A stretch of 54,768 nt of DNA from an uncultured archaeon (GTDB lineage Archaea; Aenigmatarchaeota; Aenigmatarchaeia; CG10238-14; SCSR01). Each line of letters starts with the position of its first letter. Position 1 is the first letter of the stretch. Below are positions 1-54,768 of this stretch, piece by piece. The notes below the pieces were generated by a model that made no database searches, was not told where the DNA came from, and was given only the letters and a program-made list of their open reading frames with translations. The translations under genes were made by a program, and so were the position numbers. The stretch lies in assembly GCA_964601215.1 (NCBI GenBank), contig CAZRMN010000002.1, positions 2,314 through 57,081 on the forward strand. The letters run 5' to 3'.

Positions 1-237
1 ATTAATAGGAGTATCTGGATTTTCAGAAGACTTATTATACCTAACAATTCCATAAACTTCTCCACAATCACTATTCCTACAAGTTACGCTTGCATTTACC
101 TGAAAAGTAGTGTTTTGAACTACACTTAGAGTCCCAGAAGGATACACCAAATTAACCTCCAAATATTCTGCAAATACATTAACACTTAAGAAGAGAAAGG
201 TCAACACGAAAAAGTATAAAAGGAGTAATTCTCTCAT
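1..237 (-). CDS. 5' part of a secreted/surface protein (runs off the window start)
   Basis: Manual translation from ATG at 237: MRELLLLYFFVLTFLFLSVNVFA-EYLEVNLVYPSG...VNASVTCRNSDCGEVYGIVRYNKS; hydrophobic signal peptide ending VFA, N-x-S/T sequons; open to base 1; not in ORF track. Confidence 0.75.
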   Translation of the reverse strand, partial: MRELLLLYFFVLTFLFLSVNVFAEYLEVNLVYPSGTLSVVQNTTFQVNASVTCRNSDCGEVYGIVRYNKSSENPDTPIN

Positions 238-309
238 TCCTATCTATTAACAGTTAATTTTTTATTAATTTAATTGTTAATATTTTCATCTTTAATTGAA
301 AACAATTAG

Positions 310-729
310 TTGGTGTCGATGGAAGAGAAAGAAGAACTTCAGAAAAAAATAATCGCTTACAGGGTTTTAGAATCAAAACTTAACTCTTTTGTTAAACAAA
401 GGGATATTTTACTTTCCAAACTTGTAGAAATACAAAACACTTTAACAAGTATAGAAGAAATAAAAAAAAGAAAGGATGAAATTCTTTTCCCCTTAGGATC
501 AGAAACTTTCATGCGAGGGAGAATTGTTAGTAAAAACAAAATAATAGTTGGAATTGGAGCAAACATTGCTTTGGAAAAAAGCATAGAAGATGCTAAAAAA
601 ATTTTAGAAAAAAGAAAACTTGAAATAGAAACAAACCTGAATGAAATTCAAAAAAGTATTTTAAATATTTCTTCACAGCTAGAAAAACTCGGACCGGAAA
701 TAACTAAGCTTGCAGAAAGGTTAAAGTGA
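310..729 (+). CDS. pfdA: Prefoldin alpha subunit (ATG at 319 also possible)
   Basis: Coiled coil-beta hairpin-coiled coil pattern with PLGSETF and IIVGIGANIALEKSIEDA; conserved position upstream of ftsY. Confidence 0.92.
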   Translation: MVSMEEKEELQKKIIAYRVLESKLNSFVKQRDILLSKLVEIQNTLTSIEEIKKRKDEILFPLGSETFMRGRIVSKNKIIVGIGANIALEKSIEDAKKILEKRKLEIETNLNEIQKSILNISSQLEKLGPEITKLAERLK

Positions 730-1895
730 GAAAAATGTTTGGAATTTTAAAGAAAAAACTCAAAAAAGCAGTAGAATCGATTTCTAAAAAATTTAAGAAG
801 AAAGAAGCTATTGAAAAAAAGGTTGAAGAGGTAAAAGAAAAAATTGAGAAAGAAATAGAAGAGTTACCAAAAGAAAAACCAGAAAAGATAATTGAAGAGA
901 TAAAACCAGAAGTTGAAAAAATTCCAGAAGTGAAAGAGGAAGTTAAAAAAATAATAGAAGAAGCTAAGGAAGAATTGAAAGAAAAACCAAAAGAAAAAAA
1001 AAGTATTTTCAAGAAACTTACCGAAAAAATAGTAAAAAAAGTTAAAGAAAGAAAGCTAAGTGAAAAAGAATTAGAGCCAATAGTAGAAGAATTAGAAAAA
1101 GATTTGATAGAAGCTGATGTTGCTCTTGAAGTTGCTGAAAAAATAAAGGAAGACTTGAAAAAAAGTTTGGTTGGAAAAGAAGTAAAAAAGGGGGGGGAAA
1201 GAGAAATAATAATTGAAGCTTTAAAACAAAGTTTGTTGGAAATTCTTTCAGTTCCTAAGATTAATTTAGAAGAAATAATTAAAAAAGCAAAAAGTGAGAA
1301 CAGACCTGCTGTAATAATATTTTTTGGAATAAATGGAGTTGGAAAAAGTTTAAACCTTTCTAAAGTTGCTAAACTACTTAAGGATAAAAATTATAGACCA
1401 TTACTAGCTGCTGCAGATACTTTTAGAGCCGCGGGAAGCGAGCAATTAGAAATGTATGCGAAGAAAATTAACATTCCAGTGATTAGTGGAAGAAGAGGAG
1501 GCGACTCTTGTGCGGTAATTTTTGATGCAAAAAAATCGGCAGAAGCTAAAGGCTATGACGTGGTTTTAGCTGATACTAGTGGAAGAATGCATACTAAGAA
1601 AGATTTACTGGATGAACTAGCAAAAATTGTTAGAGTAAATAAACCAGACCTAAAAGTTTTGGTTCTTGATAGTTTAAGTGGGAGCGATGTCTTATACCAG
1701 TTTGAGTTTTTTGATAAGGCAGTAGGAATAGATGCAATCCTATTCTCAAAAGTTGATGTTAATGAAAAAGGTGGAAACATACTTTCTGTTTGTTACAAAT
1801 TCAAAAAACCAATACTTTTTCTTGGAACAGGTCAAGGGATGGATGATATAATTGAATATGAACCAAAAAAATTCGTGGAAAACATTCTTTCATAA
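726..1895 (+). CDS. ftsY: SRP receptor GTPase FtsY
   Basis: Charged N-terminal region, G1 GINGVGKS, DTFRAAG, DTSGR, SKVD, GTGQ motifs. Confidence 0.96.
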   Translation: MRKMFGILKKKLKKAVESISKKFKKKEAIEKKVEEVKEKIEKEIEELPKEKPEKIIEEIKPEVEKIPEVKEEVKKIIEEAKEELKEKPKEKKSIFKKLTEKIVKKVKERKLSEKELEPIVEELEKDLIEADVALEVAEKIKEDLKKSLVGKEVKKGGEREIIIEALKQSLLEILSVPKINLEEIIKKAKSENRPAVIIFFGINGVGKSLNLSKVAKLLKDKNYRPLLAAADTFRAAGSEQLEMYAKKINIPVISGRRGGDSCAVIFDAKKSAEAKGYDVVLADTSGRMHTKKDLLDELAKIVRVNKPDLKVLVLDSLSGSDVLYQFEFFDKAVGIDAILFSKVDVNEKGGNILSVCYKFKKPILFLGTGQGMDDIIEYEPKKFVENILS

Positions 1896-1935
1896 ATTTT
1901 TAAAAATAATTCTATATAGTAGTTAAAGTGAGCAA

Positions 1936-3258
1936 ATGTTCGATAGACTAAAAAATCTAAAAGATGTTATAAGAAGATTAGTTACTGGTACTACTATAGA
2001 TAAAAAAGCTGTAGAAGAAATACTAAAAGATTTGAAAACAATTCTATTGCAGGCTGATGTTGATTTAAAATTAACTGAGGAATTGATTGAAAGAATAAAA
2101 AAGAAATGCTTTGAACAAAAAATTCCCGCTGGCTTAACTCTTAGAGAGCATGTACTAAAAGTTATTTACGAGGAACTAGTCAATCTCTTAGGAGGGAAAC
2201 CTGCCAGTTTAATCGGAAAGAAAAAAATAATGTTTGTTGGACTTTTTGGTAGTGGGAAAACTACAAGCATAGCAAAACTTGGAAAATATTTACAAAAGCA
2301 AGGGTTAAAACCCGCTTTTGTCGCTTTAGATTACCATAGGCCTGCAGCTGTAGATCAATTAATTCAGCTAGCAAAACAAATTAATATCCCAGTTCATTTT
2401 GACGAAGGTGCAAACCCTTACAAAGCTGCAGAAGATGGATTAAACAAATTCAAGAATTACGATGCGATAATCTTTGATACTGCAGGGAGGAATGCTTTAG
2501 ACAAACAGCTTGCTGAAGAATTAAAAAAACTAGGAGAAATAATTAAACCAGATGAAGTTTTGCTTACAATTCCTGCTGATATAGGAAAAGTTGCTGGAAA
2601 ACAAGCAGAAGAATTCAACAATCTTGTTGGAATTACTGGAGTTGTAATTACAAGGATGGATGGAACAGCTAAAGGAGGCGGCGCACTAACTTCTTGTGCA
2701 GCTACTGGAGCAAAAGTCAAGTTCATAGGTACAGGAGAAAAGCTGGAAGATTTAGAAGTTTATGATCCAGAAAGATTTGTTTCTCGCTTGTTGGGTTTAG
2801 GTGACCTACAAACCCTTTTAGAAAAAGCTAAGGAAGCAGAAATTAAACCAGAAAAGGTTGAAAAAATAGTTGAGGGTAAATTCACTTTGAAAGATTTCTA
2901 TGAACAAATAGAAGCTTTAAGTAAAATGGGGCCGCTCAAACAAATTGCAAGCATGATTCCAGGTTTTGGAATGATAAAACTTCCAGAAAACTTGCTAGAA
3001 GTTCAGGAGGAAAAAATGAAGCATTTCAAATATATAATTCAAAGCATGACAGAAGAAGAAAGGGAAAATCCAGCAATAATCAATGCTTCAAGAATTAAAA
3101 GAATAGCAAAAGGTTCGGGAAGACCAGAATCTGAAGTAAGAGAACTTTTAAGTCAGTATGAAAAGATGAAAAAAATGATTAAAAGCTTTGGTGGAATGAA
3201 AGGTTTGAAAAGAGGAGCCTTAAAACAACTTGCAAAAAGATTTGGTTTTAAATTATGA
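1936..3258 (+). CDS. srp54: Signal recognition particle protein SRP54
   Basis: GLFGSGKTT, DTAGR, TRMDGTAKGGGAL, M-domain SMTEEERENP...SRIKRIAKGSG. Confidence 0.98.
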   Translation: MFDRLKNLKDVIRRLVTGTTIDKKAVEEILKDLKTILLQADVDLKLTEELIERIKKKCFEQKIPAGLTLREHVLKVIYEELVNLLGGKPASLIGKKKIMFVGLFGSGKTTSIAKLGKYLQKQGLKPAFVALDYHRPAAVDQLIQLAKQINIPVHFDEGANPYKAAEDGLNKFKNYDAIIFDTAGRNALDKQLAEELKKLGEIIKPDEVLLTIPADIGKVAGKQAEEFNNLVGITGVVITRMDGTAKGGGALTSCAATGAKVKFIGTGEKLEDLEVYDPERFVSRLLGLGDLQTLLEKAKEAEIKPEKVEKIVEGKFTLKDFYEQIEALSKMGPLKQIASMIPGFGMIKLPENLLEVQEEKMKHFKYIIQSMTEEERENPAIINASRIKRIAKGSGRPESEVRELLSQYEKMKKMIKSFGGMKGLKRGALKQLAKRFGFKL

Positions 3259-4100
3259 GAAATGTAATTTTCTTTTTCATTGGTATTTTTTTATTAACTC
3301 AAGCTTTAGGTTTATACGTCGGAGCTGAATATATAAATCTAATAAGAGTGGGGGCAGCTACTCCAGCCTTCGAAAATCCGGAAAATATTGAGAACTCGTT
3401 TATTCTAATTTTTTACATTCTTGTAACTACAGGAATAATAATTCTTGTTATAAAGTTCAAAAGAGTTTTGCTTAAGGTAATAGAAGCTTTAGCTGTATTC
3501 TTTGCCTCTTCTGTAACCTTTTGTGTTTTGTTTCCTGTAGAAATCTTTTACCTGCCAGTTTGTTTTTTCCTTTCACTAGCTCTAACTCTCTGGAAAGTTT
3601 TAAAGCCCAACGCAATAAATCAAAACTTAGCAGTAATTTTTTCAATCTCTGGAGCAGGCGCTTTACTTGGCGCGTCCCTAGGTTTTTTACCAGTTTTAAT
3701 ATTTATAATCGCTCTATGTGTTTATGATTTTATCTCTGTTTTTGTTACTAAACACATGAAATACATAGCAAAAGAAATTTCAAAAACACCTACAGCTTTT
3801 TCTGCAGCTTTTCCTTACAAATTTAAAAAACCGATTAAATTTGAAGTTGGAAAAAGAAAATTGAAAAAGAGATTTCACATCTACCAGCTTGGTGGTGGCG
3901 ATTTAGCAATACCTTTAGTTTTTTCAGTTTCTGTTTTAAAAGAATTTGGTTTGTTACAATCTATAGCTTCAATTCTTGGTGCATTAATTGCACTTTGTTT
4001 AACCATATACTTTGTCTTAAAAAAACCTGGAAGAGCTCTACCAGCTTTGCCATGGATAAGTTCTGGCATGCTGTTAGGGTTCTTAATTTCTCTTATTTAA
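3255..4100 (+). CDS. Presenilin/signal-peptide-peptidase family (GxGD) intramembrane aspartyl protease
   Basis: Multiple TM segments; YD (CVYDFISVF), LGGGD and PALP motifs intact. Confidence 0.9.
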   Translation: MRNVIFFFIGIFLLTQALGLYVGAEYINLIRVGAATPAFENPENIENSFILIFYILVTTGIIILVIKFKRVLLKVIEALAVFFASSVTFCVLFPVEIFYLPVCFFLSLALTLWKVLKPNAINQNLAVIFSISGAGALLGASLGFLPVLIFIIALCVYDFISVFVTKHMKYIAKEISKTPTAFSAAFPYKFKKPIKFEVGKRKLKKRFHIYQLGGGDLAIPLVFSVSVLKEFGLLQSIASILGALIALCLTIYFVLKKPGRALPALPWISSGMLLGFLISLI

Positions 4101-4806
4101 AAACTTGTTCGGTTGGGTAAACTATAATTCCATCTTTAGTTATTCTTATCGGATGTATTCCTGTATCATGATCTGTATTTCTCATTTTTCTTATCGATAA
4201 AGCTCTAGTAAAAACGTTTCCTTCTTTTAAATAATAGAGAATTATTATACCATCAACAATAAATTCTTCTACACCAAAAGCTGAAATGCCTGTTGTACCT
4301 TCTGTAAGTTCGGATATTAAAATAGTTGTACAACCCAATTTTCTCAACATTCTGCTTAATTCAAAAATTCCTTTTCTAACTTCTAAAGGTTTCTCAAAAA
4401 AAAGACCTAAGATTGTTGATTGGTCTATCACTAACCTTTTTGCTTTTATTCTATCTACTTCATCTTGAATTAACATTTTTAATTTATCAAAGTTGTAAAG
4501 TTCGGCTTTAATGACAGAAATTAATTTTTTTTTGATCAAATTATTTAAATTCCAGCCGAAAGTTACAGATACACTCTTAATGATTCTTTCGGGTTCTTCT
4601 TCTAAGCTTATGTAAACTCCAGGCTCTTTGTATTTTACCGCTCCATTATAGAGAAATTGAAATGCAAAAAGTGTTTTACCAGAACCAGCAACTCCTGAAA
4701 GCAGAATGGTAGACTGAGCTGGTATTCCTCCGCTAATTAATTCGTCTAAACCTTTAATTCCAGTTTTAACTCTTTCTATTTTTGTCATTCTATACATATT
4801 TATCAA
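4093..4806 (-). CDS. Single-domain KaiC/RAD55-like RecA-fold ATPase
   Basis: KTGIKGLDELISGGIP, Walker A GVAGSGKT, SLEE, VIDQST, KMR. Confidence 0.9.
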   Translation of the reverse strand: MINMYRMTKIERVKTGIKGLDELISGGIPAQSTILLSGVAGSGKTLFAFQFLYNGAVKYKEPGVYISLEEEPERIIKSVSVTFGWNLNNLIKKKLISVIKAELYNFDKLKMLIQDEVDRIKAKRLVIDQSTILGLFFEKPLEVRKGIFELSRMLRKLGCTTILISELTEGTTGISAFGVEEFIVDGIIILYYLKEGNVFTRALSIRKMRNTDHDTGIHPIRITKDGIIVYPTEQVFK

Positions 4807-4830
4807 TTTATAAATTAAAATTTCATTTAT

Positions 4831-5409
4831 ATGACAGTTAAAAATTTAAAGGAACTAGAAAAAGAGCTCAGAAATTTACCACCAAACAGTGTTGTAATGT
4901 TTATAACAGAAGCTGAAACCTATTTTAAAGATATAGTAAGAATAGTTAAGATTTTAGTCAACACTTTAGAGTTAGATGGGATTTATATAAGTGTAAACAA
5001 ACCATACCAAAGTTTAGTTGAATTATTTAAAAAAAATAAAATTAACTTTGATAAAGTATTTTTTATCGATTGCATAACAAAAACAGTAGGAGGAAAACCA
5101 GAAATAACAAAAAATTGTTTGTTCATAGCCTCTCCTCAAAATCTAACAGAATTGGGAATAGCTTTGTCTCAAGCTATGGAAGCCATGAAAGAAAAGAAAA
5201 ATAAATTTTTAATACTTGATTCACTTTCCACATTATTAGTTTATAATAGTGCTGGAACTATTGCCAGGTTTAGCCATTTTTTAACAACAAGAATAAGGTT
5301 ATCTAAATTTAAAGGTATTTTTATAATAGTAGAAAAGGAGATGGACAAAAAATTATTATGTACATTAAAAGAATTTTGTGACAGAGCGATCAAATTAAAA
5401 ATTGGTTGA
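4831..5409 (+). CDS. Degenerate KaiC-like domain protein lacking Walker A
   Basis: YISVNKPY, FFIDCIT, LILDSLSTLLVYNS typical of inactive KaiC-like folds; no GxxxxGKT. Confidence 0.7.
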   Translation: MTVKNLKELEKELRNLPPNSVVMFITEAETYFKDIVRIVKILVNTLELDGIYISVNKPYQSLVELFKKNKINFDKVFFIDCITKTVGGKPEITKNCLFIASPQNLTELGIALSQAMEAMKEKKNKFLILDSLSTLLVYNSAGTIARFSHFLTTRIRLSKFKGIFIIVEKEMDKKLLCTLKEFCDRAIKLKIG

Positions 5410-5758
5410 TAGTATGATATTTGAATATCTGGTAATGAATTTAACTGGAATAATAATTGGATTTTTTACTTTTTTGTGGCTTTTTGTTTCAAGTAATAGG
5501 TTTCTTAAGGGTATTGTTAAAAAATTCTTGGATAAAATAATGGCAGGAGTATTATTCCTGTATTTCAGTGTTGTATCATCTTTTATAATAGAACTTTACA
5601 GTTTATATGAAACTCCAGTAGAAATACCAAGATATTTATTCCTAATCATAGGATTTCTCTTTCTCTACTGGGCATCTTTGGATATAAACGAAATCTCAAA
5701 AGTTTTGGGTTTTAAATCCGAGGCTGTTCCAAAAAAATTGAAAAAAATATTAAAATAA
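5402..5758 (+). CDS. Small multi-pass membrane protein
   Basis: Three hydrophobic stretches and a basic tail; overlaps the upstream gene. Confidence 0.7.
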   Translation: MVDSMIFEYLVMNLTGIIIGFFTFLWLFVSSNRFLKGIVKKFLDKIMAGVLFLYFSVVSSFIIELYSLYETPVEIPRYLFLIIGFLFLYWASLDINEISKVLGFKSEAVPKKLKKILK

Positions 5759-5782
5759 ACGGTTTTTTAGACGGTTTTTATA

Positions 5783-7078
5783 GTGATTAAAATGAAAATA
5801 AAAGAAAAGACAATAGAAATACTTAAGCTTGGTTATGTGTGCGATAATTGCTTAGGAAGACAGTTTTCTCAATTACTTAGTGGTTATACCAATAAAGAAA
5901 GAGGAAAAATTATTCGAACCTTTATAGCTATGGTAATAGACTCAGGTGAAAAAATAAGTGTAGACTTCTCAAACTTTTATGGAATAAAGTTTTTAAATGA
6001 AAGAATAAAACCAGAAAAACCTAGAAAATGCGTGATATGCAAAGGGTTTTTTGAAGAAAAAATAGAAAAAATTGCAGAAAAAATTGTTAAAAAAATAAAA
6101 AAATATGAATTCAACACTTTTCTTATTGGTTCAATTTTAAGCGATGAATTATTGAAAGCTGAAGAAGAATTGTGGAAAAAAGTTGGTATTGAATTCTGCG
6201 AAACCATAAAATCTGAAATAAACAGAGAACTTGGAAAAATTGTCAAAAGAAAACTTAAAAAGAAATTTGAAACAAAAAATCCTGATATAACTATTATAGT
6301 TAACTTGAAGAAGAATAAAATAAAAGTTGAGATAAGAAGTTTGTATATCCTTGGCGAGTACAAAAAAATAGTTAGAGGGATACCACAAACCAAATGGACT
6401 TGTAAGTATTGTAAAGGAAAAGGATGTAAGTATTGTAATTGGAAAGGCAAGATGTACCCTACTTCTGTCCAAGAAATAATAGAAAAACCTTTTTTGAAAC
6501 TTACAAAAGGTGAAAAAACAAAATTTCACGGAGCTGGTAGAGAAGACATAGATGCTAGATGCTTGGATTACAGGCCATTTGTAATAGAAGTAGTTAAACC
6601 AATAAAAAGGAAGTTAAATCTCAAACAAATTGAAAAAGAAATAAACAAGTCAAAAAAAGTAAAAGTTAGAAAATTAAAGTTTACAACTAAAGAAACTATA
6701 AGAAAAATTAAAACAGCTAGGCTAGATAAAACATATTTTGCAGAAGTTTGGTTTGAAAATAATATTGAAAAAGATAAACTAAAAGAATTGAAAAGTTTGG
6801 CTAATGCGAAAATATTTCAAAAAACTCCTTTGAGAGTATTACACAGAAGAGCAAACAAACTAAGAAAAAGAAAAGTTAAAGAAATTTCTTGGAAAATTGT
6901 TGGAAGAAAAAAACTTGAACTGAAAATAAAAGCTGAAAGTGGGTTATATATTAAGGAACTTATTACTGGTGACAAAGGAAGAACTAAACCTAGTGTTGCC
7001 CAAATCCTAAACAATAAAGTTAAAAAGATAAACTTAGATGTTATAAAAATACATAAAAAGGGTGAGAAGTTTGGTTAA
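5783..7078 (+). CDS. pus10: tRNA pseudouridine(54/55) synthase Pus10
   Basis: N-terminal CDNCLGRQF, RGIPQTKW, FHGAGREDIDA catalytic motif, GLYIKELITGD. Confidence 0.96.
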   Translation: MIKMKIKEKTIEILKLGYVCDNCLGRQFSQLLSGYTNKERGKIIRTFIAMVIDSGEKISVDFSNFYGIKFLNERIKPEKPRKCVICKGFFEEKIEKIAEKIVKKIKKYEFNTFLIGSILSDELLKAEEELWKKVGIEFCETIKSEINRELGKIVKRKLKKKFETKNPDITIIVNLKKNKIKVEIRSLYILGEYKKIVRGIPQTKWTCKYCKGKGCKYCNWKGKMYPTSVQEIIEKPFLKLTKGEKTKFHGAGREDIDARCLDYRPFVIEVVKPIKRKLNLKQIEKEINKSKKVKVRKLKFTTKETIRKIKTARLDKTYFAEVWFENNIEKDKLKELKSLANAKIFQKTPLRVLHRRANKLRKRKVKEISWKIVGRKKLELKIKAESGLYIKELITGDKGRTKPSVAQILNNKVKKINLDVIKIHKKGEKFG

Positions 7079-7358
7079 GAAGTCGAGGGGTAAAAGAACT
7101 AAAACTAGAAAAAAGCTCAGACAAAAACCTGGTTATAGACCGCCAATAACTAAGTTTTTGCAAGAATTCAAGATAAACCAAAGAGTAGTTATAATGCCAG
7201 AACCCTCTTCCCAAAAAGGAATGCCACATCAAAGGTTCAAGGGTAGAGTAGGCAAAATAATAGGCAAGAGGGGTAAAAGTTATATTGTTGAAGTTAAAAA
7301 CGGTAATAAGGTGAAAAAGATAATTTCAAGACCAGAACACTTAAGGCGGTTTGAATGA
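7062..7358 (+). CDS. rpl21e: 50S ribosomal protein L21e
   Basis: KKSRGKRTKTRKKL, GMPHQRFKGRVG, RPEHL. Confidence 0.96.
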   Translation: MRSLVKKSRGKRTKTRKKLRQKPGYRPPITKFLQEFKINQRVVIMPEPSSQKGMPHQRFKGRVGKIIGKRGKSYIVEVKNGNKVKKIISRPEHLRRFE

Positions 7359-7681
7359 AAATAATAAAAGAAAAGTTAATAACAGATGCGGAGGCAAAGG
7401 AAATTTTAGAGAAAAAGGCTAAAAATGAAGAGTTAAAGTATGAACAAAAGAATGCTTTAGAAATTTTGAAAAAATTCGTAGAGTTTAAACCGGAAAGAAT
7501 AAAAAAGCTGGTGGAAGAACTAAAGAAAATTGAAAAATTAAGGGATAAACAAATAATTGCCATAGCTAATTCTTTGCCCGAAGATAAGGATGATTTGAGA
7601 GTAGTTTTGCATAAAGAATATACGAGCTTTACACCAGAAGAAATAGACCAAATTCTGCAGACGATAAAAAAAGTTATTTGA
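7355..7681 (+). CDS. rpoF: RNA polymerase subunit F (Rpo4)
   Basis: ELKYEQKNALE, IANSLPEDKDDLR; canonical rpl21e-rpoF-DUF655 order. Confidence 0.9.
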   Translation: MKIIKEKLITDAEAKEILEKKAKNEELKYEQKNALEILKKFVEFKPERIKKLVEELKKIEKLRDKQIIAIANSLPEDKDDLRVVLHKEYTSFTPEEIDQILQTIKKVI

Positions 7682-7696
7682 TTTTGGTGATTTTGA

Positions 7697-8245
7697 ATGA
7701 AAAAGGATGAATATGTAATAGTGTTAGATTTTCTTCCTCATGGAAAACCAAGCGACAGAAAAGCAGAACCTATAGCTCAAACTATAGGGGAGAAATATTT
7801 CAATCTTTTAGAAGTTGTTATAAAAGATGGAATAGAAGTTAAACCTAGGGAAAGGCTTTATGTGGGGGAAGAAAAAAGAGATAAGGTAAAGTACATAAGA
7901 GGAAGGATAAATTATAATGAATTGACAAATTTCGCGAAGAATGAATTAGAAGAAGTATTAAAAGAAATTATTACTAAGGATGAAAAAAGGTTTGTAAATA
8001 TCTTTAATATTGCTGGTCCTATAACAACAAGAATGCATATGCTAGAACTATTGCCGGGCGTAGGGAAAAAACATTTATGGGATATAATTAAAGAAAGGAA
8101 GAAAAAACCTTTTGAAAATTTTAAAGACTTACAGGAAAGAGTTGGAATGCTTCCTGATCCAAGAAAAATGATAATAAAAAGAATAATAAACGAACTGGAA
8201 GGAAAGGATAGACACAAGCTTTTTGTTGCTTCTGGTTTTATTTAA
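7697..8245 (+). CDS. DUF655 family putative RNA-binding protein
   Basis: VLDFLPHG, LELLPGVGKK HhH motif, PFENFKDLQERV. Confidence 0.92.
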   Translation: MKKDEYVIVLDFLPHGKPSDRKAEPIAQTIGEKYFNLLEVVIKDGIEVKPRERLYVGEEKRDKVKYIRGRINYNELTNFAKNELEEVLKEIITKDEKRFVNIFNIAGPITTRMHMLELLPGVGKKHLWDIIKERKKKPFENFKDLQERVGMLPDPRKMIIKRIINELEGKDRHKLFVASGFI

Positions 8246-8461
8246 TCATTCTTCTGAAACTTTTTTTACTGCTACAGCTACTGAAATCCATAGTAGTCCG
8301 CCTAGTAAAAAAAGCACGAAGGAAATGAGAAGTGCAAAACTAAAGCTTAAGTCGGAAACTCCTAAACCTTTTTCTAGATGTCCTGAAATCATCGAGCCGA
8401 GTAGTATACATATAGTACCCAAAACCCAAAAAGTTACGATCTTCCAGTTTTTTTTGGCCAT
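8246..8461 (-). CDS. Small two-helix membrane protein
   Basis: Two hydrophobic segments; fills the gap between genes. Confidence 0.65.
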   Translation of the reverse strand: MAKKNWKIVTFWVLGTICILLGSMISGHLEKGLGVSDLSFSFALLISFVLFLLGGLLWISVAVAVKKVSEE

Positions 8462-8491
8462 ACTCTCTACTTTTACATAAATTTTTAAAAT

Positions 8492-8749
8492 TTATAAACT
8501 TCTTGTTATTCCAGTAACTTCTACTTCTCCAACTTCTTCTATAGTTTTAAGTTTTTTTTCTAGATTTTCAAGCTCTCCTTCTGCATCTGGAATTACTTTA
8601 ACTACACGAATAGCAACTAAGCCAAAAGCTATTGGTTCGCGTTGAATTCTCTCTGGGTTTATAGCTGTTTTTATCTTTTCTTCAAGCTTGTCTAAATCTA
8701 CTTCCACAGTTTTGGGCAAAACTTTTAAACCAACTATTACTTCAGCCAT
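8492..8749 (-). CDS. ef1b: Elongation factor 1-beta (start placed at ATG 8749)
   Basis: MAEVIVGLKVLP, EPIAFGLVA, EVGEVEV. Confidence 0.93.
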   Translation of the reverse strand: MAEVIVGLKVLPKTVEVDLDKLEEKIKTAINPERIQREPIAFGLVAIRVVKVIPDAEGELENLEKKLKTIEEVGEVEVTGITRSL

Positions 8750-8750
8750 G

Positions 8751-8915
8751 TTAAGGACCTGTAAAACCACACTTTGGACAAGTATACTTATTGCTCAAAG
8801 CTTTACAAGTTGAGCATCTAACTATTAAAGCTTCTCCACAGTTAGGGCATTTAAACTTAACAAAATTGTCTTTAGCTAGTACATTTACCTTGCAAGTTAT
8901 GCACTTAAGTTGCAT
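8751..8915 (-). CDS. Conserved archaeal double Zn-ribbon small protein (DUF1610/HVO_2753-like), 54 aa
   Basis: Manual translation MQLKCITCKVNVLAKDNFVKFKCPNCGEALIVRCSTCKALSNKYTCPKCGFTGP; conserved position upstream of EF-1beta; absent from ORF track. Confidence 0.92.
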   Translation of the reverse strand: MQLKCITCKVNVLAKDNFVKFKCPNCGEALIVRCSTCKALSNKYTCPKCGFTGP

Positions 8916-8968
8916 TATTTAAGCTTAGTAATAATAATTTTTATAAGTTACGCTTAATTCTTATTACT

Positions 8969-9043
8969 GCCCTCGTAGTGTAGTCTGGATAACACGCCAC
9001 CCTGCGGAGGTGGAAATCCTGGGTTCAAATCCCAGCGAGGGCA
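8969..9043 (+). tRNA. tRNA-Arg(GCG), no intron, CCA not encoded
   Basis: GCCCTCG/CGAGGGC acceptor stem, CCACC-CTGCGGA-GGTGG anticodon arm, CTGGG-TTCAAAT-CCCAG T arm. Confidence 0.96.
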
Positions 9044-9044
9044 T

Positions 9045-9953
9045 TCAACTCTTTAACTTAACTTTCATCCCATCATAAGCTACTTTAACATTTGGAAAAA
9101 CTTTTTTTGCCTCTTCCTCTAATTCCTTTGGATTTTTATACCTTCTACTTATATGCGTTAAGATTAACTGCTTAACATTAGCTTTTTTAGCAATTTTTGC
9201 TGCTTGTTTTACATCTGCATGTGCTTTTCCCTCTTGTTCTTCAAGAAAAGTTGCATCGTGTATCAACAAATCAGCGTTCATTGAAATTTTAACTACATTC
9301 TCACAAGGTTTGGTATCTCCAGAATAAACAATTTTAAGTCCTGGTTTTAAATTTGCAACTTCTTCAATCTTAACTTCCCTTCCTTTATAAGTAGCTTTTC
9401 CATGTTTTTTCAGTTTTTTTAGCCAGTATCCTCTTCTTAATCCAAGCTTTTTTAATTTTTTAGGGTCAATGCTCCACCTATCCTTTTCTTTAAAGCAATA
9501 AGCTACTGCCGGAACTGTATGGAAAACAGGAATAGAAAAAACTTGGTATTCTTCTGTTTCATCTATCAAAGAAATTTCATTTCCTTCAAAAGGTACATTT
9601 ATAGCTTTAACAGGAAACCTACAACCGAAATATCCTAAATCTAAAATGTCCGAAACAAATTTTTCTGCTTCAGGAGCAAAAATTTTTAATTCTCTTTGTC
9701 TTTTTTCTAAGTTCATCGTTTGAATTAAAGGGATTAAACCAGCAAAATGATCAGCATGCCAATGAGTAATAAAAATCTTATCGATTTTCATAAAACTTAT
9801 TTTTGATTTCATTAATCGTAATTGAGTCCCTTCACCACAATCAAAAAGCAGGATATCTTTTTTTTCTCCAGAATATTCTAGAACTATGGCTGGATGACCC
9901 CTTTCCTTGCTAGGAATTCCTGAAACTGTACCCAAAAAGGTTATTTCTATCAT
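9045..9953 (-). CDS. rnz: Ribonuclease Z
   Basis: FLGTVSGIP, DCGEGTQ, THWHADH, YSGDT, LIHDATF, LTHISRRY. Confidence 0.96.
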   Translation of the reverse strand: MIEITFLGTVSGIPSKERGHPAIVLEYSGEKKDILLFDCGEGTQLRLMKSKISFMKIDKIFITHWHADHFAGLIPLIQTMNLEKRQRELKIFAPEAEKFVSDILDLGYFGCRFPVKAINVPFEGNEISLIDETEEYQVFSIPVFHTVPAVAYCFKEKDRWSIDPKKLKKLGLRRGYWLKKLKKHGKATYKGREVKIEEVANLKPGLKIVYSGDTKPCENVVKISMNADLLIHDATFLEEQEGKAHADVKQAAKIAKKANVKQLILTHISRRYKNPKELEEEAKKVFPNVKVAYDGMKVKLKS

Positions 9954-9998
9954 TAAATTTTAATTAAAATTAAAAACTATTAAAAGAAAGGTTTTTAA

Positions 9999-10280
9999 AT
10001 GTTTTTACCAATTTTTCTTCTTATGTCTTATGTGGATAAAATAAAAAGAATAAGAAAAGAACAGGAAAAAACTAGAAAATTGAATAGATCTGTTTATCTT
10101 CCTGAAAGACTAATCACAAAAAAAGTTTATGAAAATAATAACTTTAGAGTTGATGTATTGTGTTCACGTTTTCCTGGAATTGGGTGGCAAATAAGTTTAA
10201 ACAGTCTCAGGAAGGCTTTAGAAAAAAATGGGTATAAAGGAAAGCTGAGTAAGAAAATTTTAAAATATCTTTCAGATTAA
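9999..10280 (+). CDS. Hypothetical basic protein (start may be ATG 10023)
   Basis: Fills the gap between rnz and cca; Lys-rich composition like neighbouring genes. Confidence 0.55.
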   Translation: MFLPIFLLMSYVDKIKRIRKEQEKTRKLNRSVYLPERLITKKVYENNNFRVDVLCSRFPGIGWQISLNSLRKALEKNGYKGKLSKKILKYLSD

Positions 10281-11702
10281 ACTTTCCTTTTCAAAGTATT
10301 TTCTCAAGAATACGCCAAAATTTCTATCCTTTTTAACTATATCCATAATTTTTTCGTTCTCACAAATTATTTCAAATCCTTTAATTATTTGCTCTGCAAT
10401 ATAACCAGGTATACCTTTTGCTTTTAAAACCTCTAAGTTTTTACTTAAACTATCATAAATCTTTTCTCTTGCTGTTAAGAACTTTCTTTCAACTTCAACA
10501 CACCAATAGTTATCTTCAATAAAAGGTCCAGTTAAAGCTTGCTTTTTGTATTTTTTCAGAAACATTTCCGAATTCTTCAAGTTGAAAACTTTTGGACCAA
10601 TCCTTTTTTGAACTCTAGGAAGTTTGGAAACTTCCATCTCGAATAAAACTATTGCTAAATCTTTTTCGTTCGTATAAACATCTTTTCTTAAAACCTTAAA
10701 CTCATACTTGACTTCTTCCAGAATGTTTTGCATTCTATCTGCAAATCTTCTAAGTTGAGGCCAAAGTATGTCCGGGACGACTTTTGGTGGAGAGAATTTT
10801 ATCAAAATCAGTTCTGTTCTTCTCTTCATTTGATACAATATTAGCTCATTCTCGCTAATTGGTTCAATTTTTTTCTCGAAGAATACTTCTTCTCTTGGAT
10901 TTTCAAGGAATTCTTTCGCTACTTTCTTGAACTTGAAAAAATTATAAGCTGAAATTGCAGCAGCTGTATTCCTTTTTTTATCTGTTGGGTCAATTAAAAT
11001 GAAAACTTGGTTCCTGAACATTTTTTTAAGCTTCGAATAGTCTTTTTTCTTGTAATACTTTTTGAGGTCAACAACTTCTCCAGGTTTCCATTTTATAGCA
11101 TTCTTTAAAACGTTCAAAAATTTCTTGTATTTAATTATTAATAACTCGCACACATAGCCAGAAAATCCCTGAGTTTTTGCATCCGCACCATATATTCCAT
11201 TTGCTACGCAAAACTGTTTTAGAAGCCTTACTTCGTCAGACATTTTTTTAGTCAAGTTTTTTTCAACAAATTTCACATGAAAAGGAGTTCTATCAACTGC
11301 AGACTTAATTTTTTCTGGGGTTTCTACTTTAAAACACGGCACTATATCAACCCCTACTCCTCCAACATCTCCTCTGACATAAGGATGTTGGGCATATTCA
11401 ATTCTATACTTACCCTTCAACTTTTCGATAACTTCCTTTCCTATTTCTAACCCATACTTTTCAAGCTTTTCTTCTGAAAGTTTTGGGGAGAATAAGACAA
11501 AAACATCAAATTCAAGCTTTCTCGGCAGCCATGTATCTCTAGTAATACTACCAGCAAGGATAGCTTCGGCCTTATACTTCCTAGCTTCTTTTTTAGTAAT
11601 TTCCAGGGTTTTTTTAGCCAGATTTTTAAGTTTTTTCTCAGTTTTTTTATCTGGTTTAATCCTTTTTAAAACTTTGATTAAAATTTTTTTATAATTAGCC
11701 AT
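10272..11702 (-). CDS. cca: Archaeal class I CCA-adding enzyme
   Basis: AGSITRDTWL..EFDVF, YAQHPYV, VDIVPCF, SAVDRTPFH, GFSGYVCELL. Confidence 0.96.
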   Translation of the reverse strand: MANYKKILIKVLKRIKPDKKTEKKLKNLAKKTLEITKKEARKYKAEAILAGSITRDTWLPRKLEFDVFVLFSPKLSEEKLEKYGLEIGKEVIEKLKGKYRIEYAQHPYVRGDVGGVGVDIVPCFKVETPEKIKSAVDRTPFHVKFVEKNLTKKMSDEVRLLKQFCVANGIYGADAKTQGFSGYVCELLIIKYKKFLNVLKNAIKWKPGEVVDLKKYYKKKDYSKLKKMFRNQVFILIDPTDKKRNTAAAISAYNFFKFKKVAKEFLENPREEVFFEKKIEPISENELILYQMKRRTELILIKFSPPKVVPDILWPQLRRFADRMQNILEEVKYEFKVLRKDVYTNEKDLAIVLFEMEVSKLPRVQKRIGPKVFNLKNSEMFLKKYKKQALTGPFIEDNYWCVEVERKFLTAREKIYDSLSKNLEVLKAKGIPGYIAEQIIKGFEIICENEKIMDIVKKDRNFGVFLRKYFEKESLI

Positions 11703-11723
11703 ATTCCATTTTAGTCTTTCTAA

Positions 11724-13289
11724 TCAAATAAATTTTGAAACATAAGGGCCTTCAAGTTTATAACCAAGTTTATAGTAATACTCTCTTACTCCAACTCCAC
11801 TAATTATTAAAATTTTATTCTTATCAAACTCTTCTTTAGAAATCCTTTCTGCTTCTTCTAACAGCTTCCTTCCAAATCCTTTATGTTGGAACGCTTCTTC
11901 TTTGAATTCACCTACTGGCACTAAAGGCCCATAAACATGGAGCTCCCTGATTAAAGCTGTTTTATGCGTTATTTCTTTTCTAAAAGGTTTGAAAGGAATT
12001 CTTAACCTTAAAAAGGCTATGAGAACATCATTTTTTATATCCTCAAAACTTAGGAATATTTCTCTTCCCCTAGAAGCATTATAATCAAGTCTACAAAGCT
12101 TTACATGCTTGAAATCTACTTTTACTCCTTTCATAGCTTTATGACCAACTTCCCTGTATCTTATTTCTTTTATCCTTATTCCCATTTTTTCTGCCCTTCT
12201 TTCCACGATTTCCCTCAGGTTTCCTTTTTTAACTCCTGCAACTATTTGATTTGCTGGTATATCCCTTTGAACTCTTATTATTCTGCAATATTTTGGTATG
12301 TATTCCATAGCTTTAGCTATAAGTTCAGCAGCTTTTTCTTCTGTCAAAGCTTTATACTCACCCCTTTTCCACATCTCATAGAGTTGTGTACCTTTTATCA
12401 CAAGCGTCGGATAAATTTTTAAAGAATCTGGTCTAAAATCTTCATTTTCAAACAAAATTTTAAATTGTTTCAAATCACTTTCAAAGTCAACGCCTGGCAA
12501 ACCAGGCATAATATGATAAGTGCATTTTAAGCATGAATCCTTCAAAAATTGCGTGGCTTTTTTAACCTCTTCTATAGTATGGATTCTATTTACTCTTTTT
12601 AACACTTCTGGATAAACTGATTGAACACCTATTTCTACTCTAGTAGTTCCTAGCTGAAGCATTTGATTTATGTGCTTTTGAAAGCAATAGTCTGGTCTTG
12701 TCTCTATTGTTAAGCCAGAACATCTTATTCTAGCTTTTTCGTTTAGTTTTAAAGCTTCTTCCAAGTTTTTTCCGTCTCTTCCGTTTAAAGCATCAAAAAG
12801 CCTTTTAACAAACCACTCTTGATACTCTTTTTCTAAAGCGTTAAAAGTTCCACCTATTATTATTAATTCAACCTTGTCAACTGGGTGACCCATTAGTTTG
12901 TACTGTCTAATTCTATCTTTTACTTGCAAAAATGGATCATAATTATTCCTTATCGCTCTTTGAACTGCAGGCTCTAAACCAGTGTAGCTTTGTGGTGCTT
13001 TTTCGCCTTTTGGACAATAAATGCATTTGCCAGGACATTTTGCAGGTTTTGCTACAACAGTAATTACTGTCACACCTGAAATTGTTCTAGTAGGTTTCAT
13101 CAAAAGAAACTCTTTGAGCTTTTCTTTTTCTTTTGAGCTGCAAGCTTGGAGAATCTGAACACTCGTTGGCATGCTTTTTAGCTTGTATTTCTTACAAATC
13201 CTTTTAACTATTCTCCAGACCTTTTTTCTAGTAAGTTTTTCTTTCTTCAACTCCTCAACAATTTCCCTGAGTATTTTTCTTTTTTCCAT
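11724..13289 (-). CDS. elp3: Elp3 tRNA uridine(34) acetyltransferase (radical SAM + GNAT)
   Basis: CPGKCIYCP, IGGTF, ETRPD, RELHVYG, QHKGFG..LL, GVGVREYY. Confidence 0.96.
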   Translation of the reverse strand: MEKRKILREIVEELKKEKLTRKKVWRIVKRICKKYKLKSMPTSVQILQACSSKEKEKLKEFLLMKPTRTISGVTVITVVAKPAKCPGKCIYCPKGEKAPQSYTGLEPAVQRAIRNNYDPFLQVKDRIRQYKLMGHPVDKVELIIIGGTFNALEKEYQEWFVKRLFDALNGRDGKNLEEALKLNEKARIRCSGLTIETRPDYCFQKHINQMLQLGTTRVEIGVQSVYPEVLKRVNRIHTIEEVKKATQFLKDSCLKCTYHIMPGLPGVDFESDLKQFKILFENEDFRPDSLKIYPTLVIKGTQLYEMWKRGEYKALTEEKAAELIAKAMEYIPKYCRIIRVQRDIPANQIVAGVKKGNLREIVERRAEKMGIRIKEIRYREVGHKAMKGVKVDFKHVKLCRLDYNASRGREIFLSFEDIKNDVLIAFLRLRIPFKPFRKEITHKTALIRELHVYGPLVPVGEFKEEAFQHKGFGRKLLEEAERISKEEFDKNKILIISGVGVREYYYKLGYKLEGPYVSKFI

Positions 13290-13386
13290 AATTTTCTATT
13301 AGAGTTGTTAAATAAATTATTAGGTCAATAATTACTATTCTTCAGTAGCGAAATCTTTAAATAGTGTCACTGAATAATAGTAACAT

Positions 13387-13542
13387 ATGAACCAGAAAAA
13401 CCTAGAAAACATAAGGTTCATAGAAGAACAACTTTTCCAAGCAAAGCAGGCTTTGTTCAATGCAAAAACAGTAAGAGAGGTAAAGTTTTTACAACAAAAG
13501 ATTGAATATCTTAGAAAAAGAGCAAAAGAGCTTAGGGGTTAA
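13387..13542 (+). CDS. Small orphan helical protein, 51 aa
   Basis: Manual translation MNQKNLENIRFIEEQLFQAKQALFNAKTVREVKFLQQKIEYLRKRAKELRG; occupies otherwise empty intergenic space. Confidence 0.6.
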   Translation: MNQKNLENIRFIEEQLFQAKQALFNAKTVREVKFLQQKIEYLRKRAKELRG

Positions 13543-13571
13543 AGAGTTTTTTGTTTTATATTTAAAAGAAT

Positions 13572-13590
13572 AAAAAAGCTTATATATTTC
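13572..13590 (+). promoter_or_regulatory. BRE-TATA promoter upstream of the asparagine synthetase leader
   Basis: AAAAAAGC-TTATATATTT about 25 nt before the first leader hairpin. Confidence 0.55.
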
Positions 13591-13608
13591 TGTAGACTAA
13601 AATGAGTG

Positions 13609-13714
13609 TGGGTCTTGTTCGAACCACCCATAAAACCAAAAACTAATTCTCCAAAGAGTTTCTTACCTAAAATCACTTTAGACCCCTCCCCTTCGAAAAA
13701 AAGGAGGGATTGAA
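13609..13714 (+). promoter_or_regulatory. Structured 5' leader with anti-SD hairpin
   Basis: TGGGT(13609-13)/ACCCA(13626-30); CCCTCC(13684-89)/GGAGGG(13703-08) covering the SD; alternative GGGTCT(13610-15)/AGACCC(13680-85). Confidence 0.55.
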
Positions 13715-14707
13715 ATGGAAATTTTAAAACAAACTAAAGAAAGGTATAAGATTTTAAACACTCCAGAAATACAAGCTTTAGCAAAAATAGAATCCTCCTT
13801 GCTAAAGGGTGCAAGAAAATATTGCGAAGAAAACGGATTTGTGGAAATAATTGCGCCACATTTAACAAAAGCTACTGGTGCATGCGAAAACATTGCAACT
13901 ATGTTTGAGCTAAATTATTTTGGACAGAAAGCATACCTTAGCCAAACAGGACAGCTATACTTAGAAATAATGACACCTTTTTTGAAAAAAGTTTGGTGTT
14001 TAATTCATAGTTGTAGAGCAGAACCAGAAGTTGATAACAGACATCTGACAGAATTCCCTTTAATAGAAATAGAATTCGAAGGAAATTTAAAAGAACTAAT
14101 GCATCACATCGAAGGAATTATTCATTCTATGGTGAGTAAAGTTAAAAAAAGGGAGGAAGAACTTGAAGTTTTTGGGATTGACAAACAATACTTAAAAAAA
14201 TTTGAACCACCTTACAAAAGGATTACCTATACACAAGCAATAGAAATATTAAAGGACGAGTTTCAGATAGAGTGGGGAGATGATATTAAAAGTAAGCATG
14301 AAAAATACCTTTCAAAGTTTTTGGGTATGAAACCATTCTTTTTGACACACTGGCCAAAAGCAATAAAATTTTTTAACATGAGGGAAAACGATGACAACCC
14401 AGATATAGTAAATAGTTGTGACCTAATCCTGCCGTTTAGTGGAGAAGCAGTTGGGGGAGCAGAAAGAGAATACAAATATGAAAAACTGAAAAGAAGACTT
14501 GAAGAATCGCTAATGTTAAAAATGCTGGTTGAAAGAGGTGGAAGTATAAAAGATTTTGAATGGTATCTCGACTTCCACAAGAACAATAGCATAAACTTAC
14601 ATTCAGGTTGTGGTATTGGTTTCAACAGAGTAACTCAATCGATTCTAAAACTAGATGATATAAGAGCGTCAACAGTTTTTCCTTTAAACAAAGAAATGAT
14701 AATGTAA
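13715..14707 (+). CDS. Archaeal asparagine synthetase / AsnRS2-like (class IIb aaRS catalytic core without anticodon-binding domain)
   Basis: YLSQTGQLYLE, RAEPEVDNRHLTEF (motif 2), EAVGGAERE, HSGCGIGFNR (motif 3); 330 aa with no N-terminal OB fold. Confidence 0.8.
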   Translation: MEILKQTKERYKILNTPEIQALAKIESSLLKGARKYCEENGFVEIIAPHLTKATGACENIATMFELNYFGQKAYLSQTGQLYLEIMTPFLKKVWCLIHSCRAEPEVDNRHLTEFPLIEIEFEGNLKELMHHIEGIIHSMVSKVKKREEELEVFGIDKQYLKKFEPPYKRITYTQAIEILKDEFQIEWGDDIKSKHEKYLSKFLGMKPFFLTHWPKAIKFFNMRENDDNPDIVNSCDLILPFSGEAVGGAEREYKYEKLKRRLEESLMLKMLVERGGSIKDFEWYLDFHKNNSINLHSGCGIGFNRVTQSILKLDDIRASTVFPLNKEMIM

Positions 14708-14747
14708 AAGATAAATAGTTTAGAAACTAATTTAAAGGTGGGTCTCG

Positions 14748-15692
14748 ATTACACAGGAAACTTCTTCTTTCAAGGGTAGAGATATAATCAGTTCAAGAGA
14801 TTTTTCACGTGAAGATCTTGAACTAATCTTTTCTGTTACAGACGAGGTTATAGCAAAACCAAAAAAATTTGAAAAAAAGCTGGAGGACAAGATAATTTCT
14901 CTACTCTTTTTTGAACCGTCTACAAGAACTAGGGATAGTTTCCAAACAGCAATTTTCAGGATGGGGGGTAAAACTTTAGGCTTTCCTGAGCCAGGCATTT
15001 CTTCTGTTAAAAAAGGTGAAAGCCTTAGGGATACTATAAGCATGTACGATAGTTATAGCGATTTGATAATTATGAGACATAAATGGGCTGGAGCAGCGAA
15101 GTTGGCAAGCGAAGTTGCAAAAAAACCAGTAATAAATGCTGGAGATGGGAACAGGGAACATCCAACTCAAGCAATGTTAGACTTGTATACTATTAGAAAA
15201 GTTATTGGCAGGTTGGATTCACTTAAGGTTGGTATACTTGGAGATTTAAAATATGGTAGAACAGGATCTTCTCTTAGTTATGGTTTGTCAAATTTTAAAG
15301 ATGTGGAGCTATTTTTTATATCCCCTCCAATCTTACAAATGAGGCCAGAGGTAAAACTTTTCTTAACCCTTAAAGGTATAAAATTCCATGAGACTACCAA
15401 TCCTTATGATGTTATTAAATATTTGGATGTGCTTTATGTGACAAGAATTCAAAAAGAAAGGTTTTCCGACCCTTCTGAATATGAAAAAGTAAGGGGAGCT
15501 TATATAGTAGATGAAAAATTAATCAATGAAGGAAAACCAGAGCTTAAGGTTATGCACCCATTACCAAGAATAGATGAAATTCCTTATGAAGTTGATAAGC
15601 TTCCGCAAGCAACTTATATTGGACAAGCTGAAAACGGGCCTTACGTGAGACAAGCACTTATAGCTCTTGTCATGGGTGTTTATGATGAATGA
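14748..15692 (+). CDS. pyrB: Aspartate carbamoyltransferase catalytic subunit; start probably non-canonical ATT at 14748
   Basis: FKGRDIIS, FFEPSTRTR, HPTQAMLD, VTRIQKER, MHPLPR; frame open back to TAA 14733-35, so the track start at 14961 truncates conserved sequence. Confidence 0.93.
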   Translation: MTQETSSFKGRDIISSRDFSREDLELIFSVTDEVIAKPKKFEKKLEDKIISLLFFEPSTRTRDSFQTAIFRMGGKTLGFPEPGISSVKKGESLRDTISMYDSYSDLIIMRHKWAGAAKLASEVAKKPVINAGDGNREHPTQAMLDLYTIRKVIGRLDSLKVGILGDLKYGRTGSSLSYGLSNFKDVELFFISPPILQMRPEVKLFLTLKGIKFHETTNPYDVIKYLDVLYVTRIQKERFSDPSEYEKVRGAYIVDEKLINEGKPELKVMHPLPRIDEIPYEVDKLPQATYIGQAENGPYVRQALIALVMGVYDE

Positions 15693-16179
15693 TAAAAGAA
15701 AGGAGCTAATAGTAAAGAAAATTGAAAATGGAACAGTAATAGACCATATACCAAAGGGTAAGGGTATAGTGGTTATGAGAATTTTAAGAGTAGATTGCAA
15801 CACAGAATGCTATCTTTTGCAAAATGTTGAGAGTAAAAAATTGGGCAGGAAAGATATAGTCAAAATAGTTGGAAGATATCCAAGCAAAGAAGAGGTAGAT
15901 GATATTGCAATAGTTGCACCTACAGCCACCATAAATTATGTTAAAAATTGGGGAATTTTTGATAAGTATAGAGTTAAACTACCAGAAAAAATAGAAGGTT
16001 TAATTAAGTGTCCAAACAACTTATGCATAACTAATCATGAAAGAGGTATGAAAACTGTTTTTAAAGTTTATCAATTCAAGAATGAGCTACTAAAAAATTT
16101 GTATGGAGACGTTTTACTTCAATGTTCTTATTGTGATACTTTAGTAAAGCATGAAAATATAGAGGAACTTTTGATATAG
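15685..16179 (+). CDS. pyrI: Aspartate carbamoyltransferase regulatory subunit
   Basis: KIENGTVIDHI, KDIVKI, APTATIN, CPNNLCIT...CSYC zinc site. Confidence 0.95.
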   Translation: MNDKRKELIVKKIENGTVIDHIPKGKGIVVMRILRVDCNTECYLLQNVESKKLGRKDIVKIVGRYPSKEEVDDIAIVAPTATINYVKNWGIFDKYRVKLPEKIEGLIKCPNNLCITNHERGMKTVFKVYQFKNELLKNLYGDVLLQCSYCDTLVKHENIEELLI

Positions 16180-16265
16180 CCCCGCCCGGATTCGAACCGG
16201 GGTCGCGAGGTCCAGAGCCTCGCATGCTTGACCATTCTGCTCCTGAAGATCTACACCACGGGGCT
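16177..16265 (-). tRNA. tRNA-Gln(CTG) with a 16-nt D-loop insertion (putative intron 15/16)
   Basis: AGCCCCG/CGGGGCT acceptor stem, CGAGG-CTCTGGA-CCTCG, CCCGG-TTCGAAT-CCGGG; extra ATCTTCAGGAGCAGAA between G15 and T16. Confidence 0.92.
16235..16250 (-). other. Putative non-canonical tRNA intron at 15/16
   Basis: Removal restores an ordinary AG-TGGTCAA D-loop; length fits BHB geometry (1 + 9-nt hairpin + 4 + 2) with 3 of 4 central pairs. Confidence 0.75.
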
Positions 16266-16403
16266 ACATTTTAAATATATAAGAGGAATAATATTAAAAA
16301 GGTGTAAGGAATGAAGGGTGAATTACAAACATTCTAGCTTATCTATTTCTCTTTTAAACCAATTCTTAAGTTTAAAAATTAAAAGTATTTTAAGGGGATT
16401 AAA

Positions 16404-18260
16404 ATGAGAATACTTCAGTTGCACTCAGATTTTATTGAATATGAACTAATAAAAAAAGAAATCCCTCAAGCAGAGGAAAAAAAGAAAAAGAAAGAGAAAT
16501 TTGAAAACATACTTGTTTTGTTTACTTGTGTAGAAAAAGGCGATAATAAAAAAACTGCTAAAAAAGCTATTGAAGAAACAAAAAATTTTCTCAAAAAATT
16601 AAAACTAAATAGAATTTTAATTTATCCCTTTGCTCATTTAAGTCCAAACTTAGCTAAACCCCAAGATGCTCTAGAAATTATAAAAAAAATGGAAAAGTGT
16701 GCAAAAAAACTTAAAATTGAAGCTTATCGTGCCCCATTTGGTTGGAATAAAGCTTTACAAATTAAAGTGAAAGGCCATCCTTTAGCCGAGCAATTGAGAA
16801 CGATAACTTCAGAAGGAAAAGAAGAAAAAATTTCAAAAGCTTTGAAAGCAGAGAAAAAAATAAAATCTTATTGGTACATATTAACTCCAGAAGAAAAACT
16901 AATACCAGTTGAAAAATTTGACTTTTCTAGGTTTATAAACTTAAAAAAATTTGCTGATTATGAAATATCTAAGGTTAGAGCGGTTCAACAAATTCCTCCT
17001 CATGTTACATTAATGAAAAAGCTGGAAATAGCGGATTATGAACCTGGTTCAGACCCAGGAAACATGAGATGGTACCCAAAAGGTAGACTAATTAAATCCT
17101 TGCTCGAAGAGTTTGTCACCAAAAAAGTTATTGACTATGGAGGAATGGAAGTTGAAACTCCTGTGATGTACGATTTCCAACATCCTGTTTTAGAAAGTTA
17201 TTTGAACAGATTCCCAGCAAGACAATATGTAGTGAAATCGGATAAAAAAGAATACTTCTTGAGGTTTTCAGCATGTTTTGGTCAATTTTTAATGGCACAT
17301 GACACAAAGATTTCTTACAAGCAACTACCTTTCAGAATTTATGAACTTACAAGATATAGCTTCAGAAGAGAAAAAAGTGGGGAACTTGTTGGATTAAGAA
17401 GATTAAGAGCTTTTACTATGCCTGATGTTCATGCTATTTGTGCTGATTTAAAGCAAGCTATGGAAGAATTCAAAAGAAGATTCGACCTTTGTGTAGAGGT
17501 ATTAAAGGGGATTGGTTTAGAGAAAAAAGATTATGAACTAGCAATAAGAGTTACAAAAGATTTTTATGAAAAACACAAAGAATTTGTTTTTTCCCTGGTC
17601 AAAAAACATGGAAAGCCAGCTTTGGTTGAAATGTGGGATGAAAAATTCTTCTATTTCATCCTTAAGTGGGAGTTCAACTTTGTGGATAATTTGAATAAAG
17701 CTTCTGCTCTTTCTACAGATCAGATTGATGTAGAAAATGGAAAAAGATATGGAATAACTTATGTTGATAGGAATGGAAAGAAGCATTACCCAATTATTTT
17801 ACATTGTTCGCCAAGTGGTGCAATAGAAAGATGTATATATGCAATACTAGAAAAAGCTTATGCTGATAAGAAAAAGGGTAAAGTACCTCATTTTCCTTTA
17901 TGGTTATCACCGACCCAAGTTAGATTAATTCCTCTTTCCGACGAATACATAAAAAAATGTGAAGAAATAGCAAAGGAATTGGAAGAAAAAAGAATAAGAG
18001 TTGATATAGACGATAGGAAAGAAACTGTGGAAAAAAGGATAAGGGAAGCTGAAATTGAATGGGTTCCTTACATTTGTATAATAGGAAAAAAAGAAGTTGA
18101 AAAAAACATTTTATCAGTAAGAATAAGGGAAGAAAAGAAAATAAAAGAAATGAGTGTTGAAGAGCTTGTTAAAACCATAAGTGAAAAAACAAAAGATAAA
18201 CCATTCAAAAAACTATCCTTACCTAAAAAAATCTCTGAAAGACCTGTTTTTGTTGGTTAA
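16404..18260 (+). CDS. thrS: Threonyl-tRNA synthetase, archaeal type with N-terminal editing domain
   Basis: MRILQLHSDFIEY, RAPFGWNKA, LRFSACFGQF, LRRLRAFTMPDVH, LHCSPSGAIER. Confidence 0.97.
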   Translation: MRILQLHSDFIEYELIKKEIPQAEEKKKKKEKFENILVLFTCVEKGDNKKTAKKAIEETKNFLKKLKLNRILIYPFAHLSPNLAKPQDALEIIKKMEKCAKKLKIEAYRAPFGWNKALQIKVKGHPLAEQLRTITSEGKEEKISKALKAEKKIKSYWYILTPEEKLIPVEKFDFSRFINLKKFADYEISKVRAVQQIPPHVTLMKKLEIADYEPGSDPGNMRWYPKGRLIKSLLEEFVTKKVIDYGGMEVETPVMYDFQHPVLESYLNRFPARQYVVKSDKKEYFLRFSACFGQFLMAHDTKISYKQLPFRIYELTRYSFRREKSGELVGLRRLRAFTMPDVHAICADLKQAMEEFKRRFDLCVEVLKGIGLEKKDYELAIRVTKDFYEKHKEFVFSLVKKHGKPALVEMWDEKFFYFILKWEFNFVDNLNKASALSTDQIDVENGKRYGITYVDRNGKKHYPIILHCSPSGAIERCIYAILEKAYADKKKGKVPHFPLWLSPTQVRLIPLSDEYIKKCEEIAKELEEKRIRVDIDDRKETVEKRIREAEIEWVPYICIIGKKEVEKNILSVRIREEKKIKEMSVEELVKTISEKTKDKPFKKLSLPKKISERPVFVG

Positions 18261-18262
18261 AA

Positions 18263-19081
18263 CTAACCAACTGCTTTGGAATGATTCCAAACTAGTTTAA
18301 ACAAGGGCTCTAAAAGATTACTTGCGGCATGCTCGCTCTTACTCCAAACTGCTATATCTTGGGTTTTATGTACTCTTTTTGCATCAGTTAAAGAAAAAAC
18401 TAATTCATTACCATCCACTATTGCAAACCTACCATTCAAAGGAATTTCTTTTTCATCAGCTATTCTTATTTCTGCAATTCCGCTCAAAGCTTTTATAGCA
18501 TCAGAACATCTTTCAGACTCATTAGTAATTATTTTAATCTCAACACCTTTTTCCTTAGCTTTTCTTAAAGTTTCTAAATGATTTTCAAAAATTTCGTTTA
18601 AGCCCTCGGGTGTAGTTACTATATTAATCCTATTCTTAGCATTTTTGAACATTGTTTCTAATTGCTGATAAACAGAAAACTTTCCTTTTATTGCTCCTGT
18701 TATTTCTTCTGGTGAGACTACTTTTAATCCTTGAGCATATATTTCATTCAACTCTCTCATCACTTGTGACTCTTTTAGCGAGTCAATTTTTTGGATAGTT
18801 TGTTTAAATTCTTCTTCTAGTTTTTTCTTGGCTCTTTCTAGAGCTTCTTCTGGCGGAACAGCAACATATCTTATTGGTTTGCCAGTTTGAACTATTACAA
18901 AACCTTTTTCGGCTAAGCTCTGAAGAACATCGTAAGCCCTGCTCCTAGGTACACCAGCGATTTCAGATAATTCACCAGCTGTAGAAGTTCCTCTTGCAAG
19001 TAAAGCAATCCATAATTTTCTTTCGTATAAATTAAGACCAATTCCCTTTAATGCGTCTAGAACCTTTGGTGAGGCTAACAT
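18263..19081 (-). CDS. TrmB-family transcriptional regulator
   Basis: GLNLYERK, AGELSEIAGVPRSRAYDVLQSL..KGFV, C-terminal PLD-like RFAIVDG. Confidence 0.92.
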   Translation of the reverse strand: MLASPKVLDALKGIGLNLYERKLWIALLARGTSTAGELSEIAGVPRSRAYDVLQSLAEKGFVIVQTGKPIRYVAVPPEEALERAKKKLEEEFKQTIQKIDSLKESQVMRELNEIYAQGLKVVSPEEITGAIKGKFSVYQQLETMFKNAKNRINIVTTPEGLNEIFENHLETLRKAKEKGVEIKIITNESERCSDAIKALSGIAEIRIADEKEIPLNGRFAIVDGNELVFSLTDAKRVHKTQDIAVWSKSEHAASNLLEPLFKLVWNHSKAVG

Positions 19082-19183
19082 TTTTTCCCCTTGTTACTAA
19101 GTAGTGATTTAATATATAAATTATTAAAGTTTAATTTTTCAAACAAAAAGATTTTATACTTTACTCATAAAAATTTTTTAAAC

Positions 19184-21913
19184 CTATCCCCTCTTGCCTT
19201 GAGATTTATACAATTCTCTAACTCTTTGAATAGTATCTGCCTCGCTAGGCCCTTTATCATCCCTTATCCTCACTAATCGAGGAAACCTTAAAGCAAAACC
19301 AGATTCATAGTTTGGAGATTTTTGAATTTCTTGATAAGCTACCTCTACTACAACCTTTGGTTTGATTTTAACTTCTCTTCCCCTTTCCTCTTCTATTAAT
19401 TTTTTAAGAATTTTTGTCATATTTTCGAATTGCTCTTCTGTTAAACCTGTACCCATCATACCACAAGGCAAAAATTTTCCTGTATCAGGGTCTCTGCAAG
19501 CTAGAACATAAGAGCTAAGCCAGTTTGCTCTAGAACCAACACCCCATGTTGCACCAACTATAACCAGATCTAAAGTTTCCATTATTGGTTTAATTTTGTA
19601 CATTGTACCAACATGCCTCCCAAAAACATAAGGAGAATCCAAAACCTTGAGCATGAGCCCTTCTTGATTTTCCTTTAAAGCTTGTTGATAAAACTTTTCA
19701 AGTTTTTTCACATCACCAGTAATTATTTGTTTTGCTAACTCAAACTTTCCAGGAATTACTTTAATTGTTCTTTCCAAAATCTTCCTTCTTTCCCTGAAAG
19801 GTTTGTCAAAAAGTTCTTTTCCTTCCAGGTAAACTATGTCGAAGAGATGAATTTGAATGGGTATTTCTTTTACCATTTTTTCAATATCATATTTCCTATG
19901 AATTCTTTGGGACAAAACTTGGAATGGTAAGGGGGAACCAGTTTTTGGGTCTATTCCAAGAACTTCCCCTTCTACTATGCATTCTTTTGCTTTAATTCCT
20001 TTTTTACATAGCTCAACTAAGTCAGGAAATTGTTTTGTAACATTTTCTTGTCTTCTTGTAAAAAGCCAGATTTTATCTCCTTTTTTATGAATTTGGCAAT
20101 TATGCATAGCTAGCATGGTTGTACAATAGCTCTGATCATCCTCGACCTCTAAATTATAAAAATTCGACCTAGGATCAGGATACTTTACTTCTTTTTTCCT
20201 TAAAATCTTAACGAATACTTTATTTCCAACTATTCTTGCATAAGTATTACTTTTTGGCAGAATTAACTTGTAATAAGTTCTTCCTTTTACCCTTATTTTC
20301 TTTATACCTATTATCTTTCTATGTTTAAGTGCAAGAAATTGAACCATCATTGCAATAGTTTTTTCTTTTGTAGTAATAGTAACAGTACCATTTTTGTCCG
20401 TACTACCGTCAGCTTCGACCAAACCTTGCAAAAATTCCAAAAACCTTTTTTTATCAAGGCCTATAAACCATTCAGGAAGAGTCTTACCCTTCCATCCTCT
20501 TCTCTTATGTCTAAAATTATGAGAAAGCCAAATCATAAAAGGTTTATCAGTCCAGTAGATATCAATAGCTCCAGGGTAGTTATAATTAGAAATATTTTTT
20601 ATTCCAAATTCTTTTCTTATGATTCTTTTATACTTTTCACAAAGTTTTTTTTCAGTTTTTTTATTAAATTGAAGACCTATTCTAAAATTTCCATTAAAAG
20701 TATTTGTATAACCATCACCTATCCAAAAACCCAGAAATCTGAAAAAATTCTTATTTAGGGTAAACTCCTTTTTGTATCCATCTCTTGTGGTAAGAACCAT
20801 CTTTTGTGGTATATTTTTAGAACTAATTTTTGGGATCGGAAACACTACTTCAGCACTCTTAGGAACTTTTTCAACAGGTACCCATCTTGGTTTCCCGTCT
20901 AAATTAATTAAAATCTCGTGCCCTTCTGTAATTTTGAATTCGTTTCCGAGATAAGTAGAAATTTTAAAAACTCTTTCTCCTTTTCTTTTTTTTCTTTTTA
21001 GTTTTGCCACTACTTTTTTAAATCTACCAGTATGTGTAAGAACATAATCATTAACTTTCACATCTTTTACAGAAATTAAACCCTTATTCTTGACATATAT
21101 AGGTGTTAGCCCAGAAATGCACCTAACACCATCGTATTTGAATTCGGCAGCAACCTTCCCAAATTCATCCACAACTTCTTTAATATTTTCAGCTTTTTCT
21201 CCTAGCATTACTTGAATAGGCCTACCAAGCTGGACTTTAACTTTTTTTAATCCTTTTATCCCTTCCTCTTTTGCTATTCTTGCAATTTCACCAAAATCGG
21301 AGAGAATGTTCCAAGCATACTCTACAACTCGAGTTATTTTCTCTTTCTCTTTTTTGTCCATTCCTTCTTTCAACAAAAATGCTTTTATTATCGCATCTCT
21401 TATAATTCCTTCTGCCACCCCCACTCTTAGTTCCCCAAGAATGGTTCTAGTTATATATCTTGCCTCTTTTGGTTTTGCTGAAATAAGTAATTGAACGATT
21501 AAATCTAGCTTTTTGTCCTGAGAACCAACCCCAGTTATAAAAGGCAATTTTTGTAAATTCTTAAAAACTAAGTCTACTGTTAACTTCTTCTTCACAAGAG
21601 GTATTTGTTTTCTTGATTTAACACATTCCTCTGCTGTTAACCCCAAATCTCCAGTTTTTTTGAATATTTCTTCTACTTTTGCGGTACTAAAACCTGCAGC
21701 TTTAGAAATTGCTCTTATCATCATTTGCGTAGCAATCCCTAATTCATAGCCTAAAAATTTGGGGAATACTACTCCTTGGACTAATAATACAACTTTTGGT
21801 AGGTCTTCTGTTGGTGTTTTTTTGAGTAAATTTGCAAGAATATTAGTTTTTTCAATTTTACCAGTTATCTTTTCCAATTTTTCATAAGTTTCTGCTAAGA
21901 TCGAATAATCCAT
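19184..21913 (-). CDS. lig: ATP-dependent DNA ligase precursor with intein (about 568 aa after splicing)
   Basis: EFKYDGVR, then after the intein CQIH, IVEGE, FDIVY, EGLMLK, YKIK, DLVIVG, LRFPR. Confidence 0.97.
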   Translation of the reverse strand: MDYSILAETYEKLEKITGKIEKTNILANLLKKTPTEDLPKVVLLVQGVVFPKFLGYELGIATQMMIRAISKAAGFSTAKVEEIFKKTGDLGLTAEECVKSRKQIPLVKKKLTVDLVFKNLQKLPFITGVGSQDKKLDLIVQLLISAKPKEARYITRTILGELRVGVAEGIIRDAIIKAFLLKEGMDKKEKEKITRVVEYAWNILSDFGEIARIAKEEGIKGLKKVKVQLGRPIQVMLGEKAENIKEVVDEFGKVAAEFKYDGVRCISGLTPIYVKNKGLISVKDVKVNDYVLTHTGRFKKVVAKLKRKKRKGERVFKISTYLGNEFKITEGHEILINLDGKPRWVPVEKVPKSAEVVFPIPKISSKNIPQKMVLTTRDGYKKEFTLNKNFFRFLGFWIGDGYTNTFNGNFRIGLQFNKKTEKKLCEKYKRIIRKEFGIKNISNYNYPGAIDIYWTDKPFMIWLSHNFRHKRRGWKGKTLPEWFIGLDKKRFLEFLQGLVEADGSTDKNGTVTITTKEKTIAMMVQFLALKHRKIIGIKKIRVKGRTYYKLILPKSNTYARIVGNKVFVKILRKKEVKYPDPRSNFYNLEVEDDQSYCTTMLAMHNCQIHKKGDKIWLFTRRQENVTKQFPDLVELCKKGIKAKECIVEGEVLGIDPKTGSPLPFQVLSQRIHRKYDIEKMVKEIPIQIHLFDIVYLEGKELFDKPFRERRKILERTIKVIPGKFELAKQIITGDVKKLEKFYQQALKENQEGLMLKVLDSPYVFGRHVGTMYKIKPIMETLDLVIVGATWGVGSRANWLSSYVLACRDPDTGKFLPCGMMGTGLTEEQFENMTKILKKLIEEERGREVKIKPKVVVEVAYQEIQKSPNYESGFALRFPRLVRIRDDKGPSEADTIQRVRELYKSQGKRG
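20099..21121 (-). mobile_element. 341-aa intein with LAGLIDADG homing endonuclease
   Basis: Block A CISGLTPIYV, block B ITEGH, LGFWIGDG and LQGLVEADG, block F FYNLEVEDDQSY, terminal HN followed by Cys+1. Confidence 0.95.
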
Positions 21914-21971
21914 ACAATCAACATTTAAGTTCTTATAATTTAATATTTATAGATATTGAGGATGATATGTG

Positions 21972-22133
21972 ATGCCTCATACATGGACGTTTGGCTTTTG
22001 TGAAGTTTGTCTCAAGAATTCCCACAAAAAAATAAAAATGGTAAAAAGAAAAATTGTTTCTGGCGACCCTAAAGGAAATTATTCTAAAGAGATGTGGGTT
22101 TGTCCTGAATGTGGGGCAACTAAAGAACTATAA
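21972..22133 (+). CDS. Zn-ribbon microprotein, 53 aa
   Basis: Manual translation MPHTWTFGFCEVCLKNSHKKIKMVKRKIVSGDPKGNYSKEMWVCPECGATKEL; SD-like GAGGATGA upstream. Confidence 0.75.
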   Translation: MPHTWTFGFCEVCLKNSHKKIKMVKRKIVSGDPKGNYSKEMWVCPECGATKEL

Positions 22134-22215
22134 ATTTCAAGAAAACTAAAACTTTTCCAAAAATTATTAGTACCAAAAGTTTTAATCGTTAAAATAAAAA
22201 GTTTTATTAGAGAAA

Positions 22216-22872
22216 ATGAACATTTTTGAAGCTATAATGAGTAGGAGAAGTATAAGAAAATTTGAAAAAAAGCCTGTGGATGAAAAATTAATAGGTTTAA
22301 TACTTTATATGGCGACTTGTGCCCCTTCTGCTGGTAACACTCAAGATTGGGTTTTTATTGTTGTTGAAGACGAAAATAAAAAACAAAGAATTGCAAAAGC
22401 TGCATTAGAACAAAAATTCATCGCAGAAGCTCCGGTAGTTATAGTTGTTTGCAGTGATTTGCAAAAAATAAGTTTAAGGTATGGGGAAAGAGGAGAAAGA
22501 GTTTACTCAATACAAGATACTGCAGCTGCAATTCAAAACCTTTTACTAGCAGCCCATGCAGTAGGTTTAGGCTCTTGCTGGGTAGGAGCTTTTGATGAGG
22601 AAGAAATAAAACTAATACTCGAACTTCCTGACAATTTAAGACCCTTAGCTATTTTACCTGTAGGATATCCTGCTGAAAAACCAGAAGCTCCTAAAAGAAT
22701 ACCTTTTGAAAATTTAACTTATCTCAATAGATTTGGTGAAAAGTTTGAATTTGAGTTCAAACCACTTGGAAATTATATAGAAGATGCTTTTAAAAAATTA
22801 AAGAAAAAGGAGAAAAAAACACCTAAGAAAAAACTAACTTTTGAAGAATTTTTGAAAATACTAGCCAAATAG
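22216..22872 (+). CDS. Nitroreductase family flavoprotein
   Basis: SRRSIRKF, APSAGNTQDW, QNLLLAAHAVGLGSCWVG. Confidence 0.92.
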   Translation: MNIFEAIMSRRSIRKFEKKPVDEKLIGLILYMATCAPSAGNTQDWVFIVVEDENKKQRIAKAALEQKFIAEAPVVIVVCSDLQKISLRYGERGERVYSIQDTAAAIQNLLLAAHAVGLGSCWVGAFDEEEIKLILELPDNLRPLAILPVGYPAEKPEAPKRIPFENLTYLNRFGEKFEFEFKPLGNYIEDAFKKLKKKEKKTPKKKLTFEEFLKILAK

Positions 22873-22906
22873 TTTAAAATATCTGAAATCCAATTTAAAA
22901 TAGGTA

Positions 22907-24337
22907 GTGAACGTGAAAAAGTTAAGTGTTATTGCTTTTTTAGTTAGCTTTTGCTTATTTATTTCTCCAGTTTTTGCACAAGTAGATTTGAAATTAAGCG
23001 AAGATTTTATTCGTCTATACGCTGGTGAATCTAAAGAAGTTTACGTAACGATTTTTAACAATCAAGATATAAAAGATAATTTTGTTTTAAGTATTTGGCC
23101 TCTTCCGCCTAGCGAGGTCAGTTTATCCCTCGAAAAGTATTTATTAACCTTAGAACCACATACAAATCAAACTATTAAAATGTTTTTGAGCGCTCCTGAA
23201 TGTGCTGGTGAAACTACAACCCAATTTAAGATTTCAACAAAAGCTACAACAACAAATGCTACTATATCCAAAAATTTCATCCTTTCAGTTTCAAGAAGGT
23301 ATATAATTTGCATTTCTGATTTTAAGTTAGATAAATACGGACCTTTTGAACCGAAGGATAGTTTTAAAATAACAGTCGACTTGACAAATCCAACAATTAA
23401 AAATTCTCCAGATTTTTACGTTCAAATTAACATTGAAAAAGATAATAAAATTGTAAAAAGATTCGATGACTACATTTCTACGCTACAGCAAAAGAGCTCG
23501 ACTTCAGTTTCTCATACTTATACTTTTGATAAATATGCAAGTCCAGGAGAATACATGATGGAAATTTTACTAAAAGACAACAAAGGAATAGTTAAAAGTA
23601 GTAAAAATTTAACTGTAGAAGTAAAAGCGATAAATAATACTGTTTTTAAAAGGTCTACTGAATTAAGCTTGCTTTCAGCTATAACCACAGTTGTAGCAAA
23701 GAATGAGGGAAATGTTCCAGTACCTATAACTATTAGAACTTCAATTCCAAGTTTTGCAAAAAACTTGTTCTTTGCAAAAGTAGCACCGAATAGAACTGAA
23801 GAAACTACTGGATGGGTAGAGTATGTATGGTATTTTGAAAATGTTAAGCCAGGAGAGGAAGTAAAAGTAGTTTATGAAATCAAACTTTTCTATGTTTGGG
23901 TTTTTGGTTTAATACTTGTTGCAATAGTAATTTTTGCTTTCAAGTTTGTTTATGGACCAACCTTAGTCAAAAAATATAAAAGAGTAAGTGCTTTGAAACC
24001 TGGCAAAGAACTTACTATAGCTCTAGAAGTGAAAAATAGAAGTAGACATGAAATAACTAACGTAGAAGTAAAAGATCTGGTTCCAAAAATTTTTAAGCTT
24101 ACTGGAAAGTTTGGAACTCTTAAACCAACTTCAATTAAAAAAACAGATAAAGGAACTATTCTTGTGTGGAAATTTAAATCTATTAATCCTATGGATGAAA
24201 GAGTTTTAACTTATGGTATTCAACCAACTATAGAAATGGCTGGAAAATTGAGACTTCCAAAGGCTATAATAAAATACCTGGACAAAAAGAAAAGAATTAA
24301 AAAACTAATTTCAAAGTCGATTTTGCTCAAGCCGTAG
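22907..24337 (+). CDS. Membrane protein: signal peptide, Ig-like beta domains, TM helix, cytoplasmic Ig-like domain
   Basis: Signal peptide ending VFA, N-x-T sequons, TM segment VWVFGLILVAIVIFAF, C-terminal LEVKNRS..EVKDLVP. Confidence 0.7.
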   Translation: MNVKKLSVIAFLVSFCLFISPVFAQVDLKLSEDFIRLYAGESKEVYVTIFNNQDIKDNFVLSIWPLPPSEVSLSLEKYLLTLEPHTNQTIKMFLSAPECAGETTTQFKISTKATTTNATISKNFILSVSRRYIICISDFKLDKYGPFEPKDSFKITVDLTNPTIKNSPDFYVQINIEKDNKIVKRFDDYISTLQQKSSTSVSHTYTFDKYASPGEYMMEILLKDNKGIVKSSKNLTVEVKAINNTVFKRSTELSLLSAITTVVAKNEGNVPVPITIRTSIPSFAKNLFFAKVAPNRTEETTGWVEYVWYFENVKPGEEVKVVYEIKLFYVWVFGLILVAIVIFAFKFVYGPTLVKKYKRVSALKPGKELTIALEVKNRSRHEITNVEVKDLVPKIFKLTGKFGTLKPTSIKKTDKGTILVWKFKSINPMDERVLTYGIQPTIEMAGKLRLPKAIIKYLDKKKRIKKLISKSILLKP

Positions 24338-24378
24338 GAAAAATTTTTATATACAAAGAAATTTTATTCTATTGAAAG

Positions 24379-24492
24379 CCCCGCTTAGCTCAACGGTAGA
24401 GCGACCGGCTGTAGATAAGTGCTTTGGCACTTGTTGGTAGCCATCGCTCAGCACATACCGGTAGGTTGGGAGTTCAAATCTCCCAGCGGGGA
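24379..24492 (+). tRNA. tRNA-Tyr(GTA) with a 42-nt intron at 37/38 (24415-24456)
   Basis: C1-G72 acceptor CCCCGCT/AGCGGGG, ACCGG-CTGTAG[intron]A-CCGGT, GGGAG-TTCAAAT-CTCCC. Confidence 0.95.
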
Positions 24493-24533
24493 CTTAACGT
24501 TAAGTTTAAAAAAGCTTGAACCAATTAATAAAT

Positions 24534-24653
24534 TGGTTGGCGACCAAAGCGGACGGGAACGACCTGGTCCCATTCCGAACCCAGAAGTCAAACCGTCCAG
24601 CGGTGTGGGCTGTACTCTCCGAAAGGAGGGGAACTCCACAACGTTGCCAACCA
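24534..24653 (+). rRNA. rrf: 5S rRNA
   Basis: Terminal helix TGGTTGGCGAC/GTTGCCAACCA; conserved CCCATTCCGAACCCAGAAGTCAA; 120 nt. Confidence 0.95.
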
Positions 24654-24702
24654 TTCATTTTTTTAAATTTTTAAGATGTATGGAATAAAATATTATAAGA
24701 AT

Positions 24703-24796
24703 GCCTCGGTCGTCTAGGGGCCTAGGATGCAGGCCTGTCACGCCTGAGATGGAAAACCATCGGCGAACGACACGGGTTCAAATCCCGTCCGAGGCG
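24703..24796 (+). tRNA. tRNA-Asp(GTC) with a 21-nt intron at 43/44
   Basis: GCCTCGG/CCGAGGC plus G73, CAGGC-CTGTCAC-GCCTG, ACGGG-TTCAAAT-CCCGT; 25 nt in place of the 4-nt variable region. Confidence 0.94.
24747..24767 (+). other. Non-canonical tRNA intron at 43/44 with BHB-like motif
   Basis: Central helix CGCC/GGCG, bulges TG^A and AA^C, intron hairpin GATGG-AAAA-CCATC; excision leaves CGAC. Confidence 0.88.
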
Positions 24797-24917
24797 TTTA
24801 GAAAAGCGTTAAGTTTAAAAATACTCAAATACTTATATAGGAATATTAACCATCGAGGGATGGTGGAAAAATTTAGAAATTGTTTCTCTAGTAGAAGGGC
24901 TTTTTTCCGGTGGTAGA

Positions 24918-25157
24918 TTGAAAAAAATTAATATTGAAAAACATGAATTAGTACCAAAACATATTTTACTCAGCGAGAAGGAGAAACAAAAGCTATTGGA
25001 AAGATATGGAATAACTCTGGGTAAGTTGCCAAGAATACTATCTTCAGACCCGATGGTTAAAATTCTAAATGCAAAAGTTGGAGATGTAATAAAAATTATA
25101 AGAAAAAGTCCAACTGCTAAAGAATCAGTATATTATAGAGTTGTTGTGAAGGGATAA
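24918..25157 (+). CDS. rpoH: RNA polymerase subunit H (Rpo5), TTG start
   Basis: [31 protein letters not shown]. Confidence 0.97.
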
Positions 25158-25159
25158 GA

Positions 25160-26650
25160 ATGAATGAGAATTTTTTAATATTATTAAATGCTCTCTCGAA
25201 GGAAAGAGGATTTGTTAGATTTCAGATTGATTCATATAATGATTTCATAACTAGAAGGATACCAAAAGTTTTAAAAGAAATTGGAGTAATAAAACCAGAA
25301 GTTCCTGATCTTGGAGATTTTAAAATCAAACTCGGAGATTTTAAAATTGGACAACCTTGTGTTAAAGAAGCAGATGGCTCAGTAAGAAACATTCTACCTT
25401 CAGAAGCAAGATTAAGGAATTTGACCTACTCTGCACCCATGTTTGTTGAAATGACACCTGTTTTAAATAACATTGAAAGCGAGAGTGTAGTCGTAAACTT
25501 TGGAGACATGCCCGTAATGGTAAAATCAAAAATATGTCCGCTTTCTAGCATGAGCAGGCAAGAACTAATAGAAGCTGGCGAGGACCCAGAAGACCCTGGA
25601 GGATATTTTATTATAAATGGTACAGAAAGAATTCTTGTACTAGTAGAAGAAATAGCGAGCAATAGAATAATAGTTAGCAAAGCTACTACAGGAAATATCT
25701 CAGAAATTGCAAGAATCCATTCTGAAAAGGATGGATACATACAAAGGCATTTAATAGAAAGAAAAACTGATGGGATAATTACAATAAGTTTTGCAAACGT
25801 GAACAGACTTCCTATTGCAATACTCATTAAAGCCTTAGGAATGGAAAGCGATAAAAATATTATAACAGTTTTATCTTCAGACCCAGAAATACAAGAAGAG
25901 TTTTATATAAATCTTTATGAATGCGAAGTCTCGACGCAAAACGAAGCTATAGAAGCTATTGGTAGACATATAAAAATACCTCAAAAAGAGTACAGAATGG
26001 ACAGAGCAAAAAAGTTAATTGACAGATACTTGCTCCCTCATTTAGGTCAAAACCCAGAGAATAGATATGAAAAAGCTTTGTTCCTTATAAAAGCTGCTGC
26101 AAAATTAATTAAGTTACATTTAGGAAGAATAGAAGAAGATGACTTGGACCATTATTCGAATAAAAGGCTTAAACTTTCTGGAGATCTCTTAGAAATACTC
26201 TTGAGGTCGATCCTTCTTGGGAAATGGGGGCTCATTACCCGAATTACTTACAATTATCAAAAATTAACTAAAAGAGGTAGACTTCCGCCATTGCAAGCAA
26301 TAGTAGAATCGAACGTGCTTACGAATCAATTAGTTTCAGCTCTAGCAATAGGCTCTTGGGTTGGTGGAAGAACAGGAGTCAGTCAAAGATTAGAAAGAGG
26401 GAGTTATATAAAAACAGTTTCTCATATGAGAAATGTTTTATCTCCCTTAACTTCAACCCAGGAACATTTTGAAGCAAGAGAGTTGCATCCTACCCATTGG
26501 GGCAAACTTTGCACGAGTGAAACTCCTGAAGGTGCAACTATTGGATTAAGAAAGTATCTCGCTTTAACAGCAGAAGTAACAAGAGGAGCAAACGAAAAAG
26601 AACTCAAACCAGTTTTAAGCATTTTGGAAAAATCGGTGGGAATTAAATGA
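25160..26650 (+). CDS. rpoB2: RNA polymerase subunit B'' (Rpo2N)
   Basis: EARLRNLTYSAP, GGYFIINGTER, ARELHPTHWGKLC..ETPEG. Confidence 0.97.
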   Translation: MNENFLILLNALSKERGFVRFQIDSYNDFITRRIPKVLKEIGVIKPEVPDLGDFKIKLGDFKIGQPCVKEADGSVRNILPSEARLRNLTYSAPMFVEMTPVLNNIESESVVVNFGDMPVMVKSKICPLSSMSRQELIEAGEDPEDPGGYFIINGTERILVLVEEIASNRIIVSKATTGNISEIARIHSEKDGYIQRHLIERKTDGIITISFANVNRLPIAILIKALGMESDKNIITVLSSDPEIQEEFYINLYECEVSTQNEAIEAIGRHIKIPQKEYRMDRAKKLIDRYLLPHLGQNPENRYEKALFLIKAAAKLIKLHLGRIEEDDLDHYSNKRLKLSGDLLEILLRSILLGKWGLITRITYNYQKLTKRGRLPPLQAIVESNVLTNQLVSALAIGSWVGGRTGVSQRLERGSYIKTVSHMRNVLSPLTSTQEHFEARELHPTHWGKLCTSETPEGATIGLRKYLALTAEVTRGANEKELKPVLSILEKSVGIK

Positions 26651-28443
26651 CCGAAGTATTTTTAGATGGAAGATACATTGGTGAAACAAACAACCCAAAA
26701 GCTCTTGTAAAAGAAATTAGAGAAAAAAGAAGAAATGGACTTATTTCTCCACAAATAAACGTTGCTTATCATGAACACTTAGATGAGGTAAGAATTCTAA
26801 GCGATTCTGGAAGAGTAAGACGTCCGCTAATTATTGTTGAAAATGGAAAACCAAAACTTACAGAAGAACATATAGAAAAGTTGAAGAAGGGTGAACTCTC
26901 ATGGGAAGACCTAATCAAAAGTGGGATAATTGAATACCTAGATGCAGAAGAAGAGGAAAACAGTTATATAGCACTAAAACCTGAAGAAGTAACGAACGAA
27001 CATACTCATTTAGAACTAGACCCTTCGGTAATCCTTGGTCTGTCTGCATCTTTCATTCCTTACCCAGAGTTTAACAGAGGAGATAGGGTAAACTATGGTG
27101 CAAAGATGGTTGGTCAAAGTATTGGAATTTTTGCAACCAACTACATGAATAGAGCTGATACTAAATCAAACATTATGGTATATCCTCAAATACCACTTGT
27201 CCAAACCCATGCGCATAAAATAATAAACTATGAAAAGCATCCAAACGGAGCTAATGTTATTATAGCAGTTGCTAGTTTTGAAGGTTATAATATGGAAGAT
27301 GCTTTAATAATAAATGCTAGTTCGATCCAAAGAGGTTTGTTCTGGACTTATATGTTTAGGACTTATGAAGCTGAAGAAAAAAGATACATGGGTGGGCAGG
27401 AGGATATAATAGGAATACCAGAACCTGGTGTGAGAGGATATGCTGGAGAAGATGCTTATAAACATTTGCCAGAAGATGGAATAGTAAATCCTGAAACTAT
27501 AGTTAATTCAGATGATGTTTTAATTGGAAGAATTTCACCACTTCGATTCTTAGGTACTATGGACCAATTCATCACAGGAATAGAAAATATAAGGGAAACT
27601 TCTGTAAGACTTAGACACGGTGATTCAGGAATTGTTGATAAGGTAATAATAACTGAAACTATAGAAGGAACAAAGCTAGTTAAAGTAACCGTAAGAGACC
27701 TCAAAATTCCAGAAATAGGAGATAAATTTGCAAGTAGGCATGGACAAAAAGGTGTTGTAGGATTAATAGTTCCTCAAGAGGATATGCCTTTTACTGAAAA
27801 TGGAATTGTACCGGATATAATTTTTAACCCGCATGGAATACCTTCTAGAATGACTATGGGACAACTATTGGAAATTATTGCTGGAAAGGTTGCCGCACTT
27901 TCTGGAAAGTATATACATTCACCTGCTTTCAATCCAGTACCCGAAAAAGAATTGAGAAGTTTACTCGAGGCTTATGGTTTTAGAAATGATGGGAAGGAAA
28001 CGATGTATGATGGAAGGACTGGAAAGAAATTCGAAGCACAAATTTTCATAGGAAGTTGTTTTTACCAAAAACTTGATCATCTTGTTTCGAATAAAATTCA
28101 TGCAAGGTCTAGAGGTCCAGTAACACTTTTGACTAAACAACCAACAGAAGGAAGAAGTAAAGAAGGTGGACTTAGACTAGGGGAAATGGAGAAGGATTGT
28201 TTAATAGCACATGGTGCTGCTTTAACCTTAAAAGAAAGGTTTGATTCTGATAGGACTGTTGTCCCTATATGTAGCCAGTGTGGTCTTGTCGCAATTCACG
28301 ACAAAATTAAAAACAGAAAATACTGTCCTGTTTGTGGTGATTCTAAAATTATTGATGTTGAAATGAGTTATGCTTTCAAGTTAATGCTAGATGAGTTAAA
28401 AAGCATGCTCATTTATCCGAGAATAATTTTGAGGGAAGATTAA
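26647..28443 (+). CDS. rpoB1: RNA polymerase subunit B' (Rpo2C)
   Basis: GYNMEDA, GDKFASRHGQKG, HARSRGP, GGLRLGEME, C-terminal Zn ribbon. Confidence 0.97.
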   Translation: MTEVFLDGRYIGETNNPKALVKEIREKRRNGLISPQINVAYHEHLDEVRILSDSGRVRRPLIIVENGKPKLTEEHIEKLKKGELSWEDLIKSGIIEYLDAEEEENSYIALKPEEVTNEHTHLELDPSVILGLSASFIPYPEFNRGDRVNYGAKMVGQSIGIFATNYMNRADTKSNIMVYPQIPLVQTHAHKIINYEKHPNGANVIIAVASFEGYNMEDALIINASSIQRGLFWTYMFRTYEAEEKRYMGGQEDIIGIPEPGVRGYAGEDAYKHLPEDGIVNPETIVNSDDVLIGRISPLRFLGTMDQFITGIENIRETSVRLRHGDSGIVDKVIITETIEGTKLVKVTVRDLKIPEIGDKFASRHGQKGVVGLIVPQEDMPFTENGIVPDIIFNPHGIPSRMTMGQLLEIIAGKVAALSGKYIHSPAFNPVPEKELRSLLEAYGFRNDGKETMYDGRTGKKFEAQIFIGSCFYQKLDHLVSNKIHARSRGPVTLLTKQPTEGRSKEGGLRLGEMEKDCLIAHGAALTLKERFDSDRTVVPICSQCGLVAIHDKIKNRKYCPVCGDSKIIDVEMSYAFKLMLDELKSMLIYPRIILRED

Positions 28444-28444
28444 A

Positions 28445-30979
28445 ATGCTCGTGGATAAAATAGAGTTCAGTGTTTTGAACCCTGAAATGATTAAAAAGAT
28501 GAGTGTAGCAAAAATAACAAAAACTGAACTTTATGACCAAGAAGGATACCCAATTGAAGGAGGGCTCATGGACCCAAGACTTGGGGTAGTTGATCCTGGT
28601 GTAAGGTGCAGAACTTGTGGTGGGAGAATTGGAGAATGCCAAGGACATTTTGGCTATCTTGAACTTACTAGACCAGTAATTCATGTACATTATGCAAAAA
28701 TAATTCTAAGTCTTTTAAAAATAACTTGCAGAAAGTGTGGGAGAATATTAATTTCTGAAAAGGATATAGAAAAAATAAAAACAAGAAAAATTCCTTTTAA
28801 AGAAATCGTAAAAATGGCAAAGAAAAAATGTCCTTATTGCAAAGAACAACAGAAAAAAATAAAGTTTATCAAACCTTACACTTTCATCGAAAGTAATGAA
28901 ATGCTTAATCCTATACAAATCAGGGAAAGACTAGAAAAAATAACTGATGAAGACCTAGAAATCCTTGGATTTAGGAAAATGAGACCAGAATGGTTGGTCC
29001 TTACTCTACTCCCAATACCTCCAGTAACAGTAAGACCTTCTATAACTCTAGAGACTGGAGAAAGGTCGGAAGATGACTTAACCCATAAATTAGTTGATAT
29101 AGTTAGGATTAATGAAAGATTAAAAGAAAACATAGATTTGGGCGCTCCAGATTTTATAATCGAAGATTTATGGGAATTGCTTCAGTATCATGTTAGCACT
29201 TATTTTGATAATGAAATTTCTGGTGTGCCTCCTGCTAGGCATAGGTCTGGAAGGATATTAAAAACACTTTCTCAGAGACTTAAAACAAAAGAAGGAAGGT
29301 TCAGAGGAAACCTTGCTGGAAAAAGAGTTAACTTTTCTGCTAGAACAGTAATTAGTCCTGACCCTATGATTGAAATAGATGAAGTTGGTGTTCCAGAAGT
29401 AATTGCAAAAGAGCTTACAATACCAGTAAGAGTTAATGAAAGAAATTTAAAAGAAATGAGAAAGATTGTTTTGAATGGACCGAACAACTGGCCAGGTGCA
29501 AACTATATAATTAGGCCAGACGGGAGAAGGAAAAAAATTACTGAGAATAATAAAGAAGATATAGCCAAAGAACTAGCTCCTGGTTATATCGTAGAGAGGC
29601 ATTTACAAAATGGAGATATTTCCTTGTTCAACAGACAACCTAGCTTACATAGAATGAGTATAATGGCTCATAGAGTAAGGGTAATGCCTTTCAAAACTTT
29701 TAGACTCAACTTATCCGTTTGTCCTCCTTATAATGCTGATTTTGATGGGGATGAAATGAATTTACACATTCCTCAAACAGAAGAGGCACAAGTTGAAGCT
29801 GAGAATTTGATGGGTGTAGAAAAGCATATAAGAAGTCCAAGATTTTCTGGCCCTATAATCGGGGCAGTAAAAGACCATATCACTGGTTTGTATCTTTTGA
29901 CTTATGGTAATAAAAAATTTGAAAGAGAAGAATTTACTCAACTAATAAGAAGCGTAGATAAAGAAATAGAGATTCCGAATAAAAAAAGTATGACAGGAAA
30001 GGAAATATTTAGTATATTTTTACCAAAAGATTTTTCCATAGAGTTTAAAGCAAGATGTTGCATAGGTTGTAAGAAATGCTTGAAAGAAAAATGCCCAGAA
30101 GATGCTTATGTAGTAATTAAAAATGGAAAGTTATTACATGGAACGATAGATAAGGCTGCAGTTGGAGACGAAAGCGGAAAAATAATAGATAAAATGGAAA
30201 GAATTTATGGTCAGAAGTTTGTGAAAGATTTCCTTTTCAAAATAACAAGACTTGCAATAGAAGTTTTGACAAGAACAGGATTTTCTATTAGTATATCAGA
30301 CCAAGATTTACCAGAAGAAGCGAGAAAAGAAATTAAAAAAGTTCTGGAGAAAGTGAAAAGGGAAGTTAATGAACTGATAAAACTTTACGAAAAAGGTGAA
30401 ATAAGAATTCTTGTTGGAAGAACTCCTAAAGAAAGTCTAGAACATCAAATCAAAATAAAACTGAGAAACGGTTTGAACGAGATTGCAAATATTCTTGAAA
30501 GATATATGAAGATGAATTTCACGCTTCTCATGGCAAGAAGTGGTGCAAGGGGTAGTACTGTTAATATCGTTCAAACTGCTGCTGTAATTGGACAGGAAAC
30601 TATAATGGGAGAAAGGATGGAGCGTGGATATTATGAAAGAACTTTCCCACATTTCAGAAAAGGTGATATAAGCCTAGAAGCTAAAGGTTTTGTTAGCAGA
30701 GGATTTAAAGATGGTTTAACGCCTTTTGAATTTTTCTTCGATGCGATGAATAGTAGGGAATCTCTAATGGATAAATCACTCAAAACAAGACATTCTGGAT
30801 ATATGGAAAGAAGGTTAGTTGGAGCACTACAAGATTTGAAGGTAGAGTATGATGGAACTGTTAGAGATAGTTCAAAAAGGATTATTCAATTCCTTCCTGG
30901 AGAAGATGGTTTAGACCCATCAAAAGTAGAAAAGGTTGGTATTAATGTCAGAGAAATTGCAAGAAGAATTTTTGGATGA
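28445..30979 (+). CDS. rpoA1: RNA polymerase subunit A' (Rpo1N)
   Basis: Catalytic NADFDGD, CRTCGG..C.GHFG, GKRVNFSARTVI. Confidence 0.98.
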   Translation: MLVDKIEFSVLNPEMIKKMSVAKITKTELYDQEGYPIEGGLMDPRLGVVDPGVRCRTCGGRIGECQGHFGYLELTRPVIHVHYAKIILSLLKITCRKCGRILISEKDIEKIKTRKIPFKEIVKMAKKKCPYCKEQQKKIKFIKPYTFIESNEMLNPIQIRERLEKITDEDLEILGFRKMRPEWLVLTLLPIPPVTVRPSITLETGERSEDDLTHKLVDIVRINERLKENIDLGAPDFIIEDLWELLQYHVSTYFDNEISGVPPARHRSGRILKTLSQRLKTKEGRFRGNLAGKRVNFSARTVISPDPMIEIDEVGVPEVIAKELTIPVRVNERNLKEMRKIVLNGPNNWPGANYIIRPDGRRKKITENNKEDIAKELAPGYIVERHLQNGDISLFNRQPSLHRMSIMAHRVRVMPFKTFRLNLSVCPPYNADFDGDEMNLHIPQTEEAQVEAENLMGVEKHIRSPRFSGPIIGAVKDHITGLYLLTYGNKKFEREEFTQLIRSVDKEIEIPNKKSMTGKEIFSIFLPKDFSIEFKARCCIGCKKCLKEKCPEDAYVVIKNGKLLHGTIDKAAVGDESGKIIDKMERIYGQKFVKDFLFKITRLAIEVLTRTGFSISISDQDLPEEARKEIKKVLEKVKREVNELIKLYEKGEIRILVGRTPKESLEHQIKIKLRNGLNEIANILERYMKMNFTLLMARSGARGSTVNIVQTAAVIGQETIMGERMERGYYERTFPHFRKGDISLEAKGFVSRGFKDGLTPFEFFFDAMNSRESLMDKSLKTRHSGYMERRLVGALQDLKVEYDGTVRDSSKRIIQFLPGEDGLDPSKVEKVGINVREIARRIFG

Positions 30980-32072
30980 AATAGAACTGCCAAAAAAAGT
31001 TGAAGAAGAAATAGAAAAAGTAGCAAAAGAAATGAGATTGAGTAAAAAAGATAAGGAAAAGCTTGTCAAAGAGGTTAAAAGATATTATATGAAAAGTAAG
31101 TTCGAACCTGGAGAGGCAATAGGAATTGTTGCTGCTCAAAGTATTTCTGAACCAGCTACACAAATGACGATGCGAACCTATCACTTTGCTGGTTCTGCTG
31201 GTATTAAAGTAACTTATGGTCTACCAAGACTTATTGAAATATTCGATGCAAAGAAAAAACCTGAAACACCTATGATGACTGTGTTTTTAAAAAGAAATTT
31301 TAACAATGCAAAAATTGCCAAAAAAATAGCAAACGAAATGGTGGAGAAAAAGATTTTGCACGTTATTAATAGAATTTCTATAAATCTTGGTGAAGGGAGT
31401 ATAGAGATTGAACCATCGGACCTAAAAAGAAAGAACACTATAATTAAAGTCATAAAAGAAAACATTAAAGATGTGAAAATAAAAAGTAGAGGAAATACTA
31501 TTGTAGTTATTCCAAAAAAAGAAGTTTCTGTTAGAGACTTGAGAAAAATTAGGGAAAAAATAATGAGAATAAGGGTTAGTGGAATAAAAGGAATTTCTAA
31601 TGTGATAGTTAGAAGAGAAGGTGATGAATGGATACTCAATACTTTAGGAACAAATTTGGAAGAAGTTTTAAAAATAAAAGAAGTTGATGAAACTAGAACT
31701 ATTTCTAATGACATTTATGAAGTTGCAAAAATTTTTGGTATAGAAGCTGCCAGAAATCTTATCATTAACGAAGCTCTGAAAACTTTGCAAGAACAAGGTT
31801 TAGATGTTGATGTAAGGCATGTCATGCTTGTTGGAGATATAATGACTGCTAAGGGTGTTATTAAACCAATAGGAAGATATGGTGTTGCTGGTGCCAAGAC
31901 CTCTATTCTAGCTAGAGCAGCTTTTGAAGAGACAATTAAACATTTAGTTAGAGCTTCTGTGAAAAATGAAGTTGATGAATTCCAAGGGATATTTGAAAAT
32001 GTGATGATTGGCCAAGTAATACCTTCTGGTACAGGTATGTTTGAACTTTTAGCAAAATTTGAAGAGGAGTAA
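30945..32072 (+). CDS. rpoA2: RNA polymerase subunit A'' (Rpo1C); start placed at ATG 30945
   Basis: GEAIGIVAAQSISEPATQMTMRTYH, GLPRLIE, DVRHVML, RAAFEET. Confidence 0.97.
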   Translation: MSEKLQEEFLDEIELPKKVEEEIEKVAKEMRLSKKDKEKLVKEVKRYYMKSKFEPGEAIGIVAAQSISEPATQMTMRTYHFAGSAGIKVTYGLPRLIEIFDAKKKPETPMMTVFLKRNFNNAKIAKKIANEMVEKKILHVINRISINLGEGSIEIEPSDLKRKNTIIKVIKENIKDVKIKSRGNTIVVIPKKEVSVRDLRKIREKIMRIRVSGIKGISNVIVRREGDEWILNTLGTNLEEVLKIKEVDETRTISNDIYEVAKIFGIEAARNLIINEALKTLQEQGLDVDVRHVMLVGDIMTAKGVIKPIGRYGVAGAKTSILARAAFEETIKHLVRASVKNEVDEFQGIFENVMIGQVIPSGTGMFELLAKFEEE

Positions 32073-32074
32073 AA

Positions 32075-32335
32075 ATGGACTTAGTAAAAACTATACAAGA
32101 AGCTGTGAAATCAAAAAAAGCAATAATCGGGTATAAGGAAGCGATAAAATATATAAAATTAAATAAACCTAAGCTTATTGTGGTTGCAAATAATACACCA
32201 GAAAGTATGAAAAAAGATATTGAGTATAATGCGAAAATTTTTGGTTTGAAAGTAGAAATTATTAATATAAGTAGCAAGGAACTTGGTGTAATTTGCGGTA
32301 AACCATATCCAGTAACAACTATAGTAATCAAATGA
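32075..32335 (+). CDS. rpl30e: 50S ribosomal protein L30e
   Basis: ELGVICGKPY; canonical position. Confidence 0.93.
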   Translation: MDLVKTIQEAVKSKKAIIGYKEAIKYIKLNKPKLIVVANNTPESMKKDIEYNAKIFGLKVEIINISSKELGVICGKPYPVTTIVIK

Positions 32336-32757
32336 TCGATATGACGCTCGTATTCGACACAGAAACTATAAGACTCATGACACTATTTGAAAACTTAACT
32401 GGGGTACCTGTAAAAGACTGCATAATAAGTAATGATATAGTGTACTTTGTAGTTGAGGAAGGAAAAGTTGCTATTGCAATAGGAAGAAATGGAAGTAGAG
32501 TGAGAAATGTGGAAAAAATGATAGGAAAAACTGTAAAACTATTTGAATACTCTAAAGACCTTTCAAATTTTGTGAAAAAGCTTATACCACAAGCAAATGA
32601 GATAAGGATTAAAAATGAGGAAAAGAAAGTAACAGTTGAAGTTAAAGTAGATAAAAAGAGTAAAGCTTTAGTAATAGGAAGAAACGGGAAAAATATAAAA
32701 ATTATAAAAGAGATACTTAAAAGGAACCATAAAGTTAACGATTTGATCGTAAGGTGA
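32332..32757 (+). CDS. nusA: Archaeal NusA (KH domains)
   Basis: AIGRNGSRV and [11 protein letters not shown] motifs; canonical position. Confidence 0.93.
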
Positions 32758-32761
32758 AATT

Positions 32762-33184
32762 ATGCCAGGATTATTTGCAGCAAGAAAAATGAAGAAGAGA
32801 AGAAAAAAGTTTAGATGGAAGGATATTCATTACAAAAGAAGAAAATTACAACTCTGGAAAAAGGATCCATTAGAAGGTGCTCCACAAGCAAAAGGAATAG
32901 TAATAGAAAAGCGTGCAGTTGAGCAAAGAAAACCATCTTCTGGTTTAATAAAAGCTGTAAGAGTTCAACTTTTAAAGAATAATGTTCAAGTTACTGCACA
33001 CGTACCTGGCGAGGGTGCAATTGATATCATTAATGAGCACGATGAAGTGTTGATAGAATCGATAGGAGGTTCTCAAGGTGGTCCAAAAGGAACGATGTGG
33101 GGAATTAAGTATAAGGTAGTAGCGGTAAATGGAGTCGCTTTAAGTGAAATTCTTTCAGGTAAAAAACAAAAACCAACAAGGTAA
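32762..33184 (+). CDS. rps12: 30S ribosomal protein S12 (uS12), divergent
   Basis: [36 protein letters not shown]; canonical position. Confidence 0.96.
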
Positions 33185-33188
33185 TTGA

Positions 33189-33791
33189 ATGAGTGAAATA
33201 AAAATTTTTGGAAAGTGGTCGACAAAAGGAATAGAGGTTAAAGATCCTGGTTTGGCTAGATATATAAATCTTGAACCTGTTTTAGTTCCTAGGTCTGGGG
33301 GTAAATATGCAAAACAACAATTTTACAAGTCAAAAATGAATATTGTGGAAAGACTTATGAATAAACTAATGGTTCCTGGTCATAGAGGGAAAAAGCATGT
33401 TATTTCTTCAGGAAAATGTGTTGGTAAAACTAGTACTCAATACAAAATAGTAAAAGAAGCCTTTAAAAAAATTGAGGAAATAACTAAAAAAAATCCTATA
33501 GAAGTTTTGGTCAGAGCTATAGAAAATGCAGCACTAAGAGAAGAAATAACTTCCTATCAAGTTGGTGGGATAATAGTGAGAAGAGCAGTAGTTACGAGCC
33601 CACAGAGAAGAGTTGATATTGCCTTAAGAAACATAGTACAAGCTGCGTACAGGAAAAGTTTTGGAAAAAAAGAGAGAATAGTTGATGCTTTAGTAAATGA
33701 AATACTCGGAGCATATAATAATGATCCATCGAAAAGTGATGCTATAAGAGAAAAAGAAAGAATAGAAAGAGAAGCTGAAGGAGCAAGATAA
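33189..33791 (+). CDS. rps7: 30S ribosomal protein S7 (uS7)
   Basis: IVERLMNKLM, NPIEVLVRAIENA, SPQRRVDIALR. Confidence 0.97.
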   Translation: MSEIKIFGKWSTKGIEVKDPGLARYINLEPVLVPRSGGKYAKQQFYKSKMNIVERLMNKLMVPGHRGKKHVISSGKCVGKTSTQYKIVKEAFKKIEEITKKNPIEVLVRAIENAALREEITSYQVGGIIVRRAVVTSPQRRVDIALRNIVQAAYRKSFGKKERIVDALVNEILGAYNNDPSKSDAIREKERIEREAEGAR

Positions 33792-34949
33792 TCAAATTGT
33801 AATTACCTCTGTCTCTTTTAAAGCATCTTTAACAAGCTTTTTAATTTTAAGATTTTTCTCAAGAGTTTTTATTTTTTTAGGGTCTGATTTAGTTGCAGGA
33901 TGCTTTGGAACAAACAAACTGCAACAGTCTTCTTGAGGTTTTATTGAAATACCATAAGTCCCTATTTTTTTAGCCAAGTCAATTATTTCAACTTTATCCA
34001 TTCCCAAAAGAGGTCTAAAAACTTGCAATTTTGTAGCTTCAGCAATAGTTGTAATATTATCTAAAGTTTGCGAAGAAACTTGAGCAAGGTTCTCTCCTGT
34101 TACTAAAGCTTTTATTCCTTCTTTTTTCGCAATTTCTTCAGAAATTCTAAGCATGAATCTTCTGTAGACGATTATCCTATACTTTGCAGGAATTTTTGTT
34201 TTGACTTGAGTTTGAATTTTATGAAAAGGAATGAAATAAACTTTGCTTTTAAACTGAAATTGGTTTAAAACTTTTACTAACTCTTTCGTTTTTTCAATAC
34301 TTGCTTTAGAAACTAAAGGGAAAGAATGGAAGTGAACAAAAACAACTTTACAACCACGCTTCATCATTAGCCAAGCTGCAACAGGAGAGTCTATCCCACC
34401 TGAAATTAAGGATAAAACTTTTCCAGAAGTACTTACAGGTAAACCACCAAGTCCTTTAATTATTTCAGTATAAACATAAGTATCTTTTCCTCTGACCTCA
34501 ACAAAAATTTCTTTGTCAGGATTTTTAAGGTTAACTTTCCTTTTCACCACACTTCCAAGAACGCTTGCTAATTCCTGACTAGTATACTTATGTTCACCAA
34601 CTCTTTTCACTCTAACAGCAAAAGTTTCATTTTTCTTTATCCATTTTTCATAGTTTTTTTCGATAAAACTTTTAATTCTTTCTAATTTTGAAGTTTTTAA
34701 ATGAAATGCTGGAGAAAAAGAAACAATACCAAAAATTTTTTTTAAAATTTCACAAGATTCTTCTAAATCCCAAACTTTAAGAAAAATTCTTCCTCTTTCT
34801 CTTTTTATTTTTACTTTTATGTTTTTTAGCCTGAAAGCTCTTTTGATATTTTCAACAAGTTTTTTTTCATACATTTTTGCGACAAACTCTGACTTAAGAA
34901 ATATCTCGCCATATCTTACAAGAATTAATCTTTCAAGCATAAAACCCAC
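33792..34949 (-). CDS. thiI: tRNA 4-thiouridine synthase ThiI (THUMP + PP-loop, no rhodanese domain)
   Basis: RYGEIFLKS, GGLPVSTSG, SGGIDSPVA, GENLAQVSSQT, EDCC. Confidence 0.95.
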   Translation of the reverse strand: MGFMLERLILVRYGEIFLKSEFVAKMYEKKLVENIKRAFRLKNIKVKIKRERGRIFLKVWDLEESCEILKKIFGIVSFSPAFHLKTSKLERIKSFIEKNYEKWIKKNETFAVRVKRVGEHKYTSQELASVLGSVVKRKVNLKNPDKEIFVEVRGKDTYVYTEIIKGLGGLPVSTSGKVLSLISGGIDSPVAAWLMMKRGCKVVFVHFHSFPLVSKASIEKTKELVKVLNQFQFKSKVYFIPFHKIQTQVKTKIPAKYRIIVYRRFMLRISEEIAKKEGIKALVTGENLAQVSSQTLDNITTIAEATKLQVFRPLLGMDKVEIIDLAKKIGTYGISIKPQEDCCSLFVPKHPATKSDPKKIKTLEKNLKIKKLVKDALKETEVITI

Positions 34950-35041
34950 TTAATTAAAATAAAAGAAACGATTTAAAAATATTTAGACAAAAAAGTTTTA
35001 AACTCTAAAGTTTATAGTTAAATTCATTACACGTGAGGTAA

Positions 35042-37231
35042 ATGGCAAAAAAGGATATGATCGAAAGAGTTAAAGAAGCGATGAAAGATTCTACTAGAAT
35101 TAGAAATGTTGCTACAGCTAGTCATGTTCATCATGGGAAAACAGCTTTAACAGATAATCTGATGGCTGGTGCTGGAATGATAGCAGAAGAGATGGCAGGA
35201 AAAATTATGTATACTTGGTTTGACGAACAAGAACGAAGAAGGCAATTAACAATTTATGGAGCGAACGTTTCAATGGTTCATGAATATGAAGGAAAGGATT
35301 ATTTGATCAACCTGCTGGATACTCCTGGTCACGTAGATTTTGGTGGGGATGTTACTAGAGCTATGAGAGCAGCTGATGGTTGTATAGTTTTAGTTTGCGC
35401 TGTAGAAGGGGTAATGCCACAAACAGAAACAGTTTTCAGACAAGCTTTAAGAGAATATGTCAAACCAGTTTTATTCATAAACAAAACTGATAGAATAATA
35501 AAAGAGTTAAAATTAACCCCAGAGGAAATGCAAAAACGATTTGAGGATATAATCAGGGATGTTAATATCTTAATTCAAAAATATGCTCCTCCTGAGTTTA
35601 AAAATAAATGGCTGGTAAACGTTGCTGATGGAAGCGTAGCTTTTGGTTCTGCTACAAAAAGATGGGCAATTTCTATCCCGTTCATGAAAAAAACAGGAAT
35701 CACTTTTAAGGAAATAATTGAATTAACGCTTGCCGGAAAGGAAGAAGAATTAGCAAAAAAAGCACCCTTACATCAAGTAGTTTTAGATATGATAATCAAA
35801 CATTTGCCAAACCCTTTAGAAGCTCAAAAGTATAGGTTACCTAAAATTTGGAAAGGTGACCTAAACTCAGAAATAGGTAAGCAAATGCTAACTTGCGATC
35901 CCAACGGTAGACTTGCAGCAATTGTTACAAAAGTTGTACCAGACCCGCATATAGGATTTGTAGCTACAGCTAGAATTTTTTCTGGGAAAGTTTACAAAGG
36001 CAAAGAAGTCTATTTGGTTACACAACACAAAAAAGAAAAAATACAACAAGTTGCAATATACAAAGGAATTCAAAGAATTCCTGTAGATGAAGTTACAGCT
36101 GGAAATATTGCAGCCATAGTTGGCATACCAGATGCTTTCACAGGAGAAACCGTATGTGAACCAGACCATATAATCGAACCATTCGAAGAAATAAAACATT
36201 TGTTTGAACCAGTAGTCACCAAATCAATAGAACCAAAGAACGCGATGGAATTACCAAAATTAATCGATGCACTTAAAAAAATTGGAAGAGAGGATGCTGT
36301 ATTGCAAGTAAAAATTAACCAAGAAACTGGAGAATATCTTGTTTCTGGTCTGGGTGAATTACACTTAGAAGCGAAAGTTGAAAATAAACTTAAGGAATTA
36401 GGAATAGAAGTAGAAATGAGCAAACCAATAGTTGTTTATAGAGAAACGGTTTTTGGTAAATCACCCGAAATAGAAGGGAAAAGTCCAAACAAACATAACA
36501 GGTTTTACATAATTGTTGAACCTTTAGAAGATGGTGTATACAATGCTATGAAGGAGGGAATAATTCCAAGTAGTATAGACATTAAATCAAAAAAAGTGGA
36601 ACTTTTCAAAAAAATCTCCGAACTTGGGATGGATTATGATGAGGCAAAAAGGATTGTTTCAATTTACAACAAAAATGTCCTTATTGATTTGACAAAAGGT
36701 GTACAATTTATGAATGAAGTTATTGAAATGGTAAAGGATGCTTTTAAAGAAGTGATGGACGATGGTCCTTTGGCAAGAGAACCGTGCACAAAAGTAAAAG
36801 TTAAAATTGTGGATGCTGAACTTCACGAAGATCCTGTGCATAGAGGACCAGGACAAATAATGCCAGCTGTAAGATATGCAATAAGGCAAGCAATGTTGCA
36901 CGCAGATGCAACTCTTTTAGAACCAAAACAAATAATAAGAATTGATGTTCCTACAGAACTGATGGGAGATGCCATAAGGGAGGTTGAAAATAGAAGGGGA
37001 CAAATACTCGACATGAAAGAAGAGCGAGGAGCAACTATAATTATTGCAAAAATTCCAGTTTCTGATATTTTTGGTTTTGATGCTTCCTTGAAATCTGCAA
37101 CATCAGGAAGAGGATTTTATAGTTTAATAGAAACAGTTTTTGAGAAATTGCCAAAAGAAATGCGTGATGATGTGATCAAGAAAATAAGAAAGAGAAAAGG
37201 ATTGCCAGAAATTGTTCCAAAACCTGAATAA
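35042..37231 (+). CDS. fusA: Elongation factor 2 (aEF-2)
   Basis: DTPGHVDFGGDV, NKTD, GLGELHLE, diphthamide loop HEDPVHRGPGQ. Confidence 0.98.
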   Translation: MAKKDMIERVKEAMKDSTRIRNVATASHVHHGKTALTDNLMAGAGMIAEEMAGKIMYTWFDEQERRRQLTIYGANVSMVHEYEGKDYLINLLDTPGHVDFGGDVTRAMRAADGCIVLVCAVEGVMPQTETVFRQALREYVKPVLFINKTDRIIKELKLTPEEMQKRFEDIIRDVNILIQKYAPPEFKNKWLVNVADGSVAFGSATKRWAISIPFMKKTGITFKEIIELTLAGKEEELAKKAPLHQVVLDMIIKHLPNPLEAQKYRLPKIWKGDLNSEIGKQMLTCDPNGRLAAIVTKVVPDPHIGFVATARIFSGKVYKGKEVYLVTQHKKEKIQQVAIYKGIQRIPVDEVTAGNIAAIVGIPDAFTGETVCEPDHIIEPFEEIKHLFEPVVTKSIEPKNAMELPKLIDALKKIGREDAVLQVKINQETGEYLVSGLGELHLEAKVENKLKELGIEVEMSKPIVVYRETVFGKSPEIEGKSPNKHNRFYIIVEPLEDGVYNAMKEGIIPSSIDIKSKKVELFKKISELGMDYDEAKRIVSIYNKNVLIDLTKGVQFMNEVIEMVKDAFKEVMDDGPLAREPCTKVKVKIVDAELHEDPVHRGPGQIMPAVRYAIRQAMLHADATLLEPKQIIRIDVPTELMGDAIREVENRRGQILDMKEERGATIIIAKIPVSDIFGFDASLKSATSGRGFYSLIETVFEKLPKEMRDDVIKKIRKRKGLPEIVPKPE

Positions 37232-37302
37232 CTCGAAAAACATAACAAAATATTTAAATATTGATAATTAAATTAAAAGATAGTTGATTTGGGGGTGAAG
37301 CG

Positions 37303-38580
37303 ATGCCTGCTAAACCGCACATTAATATTATAACAGCTGGGCATGTGGATAGTGGAAAATCTACTCTTATAGGAAGGTTACTATTTGAAACCGGTGCTAT
37401 TAGAGAAGAGGAACTGAGAAAATTAAAAGAATTGGCAAAAGAACTTAAAAAGGAAACTTTTGAGTATGCTTATGTAATGGATAAACTAAAAGAAGAGAGA
37501 GCAAGAGGTTTAACTATTGACATTATGCACAGACCTTTTGAAACACAAAAGTGGTTCTTCACAGTTATTGATTGCCCTGGTCATAGAGATTTCGTCAAAA
37601 ACATGATTACTGGTGCAAGCCAAGCAGATGCTGCAATATTTGTTGTATCAGCAAAGCAAGGTGAAGGTGTACAAGAACAAACAAAAGAACATGCATGGCT
37701 TATGAAAGTTCTAGGAATTAATCAATTAGTTGTTGTAATAAATAAAATGGATACTGTTAACTATGATGAAAAAAGGTTTAACGAAGTAAAGAATGATGTG
37801 ATACAGCTGCTTAAATCAATTGGTTATAAAGTTGAAGATATCCCATTCATACCAATTTCTGCATATGTAGGAGATAATATAGCTAAGAAATCTGACAAAA
37901 TGCCTTGGTATAATGGTCCAACTTTAGTTGAAGCTTTAGATACTTACATAAAAGAACCTGAAAAACCTGTCGATAAACCGTTGAGAATCCCTATACAAGA
38001 CGTTTATTCAATTACAGGAGTAGGAACAGTGCCCGTAGGGAGAGTTGAAACTGGCGTTCTCAAAGTTGGTGATACATTAGTTTTTGAACCAGCTGGTGTT
38101 AAGGGAGAAGTTAAATCCATAGAAATGCATCATCAGCAAATACAAGAAGCAAAGCCTGGAGATAACATTGGATTTAATGTTAGGGGAGTAAGCAAAACGG
38201 ACATAAGAAGGGGTGATGTTGCTGGTCATCCTGACAATCCACCAACTGTGGTAAAAGAATTTACTGCCCAAATTGTAGTTTTACAACACCCGACAGTAAT
38301 AGCTCCGGGTTATACACCAGTATTCCATTGCCATACTGCTAGTGTTGCATGTAAAATAGAAGAAATAATTGCAAAGATTGACCCAAGAACTGGTGCTGTT
38401 GTACAAGAAAAACCAGATTTCATAAAAACTGGTGATGCGGCAAAAATTAGAGTTGTACCAACAAAACCATTTGTAATAGAAAAACAATCAGAATTCCCAG
38501 AATTGGCAAGGTTTGCTATTAGAGATATGGGAATGACAGTTGCTGCAGGCGTTTGCTTAGATGTAGTTAAGGCAAAGTAA
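37303..38580 (+). CDS. tuf: Elongation factor 1-alpha
   Basis: [35 protein letters not shown]. Confidence 0.98.
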
Positions 38581-38651
38581 TTTTCTTCTTTTTTTTAATT
38601 CCTTTTCTTCAAACAACTAAAAATTAACTATTGATAAAAACAAAATATTAA

Positions 38652-39602
38652 TTGAAAATTATGGAAATAATAATTCAATCTTTACTGCTTTTTATTTCAT
38701 TAGTAATTCTAGCCAAATCAAGCGATTTTACGATAGATAATGCTATAAAGCTTAGCAGGATTATAAAACTAAAGGAAGTAGCTATTGGGTTTATTTTGTT
38801 ATCTATAGCAACAAACTTGCCAGAAATAACAATTGCTGTAATGTCTATAATTTCAGGAGAAATTGGTATAACTGTTGGAAATGTTTTTGGTGCGAGTATT
38901 GGTGACATATGTATAATATTAGGTATAATAGCTCTACTAAAACCAATCAAAATAACTAGTAAAACTTTCAAAGAATTCTCTACTTTTCTATTTTATTCTT
39001 CTTTAATACCAATTCTCTTGCTTTTAATTAATATTGGTGAAGCTTCAAGAATAATAGGGCTTTTTTTAGTTCTTCTTTTTGCATACTTTAGCTACACTTC
39101 TGCAAAAGAAAGAATTTATCTAAGGGTAAGAAAGCCAGTAAAATTCAACTACAAAATTTTATCATTCTTTATTCTTGGTGTTTTAGGAGTAATAGCAAGT
39201 TCAAAACTAATAGTTGACTCCACATCAAGAATTTCAAAATTAATAGGTATTGAAGAAACTTGGCTGGGTGCAACTGCAATTGCATTTACAACAATAATTC
39301 CAGAATTATCACTTTGTCTCAACTCGATTAAAAAAGGTAGATTAAATCTGACTCTAGGAACTCTAATAGGTTCTTCTCTTTCAGAAATAACCTTAATTTT
39401 TGGAATGGTACTTATATTAACTACTTTTAGTATGGATATGAACATCTTTACTACTCTTGTCATGTTCACCATTCTTTCTAACATTTTAGCATGGAGATTT
39501 TTTGAAACTGATAGAATGATAGATAAAGGAGAGGGAATAGTTTTGCTTCTTGTTTATTGTTTCTTCCTCATTACTACTCTAGGTGTGAGCATAATTTTTT
39601 AG
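38652..39602 (+). CDS. Cation/Ca2+ exchanger (CaCA family)
   Basis: Two alpha-repeats: IATNLPE..GNVFGA and AFTTIIPEL..GTLIGS; about 10 TM segments. Confidence 0.88.
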   Translation: MKIMEIIIQSLLLFISLVILAKSSDFTIDNAIKLSRIIKLKEVAIGFILLSIATNLPEITIAVMSIISGEIGITVGNVFGASIGDICIILGIIALLKPIKITSKTFKEFSTFLFYSSLIPILLLLINIGEASRIIGLFLVLLFAYFSYTSAKERIYLRVRKPVKFNYKILSFFILGVLGVIASSKLIVDSTSRISKLIGIEETWLGATAIAFTTIIPELSLCLNSIKKGRLNLTLGTLIGSSLSEITLIFGMVLILTTFSMDMNIFTTLVMFTILSNILAWRFFETDRMIDKGEGIVLLLVYCFFLITTLGVSIIF

Positions 39603-39686
39603 ATGTTAAATATTTAAACTCGAGTTTCTAACACAATTTAGAAAAAAATTTAAAGCTTATATTCAATTAAAACACTAAGTGATAGT

Positions 39687-40007
39687 ATGCAGATAGCAAG
39701 AATAAAACTTTCAGGAAGAGACCCAAAAGAATTGGATAGCATTTGCGCTGAAATTAAAGAAATTGCAAAAAAGTTTGGTGTAAGCTATAGAGGACCTATT
39801 CCGTTACCCACAAAAAAGCTTAGAGTAGTTACTATGAAAACCCCTTGTGGTGATGGAACTGGACATGGTAATGCTACTTTTGATAGATGGGAGATGAGAA
39901 TCCATAAACGTTTAATAGATGTGCAAGCCGATGATAGAACTTTAAGGCAAATAATGCGAATTAATATTCCAACTAATGTTCATATAGAAATAAAATTAAT
40001 TGGTTAA
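39687..40007 (+). CDS. rps10: 30S ribosomal protein S10 (uS10)
   Basis: [39 protein letters not shown]. Confidence 0.97.
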
Positions 40008-40051
40008 CTTTTTCTATAATTTTTAATTTATAGAAAAACTATCTCAGTTTT

Positions 40052-40603
40052 ATGGGAAAAAAACTAGTTATAGTAATTTCTGGACCGCCTGGAGTTGGAA
40101 CTAGTAGTATTGCAAAAGAAGTTGCCAAAAGATTAAATTTAAGGTATCTTTCACCAGGAAAAACTTACAAAAGTTTTCTAAACAAAAAAGAAGCTGAAGC
40201 AGCACTAGAATTCTGGAAAACTAGTTTTGGAAGTAGCAAAGAGTTACATGAAAAATTGGATGAATATCAAATAGAAGAAGCAAAAAAGGGTAATATAGTT
40301 GTGTGCGGAAAACTTTCAATTTTTTTTCTGAAGGATATAGCTGATTATAAAATCTGGGTCGATGCTCCTTTAGAAATAAGAGCAAAAAGAACTGCTGAAA
40401 GGGATAAAATACCTTTTGAAAAAGCATTAAAAGAAATAAGCGAGAGAGAGAAAATGGAAAGGGAAAAATGGAAAGAAATTTATGGTTTCGACTATTTTGA
40501 CTTGAAAAAAGATGCAGATTTTGTTCTAGACAATTCAAACTTAACTTTAGAAGAAGCAGTTAATAAAATAATTGAATTCATAAAAGCTGAGGGGAAGAAA
40601 TGA
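40052..40603 (+). CDS. cmk: Cytidylate kinase, archaeal type
   Basis: ISGPPGVGTSS, KIWVDAPLEIRAKR, YGFD. Confidence 0.88.
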   Translation: MGKKLVIVISGPPGVGTSSIAKEVAKRLNLRYLSPGKTYKSFLNKKEAEAALEFWKTSFGSSKELHEKLDEYQIEEAKKGNIVVCGKLSIFFLKDIADYKIWVDAPLEIRAKRTAERDKIPFEKALKEISEREKMEREKWKEIYGFDYFDLKKDADFVLDNSNLTLEEAVNKIIEFIKAEGKK

Positions 40604-41460
40604 AAGTTTTGCCTATTTCTTTTGATTCCATGGGAACGAGAAGTATGGCAACTTTTGTTGAAACAAAAGATGTAAAAATATTTATTGATCCAGGTGTTTC
40701 CTTAGCTCCTGTTAGGTATGGTTTACCACCGCATGAAAAAGAAATAAAAAAAATGGAAAAAGATTGGAAGGAAATTCTAAAATTGGGAAAAAAATCTGAT
40801 GTTTTAATAGTCACGCATTACCACTATGACCATCATAACCCAAATGAGGGTTTACACATATACAAAAATAAAATAGTATTGTTAAAACATCCTACAGAGA
40901 AAATAAATTTTTCTCAAAAGGGTAGAGCTGCTTATTTTTTGAATCAAATAAAAGGTTTGCCTAAGAAAATAGAGTATGCTGATGGCAAAGAGTTCAAGTT
41001 TGGAAAAACAAAAATTAAATGTTCTAAACCAGTTTTTCATGGAACAAATCCACGCTTAGGTTATGTTTTTGAAGTTTTAATCGATGATGGAAAGTATAAA
41101 TTTATTCATACTTCAGATGTGGAAGGACCAAGCCAAGAAGATCAAGTAAAATTCATTCTAGAAAACAAACCTAACTTGATTTTTTTAGATGGCCCGCTTT
41201 CTTACATGATGTACAGGTTTGGCACTGAAAACATGAAAAAATCAGTTCAAAATATGGTTAAAATTATAGAAAAATGTCCTTTAGAGGCTTTAGTAATAGA
41301 TCATCATTTTCTTAGAGATCTCAAGTGGAAAGAAAAAATTGCAAAAGTTTTTGAAACTGGAAAAAAGAAAAAAGTGAAAGTTCAGTGCGCAGCAGAATTT
41401 TTAGGAAAGCCTATAGAAATGCTAGAAGCAAGAAGAAAAGAGTTGTATGAAAAAAGCTAA
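40600..41460 (+). CDS. Metallo-beta-lactamase-fold hydrolase (UPF0282-like)
   Basis: DSMGTRSMAT, IDPGVSLAP, THYHYDHH, DHHFLRD. Confidence 0.88.
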   Translation: MKVLPISFDSMGTRSMATFVETKDVKIFIDPGVSLAPVRYGLPPHEKEIKKMEKDWKEILKLGKKSDVLIVTHYHYDHHNPNEGLHIYKNKIVLLKHPTEKINFSQKGRAAYFLNQIKGLPKKIEYADGKEFKFGKTKIKCSKPVFHGTNPRLGYVFEVLIDDGKYKFIHTSDVEGPSQEDQVKFILENKPNLIFLDGPLSYMMYRFGTENMKKSVQNMVKIIEKCPLEALVIDHHFLRDLKWKEKIAKVFETGKKKKVKVQCAAEFLGKPIEMLEARRKELYEKS

Positions 41461-41549
41461 AATTCCCCACCAGTTAATCTTTCATAAATTTCAACATACA
41501 TTTCTGAAGTTGCTCTTATGACATGCTCGGGCAAATGAAACACTAGCAT
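41457..41549 (-). pseudogene. 3' remnant resembling the SAICAR synthetase (purC) C-terminal helix
   Basis: MLVFHLPEHVIRATSEMYVEIYERLTGGEF matches the recalled LPE.V..aT...Y...YErlTG ending of long-form PurC; rest of the gene absent. Confidence 0.65.
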
Positions 41550-41860
41550 TATTTGGAATAAAATGAACCAATACCAAATTCTTCGCATGTAGATTTTAAT
41601 GTTCTACAAGTCATAGTTCTGGGTAACGATATATCAAAGTATTCTAAAATACAATTTGCAGTTTCAGGAGATAACTCAAAATCATTAGACCAATTGAGAG
41701 AACGACAATTATAACACCATGACATAAACCTTGCTCTGCATTCTTCTTGCGTTAGAAAAGAATACTTCGGCTTCTAGAAAAGAAGTATTGAAATGAATAT
41801 TATCACTCCTATTAAAAAACCAGTTAATAATCCGATAATAAATTCTTTGTTTATGGTCAT
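41549..41860 (-). pseudogene. Membrane-anchored Cys-rich protein interrupted by an in-frame TAG at 41774-41776
   Basis: MTINKEFIIGLLTGFLIGVIIFISILLF*KPKYSFLTQEECRARFMSWCYNC...C...C...C; frame stays open 74 codons past the TAG. Confidence 0.7.
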
Positions 41861-41970
41861 GAAATCACGAAAAAATAATAGATAAATAAAAAAATAATTA
41901 TCAAGAAAATAATAAAACTTATTACAAATCCTTTTATAAAATTTTTCCAATTAAAATCTTTCTTCTTCAC
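41857..41970 (-). CDS. 37-aa single-pass membrane peptide (GTG start)
   Basis: MKKKDFNWKNFIKGFVISFIIFLIIIFLFIYYFFVIS; ATGA overlap with the downstream ORF. Confidence 0.5.
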   Translation of the reverse strand: MKKKDFNWKNFIKGFVISFIIFLIIIFLFIYYFFVIS

Positions 41971-42136
41971 AAGTAGAATATTAGATAATTACTTTAAAAA
42001 TCTATTAGCGAAGCAAAATATCATATAAACACTCTCGAACATATAATATGCATCAAGTTCATTAATAGTAAGTTAACAAAACCATAATTGGAAAAATTTA
42101 TATTCTTAACCGGTATTAATTATCTAAGGATAGCTT

Positions 42137-43498
42137 TTGAAAAGGGTAGCAATAATCGGCGCGGGTCCTGCAGGTTTATTTGCCGCTTATGAGTTGTCTA
42201 ACTATTTTGAAGTTGAAATAATAGAACAAGGAAGAGATGTGGATAGTAGAAAATGTCCTGTTCTGGATGGAAAAAATTGTATTAATTGTAATCCTTGCAA
42301 TATTTTAAGTGGTTTAGGGGGTGCAGGTTTATTTTCAGATGGAAAGTTAAACCTAAATCCTAAAATTGGAGGCGACTTAACCGAATTTTTACCAGAAAAT
42401 AAGGCTTGGGAACTCATTGAATATATTGATAAAATTTTCACTGAACATGGAGTTATCAATCATGAACTCAACAGTATAGAAGAGCTTAAAATTATTAAAA
42501 AAAGGGCTGCAGAAGTTGGAATTAATTTTATACCAATTCGTCAAAAACATATAGGTTCAGACCATTTGCCAGAAATAATTAAAAATTTTAGAAAAACATT
42601 GGAAGAAAGAGGTGTGAAATTTCACTTGAACACTAAAGCAACCGATCTACTAGTTAAAGAAAAAAGAGTAACAGAAATAGTTTGCAACAATAAGAGAATA
42701 AGTTGCGATTATGCAATTCTTGCAACTGGAAGATATAATTCTGAATGGGTTACAAAAATTGCTAAAAAACTCAAACTAACAACAATTTTTAATCCTGTTG
42801 ATATAGGCGTAAGAGTTGAAGTACCTAGTATAGTCATGGAATCCATAACAAAAATGTGTTGGGACCCTAAGTTTCACATCCGCACACCAACTTATGATGA
42901 TTTCGTGAGAACATTTTGCGTTTGTCCGAATGGTTTTGTAACAAAAGAAACTTATGAAGGATTTGTAGGAGTTAACGGTTATTCTATGAGAGATAAAAAA
43001 TCAGAAAATACAAACTTTGCATTTTTATCAAGAGTTAAACTTACAAAACCAGTAGAAAATACTACTTCTTATGCAGTTTCAATGGCAAAAATGGCAACAA
43101 CAATAGGAGGTAACAAGCCAATAATTCAAAGACTTGGAGATCTAAAGCAGGGTAGAAGGTCAACATGGAGCAGAATAAACAAGAGTTATGTAAAGCCAAC
43201 TCTTCTAGATGTTACTCCAGGTGATATTTCAATGGCTCTTTCCCATAGAATAGTTACAAATATTCTAGAAGGTTTGAAAATGCTTGACAAAATTATTCCT
43301 GGAATATTCTCTGATTCTACCTTACTCTATGCACCTGAAATGAAACTTTATGCTATGAGAATAAAAACTAATAAAAACTTGCAAACAGAAATTCCAAATC
43401 TTTTCGTTGCAGGAGATGGTGCAGGAGTTTCTAGAGGAATAATTGGCGCCGCTGCTACTGGAATTATTGCAGCAAGAGGAATAATATCTTTAAATTAA
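42137..43498 (+). CDS. NAD(P)/FAD-dependent oxidoreductase (HI0933/YhiN-like)
   Basis: GAGPAGLFAA, GLGGAGLFSDGKL, RHIG-like QKHIGSD, AGDGAGVSRG. Confidence 0.88.
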   Translation: MKRVAIIGAGPAGLFAAYELSNYFEVEIIEQGRDVDSRKCPVLDGKNCINCNPCNILSGLGGAGLFSDGKLNLNPKIGGDLTEFLPENKAWELIEYIDKIFTEHGVINHELNSIEELKIIKKRAAEVGINFIPIRQKHIGSDHLPEIIKNFRKTLEERGVKFHLNTKATDLLVKEKRVTEIVCNNKRISCDYAILATGRYNSEWVTKIAKKLKLTTIFNPVDIGVRVEVPSIVMESITKMCWDPKFHIRTPTYDDFVRTFCVCPNGFVTKETYEGFVGVNGYSMRDKKSENTNFAFLSRVKLTKPVENTTSYAVSMAKMATTIGGNKPIIQRLGDLKQGRRSTWSRINKSYVKPTLLDVTPGDISMALSHRIVTNILEGLKMLDKIIPGIFSDSTLLYAPEMKLYAMRIKTNKNLQTEIPNLFVAGDGAGVSRGIIGAAATGIIAARGIISLN

Positions 43499-43516
43499 AT
43501 TCATATTCTATTTTTA

Positions 43517-45994
43517 GTGGTAAGATTGAAGAAAAGACTTTTGGTAATAGATGCAGATTACATTCTTTTCGAAAACAAAGGAGTGGTAAGACTTTTTTGC
43601 AAGGACGAAAACGGGAAAACATTTTTGGTGGAGGATTTCAATTTTAGGCCATATTTTTATGCAATGCCAAAGGATGGGGAAGAAAAAATTCTTAAGAAAA
43701 AAATTGAAAATTTAGAGACAAAAAAAATAAACGCAGAAATCTTAAAAGTTGAAATTGTAGAAAAAAAATGGGAAGGAAAAGAAAGAAAGCTTGTTAAAAT
43801 AACAATAAATAACCCGAGAAAAATATCGCAAGTTAGAGACCTTATAAAGGATTGGAAAGAAGTTGAAGATACTTACGAGTATGACATTTCATTCTATAAA
43901 CGTTATTTAATGGATAAGCAAATCGAACCTATGAATTGGCTAGAAGTTGAAGGTGAAGAAATAAAGAACGAAGAATATAAAGTCTACAAAGTAATAAAAG
44001 CCTCGAATATTAAGCCAATTGACTCAGAGAAAAAAGTAGAATTCAAGATTCTTGCATTTGACACAGAATGGGTTGAAGAAAATAATGAAAGAAAGTTAAT
44101 AATGCTAAGTTTTGCCTCTAGCGATGGAGAAAAAAAAGTTTTAACATATTACACTTGGAAAGAAAAACCAAGCTATGTAGAATGCTTGAAAGATGAAAAA
44201 GAAATAATTAAAAGATTCATGGAAATTGTGGAAAAAAAAGATCCTGATTTTTTAATAGGTTATAACTCTGATGGATTTGATTTACTAAGAATTAAAGAAA
44301 AAGCTAGCGAGTTCAAATTAACTCTAAAATTAGGAAGGGATGAAACTCCAGTAAGATTTGTAAGACGTGGAAGAATAAGCTCTGCAAAAATTAAGGGAAG
44401 AATTCATATAGATTTGTTCAATTTTGTCAATCACATTCTTTCCCCAAGCTTGAAAAGCGAAGTCCTTACTTTAGACGAGGTTGCTCAAGAACTAATCGGC
44501 GAGGGAAAGAAAAAAATGAAATACAAAGAAATGGTCGAGATTTGGAGTAAGAAAGAACAGATGAAAAGGCTAGTAGAGTATAGTCTTTGGGACTCTGAGT
44601 TAACTCTAAAATTGGGCGAGTATATTTTACCACAAATTTTTGCCCTATGCAGACTTACTGGTCAACTACCTTTCGATACCTCAAGGTATACTTATTCTCA
44701 ACTAGTAGAGGCTTTTTACATGAGGAGAGCTTTTACTGATAACGTGTTAATTCCAAACAGACCAAAAACAGAAGAGATAGAAAAAAGAAGGTTAGCTCCT
44801 GTTTATAAGGGAGCAATAGTAATAGAACCAAAAAAAGGTATACACTCAGATATTCTAGTTTTTGATTTTAGAAGTTTGTATCCTACGATAATCGTTACCC
44901 ATAACATTTCACCAGAAACTTTAAATTGTAAACATAAAGAATGTAAAGAAAAGAACAAAGCTCCAGAAACTAAGTGGTATTTCTGCATAAAAAAGAAAGG
45001 ATTTATACCAAAGCATTTGGAAGAATTGATCAAAAAAAGGCAAGATATTAAAAAAATGATGAAGAAGGTGAAAAAGAATACAGAAGAATGGAAAAAACTA
45101 AACAACATGCAATATGCTTTAAAAATAATTGCTAATGCTTCTTACGGATACTTTGGCTATTTTGGTGCTAGATGGTATAAAAGAGAATGTGGAGCCTCTG
45201 CAGCAGCCTGGGGAAGATTTTACATAACTAAAGTAATAGGTTTTGCAAAAGAGGAGAAGTTTGATATAATATATGGTGATACAGATTCTCTAATGATAAA
45301 ATTACCCAAAACTCTTAGAAAGAAAGAACTGGAAGATATAGGGAAAAAATTCGCCCAAAAGGTAAATAAACAATTGCCAGGAATAATTGAGCTTGAATTT
45401 AGGGGTTTATATGAAGGTGGGATTTTTGTAGTAAGAGAGAGAGGGAAGGGTGGTGCTAAGAAAAGATATGCCTTACTCGATTATGAGGGTGGAATAGAAA
45501 TTCGGGGTTTTGAAACAGTAAGAAGAGATTGGTGTCAGCTTGCAAAAGATGTTCAAAGAAAAGTATTGGTGACAATTCTCAAAGAGAAAAACCCAAAAAA
45601 AGCAATAGAATTTGTTAGAGAAACTATCAAAAAAATAAAAGAAGGTAAAGTTTCCTTAGAAGATTTGACGATTTTCGAACAGATTACTAGGCCATTAAGT
45701 CAGTATGAGCAAATTGGACCACACGTAAAAGCTGCAAAAAAAGCTAGGGATAGAGGAAGACCAGTGGGAGAGGGTATAATCATAGGATTTGTAATAGTAA
45801 AAGGAAGTGGAAGTATTTCTGATAGGGCAGAACCAGTGGAGGATGTAAAACCAAACCAGTATGACCCGAATTATTATATAAACCATCAAATCTTACCAGC
45901 AGCCATGCGTGTTTTAAAAGCCTTAGGTTATACTGAGCAAGAAGTTTTAAGCGGGAAAATACAAAAAAAGCTTGAAGGTTTCTTCAAAAAATGA
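43517..45994 (+). CDS. polB: Family B DNA polymerase with intact 3'-5' exonuclease motifs, no intein
   Basis: FDTE, YNSDGFD, DFRSLYPTII, KIIANASYGY, YGDTDS. Confidence 0.97.
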   Translation: MVRLKKRLLVIDADYILFENKGVVRLFCKDENGKTFLVEDFNFRPYFYAMPKDGEEKILKKKIENLETKKINAEILKVEIVEKKWEGKERKLVKITINNPRKISQVRDLIKDWKEVEDTYEYDISFYKRYLMDKQIEPMNWLEVEGEEIKNEEYKVYKVIKASNIKPIDSEKKVEFKILAFDTEWVEENNERKLIMLSFASSDGEKKVLTYYTWKEKPSYVECLKDEKEIIKRFMEIVEKKDPDFLIGYNSDGFDLLRIKEKASEFKLTLKLGRDETPVRFVRRGRISSAKIKGRIHIDLFNFVNHILSPSLKSEVLTLDEVAQELIGEGKKKMKYKEMVEIWSKKEQMKRLVEYSLWDSELTLKLGEYILPQIFALCRLTGQLPFDTSRYTYSQLVEAFYMRRAFTDNVLIPNRPKTEEIEKRRLAPVYKGAIVIEPKKGIHSDILVFDFRSLYPTIIVTHNISPETLNCKHKECKEKNKAPETKWYFCIKKKGFIPKHLEELIKKRQDIKKMMKKVKKNTEEWKKLNNMQYALKIIANASYGYFGYFGARWYKRECGASAAAWGRFYITKVIGFAKEEKFDIIYGDTDSLMIKLPKTLRKKELEDIGKKFAQKVNKQLPGIIELEFRGLYEGGIFVVRERGKGGAKKRYALLDYEGGIEIRGFETVRRDWCQLAKDVQRKVLVTILKEKNPKKAIEFVRETIKKIKEGKVSLEDLTIFEQITRPLSQYEQIGPHVKAAKKARDRGRPVGEGIIIGFVIVKGSGSISDRAEPVEDVKPNQYDPNYYINHQILPAAMRVLKALGYTEQEVLSGKIQKKLEGFFKK

Positions 45995-46558
45995 TTACTT
46001 GTTATTCGTAGCTTTAAGTAAATCAGCTTTTGTGATAATACCAACTATTTTACCTTTTTTTGAAACTAAAACTGCATGGTTGCTTTGCAATAAAGTTAAA
46101 ATTACTGGCAAACCTTCATCTTCTTTAACAATTGGAAAAGCTTCTTCCATAACTTCAAAGGCTTTTTTGTTGAGTATTTTTGAAATTCTCTCGCTTTTAG
46201 AAATTAAGTCCAGAATTGTTTTTTCAGAAATACTTCCAACAACATTATTTCTATCGATTATAGGAAGCTGTGAATAACCATGTTTTCTCATGAGTTCCAT
46301 ACATTTCCTTAGCTTATCGTTCTTTCTTGCAAAAACCACATTAGAAGTTAAAAGATTTTTAGCTGTTATCCTACTTTTCTTTTCCAATTCTTCAAAAGTG
46401 TCAAAAATTTTTTTAACAATTCTATAGCTTGGGTTAACTTTTTTTGTTTCTATTTTTGCTATTAAGGATTGGCTAACATTTACTAAAGCAGCTAATTCTT
46501 TTTGAGTTAGACCTAAACTTTTTCTCTTTCTCTGGATTTCATCTATTTCTGGTAACAT
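45995..46558 (-). CDS. HTH (XRE) + CBS-pair transcriptional regulator
   Basis: LGLTQKELAALVNVSQSLIAKIE, YSQLPII, GIITKADLL. Confidence 0.92.
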   Translation of the reverse strand: MLPEIDEIQRKRKSLGLTQKELAALVNVSQSLIAKIETKKVNPSYRIVKKIFDTFEELEKKSRITAKNLLTSNVVFARKNDKLRKCMELMRKHGYSQLPIIDRNNVVGSISEKTILDLISKSERISKILNKKAFEVMEEAFPIVKEDEGLPVILTLLQSNHAVLVSKKGKIVGIITKADLLKATNNK

Positions 46559-46627
46559 ATTCCTATAAGAATATTTTTTTCAAAAAAAATATTAATAAAA
46601 GAATTTTTAATTTTAAAAAGTGATGCG

Positions 46628-47842
46628 ATGAAAAATTTTGTAGTAGAAGAGTTGAAACAAGTTCCTACTTATAAACAAAAAATAGAAATTGTGGAAAGAA
46701 AAGGCTTGGGACATCCAGATACTATTTGCGATTTAATCATGAACGAGATTTCTATTAGATTATCAGAAGAATATCTCAAAAGGTTTGGAACTATTCTCCA
46801 TTATAATATAGATAAAGCATTATTGTCTGCTGGTGAAGCTGAATTTAAGTTTGGAGGGGGGAAAATAAAAAAACCGATGCTTCTTATAATTGGTGATAGA
46901 GCAACTTATTCTATAAACGGAGAGGAGATACCAGTCGAAGAAATAGCTATAAGTACTGCAAAAAAATGGTTTAAGGAAAACTTAAGGTTTGTAGATCCTG
47001 AAAATCATGTGAAATATCAAGTTGAATTAAAACAAGTAGGAGAAGAACTTGCTGATATTTTTAAAAGAAAAAAGGAAGTTTTGGGCGCTGGTGATACTTC
47101 TGCTGCAGTAGGATATGCTCCACTTACACCCACAGAAAACCTTGTTCTAGAAACTGAAAAATTTTTGAATTCAAAAGAATTCAAAAAAGAATTCGAAGAA
47201 ACGGGGGAGGACATAAAAGTTATGGGTTCGAGGATAGACGATGAGTTAAACTTAACAATAGCTGTTCCTTTCATCGACAGATTCATAGATTCAGAAAATA
47301 CTTATTTCAAAAGAAAGGAAGAAGTGAACCAAAAACTTCTAGAGTTTTTAGATGAAAAATACTCGATGAATTTTTCAAATTTTGATGTGCACTTGAATAC
47401 TTTGGATGTAAAAGATAGAGGAACCGCTGGTATTTATTTAAGTGTTATCGGAACTTCTGCCGAAACAACAGATAGCGGTCAGGTGGGAAGAGGAAATAGA
47501 CCAAATGGAGTAATTTCCTTAAACAGGTATGCGAGTGAAGAGGCTGCTGCAGGAAAAAATCCGGTATCGCATGTGGGAAAAATATACAATTTACTTTCCT
47601 TCAGGATTGCCAAAAAAATCTACAATAATATTAGTGGGATTGAAGAAGTTTATGTATGGCTACTAAGCCAAATAGGAAGACCTATAAATGACCCAAAACT
47701 TGCAGCTGCTCAGGTTGTTTTGAAAGAAGGCACTCCGTTGAACACTATAAAAAATGACATTGAAGAAATTTTATACAAAGAATTGGGAAATATAGATAAA
47801 TTTTGTAAGGAACTAATCAAAGGAAAAGTATCCATTTGTTAA
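46628..47842 (+). CDS. mat: S-adenosylmethionine synthetase, archaeal type
   Basis: ERKGLGHPDTICD, GQVGRGNR.NG, AAAGKNPVSHVGKIYN. Confidence 0.95.
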   Translation: MKNFVVEELKQVPTYKQKIEIVERKGLGHPDTICDLIMNEISIRLSEEYLKRFGTILHYNIDKALLSAGEAEFKFGGGKIKKPMLLIIGDRATYSINGEEIPVEEIAISTAKKWFKENLRFVDPENHVKYQVELKQVGEELADIFKRKKEVLGAGDTSAAVGYAPLTPTENLVLETEKFLNSKEFKKEFEETGEDIKVMGSRIDDELNLTIAVPFIDRFIDSENTYFKRKEEVNQKLLEFLDEKYSMNFSNFDVHLNTLDVKDRGTAGIYLSVIGTSAETTDSGQVGRGNRPNGVISLNRYASEEAAAGKNPVSHVGKIYNLLSFRIAKKIYNNISGIEEVYVWLLSQIGRPINDPKLAAAQVVLKEGTPLNTIKNDIEEILYKELGNIDKFCKELIKGKVSIC

Positions 47843-48118
47843 TTATTTAAGATAACCCCAAAGTTTTGCACCTTCATGCAAAAGCTTTAAAGCTCTTTTC
47901 AACCCTTTTTCACTCAACTTATAACTTTCTTTTTTTGGATGTCGAACAAGAAATTTATTCTTCTCTAATTTTTTGATAGCATTCCTTACATGCTTTCTTT
48001 GTCTAATAGGAAATTTATTAACTACACTTTCAGCTGGCAAAAATTCTTTCAGTTCCTTTTTTGCCAAAACCAAAAAAGTAAGCAAGACTGTTTTTTCTAG
48101 TTCTGTTAATACTACCAT
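47843..48118 (-). CDS. Small winged-helix protein
   Basis: VRNAIKKLEKNKFL....YKLSEKG pattern. Confidence 0.65.
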   Translation of the reverse strand: MVVLTELEKTVLLTFLVLAKKELKEFLPAESVVNKFPIRQRKHVRNAIKKLEKNKFLVRHPKKESYKLSEKGLKRALKLLHEGAKLWGYLK

Positions 48119-48256
48119 AACAACATATGTTGGATTGCTTATACTTAAATCTTTCTTTAGAAACTAAAAGAAATGATCAAGAAGAAAAGTTTAAAAATCC
48201 TTTCGAGATATATTAATTAACATTTTTTGTTTTAAAAATAAGATGGGGAGTGAAGA

Positions 48257-48541
48257 GTGTCAAGAAAAAGTGCAACCGACCAAATAGTTTATAATTTTAT
48301 TTGTTCTAATCCTGGTTTGTGCACGTATGAAATAGCTAAAAGACTTAGAATGAGTGGAGGGAGAATAAGATACACTTTAAAAAAGTTAAAAGAAGTTGGG
48401 TTAGTTAGCTTCAAATTTGACAAAAGAAACCCTAGAATTAAAAAGTTAACTTTTCCTGTTGATATGTGGAAACTTTTGCCTAGAAAAATAAAAAATGAAA
48501 CCAAAAAGTTAATGCTTATAAAATATTCGAGAAGACATTAA
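48257..48541 (+). CDS. Small winged-helix transcriptional regulator
   Basis: NPGLCTYEIAKRLRMSGGRIRYTLKKLKEVGLV. Confidence 0.8.
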   Translation: MSRKSATDQIVYNFICSNPGLCTYEIAKRLRMSGGRIRYTLKKLKEVGLVSFKFDKRNPRIKKLTFPVDMWKLLPRKIKNETKKLMLIKYSRRH

Positions 48542-48648
48542 CCGATATAGTTTAATTCTTTTTCATGCTTTTCATGCAGTCTTATGTATTTTTCCAATTG
48601 TTTCAGAGCCCATTTCTCAATCTTCTTTTCTAATTTTTTCTTGGCCAT
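48538..48648 (-). CDS. Possible 36-aa charged peptide downstream of the DHS-like gene
   Basis: MAKKKLEKKIEKWALKQLEKYIRLHEKHEKELNYIG; ATG 3 nt after the DHS stop. Confidence 0.4.
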   Translation of the reverse strand: MAKKKLEKKIEKWALKQLEKYIRLHEKHEKELNYIG

Positions 48649-48651
48649 AGC

Positions 48652-49758
48652 TCACAACCTCATCTTCTCGAATTTTACAACTAAATCATTATTTTTCCAC
48701 TTAAATATTGGAACATTCCTTTTTAATTTTTTAAACCTTTCGCTTAAAGCATGAACAACTATGGGTAAAGCTATTGTAGCGTCACAATGGCACATAGCAG
48801 TTTTTGCATTCTTTGATTCCTTCCCCCAGCTTCTAGCTTCTTCGAAAGTACAACCGGATAAACCGCCCCATTGAGGTAGATCTGTAGTTATCTGAACTGC
48901 AAAGTTATGACTTCTATCATGCCTAGTTTGATAACTAGCAATTACAGCAGTTTGTTGGATAAAATTCTTAGGGGTTCCACCTCCAATATAAATAACTCCA
49001 CTATACTTTGTCTTTTCTCTTATTCTCGCAGTCTCATGGACATCCTTAAGAGCATCCACAATTATATTCCTTTTTTTGAGTAAAGTAGGCTTTCCCCGTA
49101 TTTTAACTATTTTTTCTTTTTTCCTTCTATTCATGAACATTATAGAAAATCCTATACAACTATCGCCAAAAGCCGGGCAAAAAACTGGAACACCGCTTTT
49201 ATAAGCAGAAGCTAAAATAGAGTATTTGTCCCTGCCGTACTTGTTTAAGAATTTCCCTAACAAATAAAATATTTCTCTAGAAGAATAAGGATAATTATCC
49301 TTAAGCATCAGACTAAAATCGCCAGAAATAATATTATCATACTTATAGAATTTTTCCTCATCTGCATAAATATCGTAAATTCTATCAACTTTCATTTTCC
49401 TTAGTTTGTTATCGTCTATCAAATGAGTTCCAATGTAGTGTTTCATGCCCATACCTTCACAAAAATCGTGGTACATATTAGCTCCTGTCGTAACTAGCAC
49501 ATCAATCATTCTTCTTCTTATCAAATAAGCGATTATTTTTCTCATTCCAGCAGGAACCATTGCTCCAGCCAGACCAAACCAAATAACTAGATTTTTTCTT
49601 TTGATCATTCTAGCCCAAATTTCAATAACTTCTGCTAACTTTCTTCCTTGAAAACCAATAGCAAGCATTTCCCTAGTTAATTCACTAATACTTTTATCTG
49701 GCCAAACTTCTATTGGTTCGGTTGGATGCGCAAGAATTTTCATTTTATTTTTTTTCAT
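48652..49758 (-). CDS. Deoxyhypusine synthase family protein
   Basis: GFQGRKL, LAGAMVPAG, TTGANMYHD, GGGTPKNF, WGGLSGCTFEEARSWGK, CDATIALP. Confidence 0.9.
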   Translation of the reverse strand: MKKNKMKILAHPTEPIEVWPDKSISELTREMLAIGFQGRKLAEVIEIWARMIKRKNLVIWFGLAGAMVPAGMRKIIAYLIRRRMIDVLVTTGANMYHDFCEGMGMKHYIGTHLIDDNKLRKMKVDRIYDIYADEEKFYKYDNIISGDFSLMLKDNYPYSSREIFYLLGKFLNKYGRDKYSILASAYKSGVPVFCPAFGDSCIGFSIMFMNRRKKEKIVKIRGKPTLLKKRNIIVDALKDVHETARIREKTKYSGVIYIGGGTPKNFIQQTAVIASYQTRHDRSHNFAVQITTDLPQWGGLSGCTFEEARSWGKESKNAKTAMCHCDATIALPIVVHALSERFKKLKRNVPIFKWKNNDLVVKFEKMRL

Positions 49759-49897
49759 TTTATTAAAATATATTGAATAAACTTAAATAAAAATTTAACA
49801 TTCTTTTGTTAATTCTTTTGGAATAGATTTTCGAATATATGTAACCCAATACAGAAAAATGTTTTAAATCGAATACTAATAAATTAAACAGATTTCT

Positions 49898-50071
49898 ATG
49901 AGAGTCATCAAAAACTTAAGATGCCCGAATTGCAAAAAACCCATTCCTTTCAAAACTTTAAAACTTACTGGAGGAAGATGCAATAAGTGTGGCTATATAA
50001 TAGCAACTTCTATTCTTAGATTCGCTAATAATGGAGGAAAAAAGTCTACAAAAATTCCTATAAAAAAATAA
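49898..50071 (+). CDS. Zn-ribbon microprotein, 57 aa
   Basis: Manual translation MRVIKNLRCPNCKKPIPFKTLKLTGGRCNKCGYIIATSILRFANNGGKKSTKIPIKK. Confidence 0.75.
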   Translation: MRVIKNLRCPNCKKPIPFKTLKLTGGRCNKCGYIIATSILRFANNGGKKSTKIPIKK

Positions 50072-50091
50072 AAAGTCTAAAGTTTTTCAGG

Positions 50092-50427
50092 CTATTCCTT
50101 TCTTGCAATTGCTAAAGCTCCACCGACTATTCCTAGTATTGCACCAATTAAAAATCCTGAAACTGTGATCAATGAAATTATACTGAAAATCAGAACGATT
50201 ATTCCTCCTTTCTTAACGTCACCTTTGTTTATGAGAAAACCTCCTGCCATTAGGATTATACCGCAAATTACTCCCCATATGCCTAATCCTGTTCCAACCA
50301 ATGGAAGAAATTCTGTAATTCCTGGTATTCCTGAAATAAGCTGTGTAAGTGTTAGGAATACCAATCCATTTATTAACACTAATATTCCTGCTATTAAAGA
50401 AAGTGCAAAATAAGTTGTTTTCGCCAT
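50092..50427 (-). CDS. Small Gly-rich multi-pass membrane protein (DUF4064-like)
   Basis: Hydrophobic segments with GxxxG repeats, GFLIGAILGIVGG. Confidence 0.7.
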   Translation of the reverse strand: MAKTTYFALSLIAGILVLINGLVFLTLTQLISGIPGITEFLPLVGTGLGIWGVICGIILMAGGFLINKGDVKKGGIIVLIFSIISLITVSGFLIGAILGIVGGALAIARKE

Positions 50428-50510
50428 TTCTTCACCTTTTTAAAATTTGGAATTTTTTAATAAAAAATATTTTCGGAAAGCTTAAGTAAAAGAAATTCCG
50501 ATAAAAACTT

Positions 50511-51377
50511 ATGGAAAAAGAGATTTTGGAAAAATACAAAAAAGCTAAACAGGTTTCTGATGAAGTGAAAGAATTAGCTAGAGATTTAGTTAAAGATGGT
50601 GTAAAAATATTAGAGATAGCAGAAAAAGTTGAAAAAAGGATAAAAGAGTTGGGAGCTAAACCTGCTTTTCCTCTTAATATTTCAATTAACGAAATTGCAG
50701 CTCATTATACTCCTGACATAGACGATACTACAACTTTAAAAGAAGGTGACCTGGTAAAAATTGATATAGGAACACAAGTAGACGGATACATTTGGGATCG
50801 TGCGTTTACTGTTTGCATAGGAGAAAAAACACATCCCTTGATTGAAGTGTCTGAAAAAGCGCTTGAAGAAGCTTTAAAGCTGATTAAACCAGGGACAAAA
50901 GTTTGTGAAATTTCCGAAGTTGTAGAAGATACGGTATTAAACTATGGTTTTAATCCGGTACGCAACCTTTGTGGGCACGGATTAAGCAGGTTCAACCAAC
51001 ATGATCTTCCAACCATTCCAAACGGTAAAAATACTATTCAAACAGAAATAAAAGAAGGACAAGTAATTGCAATGGAAGTATTCGTTACAGATGGTGTTGG
51101 TCTAGTAAAGGAATCCTTTCCTGTTTTGATCTACAAGTTTAAACAACAAAAACCTGTAAGGCTCCCTGAAGCCAGAAAAATTTTAAACATGGCGATGAAC
51201 GAATTCAATTATTTACCTTTTGCTAAAAGATGGCTCGCAGGAAAAATACCAAAAATTAAAATCGACTTTGCTCTCAAAGAACTGGTAGAGGTTGGTGCTT
51301 TAATAGATTATCCCATTCTTAAAGAGGAAAGTAATAGACCTATTGCTCAAACAGAAGAAACGGTAATAGTTAAATGA
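50511..51377 (+). CDS. map: Methionine aminopeptidase type II
   Basis: AAHYTP, KIDIG..VDG..D, NLCGHGL, AMEVF, AQTEETVIV. Confidence 0.95.
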   Translation: MEKEILEKYKKAKQVSDEVKELARDLVKDGVKILEIAEKVEKRIKELGAKPAFPLNISINEIAAHYTPDIDDTTTLKEGDLVKIDIGTQVDGYIWDRAFTVCIGEKTHPLIEVSEKALEEALKLIKPGTKVCEISEVVEDTVLNYGFNPVRNLCGHGLSRFNQHDLPTIPNGKNTIQTEIKEGQVIAMEVFVTDGVGLVKESFPVLIYKFKQQKPVRLPEARKILNMAMNEFNYLPFAKRWLAGKIPKIKIDFALKELVEVGALIDYPILKEESNRPIAQTEETVIVK

Positions 51378-51402
51378 AAAGAAATGAATTAAATTATAGG
51401 AG

Positions 51403-51588
51403 ATGAGAATGGGTTTTTCGTATACAAATTCAAGAGGGCAAACTTATTGGTTACATTCCAGAAAAGCTAAGAGTGGTGCAACCTTGTTTTTCTTTTCGAA
51501 GAAAAAGGAAGGGTCGATAGATTTGCCAGAAGGTTTTGAAGTTATCGAAAATGAAAGAACCGGTTTGCCCATGGTAAAGAAAAAATAA
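51403..51588 (+). CDS. Small beta-rich conserved-looking protein
   Basis: YTNSRGQTYWLH...FFSK...LPEGFEVIENERTGLPMVKKK; SD AGGAG upstream. Confidence 0.75.
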   Translation: MRMGFSYTNSRGQTYWLHSRKAKSGATLFFFSKKKEGSIDLPEGFEVIENERTGLPMVKKK

Positions 51589-51590
51589 AC

Positions 51591-51773
51591 TCAAGAGTAT
51601 TTGCTCCTAATTCTGGATCTTGCAGACGAAAATCTAGCGAACAATCCCATCAACCTATAGCCGCATTTGCTACACTTTCCTTTAGTTTTTTTAAGACTTT
51701 TTTTAGTCATAATATTCCCACACTTCGGGCATTTTATTTTCGAAACACCCATTTTCCGATCCTCTTTGTCCAA
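51591..51773 (-). CDS. Zn-ribbon microprotein, paralog of 49898-50071
   Basis: CPKC-x15-CSKCGY-x7-RF. Confidence 0.75.
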   Translation of the reverse strand: MDKEDRKMGVSKIKCPKCGNIMTKKSLKKTKGKCSKCGYRLMGLFARFSSARSRIRSKYS

Positions 51774-51988
51774 TAATAGCTAGAATCCGATACTTCTTTT
51801 TTCACGATTTTTTTCTCTTCCAAAAGCTGTTTTAAATGGTTTTTGATAGTGTTCAAAGAAATAATTCTTTTTGTTTTTTCATTAACTTTAAAGTTAATAG
51901 ACAAGGGCTTTAAAGGAACTGGAGACTCTTCCAAAACTTTTAATATTACTGGGCCAAGAAAATCGTCCCGAGATTTGGTTCTAGCCAT
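51734..51988 (-). CDS. Small winged-helix protein
   Basis: ILKVLEES....ISLNTIKNHLKQLLEEKKIVK..YYW. Confidence 0.7.
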   Translation of the reverse strand: MARTKSRDDFLGPVILKVLEESPVPLKPLSINFKVNEKTKRIISLNTIKNHLKQLLEEKKIVKKEVSDSSYYWTKRIGKWVFRK

Positions 51989-52030
51989 AATAATATATAT
52001 ATTTTGTAGAATATTAAATCTTCAGAAATT

Positions 52031-52321
52031 TTACATTACAACTTTTAGTTTTTCTAGGATTTTTTTAGCTCTTGCAAAATTTGCAGCTGTTAGAATAACG
52101 CCTAAACACATAGAAAAAATAAAAACTATTAGAAAAGCTTGTGTGTATTCTTTCATGTTAAGGGCGAAAAAGTTCATAAGAATTATATAAATTATGATGA
52201 ATGCAAAAAGTGTGAACGCGTAGATTTGGGCTGTTCTTAGGTAATAATCGAGCTCTATTTTAAGGAATTCCTTGCTATTTCTTTTCGTTTTAGCCATATA
52301 TTTATTTTGGATTTTTATCAA
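52031..52321 (-). CDS. Two-helix membrane protein (start possibly ATG 52297)
   Basis: Two hydrophobic segments flanked by basic residues. Confidence 0.6.
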   Translation of the reverse strand: MIKIQNKYMAKTKRNSKEFLKIELDYYLRTAQIYAFTLFAFIIIYIILMNFFALNMKEYTQAFLIVFIFSMCLGVILTAANFARAKKILEKLKVVM

Positions 52322-52530
52322 ATAAAAGTGATACTAGTCTAAAATCACGAAAATTGGGCCAAAGTTCGGAGAAATATGAAAAAATCCTCTCTCTTTTAAT
52401 GGAAAACAAATCATTTTTTAAGTTTTACGATTAAAAAAAGCAGAAAAGGATAAATAAAATGAAGGATAAACACTAATTAAATCTAATAGCGCCAGTCGGC
52501 GCAATACAAGTATTTTGGGGTTGGCGCATT

Positions 52531-52803
52531 TTGCGAAAGGATACCATCAAAAACATCGTGAAAATAGTTAAATGTTTACAGAGAGCTGAGGGAGGGTGGC
52601 TCTGGATTAGAGAAATTGCTAGACGTTGCAAACTACATCATAAAACTGTTTCTCGGCTTATTTCAAAGCATTTGGATATGTTTGTTGAAATTCAAACAAT
52701 GGAACCTTTTAACGTAAAAATGGTGAGGATTAAACCAGGGACAGATATAAACGGGGTCTTCAGGTTTCTGAGCGTGATGGAAAAACTAGAAAAACCTAAA
52801 TAA
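52531..52803 (+). CDS. HTH protein (TTG start)
   Basis: WLWIREIARRCKLHHKTVSRLI helix-turn-helix. Confidence 0.75.
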   Translation: MRKDTIKNIVKIVKCLQRAEGGWLWIREIARRCKLHHKTVSRLISKHLDMFVEIQTMEPFNVKMVRIKPGTDINGVFRFLSVMEKLEKPK

Positions 52804-52874
52804 TTTAAAGCTTATATTTACAAAAAACTATATATTTTATAGGTGGTTTTCTGGGTAAGTTTAACGGAAAATAC

Positions 52875-52976
52875 ATGAATAAAGTGTTCATGCCATGTAA
52901 AAAGTGTAATAATTTAATCGAGGTGAGTGTTTTCGAAAAGCCTAAATACTGCCCCTTTTGTCATTCTAAGTTATGA
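52875..52976 (+). CDS. 33-aa Zn-ribbon peptide
   Basis: Manual translation MNKVFMPCKKCNNLIEVSVFEKPKYCPFCHSKL. Confidence 0.6.
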   Translation: MNKVFMPCKKCNNLIEVSVFEKPKYCPFCHSKL

Positions 52977-53722
52977 TTTAACGCTTCTGAGCGATTTAAA
53001 GCGCTTTGAAGCGCTCCTTTATATCTTACCCATCCTTGTCCATTTTTTTCAAATCTTTCTATTTCATCTGTTCTTTTAACCATATTAGTAAGCAAACCCC
53101 TAAGACCCGAGGTATTCTTCCATCCTAGTCTTTGGGCGAGATCTTTATAACTGATTTCTCCAGCAGATTTAACTATAGCCAAAACTTCCTTCATTCTAGG
53201 AGTTAAGGGTAATTGTCTCTCTATTTTTTCTACTTCGGTCAAAATTTCCTCTTTAATTGGTGAGGGTGCAATTTCTGCTGTTTTTTTAATAGAATCAATA
53301 GAATTTTGAATTATTTCTAGTTTTTTGTTAATATTTTCATCATGGGATCTTAGAAGCTCTTTGATCTCTTGTATAGAGTTTAAAGAATCTGCAAAATTAG
53401 ATAAAAACCATTCTTTGGAAGTCATTTGAGATTCTATTCGATGTAGGGATGATTCTATTTCTCGCAAGGTTCGCCCTGTGTATCCTGCGGCAATTCCCAA
53501 TTGTAAAGAATCCCTCTGAAGTTCTATTGAATCTTTGGGTTTCATAGGTTCATAAACTTCTGATTTTTCTATCGATTCTGAAGCGCTTTGAAGCGCTTTG
53601 AAGCGATCTTGAAGCGCTTTTGCATCGCTTTGAAGCGCTTTAAAATTATTTGAAGCGCTTTGAAGCGCTTCGGGACTGCGCTTTTTTCGAAATAGATTAA
53701 TGATCTTGCTAAAAAAGCCCAT
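52961..53722 (-). CDS. Amphipathic N-terminal helix + repeat region + coiled coil + C-terminal wHTH protein
   Basis: MGFFSKIINLFRKK; KALQS repeats; coiled coil about aa 85-165; LTPRMKEVLAIVK..GEISYKDLAQRLG...GWVRY. Confidence 0.8.
   Translation of the reverse strand: MGFFSKIINLFRKKRSPEALQSASNNFKALQSDAKALQDRFKALQSASESIEKSEVYEPMKPKDSIELQRDSLQLGIAAGYTGRTLREIESSLHRIESQMTSKEWFLSNFADSLNSIQEIKELLRSHDENINKKLEIIQNSIDSIKKTAEIAPSPIKEEILTEVEKIERQLPLTPRMKEVLAIVKSAGEISYKDLAQRLGWKNTSGLRGLLTNMVKRTDEIERFEKNGQGWVRYKGALQSALNRSEALNHNLE
52979..53016. repeat. Four-unit 10-bp phased array of AAGCGCTT-like sites at the 3' end of the ORF
   Basis: TAACGCTT 52979, GAGCGATT 52989, AAGCGCTT 52999, AAGCGCTC 53009. Confidence 0.75.
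53581..53670. repeat. Phased array of palindromic AAGCGCTT (unit TGAAGCGCTT) at the 5' end of the ORF
   Basis: Perfect copies at 53581, 53591, 53612, 53633, 53653, 53663; variants at 53601 and 53623. Confidence 0.92.
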
Positions 53723-53971
53723 ATTTTTAATTTATTTTTTAACTATTTAACTCTTACTTTTTAGAAATCCTCACTTTGTTTGGAAGAGTCGGCTTCGAGG
53801 TCTGCAACTCTAAACTCTCACTTTTTCTGAAGATAGAAAAAAATTCACTTTTCAAACTTTGTCTATAAAATTTTCTATTTTTTCCAATTTATACTTTTTA
53901 CAAAATTATAAAAAAATATTTTTAAGATTAAACAAAAAATATATAAATAGAAAAAAATATATAATAAAATT

Positions 53972-54397
53972 ATGAAAAAACGAGATTTTTTGGAGAAAAT
54001 AACTTTTTTCTTTGAGAATGCGTGCGTAAAAACCCATAAAAAAAGCGATGAAGAACTGGTAAGTAAAGTAAGAGAGTTTTTGTTAAAGTTTAAACCCAAA
54101 AAAATATGGGAAGAAAAGGGAATAATTAATCGATATCTTCAAAAAAACGTATTTCCTGACTTTGTTATCCTTTTAAACGGAAAATTAATTGCTTGTGAAG
54201 TAGAAAAGACCAATTTTAGGTCTAAATTCGATCTTTATAACGGGGTAAAATTGTTCGATGAAATATGGTTTTTTACCGACGTTCCTTATGAAAAAGAATG
54301 GTTGCATTATAAATTTGAAAATCAACTAAAAATAAAGCAAAAATTCTTCGGCTTGAACAGAAAAAATGAGATAGTTCTAATTAAAGAAATCCACTAA
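53972..54397 (+). CDS. PD-(D/E)xK restriction-endonuclease-fold protein
   Basis: VFPDFVILLNGKLIACEVEK, then KFDLY and DEIWFF. Confidence 0.7.
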   Translation: MKKRDFLEKITFFFENACVKTHKKSDEELVSKVREFLLKFKPKKIWEEKGIINRYLQKNVFPDFVILLNGKLIACEVEKTNFRSKFDLYNGVKLFDEIWFFTDVPYEKEWLHYKFENQLKIKQKFFGLNRKNEIVLIKEIH

Positions 54398-54450
54398 GTG
54401 CACAATCCATTAAAGTATGTGGCGCTTTTTTGAAAAATACAGAAAAAAAC

Positions 54451-54639
54451 CTAAAATTTTGCCTTTCTAAACGCACTTCTAATAGCTTTTAAGCAATCAG
54501 AACATACATTCAAGAATCTGTAGCTTCTATAAGTAGATCTTAACCTGTAAACATCACCCTTTTTATGACAAAAATCACAAGTGCCGCGATACCCGCCCTC
54601 AATTTTAATTTTTGTAATCCTTTTCATTCCTTTAACCAT
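54451..54639 (-). CDS. Small Zn-finger protein
   Basis: CDFC-x21-CSDC followed by a basic helix. Confidence 0.65.
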   Translation of the reverse strand: MVKGMKRITKIKIEGGYRGTCDFCHKKGDVYRLRSTYRSYRFLNVCSDCLKAIRSAFRKAKF

Positions 54640-54768
54640 ACTAATTAATTAGGTTTTGAAATTTTTATACTAAATGCACAATCTAATTAAACATTTGGCG
54701 CACTTTCCTTAAAAATAAGTCCAATTTTGCCTTTTTAAACCCAAAAAGTGCATATAAGATACATTAAA

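What the first reader, a model, noticed from the sequence alone, without database searches (positions are those of the whole stretch)
24703..24796. tRNA-Asp(GTC) with a 21-nt intron at the anticodon-stem/variable-loop junction (43/44)
Seen: a near-textbook BHB built by refolding the anticodon arm. C38-C41 (CGCC) pairs perfectly with intron GGCG, bulges are TG^A and AA^C, the intron hairpin is GATGG/CCATC, and TGTC (including the anticodon) pairs with exon-2 GACA with A37 extruded. Excision restores the usual CGAC variable region. Known: this is a rare non-canonical position. Without recognising the intron the gene looks like a tRNA-Asp with an impossible long variable arm.
Basis: partly seen in the sequence, partly recalled or inferred. 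Interest (0 to 1): 0.7.

Follow-up and report, generated by a model that had tools for sequence, protein, structure and literature searches.

The report
Unusually placed intron in tRNA-Asp
The tRNA-Asp gene of this hydrothermal-vent DPANN archaeon (Aenigmatarchaeota) carries a 21-base protein-spliced intron just after the anticodon stem. This is a real and well-formed example of a known kind of archaeal tRNA intron at an uncommon position, not a new kind of element.

Summary
Window 24703-24796 (+) is a tRNA-Asp(GUC) gene with 21 extra bases (24747-24767) between G43 and C44.

- No shuffle of the 21 bases (0 of 20,000) gives a comparable motif.
- Every other excision that leaves a valid tRNA scores far lower (5 against 13).
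- The window belongs to Candidatus Aenigmatarchaeota, and the gene is syntenic (upstream of rpoH-rpoB) in 65 related genomes.
- 18 of those orthologs are intron-free, 72-73 nt, with a 4-nt NGAC variable loop. This matches the predicted spliced product.
- The same 43/44 geometry recurs in four other tRNA-Asp genes, with the central helix co-varying with the exon (CGCC/GGCG, CGGC/GUCG, CUCC/GGAG).
- Strain variants change only the top of the intron hairpin.

No RNA data exist, and no EndA or RtcB gene lies in the window, so splicing itself is inferred. Non-canonical BHB introns are well known, including in DPANN, so this is a new member of a known kind. The added value is that this orthologous locus shows many intron positions across the phylum.

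The parts
24703..24796 (+). tRNA-Asp(GUC) gene: 94 nt as encoded, 73 nt after splicing, discriminator G73, no encoded CCA
   Evidence: ARAGORN; Rfam tRNA 50.9 bits; syntenic orthologs
24703..24746 (+). Exon 1 (tRNA positions 1-43: acceptor 5' strand, D arm, whole anticodon arm)
   Evidence: BHB scanner; an intron-free relative in run X4 matches up to G43 and then continues TGACCCGGGTTC
24747..24767 (+). 21-nt intron AGAUGGAAAACCAUCGGCGAA, inserted between G43 and C44
   Evidence: absent from 18 orthologs; unique in the window and in all fetched loci
24768..24796 (+). Exon 2 (positions 44-73: variable loop CGAC, T arm, acceptor 3' strand, G73)
24741..24744 (+). Central BHB helix, 5' strand: C38 G39 C40 C41 (exon)
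   Evidence: pairs 4/4 with 24762-24765; co-varies in L113, L122 and L135
24762..24765 (+). Central BHB helix, 3' strand: GGCG (intron)
24745..24747 (+). 5' splice-site bulge U42 G43 | A; predicted cut after 24746
   Evidence: the cut site follows the BHB rule of cleavage after the second bulge nucleotide (established knowledge, PMC4090602)
24766..24768 (+). 3' splice-site bulge A A | C44; predicted cut after 24767
24748..24761 (+). Intron hairpin GAUGG-AAAA-CCAUC (the helix on the intron side of the BHB)
   Evidence: strain variants in runs X3 and X5 change only its top (G24752A, C24757A, A24759G turning U-A into U-G, and one extra A in the loop)
24736..24740 (+). Outer helix, 5' strand: U33 G34 U35 C36 (includes the anticodon), followed by unpaired A37
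   Evidence: 4 bp once one nucleotide is bulged; the same in all five 43/44 genes
24769..24772 (+). Outer helix, 3' strand: G45 A46 C48 A49 (variable loop GAC plus the first T-stem base)

Best explanation
This is a functional tRNA-Asp(GUC) gene interrupted by a 21-nt archaeal, protein-spliced BHB intron between positions 43 and 44.

Proposed mechanism:
1. In the precursor, the 3' strand of the anticodon stem (with C38) lets go of its normal partner and pairs with GGCG at the intron's 3' end. This forms the 4-bp central helix.
2. The intron's own hairpin forms one flanking helix. The anticodon GUC pairs with the variable-loop GAC to form the other, with A37 left out.
3. This places UG|A and AA|C as two 3-nt bulges, 4 bp apart on opposite strands. 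That is the substrate of the archaeal splicing endonuclease EndA.
4. EndA cuts after G43 and after the last intron A.
5. An RtcB-type ligase joins the exons to give ...CACGCCUG-CGAC-ACGGG..., a 73-nt tRNA with a normal anticodon stem and a 4-nt variable loop. CCA is added afterwards.

What is shown: the gene, the motif, its statistical and comparative support, and the intron-free orthologs. What is inferred: cleavage, ligation and the enzymes involved.
For: - **Motif:** present in the unconstrained MFE fold. No shuffle of 20,000 reaches it. The next-best excision that leaves a valid tRNA scores 5 against 13.
- **Accessible conformer:** the BHB conformer and the ordinary cloverleaf-plus-hairpin conformer are isoenergetic, -34.9 against -34.8 kcal/mol.
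- **Host:** an archaeon of the phylum Aenigmatarchaeota, with RpoB'' 66-86% identical to 80 MAG loci.
- **Intron-free orthologs:** the gene sits at the same place upstream of rpoB in 65 relatives. 18 of these are intron-free, 72-73 nt, with an NGAC variable loop.
- **Recurrence with covariation:** the same 43/44 geometry occurs in L024, L113, L122 and L135. The central helix follows the exon sequence: CGCC/GGCG twice, CGGC/GUCG twice, CUCC/GGAG once.
- **Empty-site allele:** L013 has the same exons as L122 apart from one D-loop base and lacks the insert. It scores 64.4 bits on the Rfam tRNA model, against 52.9 for L122.
- **Strain variation:** differences in near-identical strains fall only in the top of the intron hairpin. 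The exons, bulges and central helix are unchanged.
- **Other disrupted tRNAs in the window:** tRNA-Tyr (42 nt at 37/38) and tRNA-Gln (16 nt in the D loop) also carry introns, so this genome must splice such introns.
- **Processing genes:** tRNase Z and a CCA-adding enzyme are encoded in the window.
- **Literature:** BHB introns occur at many non-canonical positions (PMC4090602). DPANN lineages with loop-bearing EndA have many disrupted tRNA genes (PMC5829648).
Against: - No transcript evidence: no RNA run holds this organism.
- No EndA or RtcB gene lies in the 54.8-kb window (Pfam), and the EndA type of this lineage was not determined.
- The motif is not a textbook strict hBHBh'. A37 lies unpaired opposite the 3' bulge, so the 3' site sits in a 1x3 internal loop rather than a clean bulge.
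- Forming the motif requires melting the anticodon stem.
- Only 5 examples of 43/44 were found, and two central-helix pairs never vary, so covariation support is modest.
- I could not check whether the genome also has a second, intron-free tRNA-Asp gene.
Confidence: 0.87

Rival explanations
1. It is a BHB-type intron, but the cuts fall at 44/45, 45/46 or 46/48, as in most relatives with an intron in this region. The mature variable loop would then be AGAC instead of CGAC.
For: The bases GA follow both the intron's first base (A-GA) and C44 of exon 2 (C-GA), so three shifted excisions all give AGAC, a loop seen in intron-free orthologs such as L063, L023 and L025. 45/46 is the commoner position in this gene family, 16 distinct sequences against 5, and it is the one named in reviews (PMC4090602).
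Against: For a 45/46 cut in the window, only 2 of 4 central-helix pairs form, by my hand check on the sequence. The best alternative excision scores 5 against 13. In true 45/46 genes the intron's 3' end is complementary to positions 40-43. Here it is complementary to 38-41.
Confidence: 0.07
2. The 21 nt are not removed. The tRNA carries a long, class II-like variable arm (hairpin GAUGG/CCAUC).
For: ARAGORN reports the gene as one uninterrupted 96-nt tRNA. The insert contains a 5-bp hairpin where a variable arm would sit.
Against: - The variable region would be 25 nt with a 10-nt unpaired tail, longer than any class II arm (established knowledge of tRNA classes).
- 18 orthologs have a 4-nt loop. 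Relatives with inserts have them at different positions and with unrelated sequences.
- The insert's 3' end is exactly complementary to the exon, as a BHB requires.
- The Rfam tRNA score drops by about 10 bits in insert-bearing genes compared with intron-free orthologs.
Confidence: 0.03
3. It is a decaying or non-functional tRNA-Asp copy, or an assembly artefact, and the apparent BHB has no function.
For: Only one 54.8-kb window is available, so a second tRNA-Asp gene cannot be excluded.
Against: - The sequence is identical in four independent assemblies.
- All four stems and the tRNA-Asp hallmarks (G73, GUC, C38, G10-U25) are intact, as read.
- The gene occupies the conserved syntenic slot of the phylum's tRNA-Asp gene.
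- Variation among strains spares the exons and the splice motif.
Confidence: 0.03

Closest known systems
Non-canonical BHB tRNA introns of Crenarchaeota/Thermoproteales, for example at 45/46 (Marck & Grosjean 2003; Sugahara 2008; reviewed in PMC4090602)
   Same: A short intron outside the anticodon loop. Its splice sites lie in two 3-nt bulges separated by a 4-bp helix built from an exon strand and the intron's 3' end. Presence is patchy among close relatives, and several introns can occur in one gene.
   Different: The position is 43/44, two bases upstream of the usual variable-region site, so the central helix uses C38-C41 and the anticodon stem must open. The host is a DPANN archaeon. The outer helix is formed by the tRNA's own anticodon (GUC) pairing with its variable loop (GAC), with A37 bulged.
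45/46 introns in orthologous Aenigmatarchaeota tRNA-Asp genes (L016, L032, L034, L035, L039, L046, L061 and others; found here)
   Same: Same gene, same phylum, same layout: an A, then a small hairpin, then a 4-nt complement of the exon, then AA or AU. Lengths are similar, 15-22 nt.
   Different: The register is shifted by 2 nt, so the central helix uses positions 40-43. The outer helix is only 1-2 bp, a relaxed HBh'-like motif. The window's 43/44 intron has both bulges and a 3-4 bp outer helix. There is no sequence similarity beyond what the motif dictates.
Thaumarchaeota-type non-canonical tRNA introns (a separate BHB model in tRNAscan-SE 2.0, PMC8450103)
   Same: tRNA-Asp genes in soil metagenomes carry a BHB intron in the same region, after C48. 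These made up 56 of 119 distinct sequences.
   Different: They differ in position (48/49), have longer GC-rich introns with hairpins of 5-10 bp, and come from a different lineage.
Disrupted tRNA genes of ARMAN-2 / Micrarchaeota and other DPANN with broad-specificity EndA (PMC3239211, PMC5829648)
   Same: A DPANN host with many tRNA genes carrying introns at non-canonical positions. Three of the four tRNA genes in this window are interrupted.
   Different: The EndA type of this organism is unknown. Those papers do not mention Aenigmatarchaeota introns or the 43/44 site in the text I searched.
Class II tRNA long variable arm
   Same: [quoted passage not shown]
   Different: It is not conserved among orthologs, it is too long with a long unpaired tail, it occurs in an isoacceptor that is never class II, and it carries a BHB signature.

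Membership tests
Archaeal EndA-spliced (BHB) tRNA intron | Two 3-nt bulges on opposite strands, separated by a 4-bp helix, at the exon-intron boundaries | tested here: met
   UG|A and AA|C with CGCC/GGCG 4/4; present in the MFE fold and found by the scanner; 0 of 20,000 shuffles reach it
Archaeal EndA-spliced (BHB) tRNA intron | Flanking helices of at least 2 bp on both sides (strict hBHBh') | tested here: inconclusive
   The intron-side helix is 5 bp. The exon-side helix is 3-4 bp but is offset by unpaired A37, so the 3' site lies in a 1x3 internal loop. This is close to strict but not textbook.
Archaeal EndA-spliced (BHB) tRNA intron | Excision at the bulges restores a canonical cloverleaf tRNA | tested here: met
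   The 73-nt product has a 5-bp anticodon stem and a CGAC variable loop, like the intron-free orthologs. An intron-free ortholog with the same exons apart from one D-loop base scores 11.5 bits higher on the Rfam tRNA model (L013 against L122).
Archaeal EndA-spliced (BHB) tRNA intron | Motif conserved, with the intron strand co-varying with the exon strand, in related genes | tested here: met
   Five 43/44 genes: CGCC/GGCG twice, CGGC/GUCG twice, CUCC/GGAG once. Two of the four pairs vary and stay paired. The sample is small.
Archaeal EndA-spliced (BHB) tRNA intron | Host is an archaeon that encodes EndA and an RtcB-type ligase | not tested
   The host is archaeal (Aenigmatarchaeota). No EndA or RtcB gene lies in the window, and the rest of the genome is not available here.
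Archaeal EndA-spliced (BHB) tRNA intron | The intron is actually removed from the transcript | not testable with these tools
   No RNA run could be listed for this organism
Class II tRNA (long variable arm) | The arm is conserved across orthologs of the isoacceptor; 13-21 nt; Leu, Ser, Sec or bacterial Tyr | tested here: not met
   The isoacceptor is Asp. 18 orthologs have a 4-nt loop, and inserts elsewhere differ in site and sequence. The region here would be 25 nt.
Canonical (37/38) tRNA intron | Insertion one base 3' of the anticodon | tested here: not met
   The anticodon loop CUGUCAC is uninterrupted, and the insert follows G43

The most novel reading that the evidence does not exclude
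The conserved tRNA-Asp locus upstream of rpoH-rpoB in Aenigmatarchaeota is a hot spot of ongoing BHB-intron gain, loss or relocation. 48 of 66 orthologs carry one or more inserts, some apparently three, spread over roughly 8 or more regions of the gene. The 43/44 site arises repeatedly in tRNA-Asp in particular, because this tRNA's anticodon GUC is complementary to its own variable-loop GAC. That gives a ready-made outer helix for a BHB whose central helix is C38-C41. If so, the locus is a natural series for working out how BHB introns move and what the DPANN endonuclease tolerates.
Probability: 0.35. Interest if true: 0.55.

Novelty: new member of a known kind. Interest (0 to 1): 0.3.

Why it matters
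For annotation: without recognising the intron, the gene looks like a tRNA with an impossible variable arm. ARAGORN mislabels many of its intron-bearing orthologs as Met, Ala, Thr, Pro or SeC, and Rfam misses the window's tRNA-Gln entirely. In small DPANN genomes such errors create false "missing tRNA" gaps.

For biology: the case adds a well-supported BHB intron at a little-documented position. It also shows that a single orthologous tRNA gene across one DPANN phylum samples many intron positions. That is useful material for studying intron mobility and the substrate range of DPANN splicing endonucleases. It does not change what is known about how such introns work.

Tried and rejected
- **Transcript evidence:** two searches for RNA runs, one with the tRNA gene and one with the EF-2/EF-1alpha region, listed nothing.
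- **Splicing enzymes:** Pfam scans of about 49 ORFs found no EndA or RtcB in the window.
- **Literature on 43/44:** the search tools cannot take '/', and the '43 44' query returned only noise. Marck & Grosjean 2003 is not held. Reviews name 45/46 and other sites but not 43/44 in their text. Rarity is therefore judged only from my own sample.
- **Other copies of the intron, as a sign of transposition:** none in the window or in the 200 loci held at the time.
- **Intron sliding between 43/44 and 45/46:** rejected as a simple explanation. The intron's 3' strand matches positions 38-41, not 40-43, and nothing beyond the motif's layout is shared.
- **43/44 introns in other isoacceptors:** the fetched loci contain too few other tRNAs to tell.
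- **Metagenome scan:** The count of 43/44 cases is therefore a lower bound, and the frequencies are not population estimates.

Full report
**What is there.** ARAGORN calls a tRNA-Asp(GTC) gene at 24702-24797. The Rfam tRNA model matches 24703-24796 at 50.9 bits, with all four arms aligned and a ~22-nt insertion directly after the 3' strand of the anticodon stem. The gene reads as follows:
- acceptor GCCUCGG/CCGAGGC with discriminator G73
- D stem GUCU/GGAU, including G10-U25
- anticodon stem CAGGC/GCCUG
- anticodon loop CUGUCAC
- T arm ACGGG-UUCAAAU-CCCGU

No CCA is encoded. Between G43 (24746) and the T stem lie 25 nt, where tRNA-Asp normally has 4.

**The motif.** The unconstrained minimum-free-energy fold of the 94 nt is -44 kcal/mol, z = -3.98, and no shuffle of 200 is as stable.
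- G34-C36 paired with GAC (24769-24771); the fourth outer-helix pair, U33-A49, is added by the scanner, since A49 also belongs to the T stem
- A37 unpaired
- C38-C41 paired with GGCG (24762-24765)
- two 3-nt bulges, UGA and AAC
- the hairpin GAUGG-AAAA-CCAUC

I wrote a scanner for the geometry "outer helix - 3-nt bulge - 4-bp helix - 3-nt bulge - helix". It ranks exon 1 ending at gene position 44 (G43) with a 21-nt intron (24747-24767) first, at score 13. The next excision that still leaves intact anticodon and T stems scores 5. I shuffled the 21 nt 20,000 times and allowed any valid excision. No shuffle reached 13 (maximum 11), and only 8 had a perfect central helix plus an intron helix of at least 3 bp. 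With the acceptor, D and T arms kept, the BHB conformer and the ordinary anticodon-stem-plus-hairpin conformer are isoenergetic: -34.9 against -34.8 kcal/mol at 37 C, and similar at 60 and 80 C. The splicing-competent fold is therefore accessible. The spliced product is 73 nt with the variable loop CGAC.

**Whose gene it is.** Downstream lie rpoH, a split rpoB (B'' and B'), rpoA' and rpoA''. Upstream are a 5S rRNA gene and a tRNA-Tyr gene. RpoB'' finds 80 loci in the species-representative genome collection, at 66-86% identity. Nearly all are labelled Candidatus Aenigmatarchaeota. DNA runs that hold the stretch are hydrothermal-vent and sediment metagenomes.

**Orthologs.** A tRNA-Asp(GUC) gene lies in the same place upstream of rpoB'' in 65 of the 80 loci. 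Eighteen of these are uninterrupted, 72-73 nt, with a 4-nt variable loop NGAC (CGAC, UGAC, AGAC or GGAC). That is the product predicted for the window. The other 48 carry one or more inserts, some apparently three: in the D loop, the D stem/26 region, 29/30, 37/38, 38/39, 43/44, 45/46 and the T arm. The positions from the plain alignment are approximate.

L024 has a 17-nt insert with the same design as the window: CGCC/GGCG, bulges UG|A and AA|U. A metagenome scan anchored only on exon sequence added L113 and L122, which are also Aenigmatarchaeota and syntenic, with RpoB'' 81-82% identical. It also added L135, whose lineage is unknown. All five have a 4/4 central helix made of positions 38-41, two 3-nt bulges, and the UGUC/GACA outer helix with A37 out. 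The intron strand follows the exon: CGCC/GGCG twice, CGGC/GUCG twice, CUCC/GGAG once. Four of the five local MFE folds reproduce the motif on their own.

L013 has the same exons as L122 apart from one D-loop base but no insert, and scores 64.4 against 52.9 bits on the Rfam tRNA model. In general, intron-free orthologs score 61-64 bits and interrupted ones 51-57.

**Strain-level variation.** Contigs of runs X3 and X5, which differ from the window at scattered positions across the 601-nt stretch, differ inside the gene only at the top of the intron hairpin. The changes are G24752A, C24757A, A24759G (which turns a U-A pair into U-G) and one extra A in the loop. The exons, both bulges and the central helix are untouched. 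A contig in run X4 matches the 5' part up to G43 and then continues TGACCCGGGTTC, so it is an intron-free relative. Run X1 also holds the L024-type gene. The window's gene is identical in four independent assemblies.

**Which splice site.** The bases GA follow both the intron's first base (A-GA) and C44 of exon 2 (C-GA), so cuts at 44/45, 45/46 or 46/48 would all give AGAC, which is also a loop seen in orthologs. Most relatives with an intron in this region do use 45/46: 16 distinct sequences, with the central helix made of positions 40-43 and bulges NG|A and AA|A or AU|A. In the window, however, the intron's 3' strand is complementary to 38-41 and not to 40-43. By my hand check on the sequence, a 45/46 register forms only 2 of 4 central pairs, and the best alternative excision scores 5 against 13. 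I therefore hold 43/44, with a CGAC product, as clearly the best reading. The shifted site is a minor rival.

**Mechanism.** From established knowledge of archaeal tRNA splicing (PMC4090602, PMC5829648), EndA recognises the two bulges spaced by the 4-bp helix and cuts after the second nucleotide of each. RtcB joins the exons, and the intron is released, often as a circle. The substrate is shown here; the reaction is inferred.

The motif is nearly but not fully strict, because A37 lies unpaired opposite the 3' bulge. The same genome has at least one clearly relaxed case, the tRNA-Gln D-loop intron, with 3 of 4 central pairs and no outer helix. This suggests an endonuclease with broad specificity, as reported for DPANN lineages whose alpha4 EndA carries an extra loop (PMC5829648). 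I could not test this: no EndA or RtcB gene lies in the window, and no RNA data exist.

**Comparison with what is known, and novelty.** Non-canonical BHB introns are a well-described class. Reviews list 20/21, 22/23, 25/26, 29/30, 30/31, 45/46, 53/54, 56/57, 59/60 "etc." (PMC4090602). tRNAscan-SE 2.0 searches for them by default and counted 673 in 217 archaeal genomes (PMC8450103). DPANN genomes are known to have many disrupted tRNA genes (PMC5829648, PMC3239211). I found no open text that names 43/44 or that describes tRNA introns in Aenigmatarchaeota, but I could not see the figures or the primary surveys.

The finding is a new member of a known kind. Two points go slightly beyond the single gene:
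- One orthologous locus shows many intron positions across the phylum.
- The 43/44 motif uses the complementarity between anticodon GUC and variable-loop GAC, which is specific to tRNA-Asp. That could explain why this site recurs in this tRNA. This is an inference, not a tested claim.

**Verdict.** Interest is moderate to low (0.3). Confidence that this is a BHB intron removed at 43/44 is about 0.87.

Noticed in passing
window 24379-24492 (+): tRNA-Tyr(GUA) carries 42 extra nt at 37/38 (24415-24456). The BHB for the whole 42 nt is poor (3 of 4 central pairs, 1-bp intron helix). A perfect hBHBh' exists for the inner 28 nt (24415-24442: bulges AG|A and CC|A, central helix CUGU/GUAG). That would leave a 14-nt piece at 37/38, which looks like two adjacent or nested introns needing sequential splicing. 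An intron of 41-43 nt with the same layout, and a segment complementary to the D-stem 3' strand (UYGCUC), is conserved in about 40 Aenigmatarchaeota orthologs.
   Followed up: partly
window 16177-16265 (-): ARAGORN's 74-nt 'tRNA-Gln(ctg)' is really an 89-nt tRNA-Gln(CUG) gene with a 16-nt intron (AUCUUCAGGAGCAGAA) in the D loop at about 15/16. Its motif is relaxed: 3 of 4 central pairs with the D-stem 5' strand, bulges AG|A and AA|U, no outer helix. Rfam's tRNA model misses the gene even at E = 0.05. Three of the four tRNA genes in the window are therefore interrupted.
   Followed up: partly
L001-L080 (tRNA-Asp upstream of rpoB''): ARAGORN labels many intron-bearing tRNA-Asp orthologs as tRNA-Met, Ala, Thr, Pro, SeC or '???'. 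This is a practical annotation hazard for DPANN MAGs.
   Followed up: partly
window 24498-24512 and 24807-24821 (+): An exact 15-nt direct repeat, CGTTAAGTTTAAAAA, follows tRNA-Tyr and tRNA-Asp. The first copy lies 24-38 nt upstream of the 5S rRNA gene and the second about 100 nt upstream of rpoH. It looks like a reused archaeal BRE/TATA promoter element. There are 2 matches against 0.1 expected by chance.
   Followed up: partly
window 19184-21913 (-): ATP-dependent DNA ligase (909 aa) interrupted by an intein with a LAGLIDADG homing-endonuclease domain (Pfam Intein_splicing and LAGLIDADG_3).
   Followed up: no
window 13715-14707 (+): A 330-aa class II aaRS catalytic core (Pfam tRNA-synt_2, the Asp/Lys/Asn type) with no N-terminal anticodon-binding domain. 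It could be an AsnA-like or AspRS paralog, or a split synthetase.
   Followed up: no
window 5783-13289 and 33792-34949: Several tRNA maturation genes cluster in the window: Pus10 (5783-7078), tRNase Z (9045-9953, -), CCA-adding enzyme (10272-11702, -), Elp3-like radical SAM (11724-13289, -) and ThiI (33792-34949, -). ThrRS with the archaeal editing domain lies at 16404-18260.
   Followed up: no
L122 1733-2976: In this Aenigmatarchaeota metagenome contig, Rfam places the 5S rRNA gene on the strand opposite to the flanking tRNA-Tyr and tRNA-Asp genes. In the window and the other loci all three are co-oriented.
   Followed up: no
L081-L200 (soil metagenome contigs): Most hits of the exon-anchored scan are GC-rich, probably Thaumarchaeota-like tRNA-Asp genes. 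They carry a 24-30-nt BHB intron after C48 and one or two further introns in the 5' half, giving genes up to 193 nt.
   Followed up: partly

What the first reader, a model, noticed from the sequence alone, without database searches (positions are those of the whole stretch)
52961..53722. Candidate self-targeting DNA anchor or initiator: wHTH gene carrying helically phased palindromic arrays in both ends of its own ORF
Seen: the palindrome AAGCGCTT occurs six times perfectly plus two variants at 53581-53670 (spacings 10,10,11,11,10,20,10; mean about 10.25 bp), and a second four-unit array with exact 10-bp spacing lies at 52979-53016. Consecutive 10-bp units are read in different frames (GCG CTT CAA AGC GCT TCA), so the periodicity is not explained by codon-level duplication alone. 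The protein has an N-terminal amphipathic helix (MGFFSKIINLFRKK), a long coiled coil and a C-terminal wHTH. Known analogies: lambda ori iterons lie inside the O gene; Noc and RacA combine an HTH, palindromic sites and membrane or pole tethering; SepF-type N-terminal helices bind membranes. Inference: a one-gene system in which the protein binds phased sites in its own locus, possibly looping the two arrays, and tethers that DNA to the membrane for replication initiation or segregation. I know of no described archaeal system with this architecture.
Basis: partly seen in the sequence, partly recalled or inferred. Interest (0 to 1): 0.82.

Follow-up and report, generated by a model that had tools for sequence, protein, structure and literature searches.

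The report
Archaeal gene carrying its own DNA-site arrays
A conserved gene of Aenigmarchaeota (tiny DPANN archaea) encodes a DNA-binding-type protein, and short DNA repeats spaced about one helical turn apart are written through its own reading frame at both ends; these repeats are conserved as DNA rather than as protein, so the gene probably carries the sites its own product binds.

Summary
AAGCGCTT occurs 8 times in the window (0.6 expected), 7 of them in this 762-bp gene. The 5' array is the strongest tandem repeat in the window (period 10).

In 40 orthologous loci, nearly all labelled Aenigmatarchaeota:
- The repeat motif differs between lineages, but each gene's own motif usually recurs at its 3' end. 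About a third of these 3' copies lie partly or wholly past the stop codon.
- Repeat cores sit 10±1 bp apart and are read in all three frames.
- Synonymous sites inside the arrays are nearly frozen (43/43 identical codons, against 110/168 in the rest of the gene).

The repeats are therefore nucleic-acid elements, and the KALQS-type peptides are by-products. The protein is predicted to have a cationic amphipathic N-terminal helix, a helical core and a MarR/ArsR-like winged helix.

The most likely mechanism, which is inferred and not shown, is that the product binds its own gene's arrays and is membrane-associated. Nothing supports a replication origin: there is no Orc1/Cdc6 or ParA-type gene nearby.

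The gene is a chromosomal core gene and belongs to no described family. A restriction-endonuclease-fold module is fused to it or encoded next to it.

The parts
52961..53722 (-). Focal gene, 253 aa. It belongs to an uncharacterised family found almost only in Aenigmarchaeota (family 'F0' in the analysis).
   Evidence: ORF. 147 homologues. 39 GTDB species loci. Only 113 clusters at 50% identity among 1.84 billion representatives. No family reaches its curated cut-off in Pfam or NCBIfam, and PADLOC gives only weak coiled-coil matches.
53579..53670 (.). 5' array: eight units of about 10 bp (six perfect AAGCGCTT). It lies in the linker-coding segment (aa 18-48) and is read in alternating frames.
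   Evidence: Family-wide core spacing is 10 (90 cases), 11 (37) and 9 (22), and all three frames are used. Synonymous sites are constrained.
52979..53016 (.). 3' array: four units at exactly 10 bp, encoding aa 236-248 of the C-terminal tail (GALQSALNRSEAL).
   Evidence: This zone shares 15 nine-mers with the 5' linker, more than any of the 486 other 220-bp windows in the window. In other species the equivalent copy lies after the stop codon.
53681..53722 (-). Codes for the N-terminal cationic amphipathic helix MGFFSKIINLFRKK, a predicted membrane-targeting helix.
   Evidence: AlphaFold2 helix 4-11. Conserved as MGxxDRxLxxFRKK across the family. Hydrophobic moment 0.53 and net charge +4; family mean 0.51 against 0.34 for shuffled sequences. 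Membrane binding is an inference.
53213..53527 (-). Conserved helical core (aa 66-170), including the near-invariant LQLGIAAGYTGRxLREIESSLxRIESQM..KDWF segment and long helices that are probably a coiled-coil oligomerisation module.
   Evidence: Alignment A1. AlphaFold2 helices 68-99, 103-151 and 156-170, with pLDDT rising from about 50-65 (aa 61-80) to 75-90.
53021..53200 (-). C-terminal winged helix-turn-helix (aa 175-234).
   Evidence: AlphaFold2 pLDDT of about 90. Foldseek matches MarR, ArsR/SmtB and BlaI/MecI repressors, several solved on DNA, with probability 1.0. In the fused-form model it also matches the AspA centromere-binding protein and TrmBL2. Weak HTH_24 and Sul12a sequence hits.
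53972..54397 (+). Divergent neighbour, 141 aa: a stand-alone version of the PD-(D/E)xK (restriction-endonuclease-fold) module that is fused to the C-terminus of many family members.
   Evidence: hhalign 91.8% probability, E 7.5e-7, against the fused domain. The model of the fused form matches XisH 2okf (TM 0.63), the restriction enzymes PaqCI, EcoT38I and PspGI, and Hjc. The same module is encoded directly downstream of the focal-gene orthologue in L022.
52531..52803 (+). Convergent 90-aa HTH gene (family 'F1'), the conserved neighbour of the focal gene.
   Evidence: Present next to the focal gene in 34 of 40 loci. Its recognition helix HHKTVSRLI is the same in lineages with different motifs (AAGCGCTT, AATCAATC, CGATTCAA), so it is unlikely to read the variable arrays.
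52876..52977 (+). 33-aa Zn-ribbon ORF, convergent with the focal gene and overlapping its 3' end. The 3' array lies just beyond its stop codon.
   Evidence: Sequence. A homologous ORF (VNVPCxKCH..EK..CPxC) lies in the same place in 25 of 40 loci.
53723..53971 (.). AT-rich divergent intergenic region holding the presumed promoters of the focal gene and the PD-(D/E)xK gene. It contains no array units.
   Evidence: no motif copy with up to one mismatch beyond 53670. A TATA-like TTAAATAG about 25 bp upstream of the ATG was read from the sequence.

Best explanation
The repeats are cis-acting double-stranded DNA sites embedded in the coding sequence of the protein that reads them. The 253-aa product probably oligomerises through its helical core. 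Its MarR/ArsR-like winged helices would then bind cooperatively, on one face of the helix, to the 10-11-bp-phased sites in the 5' linker-coding segment and at the 3' end of its own gene; in some species there is also a set in a mid-gene helix. This would form a compact nucleoprotein complex over the roughly 0.75-kb locus. The cationic amphipathic N-terminal helix would hold that complex at the membrane. The minimal consequence is autoregulation: a roadblock at +50 to +140 of its own transcript and in the zone where it meets a convergent operon. A larger possible role is a single-locus chromosome anchor.

Shown: the arrays are conserved as nucleic acid, are specific to this gene, and co-vary between the two ends of the gene across lineages. 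The protein has a DNA-binding-type winged helix.

Inferred: binding by the gene's own product, cooperativity or looping, membrane attachment, and the physiological role.
For: 1. Local enrichment. Seven of the eight AAGCGCTT copies in 54.8 kb lie in the gene. The generalised core [AT][GT]CG[CA]T occurs at 9.4 per kb in the gene against 1.28 per kb in 512 kb of flanks from 40 loci. A 21-mer made of two units occurs in 15 places in 241 million metagenome records, 12 of them inside homologues.
2. Not a peptide feature. All three frames are used (128/82/54), and core spacing is 10±1 bp. Copies of at least 11 bp at the 3' end lie after the stop codon in 9 loci and span it in 5, out of 27 loci that have such a copy (L004, L014, L018, L020 and L023 shown).
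3. Synonymous constraint. The same codon is used at identical residues 43/43 times in arrays against 110/168 in the core for an orthologue 86% identical in protein; 30/32 against 67/124 and 22/22 against 45/98 for more distant ones. Ala-Leu is GCGCTT 40 of 59 times in arrays against 10 of 193 elsewhere.
4. Lineage-specific motifs recur at both ends of the same gene: AAGCGCTTCA, AGCGATGCAA, CGATACGAAT, GATTCAATCG, TTACATCG and (AATC)n. The 3' zone exceeds every other 220-bp window of its locus in 24 of 40 loci. Six further loci carry the second array mid-gene, and L023 has its own motif at that mid-gene site as well.
5. The winged-helix fold resembles sequence-specific repressors.
6. The neighbouring HTH protein F1 has the same recognition helix across motif classes, so it is not the variable reader.
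7. Helix 3 and the wing of the focal protein change with motif class: wing residue E in 71 of 79 AGCGCTT-type proteins against Q in 18 of 22 (AATC)n-type, and the (AATC)n type appears in at least four separate clades.
8. RNA structure is absent in the (AATC)n lineages. L007 and L031 carry inverted 3' copies of a non-palindromic motif. Both points favour recognition of duplex DNA.
9. From established knowledge: tandem winged-helix binding at 10-11-bp periods (PhoB/OmpR) and centromere arrays of 10-11-bp repeats (ParR/parC) are known modes of cooperative binding.
Against: - There is no binding data of any kind.
- The covariation of helix 3 and the wing with motif class is only partial and is confounded by phylogeny. 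Exceptions are L008, and P0075, P0089 and P0099.
- The (AATC)n lineages lack 10-bp phasing.
- 13 of 40 loci have no 3' copy of at least 11 bp. Six of these have a mid-gene array instead; the remaining seven have neither.
- It is unexplained why the sites sit inside the ORF when a 250-bp intergenic region lies just upstream.
- The amphipathicity of the N-terminal helix is moderate; a median of 17% of shuffles reach the observed moment.
- No motor or partner ATPase is nearby.
- The arrays are all transcribed, so a reader acting on RNA is not excluded.
Confidence: 0.45

Rival explanations
1. The arrays are an RNA-level element. They would act in the mRNA, in the 5' coding region and the 3' end or 3' UTR, either as sites for an RNA-binding factor (possibly the gene's own product, giving translational autoregulation) or as structures controlling stability or termination.
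For: All arrays lie within the presumed transcript, including copies placed just after the stop codon. In lineages with palindromic motifs the 5' array folds far better than shuffled sequence, z -2.3 to -4.7. Two adjacent units form a perfect stem (7 bp by my reading; the scan counts 8 pairs with a 4-nt loop), which is flagged as hairpin-plus-T-run at 53652-53671 and 53000-53015. Most 3' copies of non-palindromic motifs share the orientation of the 5' copies.
Against: The (AATC)n lineages have no structure, with z of 0.4 to 1.3 (L030 -0.9), yet they obey the same rule of matching 5' and 3' motifs. L031 and L007 carry inverted 3' copies, which would read differently as RNA. The orientation bias is explained by coding: the reverse complement of (AATC)n contains TGA in every frame (read from the sequence). 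A 10-11-bp periodicity is characteristic of duplex DNA, not of RNA. The fold is that of DNA-binding repressors.
Confidence: 0.2
2. The arrays are DNA sites for a different trans-acting factor or process. Candidates are a replication origin or initiator, a methylation-dependent binder of the SeqA/GATC type (the cores AGCGCT and ATCGAT look like methyltransferase sites), or a substrate for the associated PD-(D/E)xK nuclease module, meaning site-specific cleavage or recombination at the locus.
For: Motif cores are short CG-centred palindromes that change between lineages, as restriction-modification specificities do. A nuclease-fold module with a conserved D..ExK signature (the Asp and Lys are nearly, not strictly, invariant in the larger alignment A4) is fused, adjacent or divergent in many members. 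A XerA-like recombinase and PolB are frequent neighbours. The lambda origin shows that iterons can lie inside an initiator gene (PMC7466680).
Against: No Orc1/Cdc6 or other conserved P-loop gene lies within 8 kb in any of the 40 loci, and none was found among the ten ORFs of 330-476 aa scanned with Pfam in the window. No AT-rich unwinding element stands out beside the arrays. Most family members lack the nuclease module. No methyltransferase was noticed among the recurrent neighbour families that were examined. AGCGCT is not avoided elsewhere in the window: 2 observed against 1.2 expected. This reading does not explain why the sites stay with this one gene in every lineage.
Confidence: 0.15
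3. The repeats are a protein-level or neutral feature. On this view the linker and tail are low-complexity peptide repeats (KALQS-type short motifs) generated by replication slippage and homogenised by gene conversion, or they form a phase-variable contingency repeat.
For: The arrays sit in segments that AlphaFold2 models with low confidence (aa 12-65 and the tail), and such segments tolerate almost any sequence. Unit number varies between species. The (AATC)n arrays look like microsatellites.
Against: Copies lie after the stop codon in independent lineages with different motifs. One DNA unit is read in three frames. Synonymous sites are frozen between species whose proteins are only 45-86% identical. 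The same AGCGCTTCAA unit persists across most major clades of the family. The arrays are identical between orthologues 86% identical in protein, and the ORF is intact in nearly all 40 loci (L007 may carry a read-through), so there is no phase variation.
Confidence: 0.05

Closest known systems
Lambdoid phage O initiator and ori-lambda (iterons inside the O gene)
   Same: The binding sites of a DNA-binding protein lie in the middle of its own gene and are translated. Adding iterons adds residues to the protein (PMC7466680). The sites form a phased, bent array.
   Different: There is no sequence or fold relationship. Lambda iterons are 19 bp long, form one cluster and lie next to an AT-rich unwinding region; here the units are about 10 bp and form two or three clusters at the gene ends. 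The focal gene is a chromosomal archaeal core gene with no replication context, and its product has a membrane-type N-terminal helix.
Spo0J/ParB with a parS site inside spo0J, and Noc with its binding sites (from my own knowledge)
   Same: A chromosome-organising HTH protein has a cis site inside its own coding sequence. Noc adds an N-terminal amphipathic helix that brings DNA to the membrane.
   Different: The focal protein has no ParB/Srx CTPase domain and no ParB family hit, and there is no ParA nearby. parS and Noc sites are single 14-16-bp palindromes scattered over the chromosome, not arrays of 10-bp units confined to one gene.
RicO of Staphylococcus aureus (bioRxiv 10.64898/2026.03.06.710092) and RacA of Bacillus subtilis (PMC4914108)
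   Same: A sequence-specific DNA-binding domain is combined with a membrane or pole anchor (an amphipathic helix in RicO; a coiled coil plus DivIVA in RacA), tethering a defined chromosomal region to the cell envelope.
   Different: These are bacterial and unrelated in sequence. The domain order is reversed: their DNA-binding domain is N-terminal. Their sites are dispersed near the origin, not written into the protein's own ORF. Function is shown for them and only inferred here.
Type II and type Ib plasmid centromeres (ParR/parC of R1 and pSK41; AspA of pNOB8)
   Same: They consist of arrays of 10-11-bp or 20-bp repeats next to the gene of the binding protein, bound cooperatively into a continuous nucleoprotein filament that also autoregulates. 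The focal winged helix gives weak Foldseek matches to AspA.
   Different: ParR is a ribbon-helix-helix protein. Those centromeres lie upstream of the operon and are not translated. A motor protein (ParM or ParA) is always encoded alongside, and none is here.
PhoB/OmpR-type tandem winged-helix binding (from my own knowledge)
   Same: Winged helices bind direct repeats at an 10-11-bp period on one face of the DNA.
   Different: Those are response regulators binding promoter sites. There is no receiver domain here, and the sites are intragenic.

Membership tests
ParB/Noc (type I centromere-binding and nucleoid-occlusion proteins) | ParB/Srx N-terminal CTP-binding domain plus an HTH | tested here: not met
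   No ParB-type family appears in Pfam or NCBIfam even at E up to 1. The profile search against PDB sequences gives only a weak VirB tail hit, E 0.46.
ParB/Noc (type I centromere-binding and nucleoid-occlusion proteins) | A ParA-type Walker ATPase partner encoded alongside (for ParB) | tested here: not met
   A scan for G..G.GK[ST] found only two unrelated ORFs, both in L014, within 8 kb of the gene across 40 loci.
Iteron-type replication initiators (lambda O; RepA/pi; RctB) | Directly repeated binding sites next to an AT-rich unwinding element that functions as an origin | tested here: inconclusive
   Repeated phased sites are present. No distinct AT-rich element, no Orc1/Cdc6 gene and no informative skew were found. 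Origin activity cannot be tested with these tools.
Iteron-type replication initiators (lambda O; RepA/pi; RctB) | Homology to a known initiator fold (two winged helices WH1-WH2, or the lambda O N-terminal domain) | tested here: not met
   The model has a single winged helix preceded by long helices. The only sequence hit, to RctB, has E 0.53.
ParR/parC-type centromeres | A ribbon-helix-helix DNA-binding fold | tested here: not met
   The predicted fold is a winged helix-turn-helix of the MarR/ArsR type.
Sul12a chromatin protein family (NCBIfam NF053609) | Whole-protein score above the curated cut-off of 150 bits | tested here: not met
   Score 25.1 bits, covering only residues 173-199.
MarR/ArsR-type winged-helix DNA-binding domains (fold class) | Three-helix bundle with a beta-hairpin wing, superimposable on solved repressor structures | tested here: met
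   pLDDT of about 90 for residues 175-234. Foldseek probability 1.0 to MarR, SmtB, CadC, NolR-DNA and BlaI-DNA, although E-values are only about 3e-3 to 3e-2.
Phase-variable contingency locus (slipped-strand repeats) | A perfect tandem repeat whose unit is not a multiple of 3, whose copy number varies between close relatives and switches the reading frame | tested here: not met
   The units are imperfect and interrupted. The array is identical in an orthologue 86% identical in protein (43/43 codons). The ORF is open in nearly all 40 loci; L007 may carry a read-through.
PD-(D/E)xK nuclease superfamily (partner or fused module only) | Restriction-endonuclease-like alpha/beta core with the D...(D/E)xK motif | tested here: met
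   The residues corresponding to D30, E43 and K45 are invariant in the six fused or adjacent forms aligned in A3; in the 12-sequence alignment A4 the Asp and Lys are nearly invariant. The model (pLDDT 80-90) matches XisH 2okf with TM 0.63, plus PaqCI, EcoT38I, PspGI and Hjc. In the window's stand-alone copy the motif reads D63...E76-V-E78-K79, so the lysine is shifted by one position. Catalytic activity was not tested.
Membrane-targeting amphipathic helices (Noc, SepF, MinD type) | A terminal cationic amphipathic helix that binds lipid bilayers | not testable with these tools
   Only sequence features are available: hydrophobic residues at positions 3, 4, 7, 8, 10 and 11, net charge +4, hydrophobic moment 0.53, and an AlphaFold2 helix at 4-11.

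The most novel reading that the evidence does not exclude
This could be a minimal, self-referential chromosome-anchoring system in DPANN archaea. One gene would encode both the anchor protein and, written through its own reading frame in three frames, the only high-density set of that protein's binding sites in the genome. The nascent protein would capture its own locus in cis and pin it to the membrane, acting as a one-locus point centromere without a motor. Protein specificity and site sequence would co-evolve lineage by lineage. In some lineages a restriction-endonuclease-fold module would add site-specific DNA cleavage or junction processing at that locus.
Probability: 0.2. Interest if true: 0.9.

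Novelty: new variant of a known kind. Interest (0 to 1): 0.76.

Why it matters
Almost nothing is known about how DPANN archaea organise, anchor or segregate their small chromosomes. This family is conserved across the Aenigmarchaeota species recovered here and is annotated only as a hypothetical protein.

The locus is an unusually clear natural case of dual coding. A 10-bp DNA signal is maintained through an open reading frame, forcing peptides such as KRFKALQSAS. The signal changes between lineages while staying matched at two or three places in the same gene.

This yields directly testable predictions:
- each protein should bind its own arrays;
- specificity should be swappable between lineages;
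- the N-terminal peptide should bind lipid.

It also provides a ready-made set of cognate protein and site pairs for studying how winged-helix specificity evolves. If the anchoring reading is right, this would be the first candidate centromere-like or anchor element for DPANN archaea. If only autoregulation is involved, it is still a new architecture: operators inside the ORF and at a convergent gene junction.

Tried and rejected
- **GC skew and cumulative skew over the window.** They follow the coding strand, and the gene lies 1 kb from the window end, so they say nothing about an origin.
- **Family and sequence searches for the focal protein.** Pfam, NCBIfam, PADLOC and PDB-sequence searches gave only coiled-coil noise (Spectrin, SMC, JetC, LmuB) and sub-threshold HTH hits. 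The focal protein cannot be assigned to any family.
- **Searches for the neighbours.** Pfam, NCBIfam and PADLOC gave no hit at all for the PD-(D/E)xK gene and only sub-threshold HTH or Zn-ribbon hits for the HTH gene and the Zn-ribbon ORF.
- **Viral contig scan.** No relatives were found, so the family is not viral.
- **Bacterial-type promoter and terminator scan.** It flags the two-unit hairpins as terminator-like. The T-run is not conserved (L001 lacks it), and archaeal termination does not need hairpins, so I did not pursue this.
- **RNA folding.** Structure is present only where the motif is palindromic, so it is not the conserved property.
- **A single wing residue (IERF versus IQRF) as the specificity determinant.** The association is strong overall, but the tree shows exceptions, so I report it only as suggestive.
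- **Literature searches.** Searches for the motif and for an Aenigmarchaeota protein of this architecture found no description of this family.
- **The one other exact AAGCGCTT, at 50857.** It lies inside the methionine aminopeptidase gene and is taken as chance.
- **Three metagenome hits outside the family (L044, L049, L054).** They are in unrelated contexts: two on contigs of 52-56% GC, and L049 on a 38%-GC contig with no homologue of the focal gene.
Full report
**What is in the window.**
The finding lies in a 253-aa ORF on the minus strand, 52961-53722. The window is cellular and archaeal. It holds a 5S rRNA, intron-bearing tRNAs and housekeeping genes: FtsY, SRP54, Pus10, RNA polymerase A'', ThiI, EF-1alpha and the CCA-adding enzyme. 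GC content is 32%.

The palindrome AAGCGCTT occurs eight times in 54.8 kb, against 0.61 expected; the most seen in any shuffle was 3. Seven of the eight lie in this gene. AGCGCT occurs eight times in the gene and twice in the other 52.9 kb. Tandem Repeats Finder scores 53579-53670 (period 10, nine copies) at 110, the best in the window.

On the coding strand the units read GAA GCG CTT CAA AGC GCT TCA. One 10-bp unit is therefore translated in successive frames, and three units give KRFKALQSAS.

**The protein.**
AlphaFold2, run with 34 homologues, gives these elements:
- a short N-terminal helix (residues 4-11);
- a low-confidence linker (12-65) that is exactly the segment encoded by the 5' array;
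- long helices (68-170);
- a confident winged helix-turn-helix (175-234, pLDDT about 90);
- a short tail encoded by the 3' array.

Foldseek places the winged helix among MarR, ArsR/SmtB and BlaI/MecI repressors, several of them solved on DNA. No family reaches its curated cut-off in Pfam or NCBIfam, PADLOC gives only weak coiled-coil matches, and no PDB sequence matches better than E 0.07. The N-terminal 13 residues are cationic (+4) and moderately amphipathic, with hydrophobic moment 0.53; the family mean is 0.51 against 0.34 for shuffled sequences. A membrane role is plausible but is only an inference.

**The family.**
There are 147 homologues in the 90%-clustered database, mostly labelled Aenigmatarchaeota hypothetical proteins. 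An exhaustive profile search of 1.84 billion representatives finds only 113 clusters. No relatives occur in IMG/VR viral contigs.

Thirty-nine loci from GTDB species-representative genomes were recovered. In these, the gene is followed by a convergent 90-aa HTH gene in 34 of 40 loci (the 39 plus the window) and lies near methionine aminopeptidase in 25 of 40. Other neighbours are housekeeping genes: SAM synthetase, GluRS, EF-2, PolB, deoxyhypusine synthase and a XerA-like recombinase. It is a chromosomal core gene, not a mobile element.

**The key comparative result.**
The DNA repeat in the linker-coding segment differs between lineages:
- AAGCGCTTCA in the window's clade and many others;
- AGCGATGCAA in L027;
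- CGATACGAAT at an exact 10-bp period in L033;
- GATTCAATCG in L023 and L036;
- TTACATCG in L028;
- (AATC)n-based units in several clades.

In each lineage the same motif recurs at the 3' end of the same gene.

Nine-mers from the 5' linker recur in the 220 bp around the stop codon in 35 of 40 loci. In 24 of 40 loci that zone exceeds every other 220-bp window of its locus, with 7-27 hits against a background maximum of 1-7 in those loci. Six further loci carry the second array mid-gene, in the conserved helix (E/K)RF(K/E)ALQSALN. L023 has its own CGATTCAA motif at that mid-gene position as well. No comparable cluster occurs within about 10 kb on either side.

Requiring at least 11 identical bases, 27 loci have a 3' copy: 13 inside the ORF, 5 spanning the stop codon and 9 after it. 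One 'after' call (L036) and one 'inside' call (L026) are low-complexity matches and probably spurious. A peptide cannot explain copies that lie beyond the stop codon in independent lineages with different motifs.

**Three further tests of DNA-level versus peptide-level conservation.**
- *Frames and spacing.* The generalised core [AT][GT]CG[CA]T is used in all three frames: 128 times as KAL/EAL, 82 as SAS/SDL/SDA and 54 as ERF/KRF/KRS. Successive cores are 10 bp apart in 90 cases, 11 in 37 and 9 in 22. Density is 9.4 per kb in the gene against 1.28 per kb outside it.
- *Codon choice.* In 16 species of the AAGCGCTT group, Ala-Leu in the linker and tail is GCGCTT 40 of 59 times, with 14 more GCGCTN. 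In other ORFs of the same loci it is GCGCTT 10 of 193 times.
- *Synonymous sites.* At residues identical between the window protein and its orthologues, the codon is also identical 43/43 times in the arrays against 110/168 in the core (orthologue with 86% protein identity). The figures are 30/32 against 67/124 at 68% identity and 22/22 against 45/98 at 53% identity.

A 21-mer spanning two units was found in only 15 places among 241 million metagenome records. Twelve are inside homologues of this gene, and three are in unrelated contexts: two on high-GC contigs, and L049 on a 38%-GC contig with no homologue.

**DNA or RNA?**
All arrays are probably transcribed, so RNA cannot be excluded. In lineages with palindromic motifs the array RNA folds much better than shuffled sequence (z -2.3 to -4.7). 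In the (AATC)n lineages it does not fold at all, with z of 0.4 to 1.3 (L030 -0.9), yet these lineages obey the same matching rule. L031 and L007 carry inverted 3' copies of a non-palindromic motif. The usual same-strand orientation is forced by coding, because the complement of (AATC)n has TGA in every frame. A period of 10-11 bp is a property of duplex DNA. I therefore favour duplex DNA sites.

**Who reads them?**
The neighbouring HTH protein has the same recognition helix, HHKTVSRLI, across lineages with different motifs (AAGCGCTT, AATCAATC, CGATTCAA), so it is an unlikely reader.

The focal protein's own helix 3 and wing do vary with motif class. In AGCGCTT-type proteins helix 3 is xNMxKRT and the wing is IERF (wing residue E in 71 of 79). 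In (AATC)n-type proteins the Asn is replaced and the wing is IQR in 18 of 22. The (AATC)n type appears in at least four separate clades of a tree built without the DNA-reading part of the protein. There are exceptions (L008; P0075, P0089 and P0099), so this covariation is suggestive only.

The most economical reading is that the gene's own product binds the arrays. This step is inferred.

**What for?**
I found no support for a replication origin. No Orc1/Cdc6 was found among the ten ORFs of 330-476 aa scanned with Pfam in the window. Only two unrelated P-loop ORFs lie within 8 kb of the gene across all 40 loci. GC skew is uninformative. There is likewise no ParA- or ParM-type motor.

The 5' array lies at +52 to +142 of the ORF. 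The 3' array lies exactly where the gene meets a convergent unit, made of the HTH gene plus a 33-aa Zn-ribbon ORF that is conserved in 25 of 40 loci. A bound array would therefore be well placed to block transcription from both directions, giving autoregulation and insulation.

The conserved cationic N-terminal helix and the long helical core suggest more than a plain repressor. By analogy with Noc, RacA and RicO (bioRxiv 10.64898/2026.03.06.710092; PMC4914108), a membrane-held nucleoprotein complex at this one locus is possible.

**An additional module.**
Roughly 15-20% of family members carry a C-terminal domain with D, E-x-K and Q residues that are invariant in the six forms aligned (nearly invariant for Asp and Lys in the larger alignment). 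Modelled with 12 sequences (pLDDT 80-90), this domain matches XisH, several restriction endonucleases and Hjc.

In L022 the same module is a separate gene directly downstream. In the window it is the divergent 141-aa neighbour at 53972-54397 (hhalign 91.8% probability, E 7.5e-7). The recurrent fusion and adjacency link a nuclease-fold protein to the system. Its role is unexplained.

**Verdict.**
The repeats are nucleic-acid elements under purifying selection, specific to this gene, and they co-vary between the gene's two ends across a phylum-level family.

Binding by the gene's own winged helix and attachment to the membrane are the best-supported mechanism but remain untested (confidence about 0.45). 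An RNA-level role (about 0.2) and a different reader or process (about 0.15) remain open. A peptide-level or neutral origin is essentially excluded.

The closest known systems are analogues, not relatives. I class the finding as a new variant of a known kind: a DNA-binding protein with its cis sites inside its own gene.

Noticed in passing
window 52876-52977 (+): A 33-aa Zn-ribbon ORF (MNKVFMPCKKCNNLIEVSVFEKPKYCPFCHSKL) is convergent with the focal gene and overlaps its last codons. A homologous ORF (VNVPCxKCH..EK..CPxC..KW) sits in the same place in 25 of 40 orthologous loci. It is too short to be listed by the ORF tool at 40 aa.
   Followed up: partly
window 52531-52803 (+): A 90-aa HTH protein (WLWIREIARRCKLHHKTVSRLI) lies convergent to the focal gene in 34 of 40 loci. 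Its recognition helix is the same in lineages with different array motifs. Its function is unknown, and it gives only sub-threshold HTH hits in Pfam.
   Followed up: partly
window 53972-54397 (+); L022 961-1683; C-termini of P0041, P0047, P0065, P0068, P0072: A PD-(D/E)xK (restriction-endonuclease or Hjc/XisH-like) module is found in three arrangements with the focal family: fused, directly downstream, or divergent upstream. In the window's copy the catalytic lysine position reads E-V-E-K rather than E-x-K.
   Followed up: partly
L010, L029, L033, L037, directly upstream of the focal-gene orthologue: A 70-aa ORF gives weak, sub-threshold Cas2-like hits (Pfam PaaX_M and CRISPR_Cas2, E about 1e-4).
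   Followed up: no
L010-L013, L016, L038, one to three genes upstream of the orthologue: A XerA-like tyrosine recombinase gene is a frequent near neighbour. This identification rests on reading the sequence only; no family scan was run on it. PolB also recurs within about 8 kb in several loci.
   Followed up: no
window 24379-24797: The 5S rRNA (24536-24652) is flanked by two long, probably intron-bearing tRNAs. The one at 24379-24492 is found by Rfam but not by ARAGORN; the other is tRNA-Asp at 24702-24797. ARAGORN alone calls a tRNA-Gln at 16177-16250.
   Followed up: no
L049, around 4103-4123 (unrelated metagenome contig, GC 38%): A non-coding 10-bp tandem repeat (GTTTCAAAGC-like, about five units) ends in the same AGCGCTTCAAAGCGCTTCAAA 21-mer, but no homologue of the focal gene is on the contig.
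   Followed up: no
window 22907-24337 (+): A 476-aa ORF has no Pfam family at E up to 1e-5.
   Followed up: no
window 49898-50071 (+), 51591-51773 (-), 54451-54639 (-): Several further small CxxC...CxxC Zn-ribbon ORFs (57-62 aa) are scattered around the locus. Two more small HTH-like ORFs lie at 51734-51988 and, by family clustering of the reversed window, at about 48257-48541 (the ORF tool lists nothing there).
   Followed up: no
L015, L016, L017 and L020, L021: Identical focal proteins occur in contigs assigned to different species-representative MAGs from the same hot-spring series. One MAG (JZ-1_201709_bins_39) holds two different family members on two contigs. This could mean mixed bins or two paralogues.
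   Followed up: no
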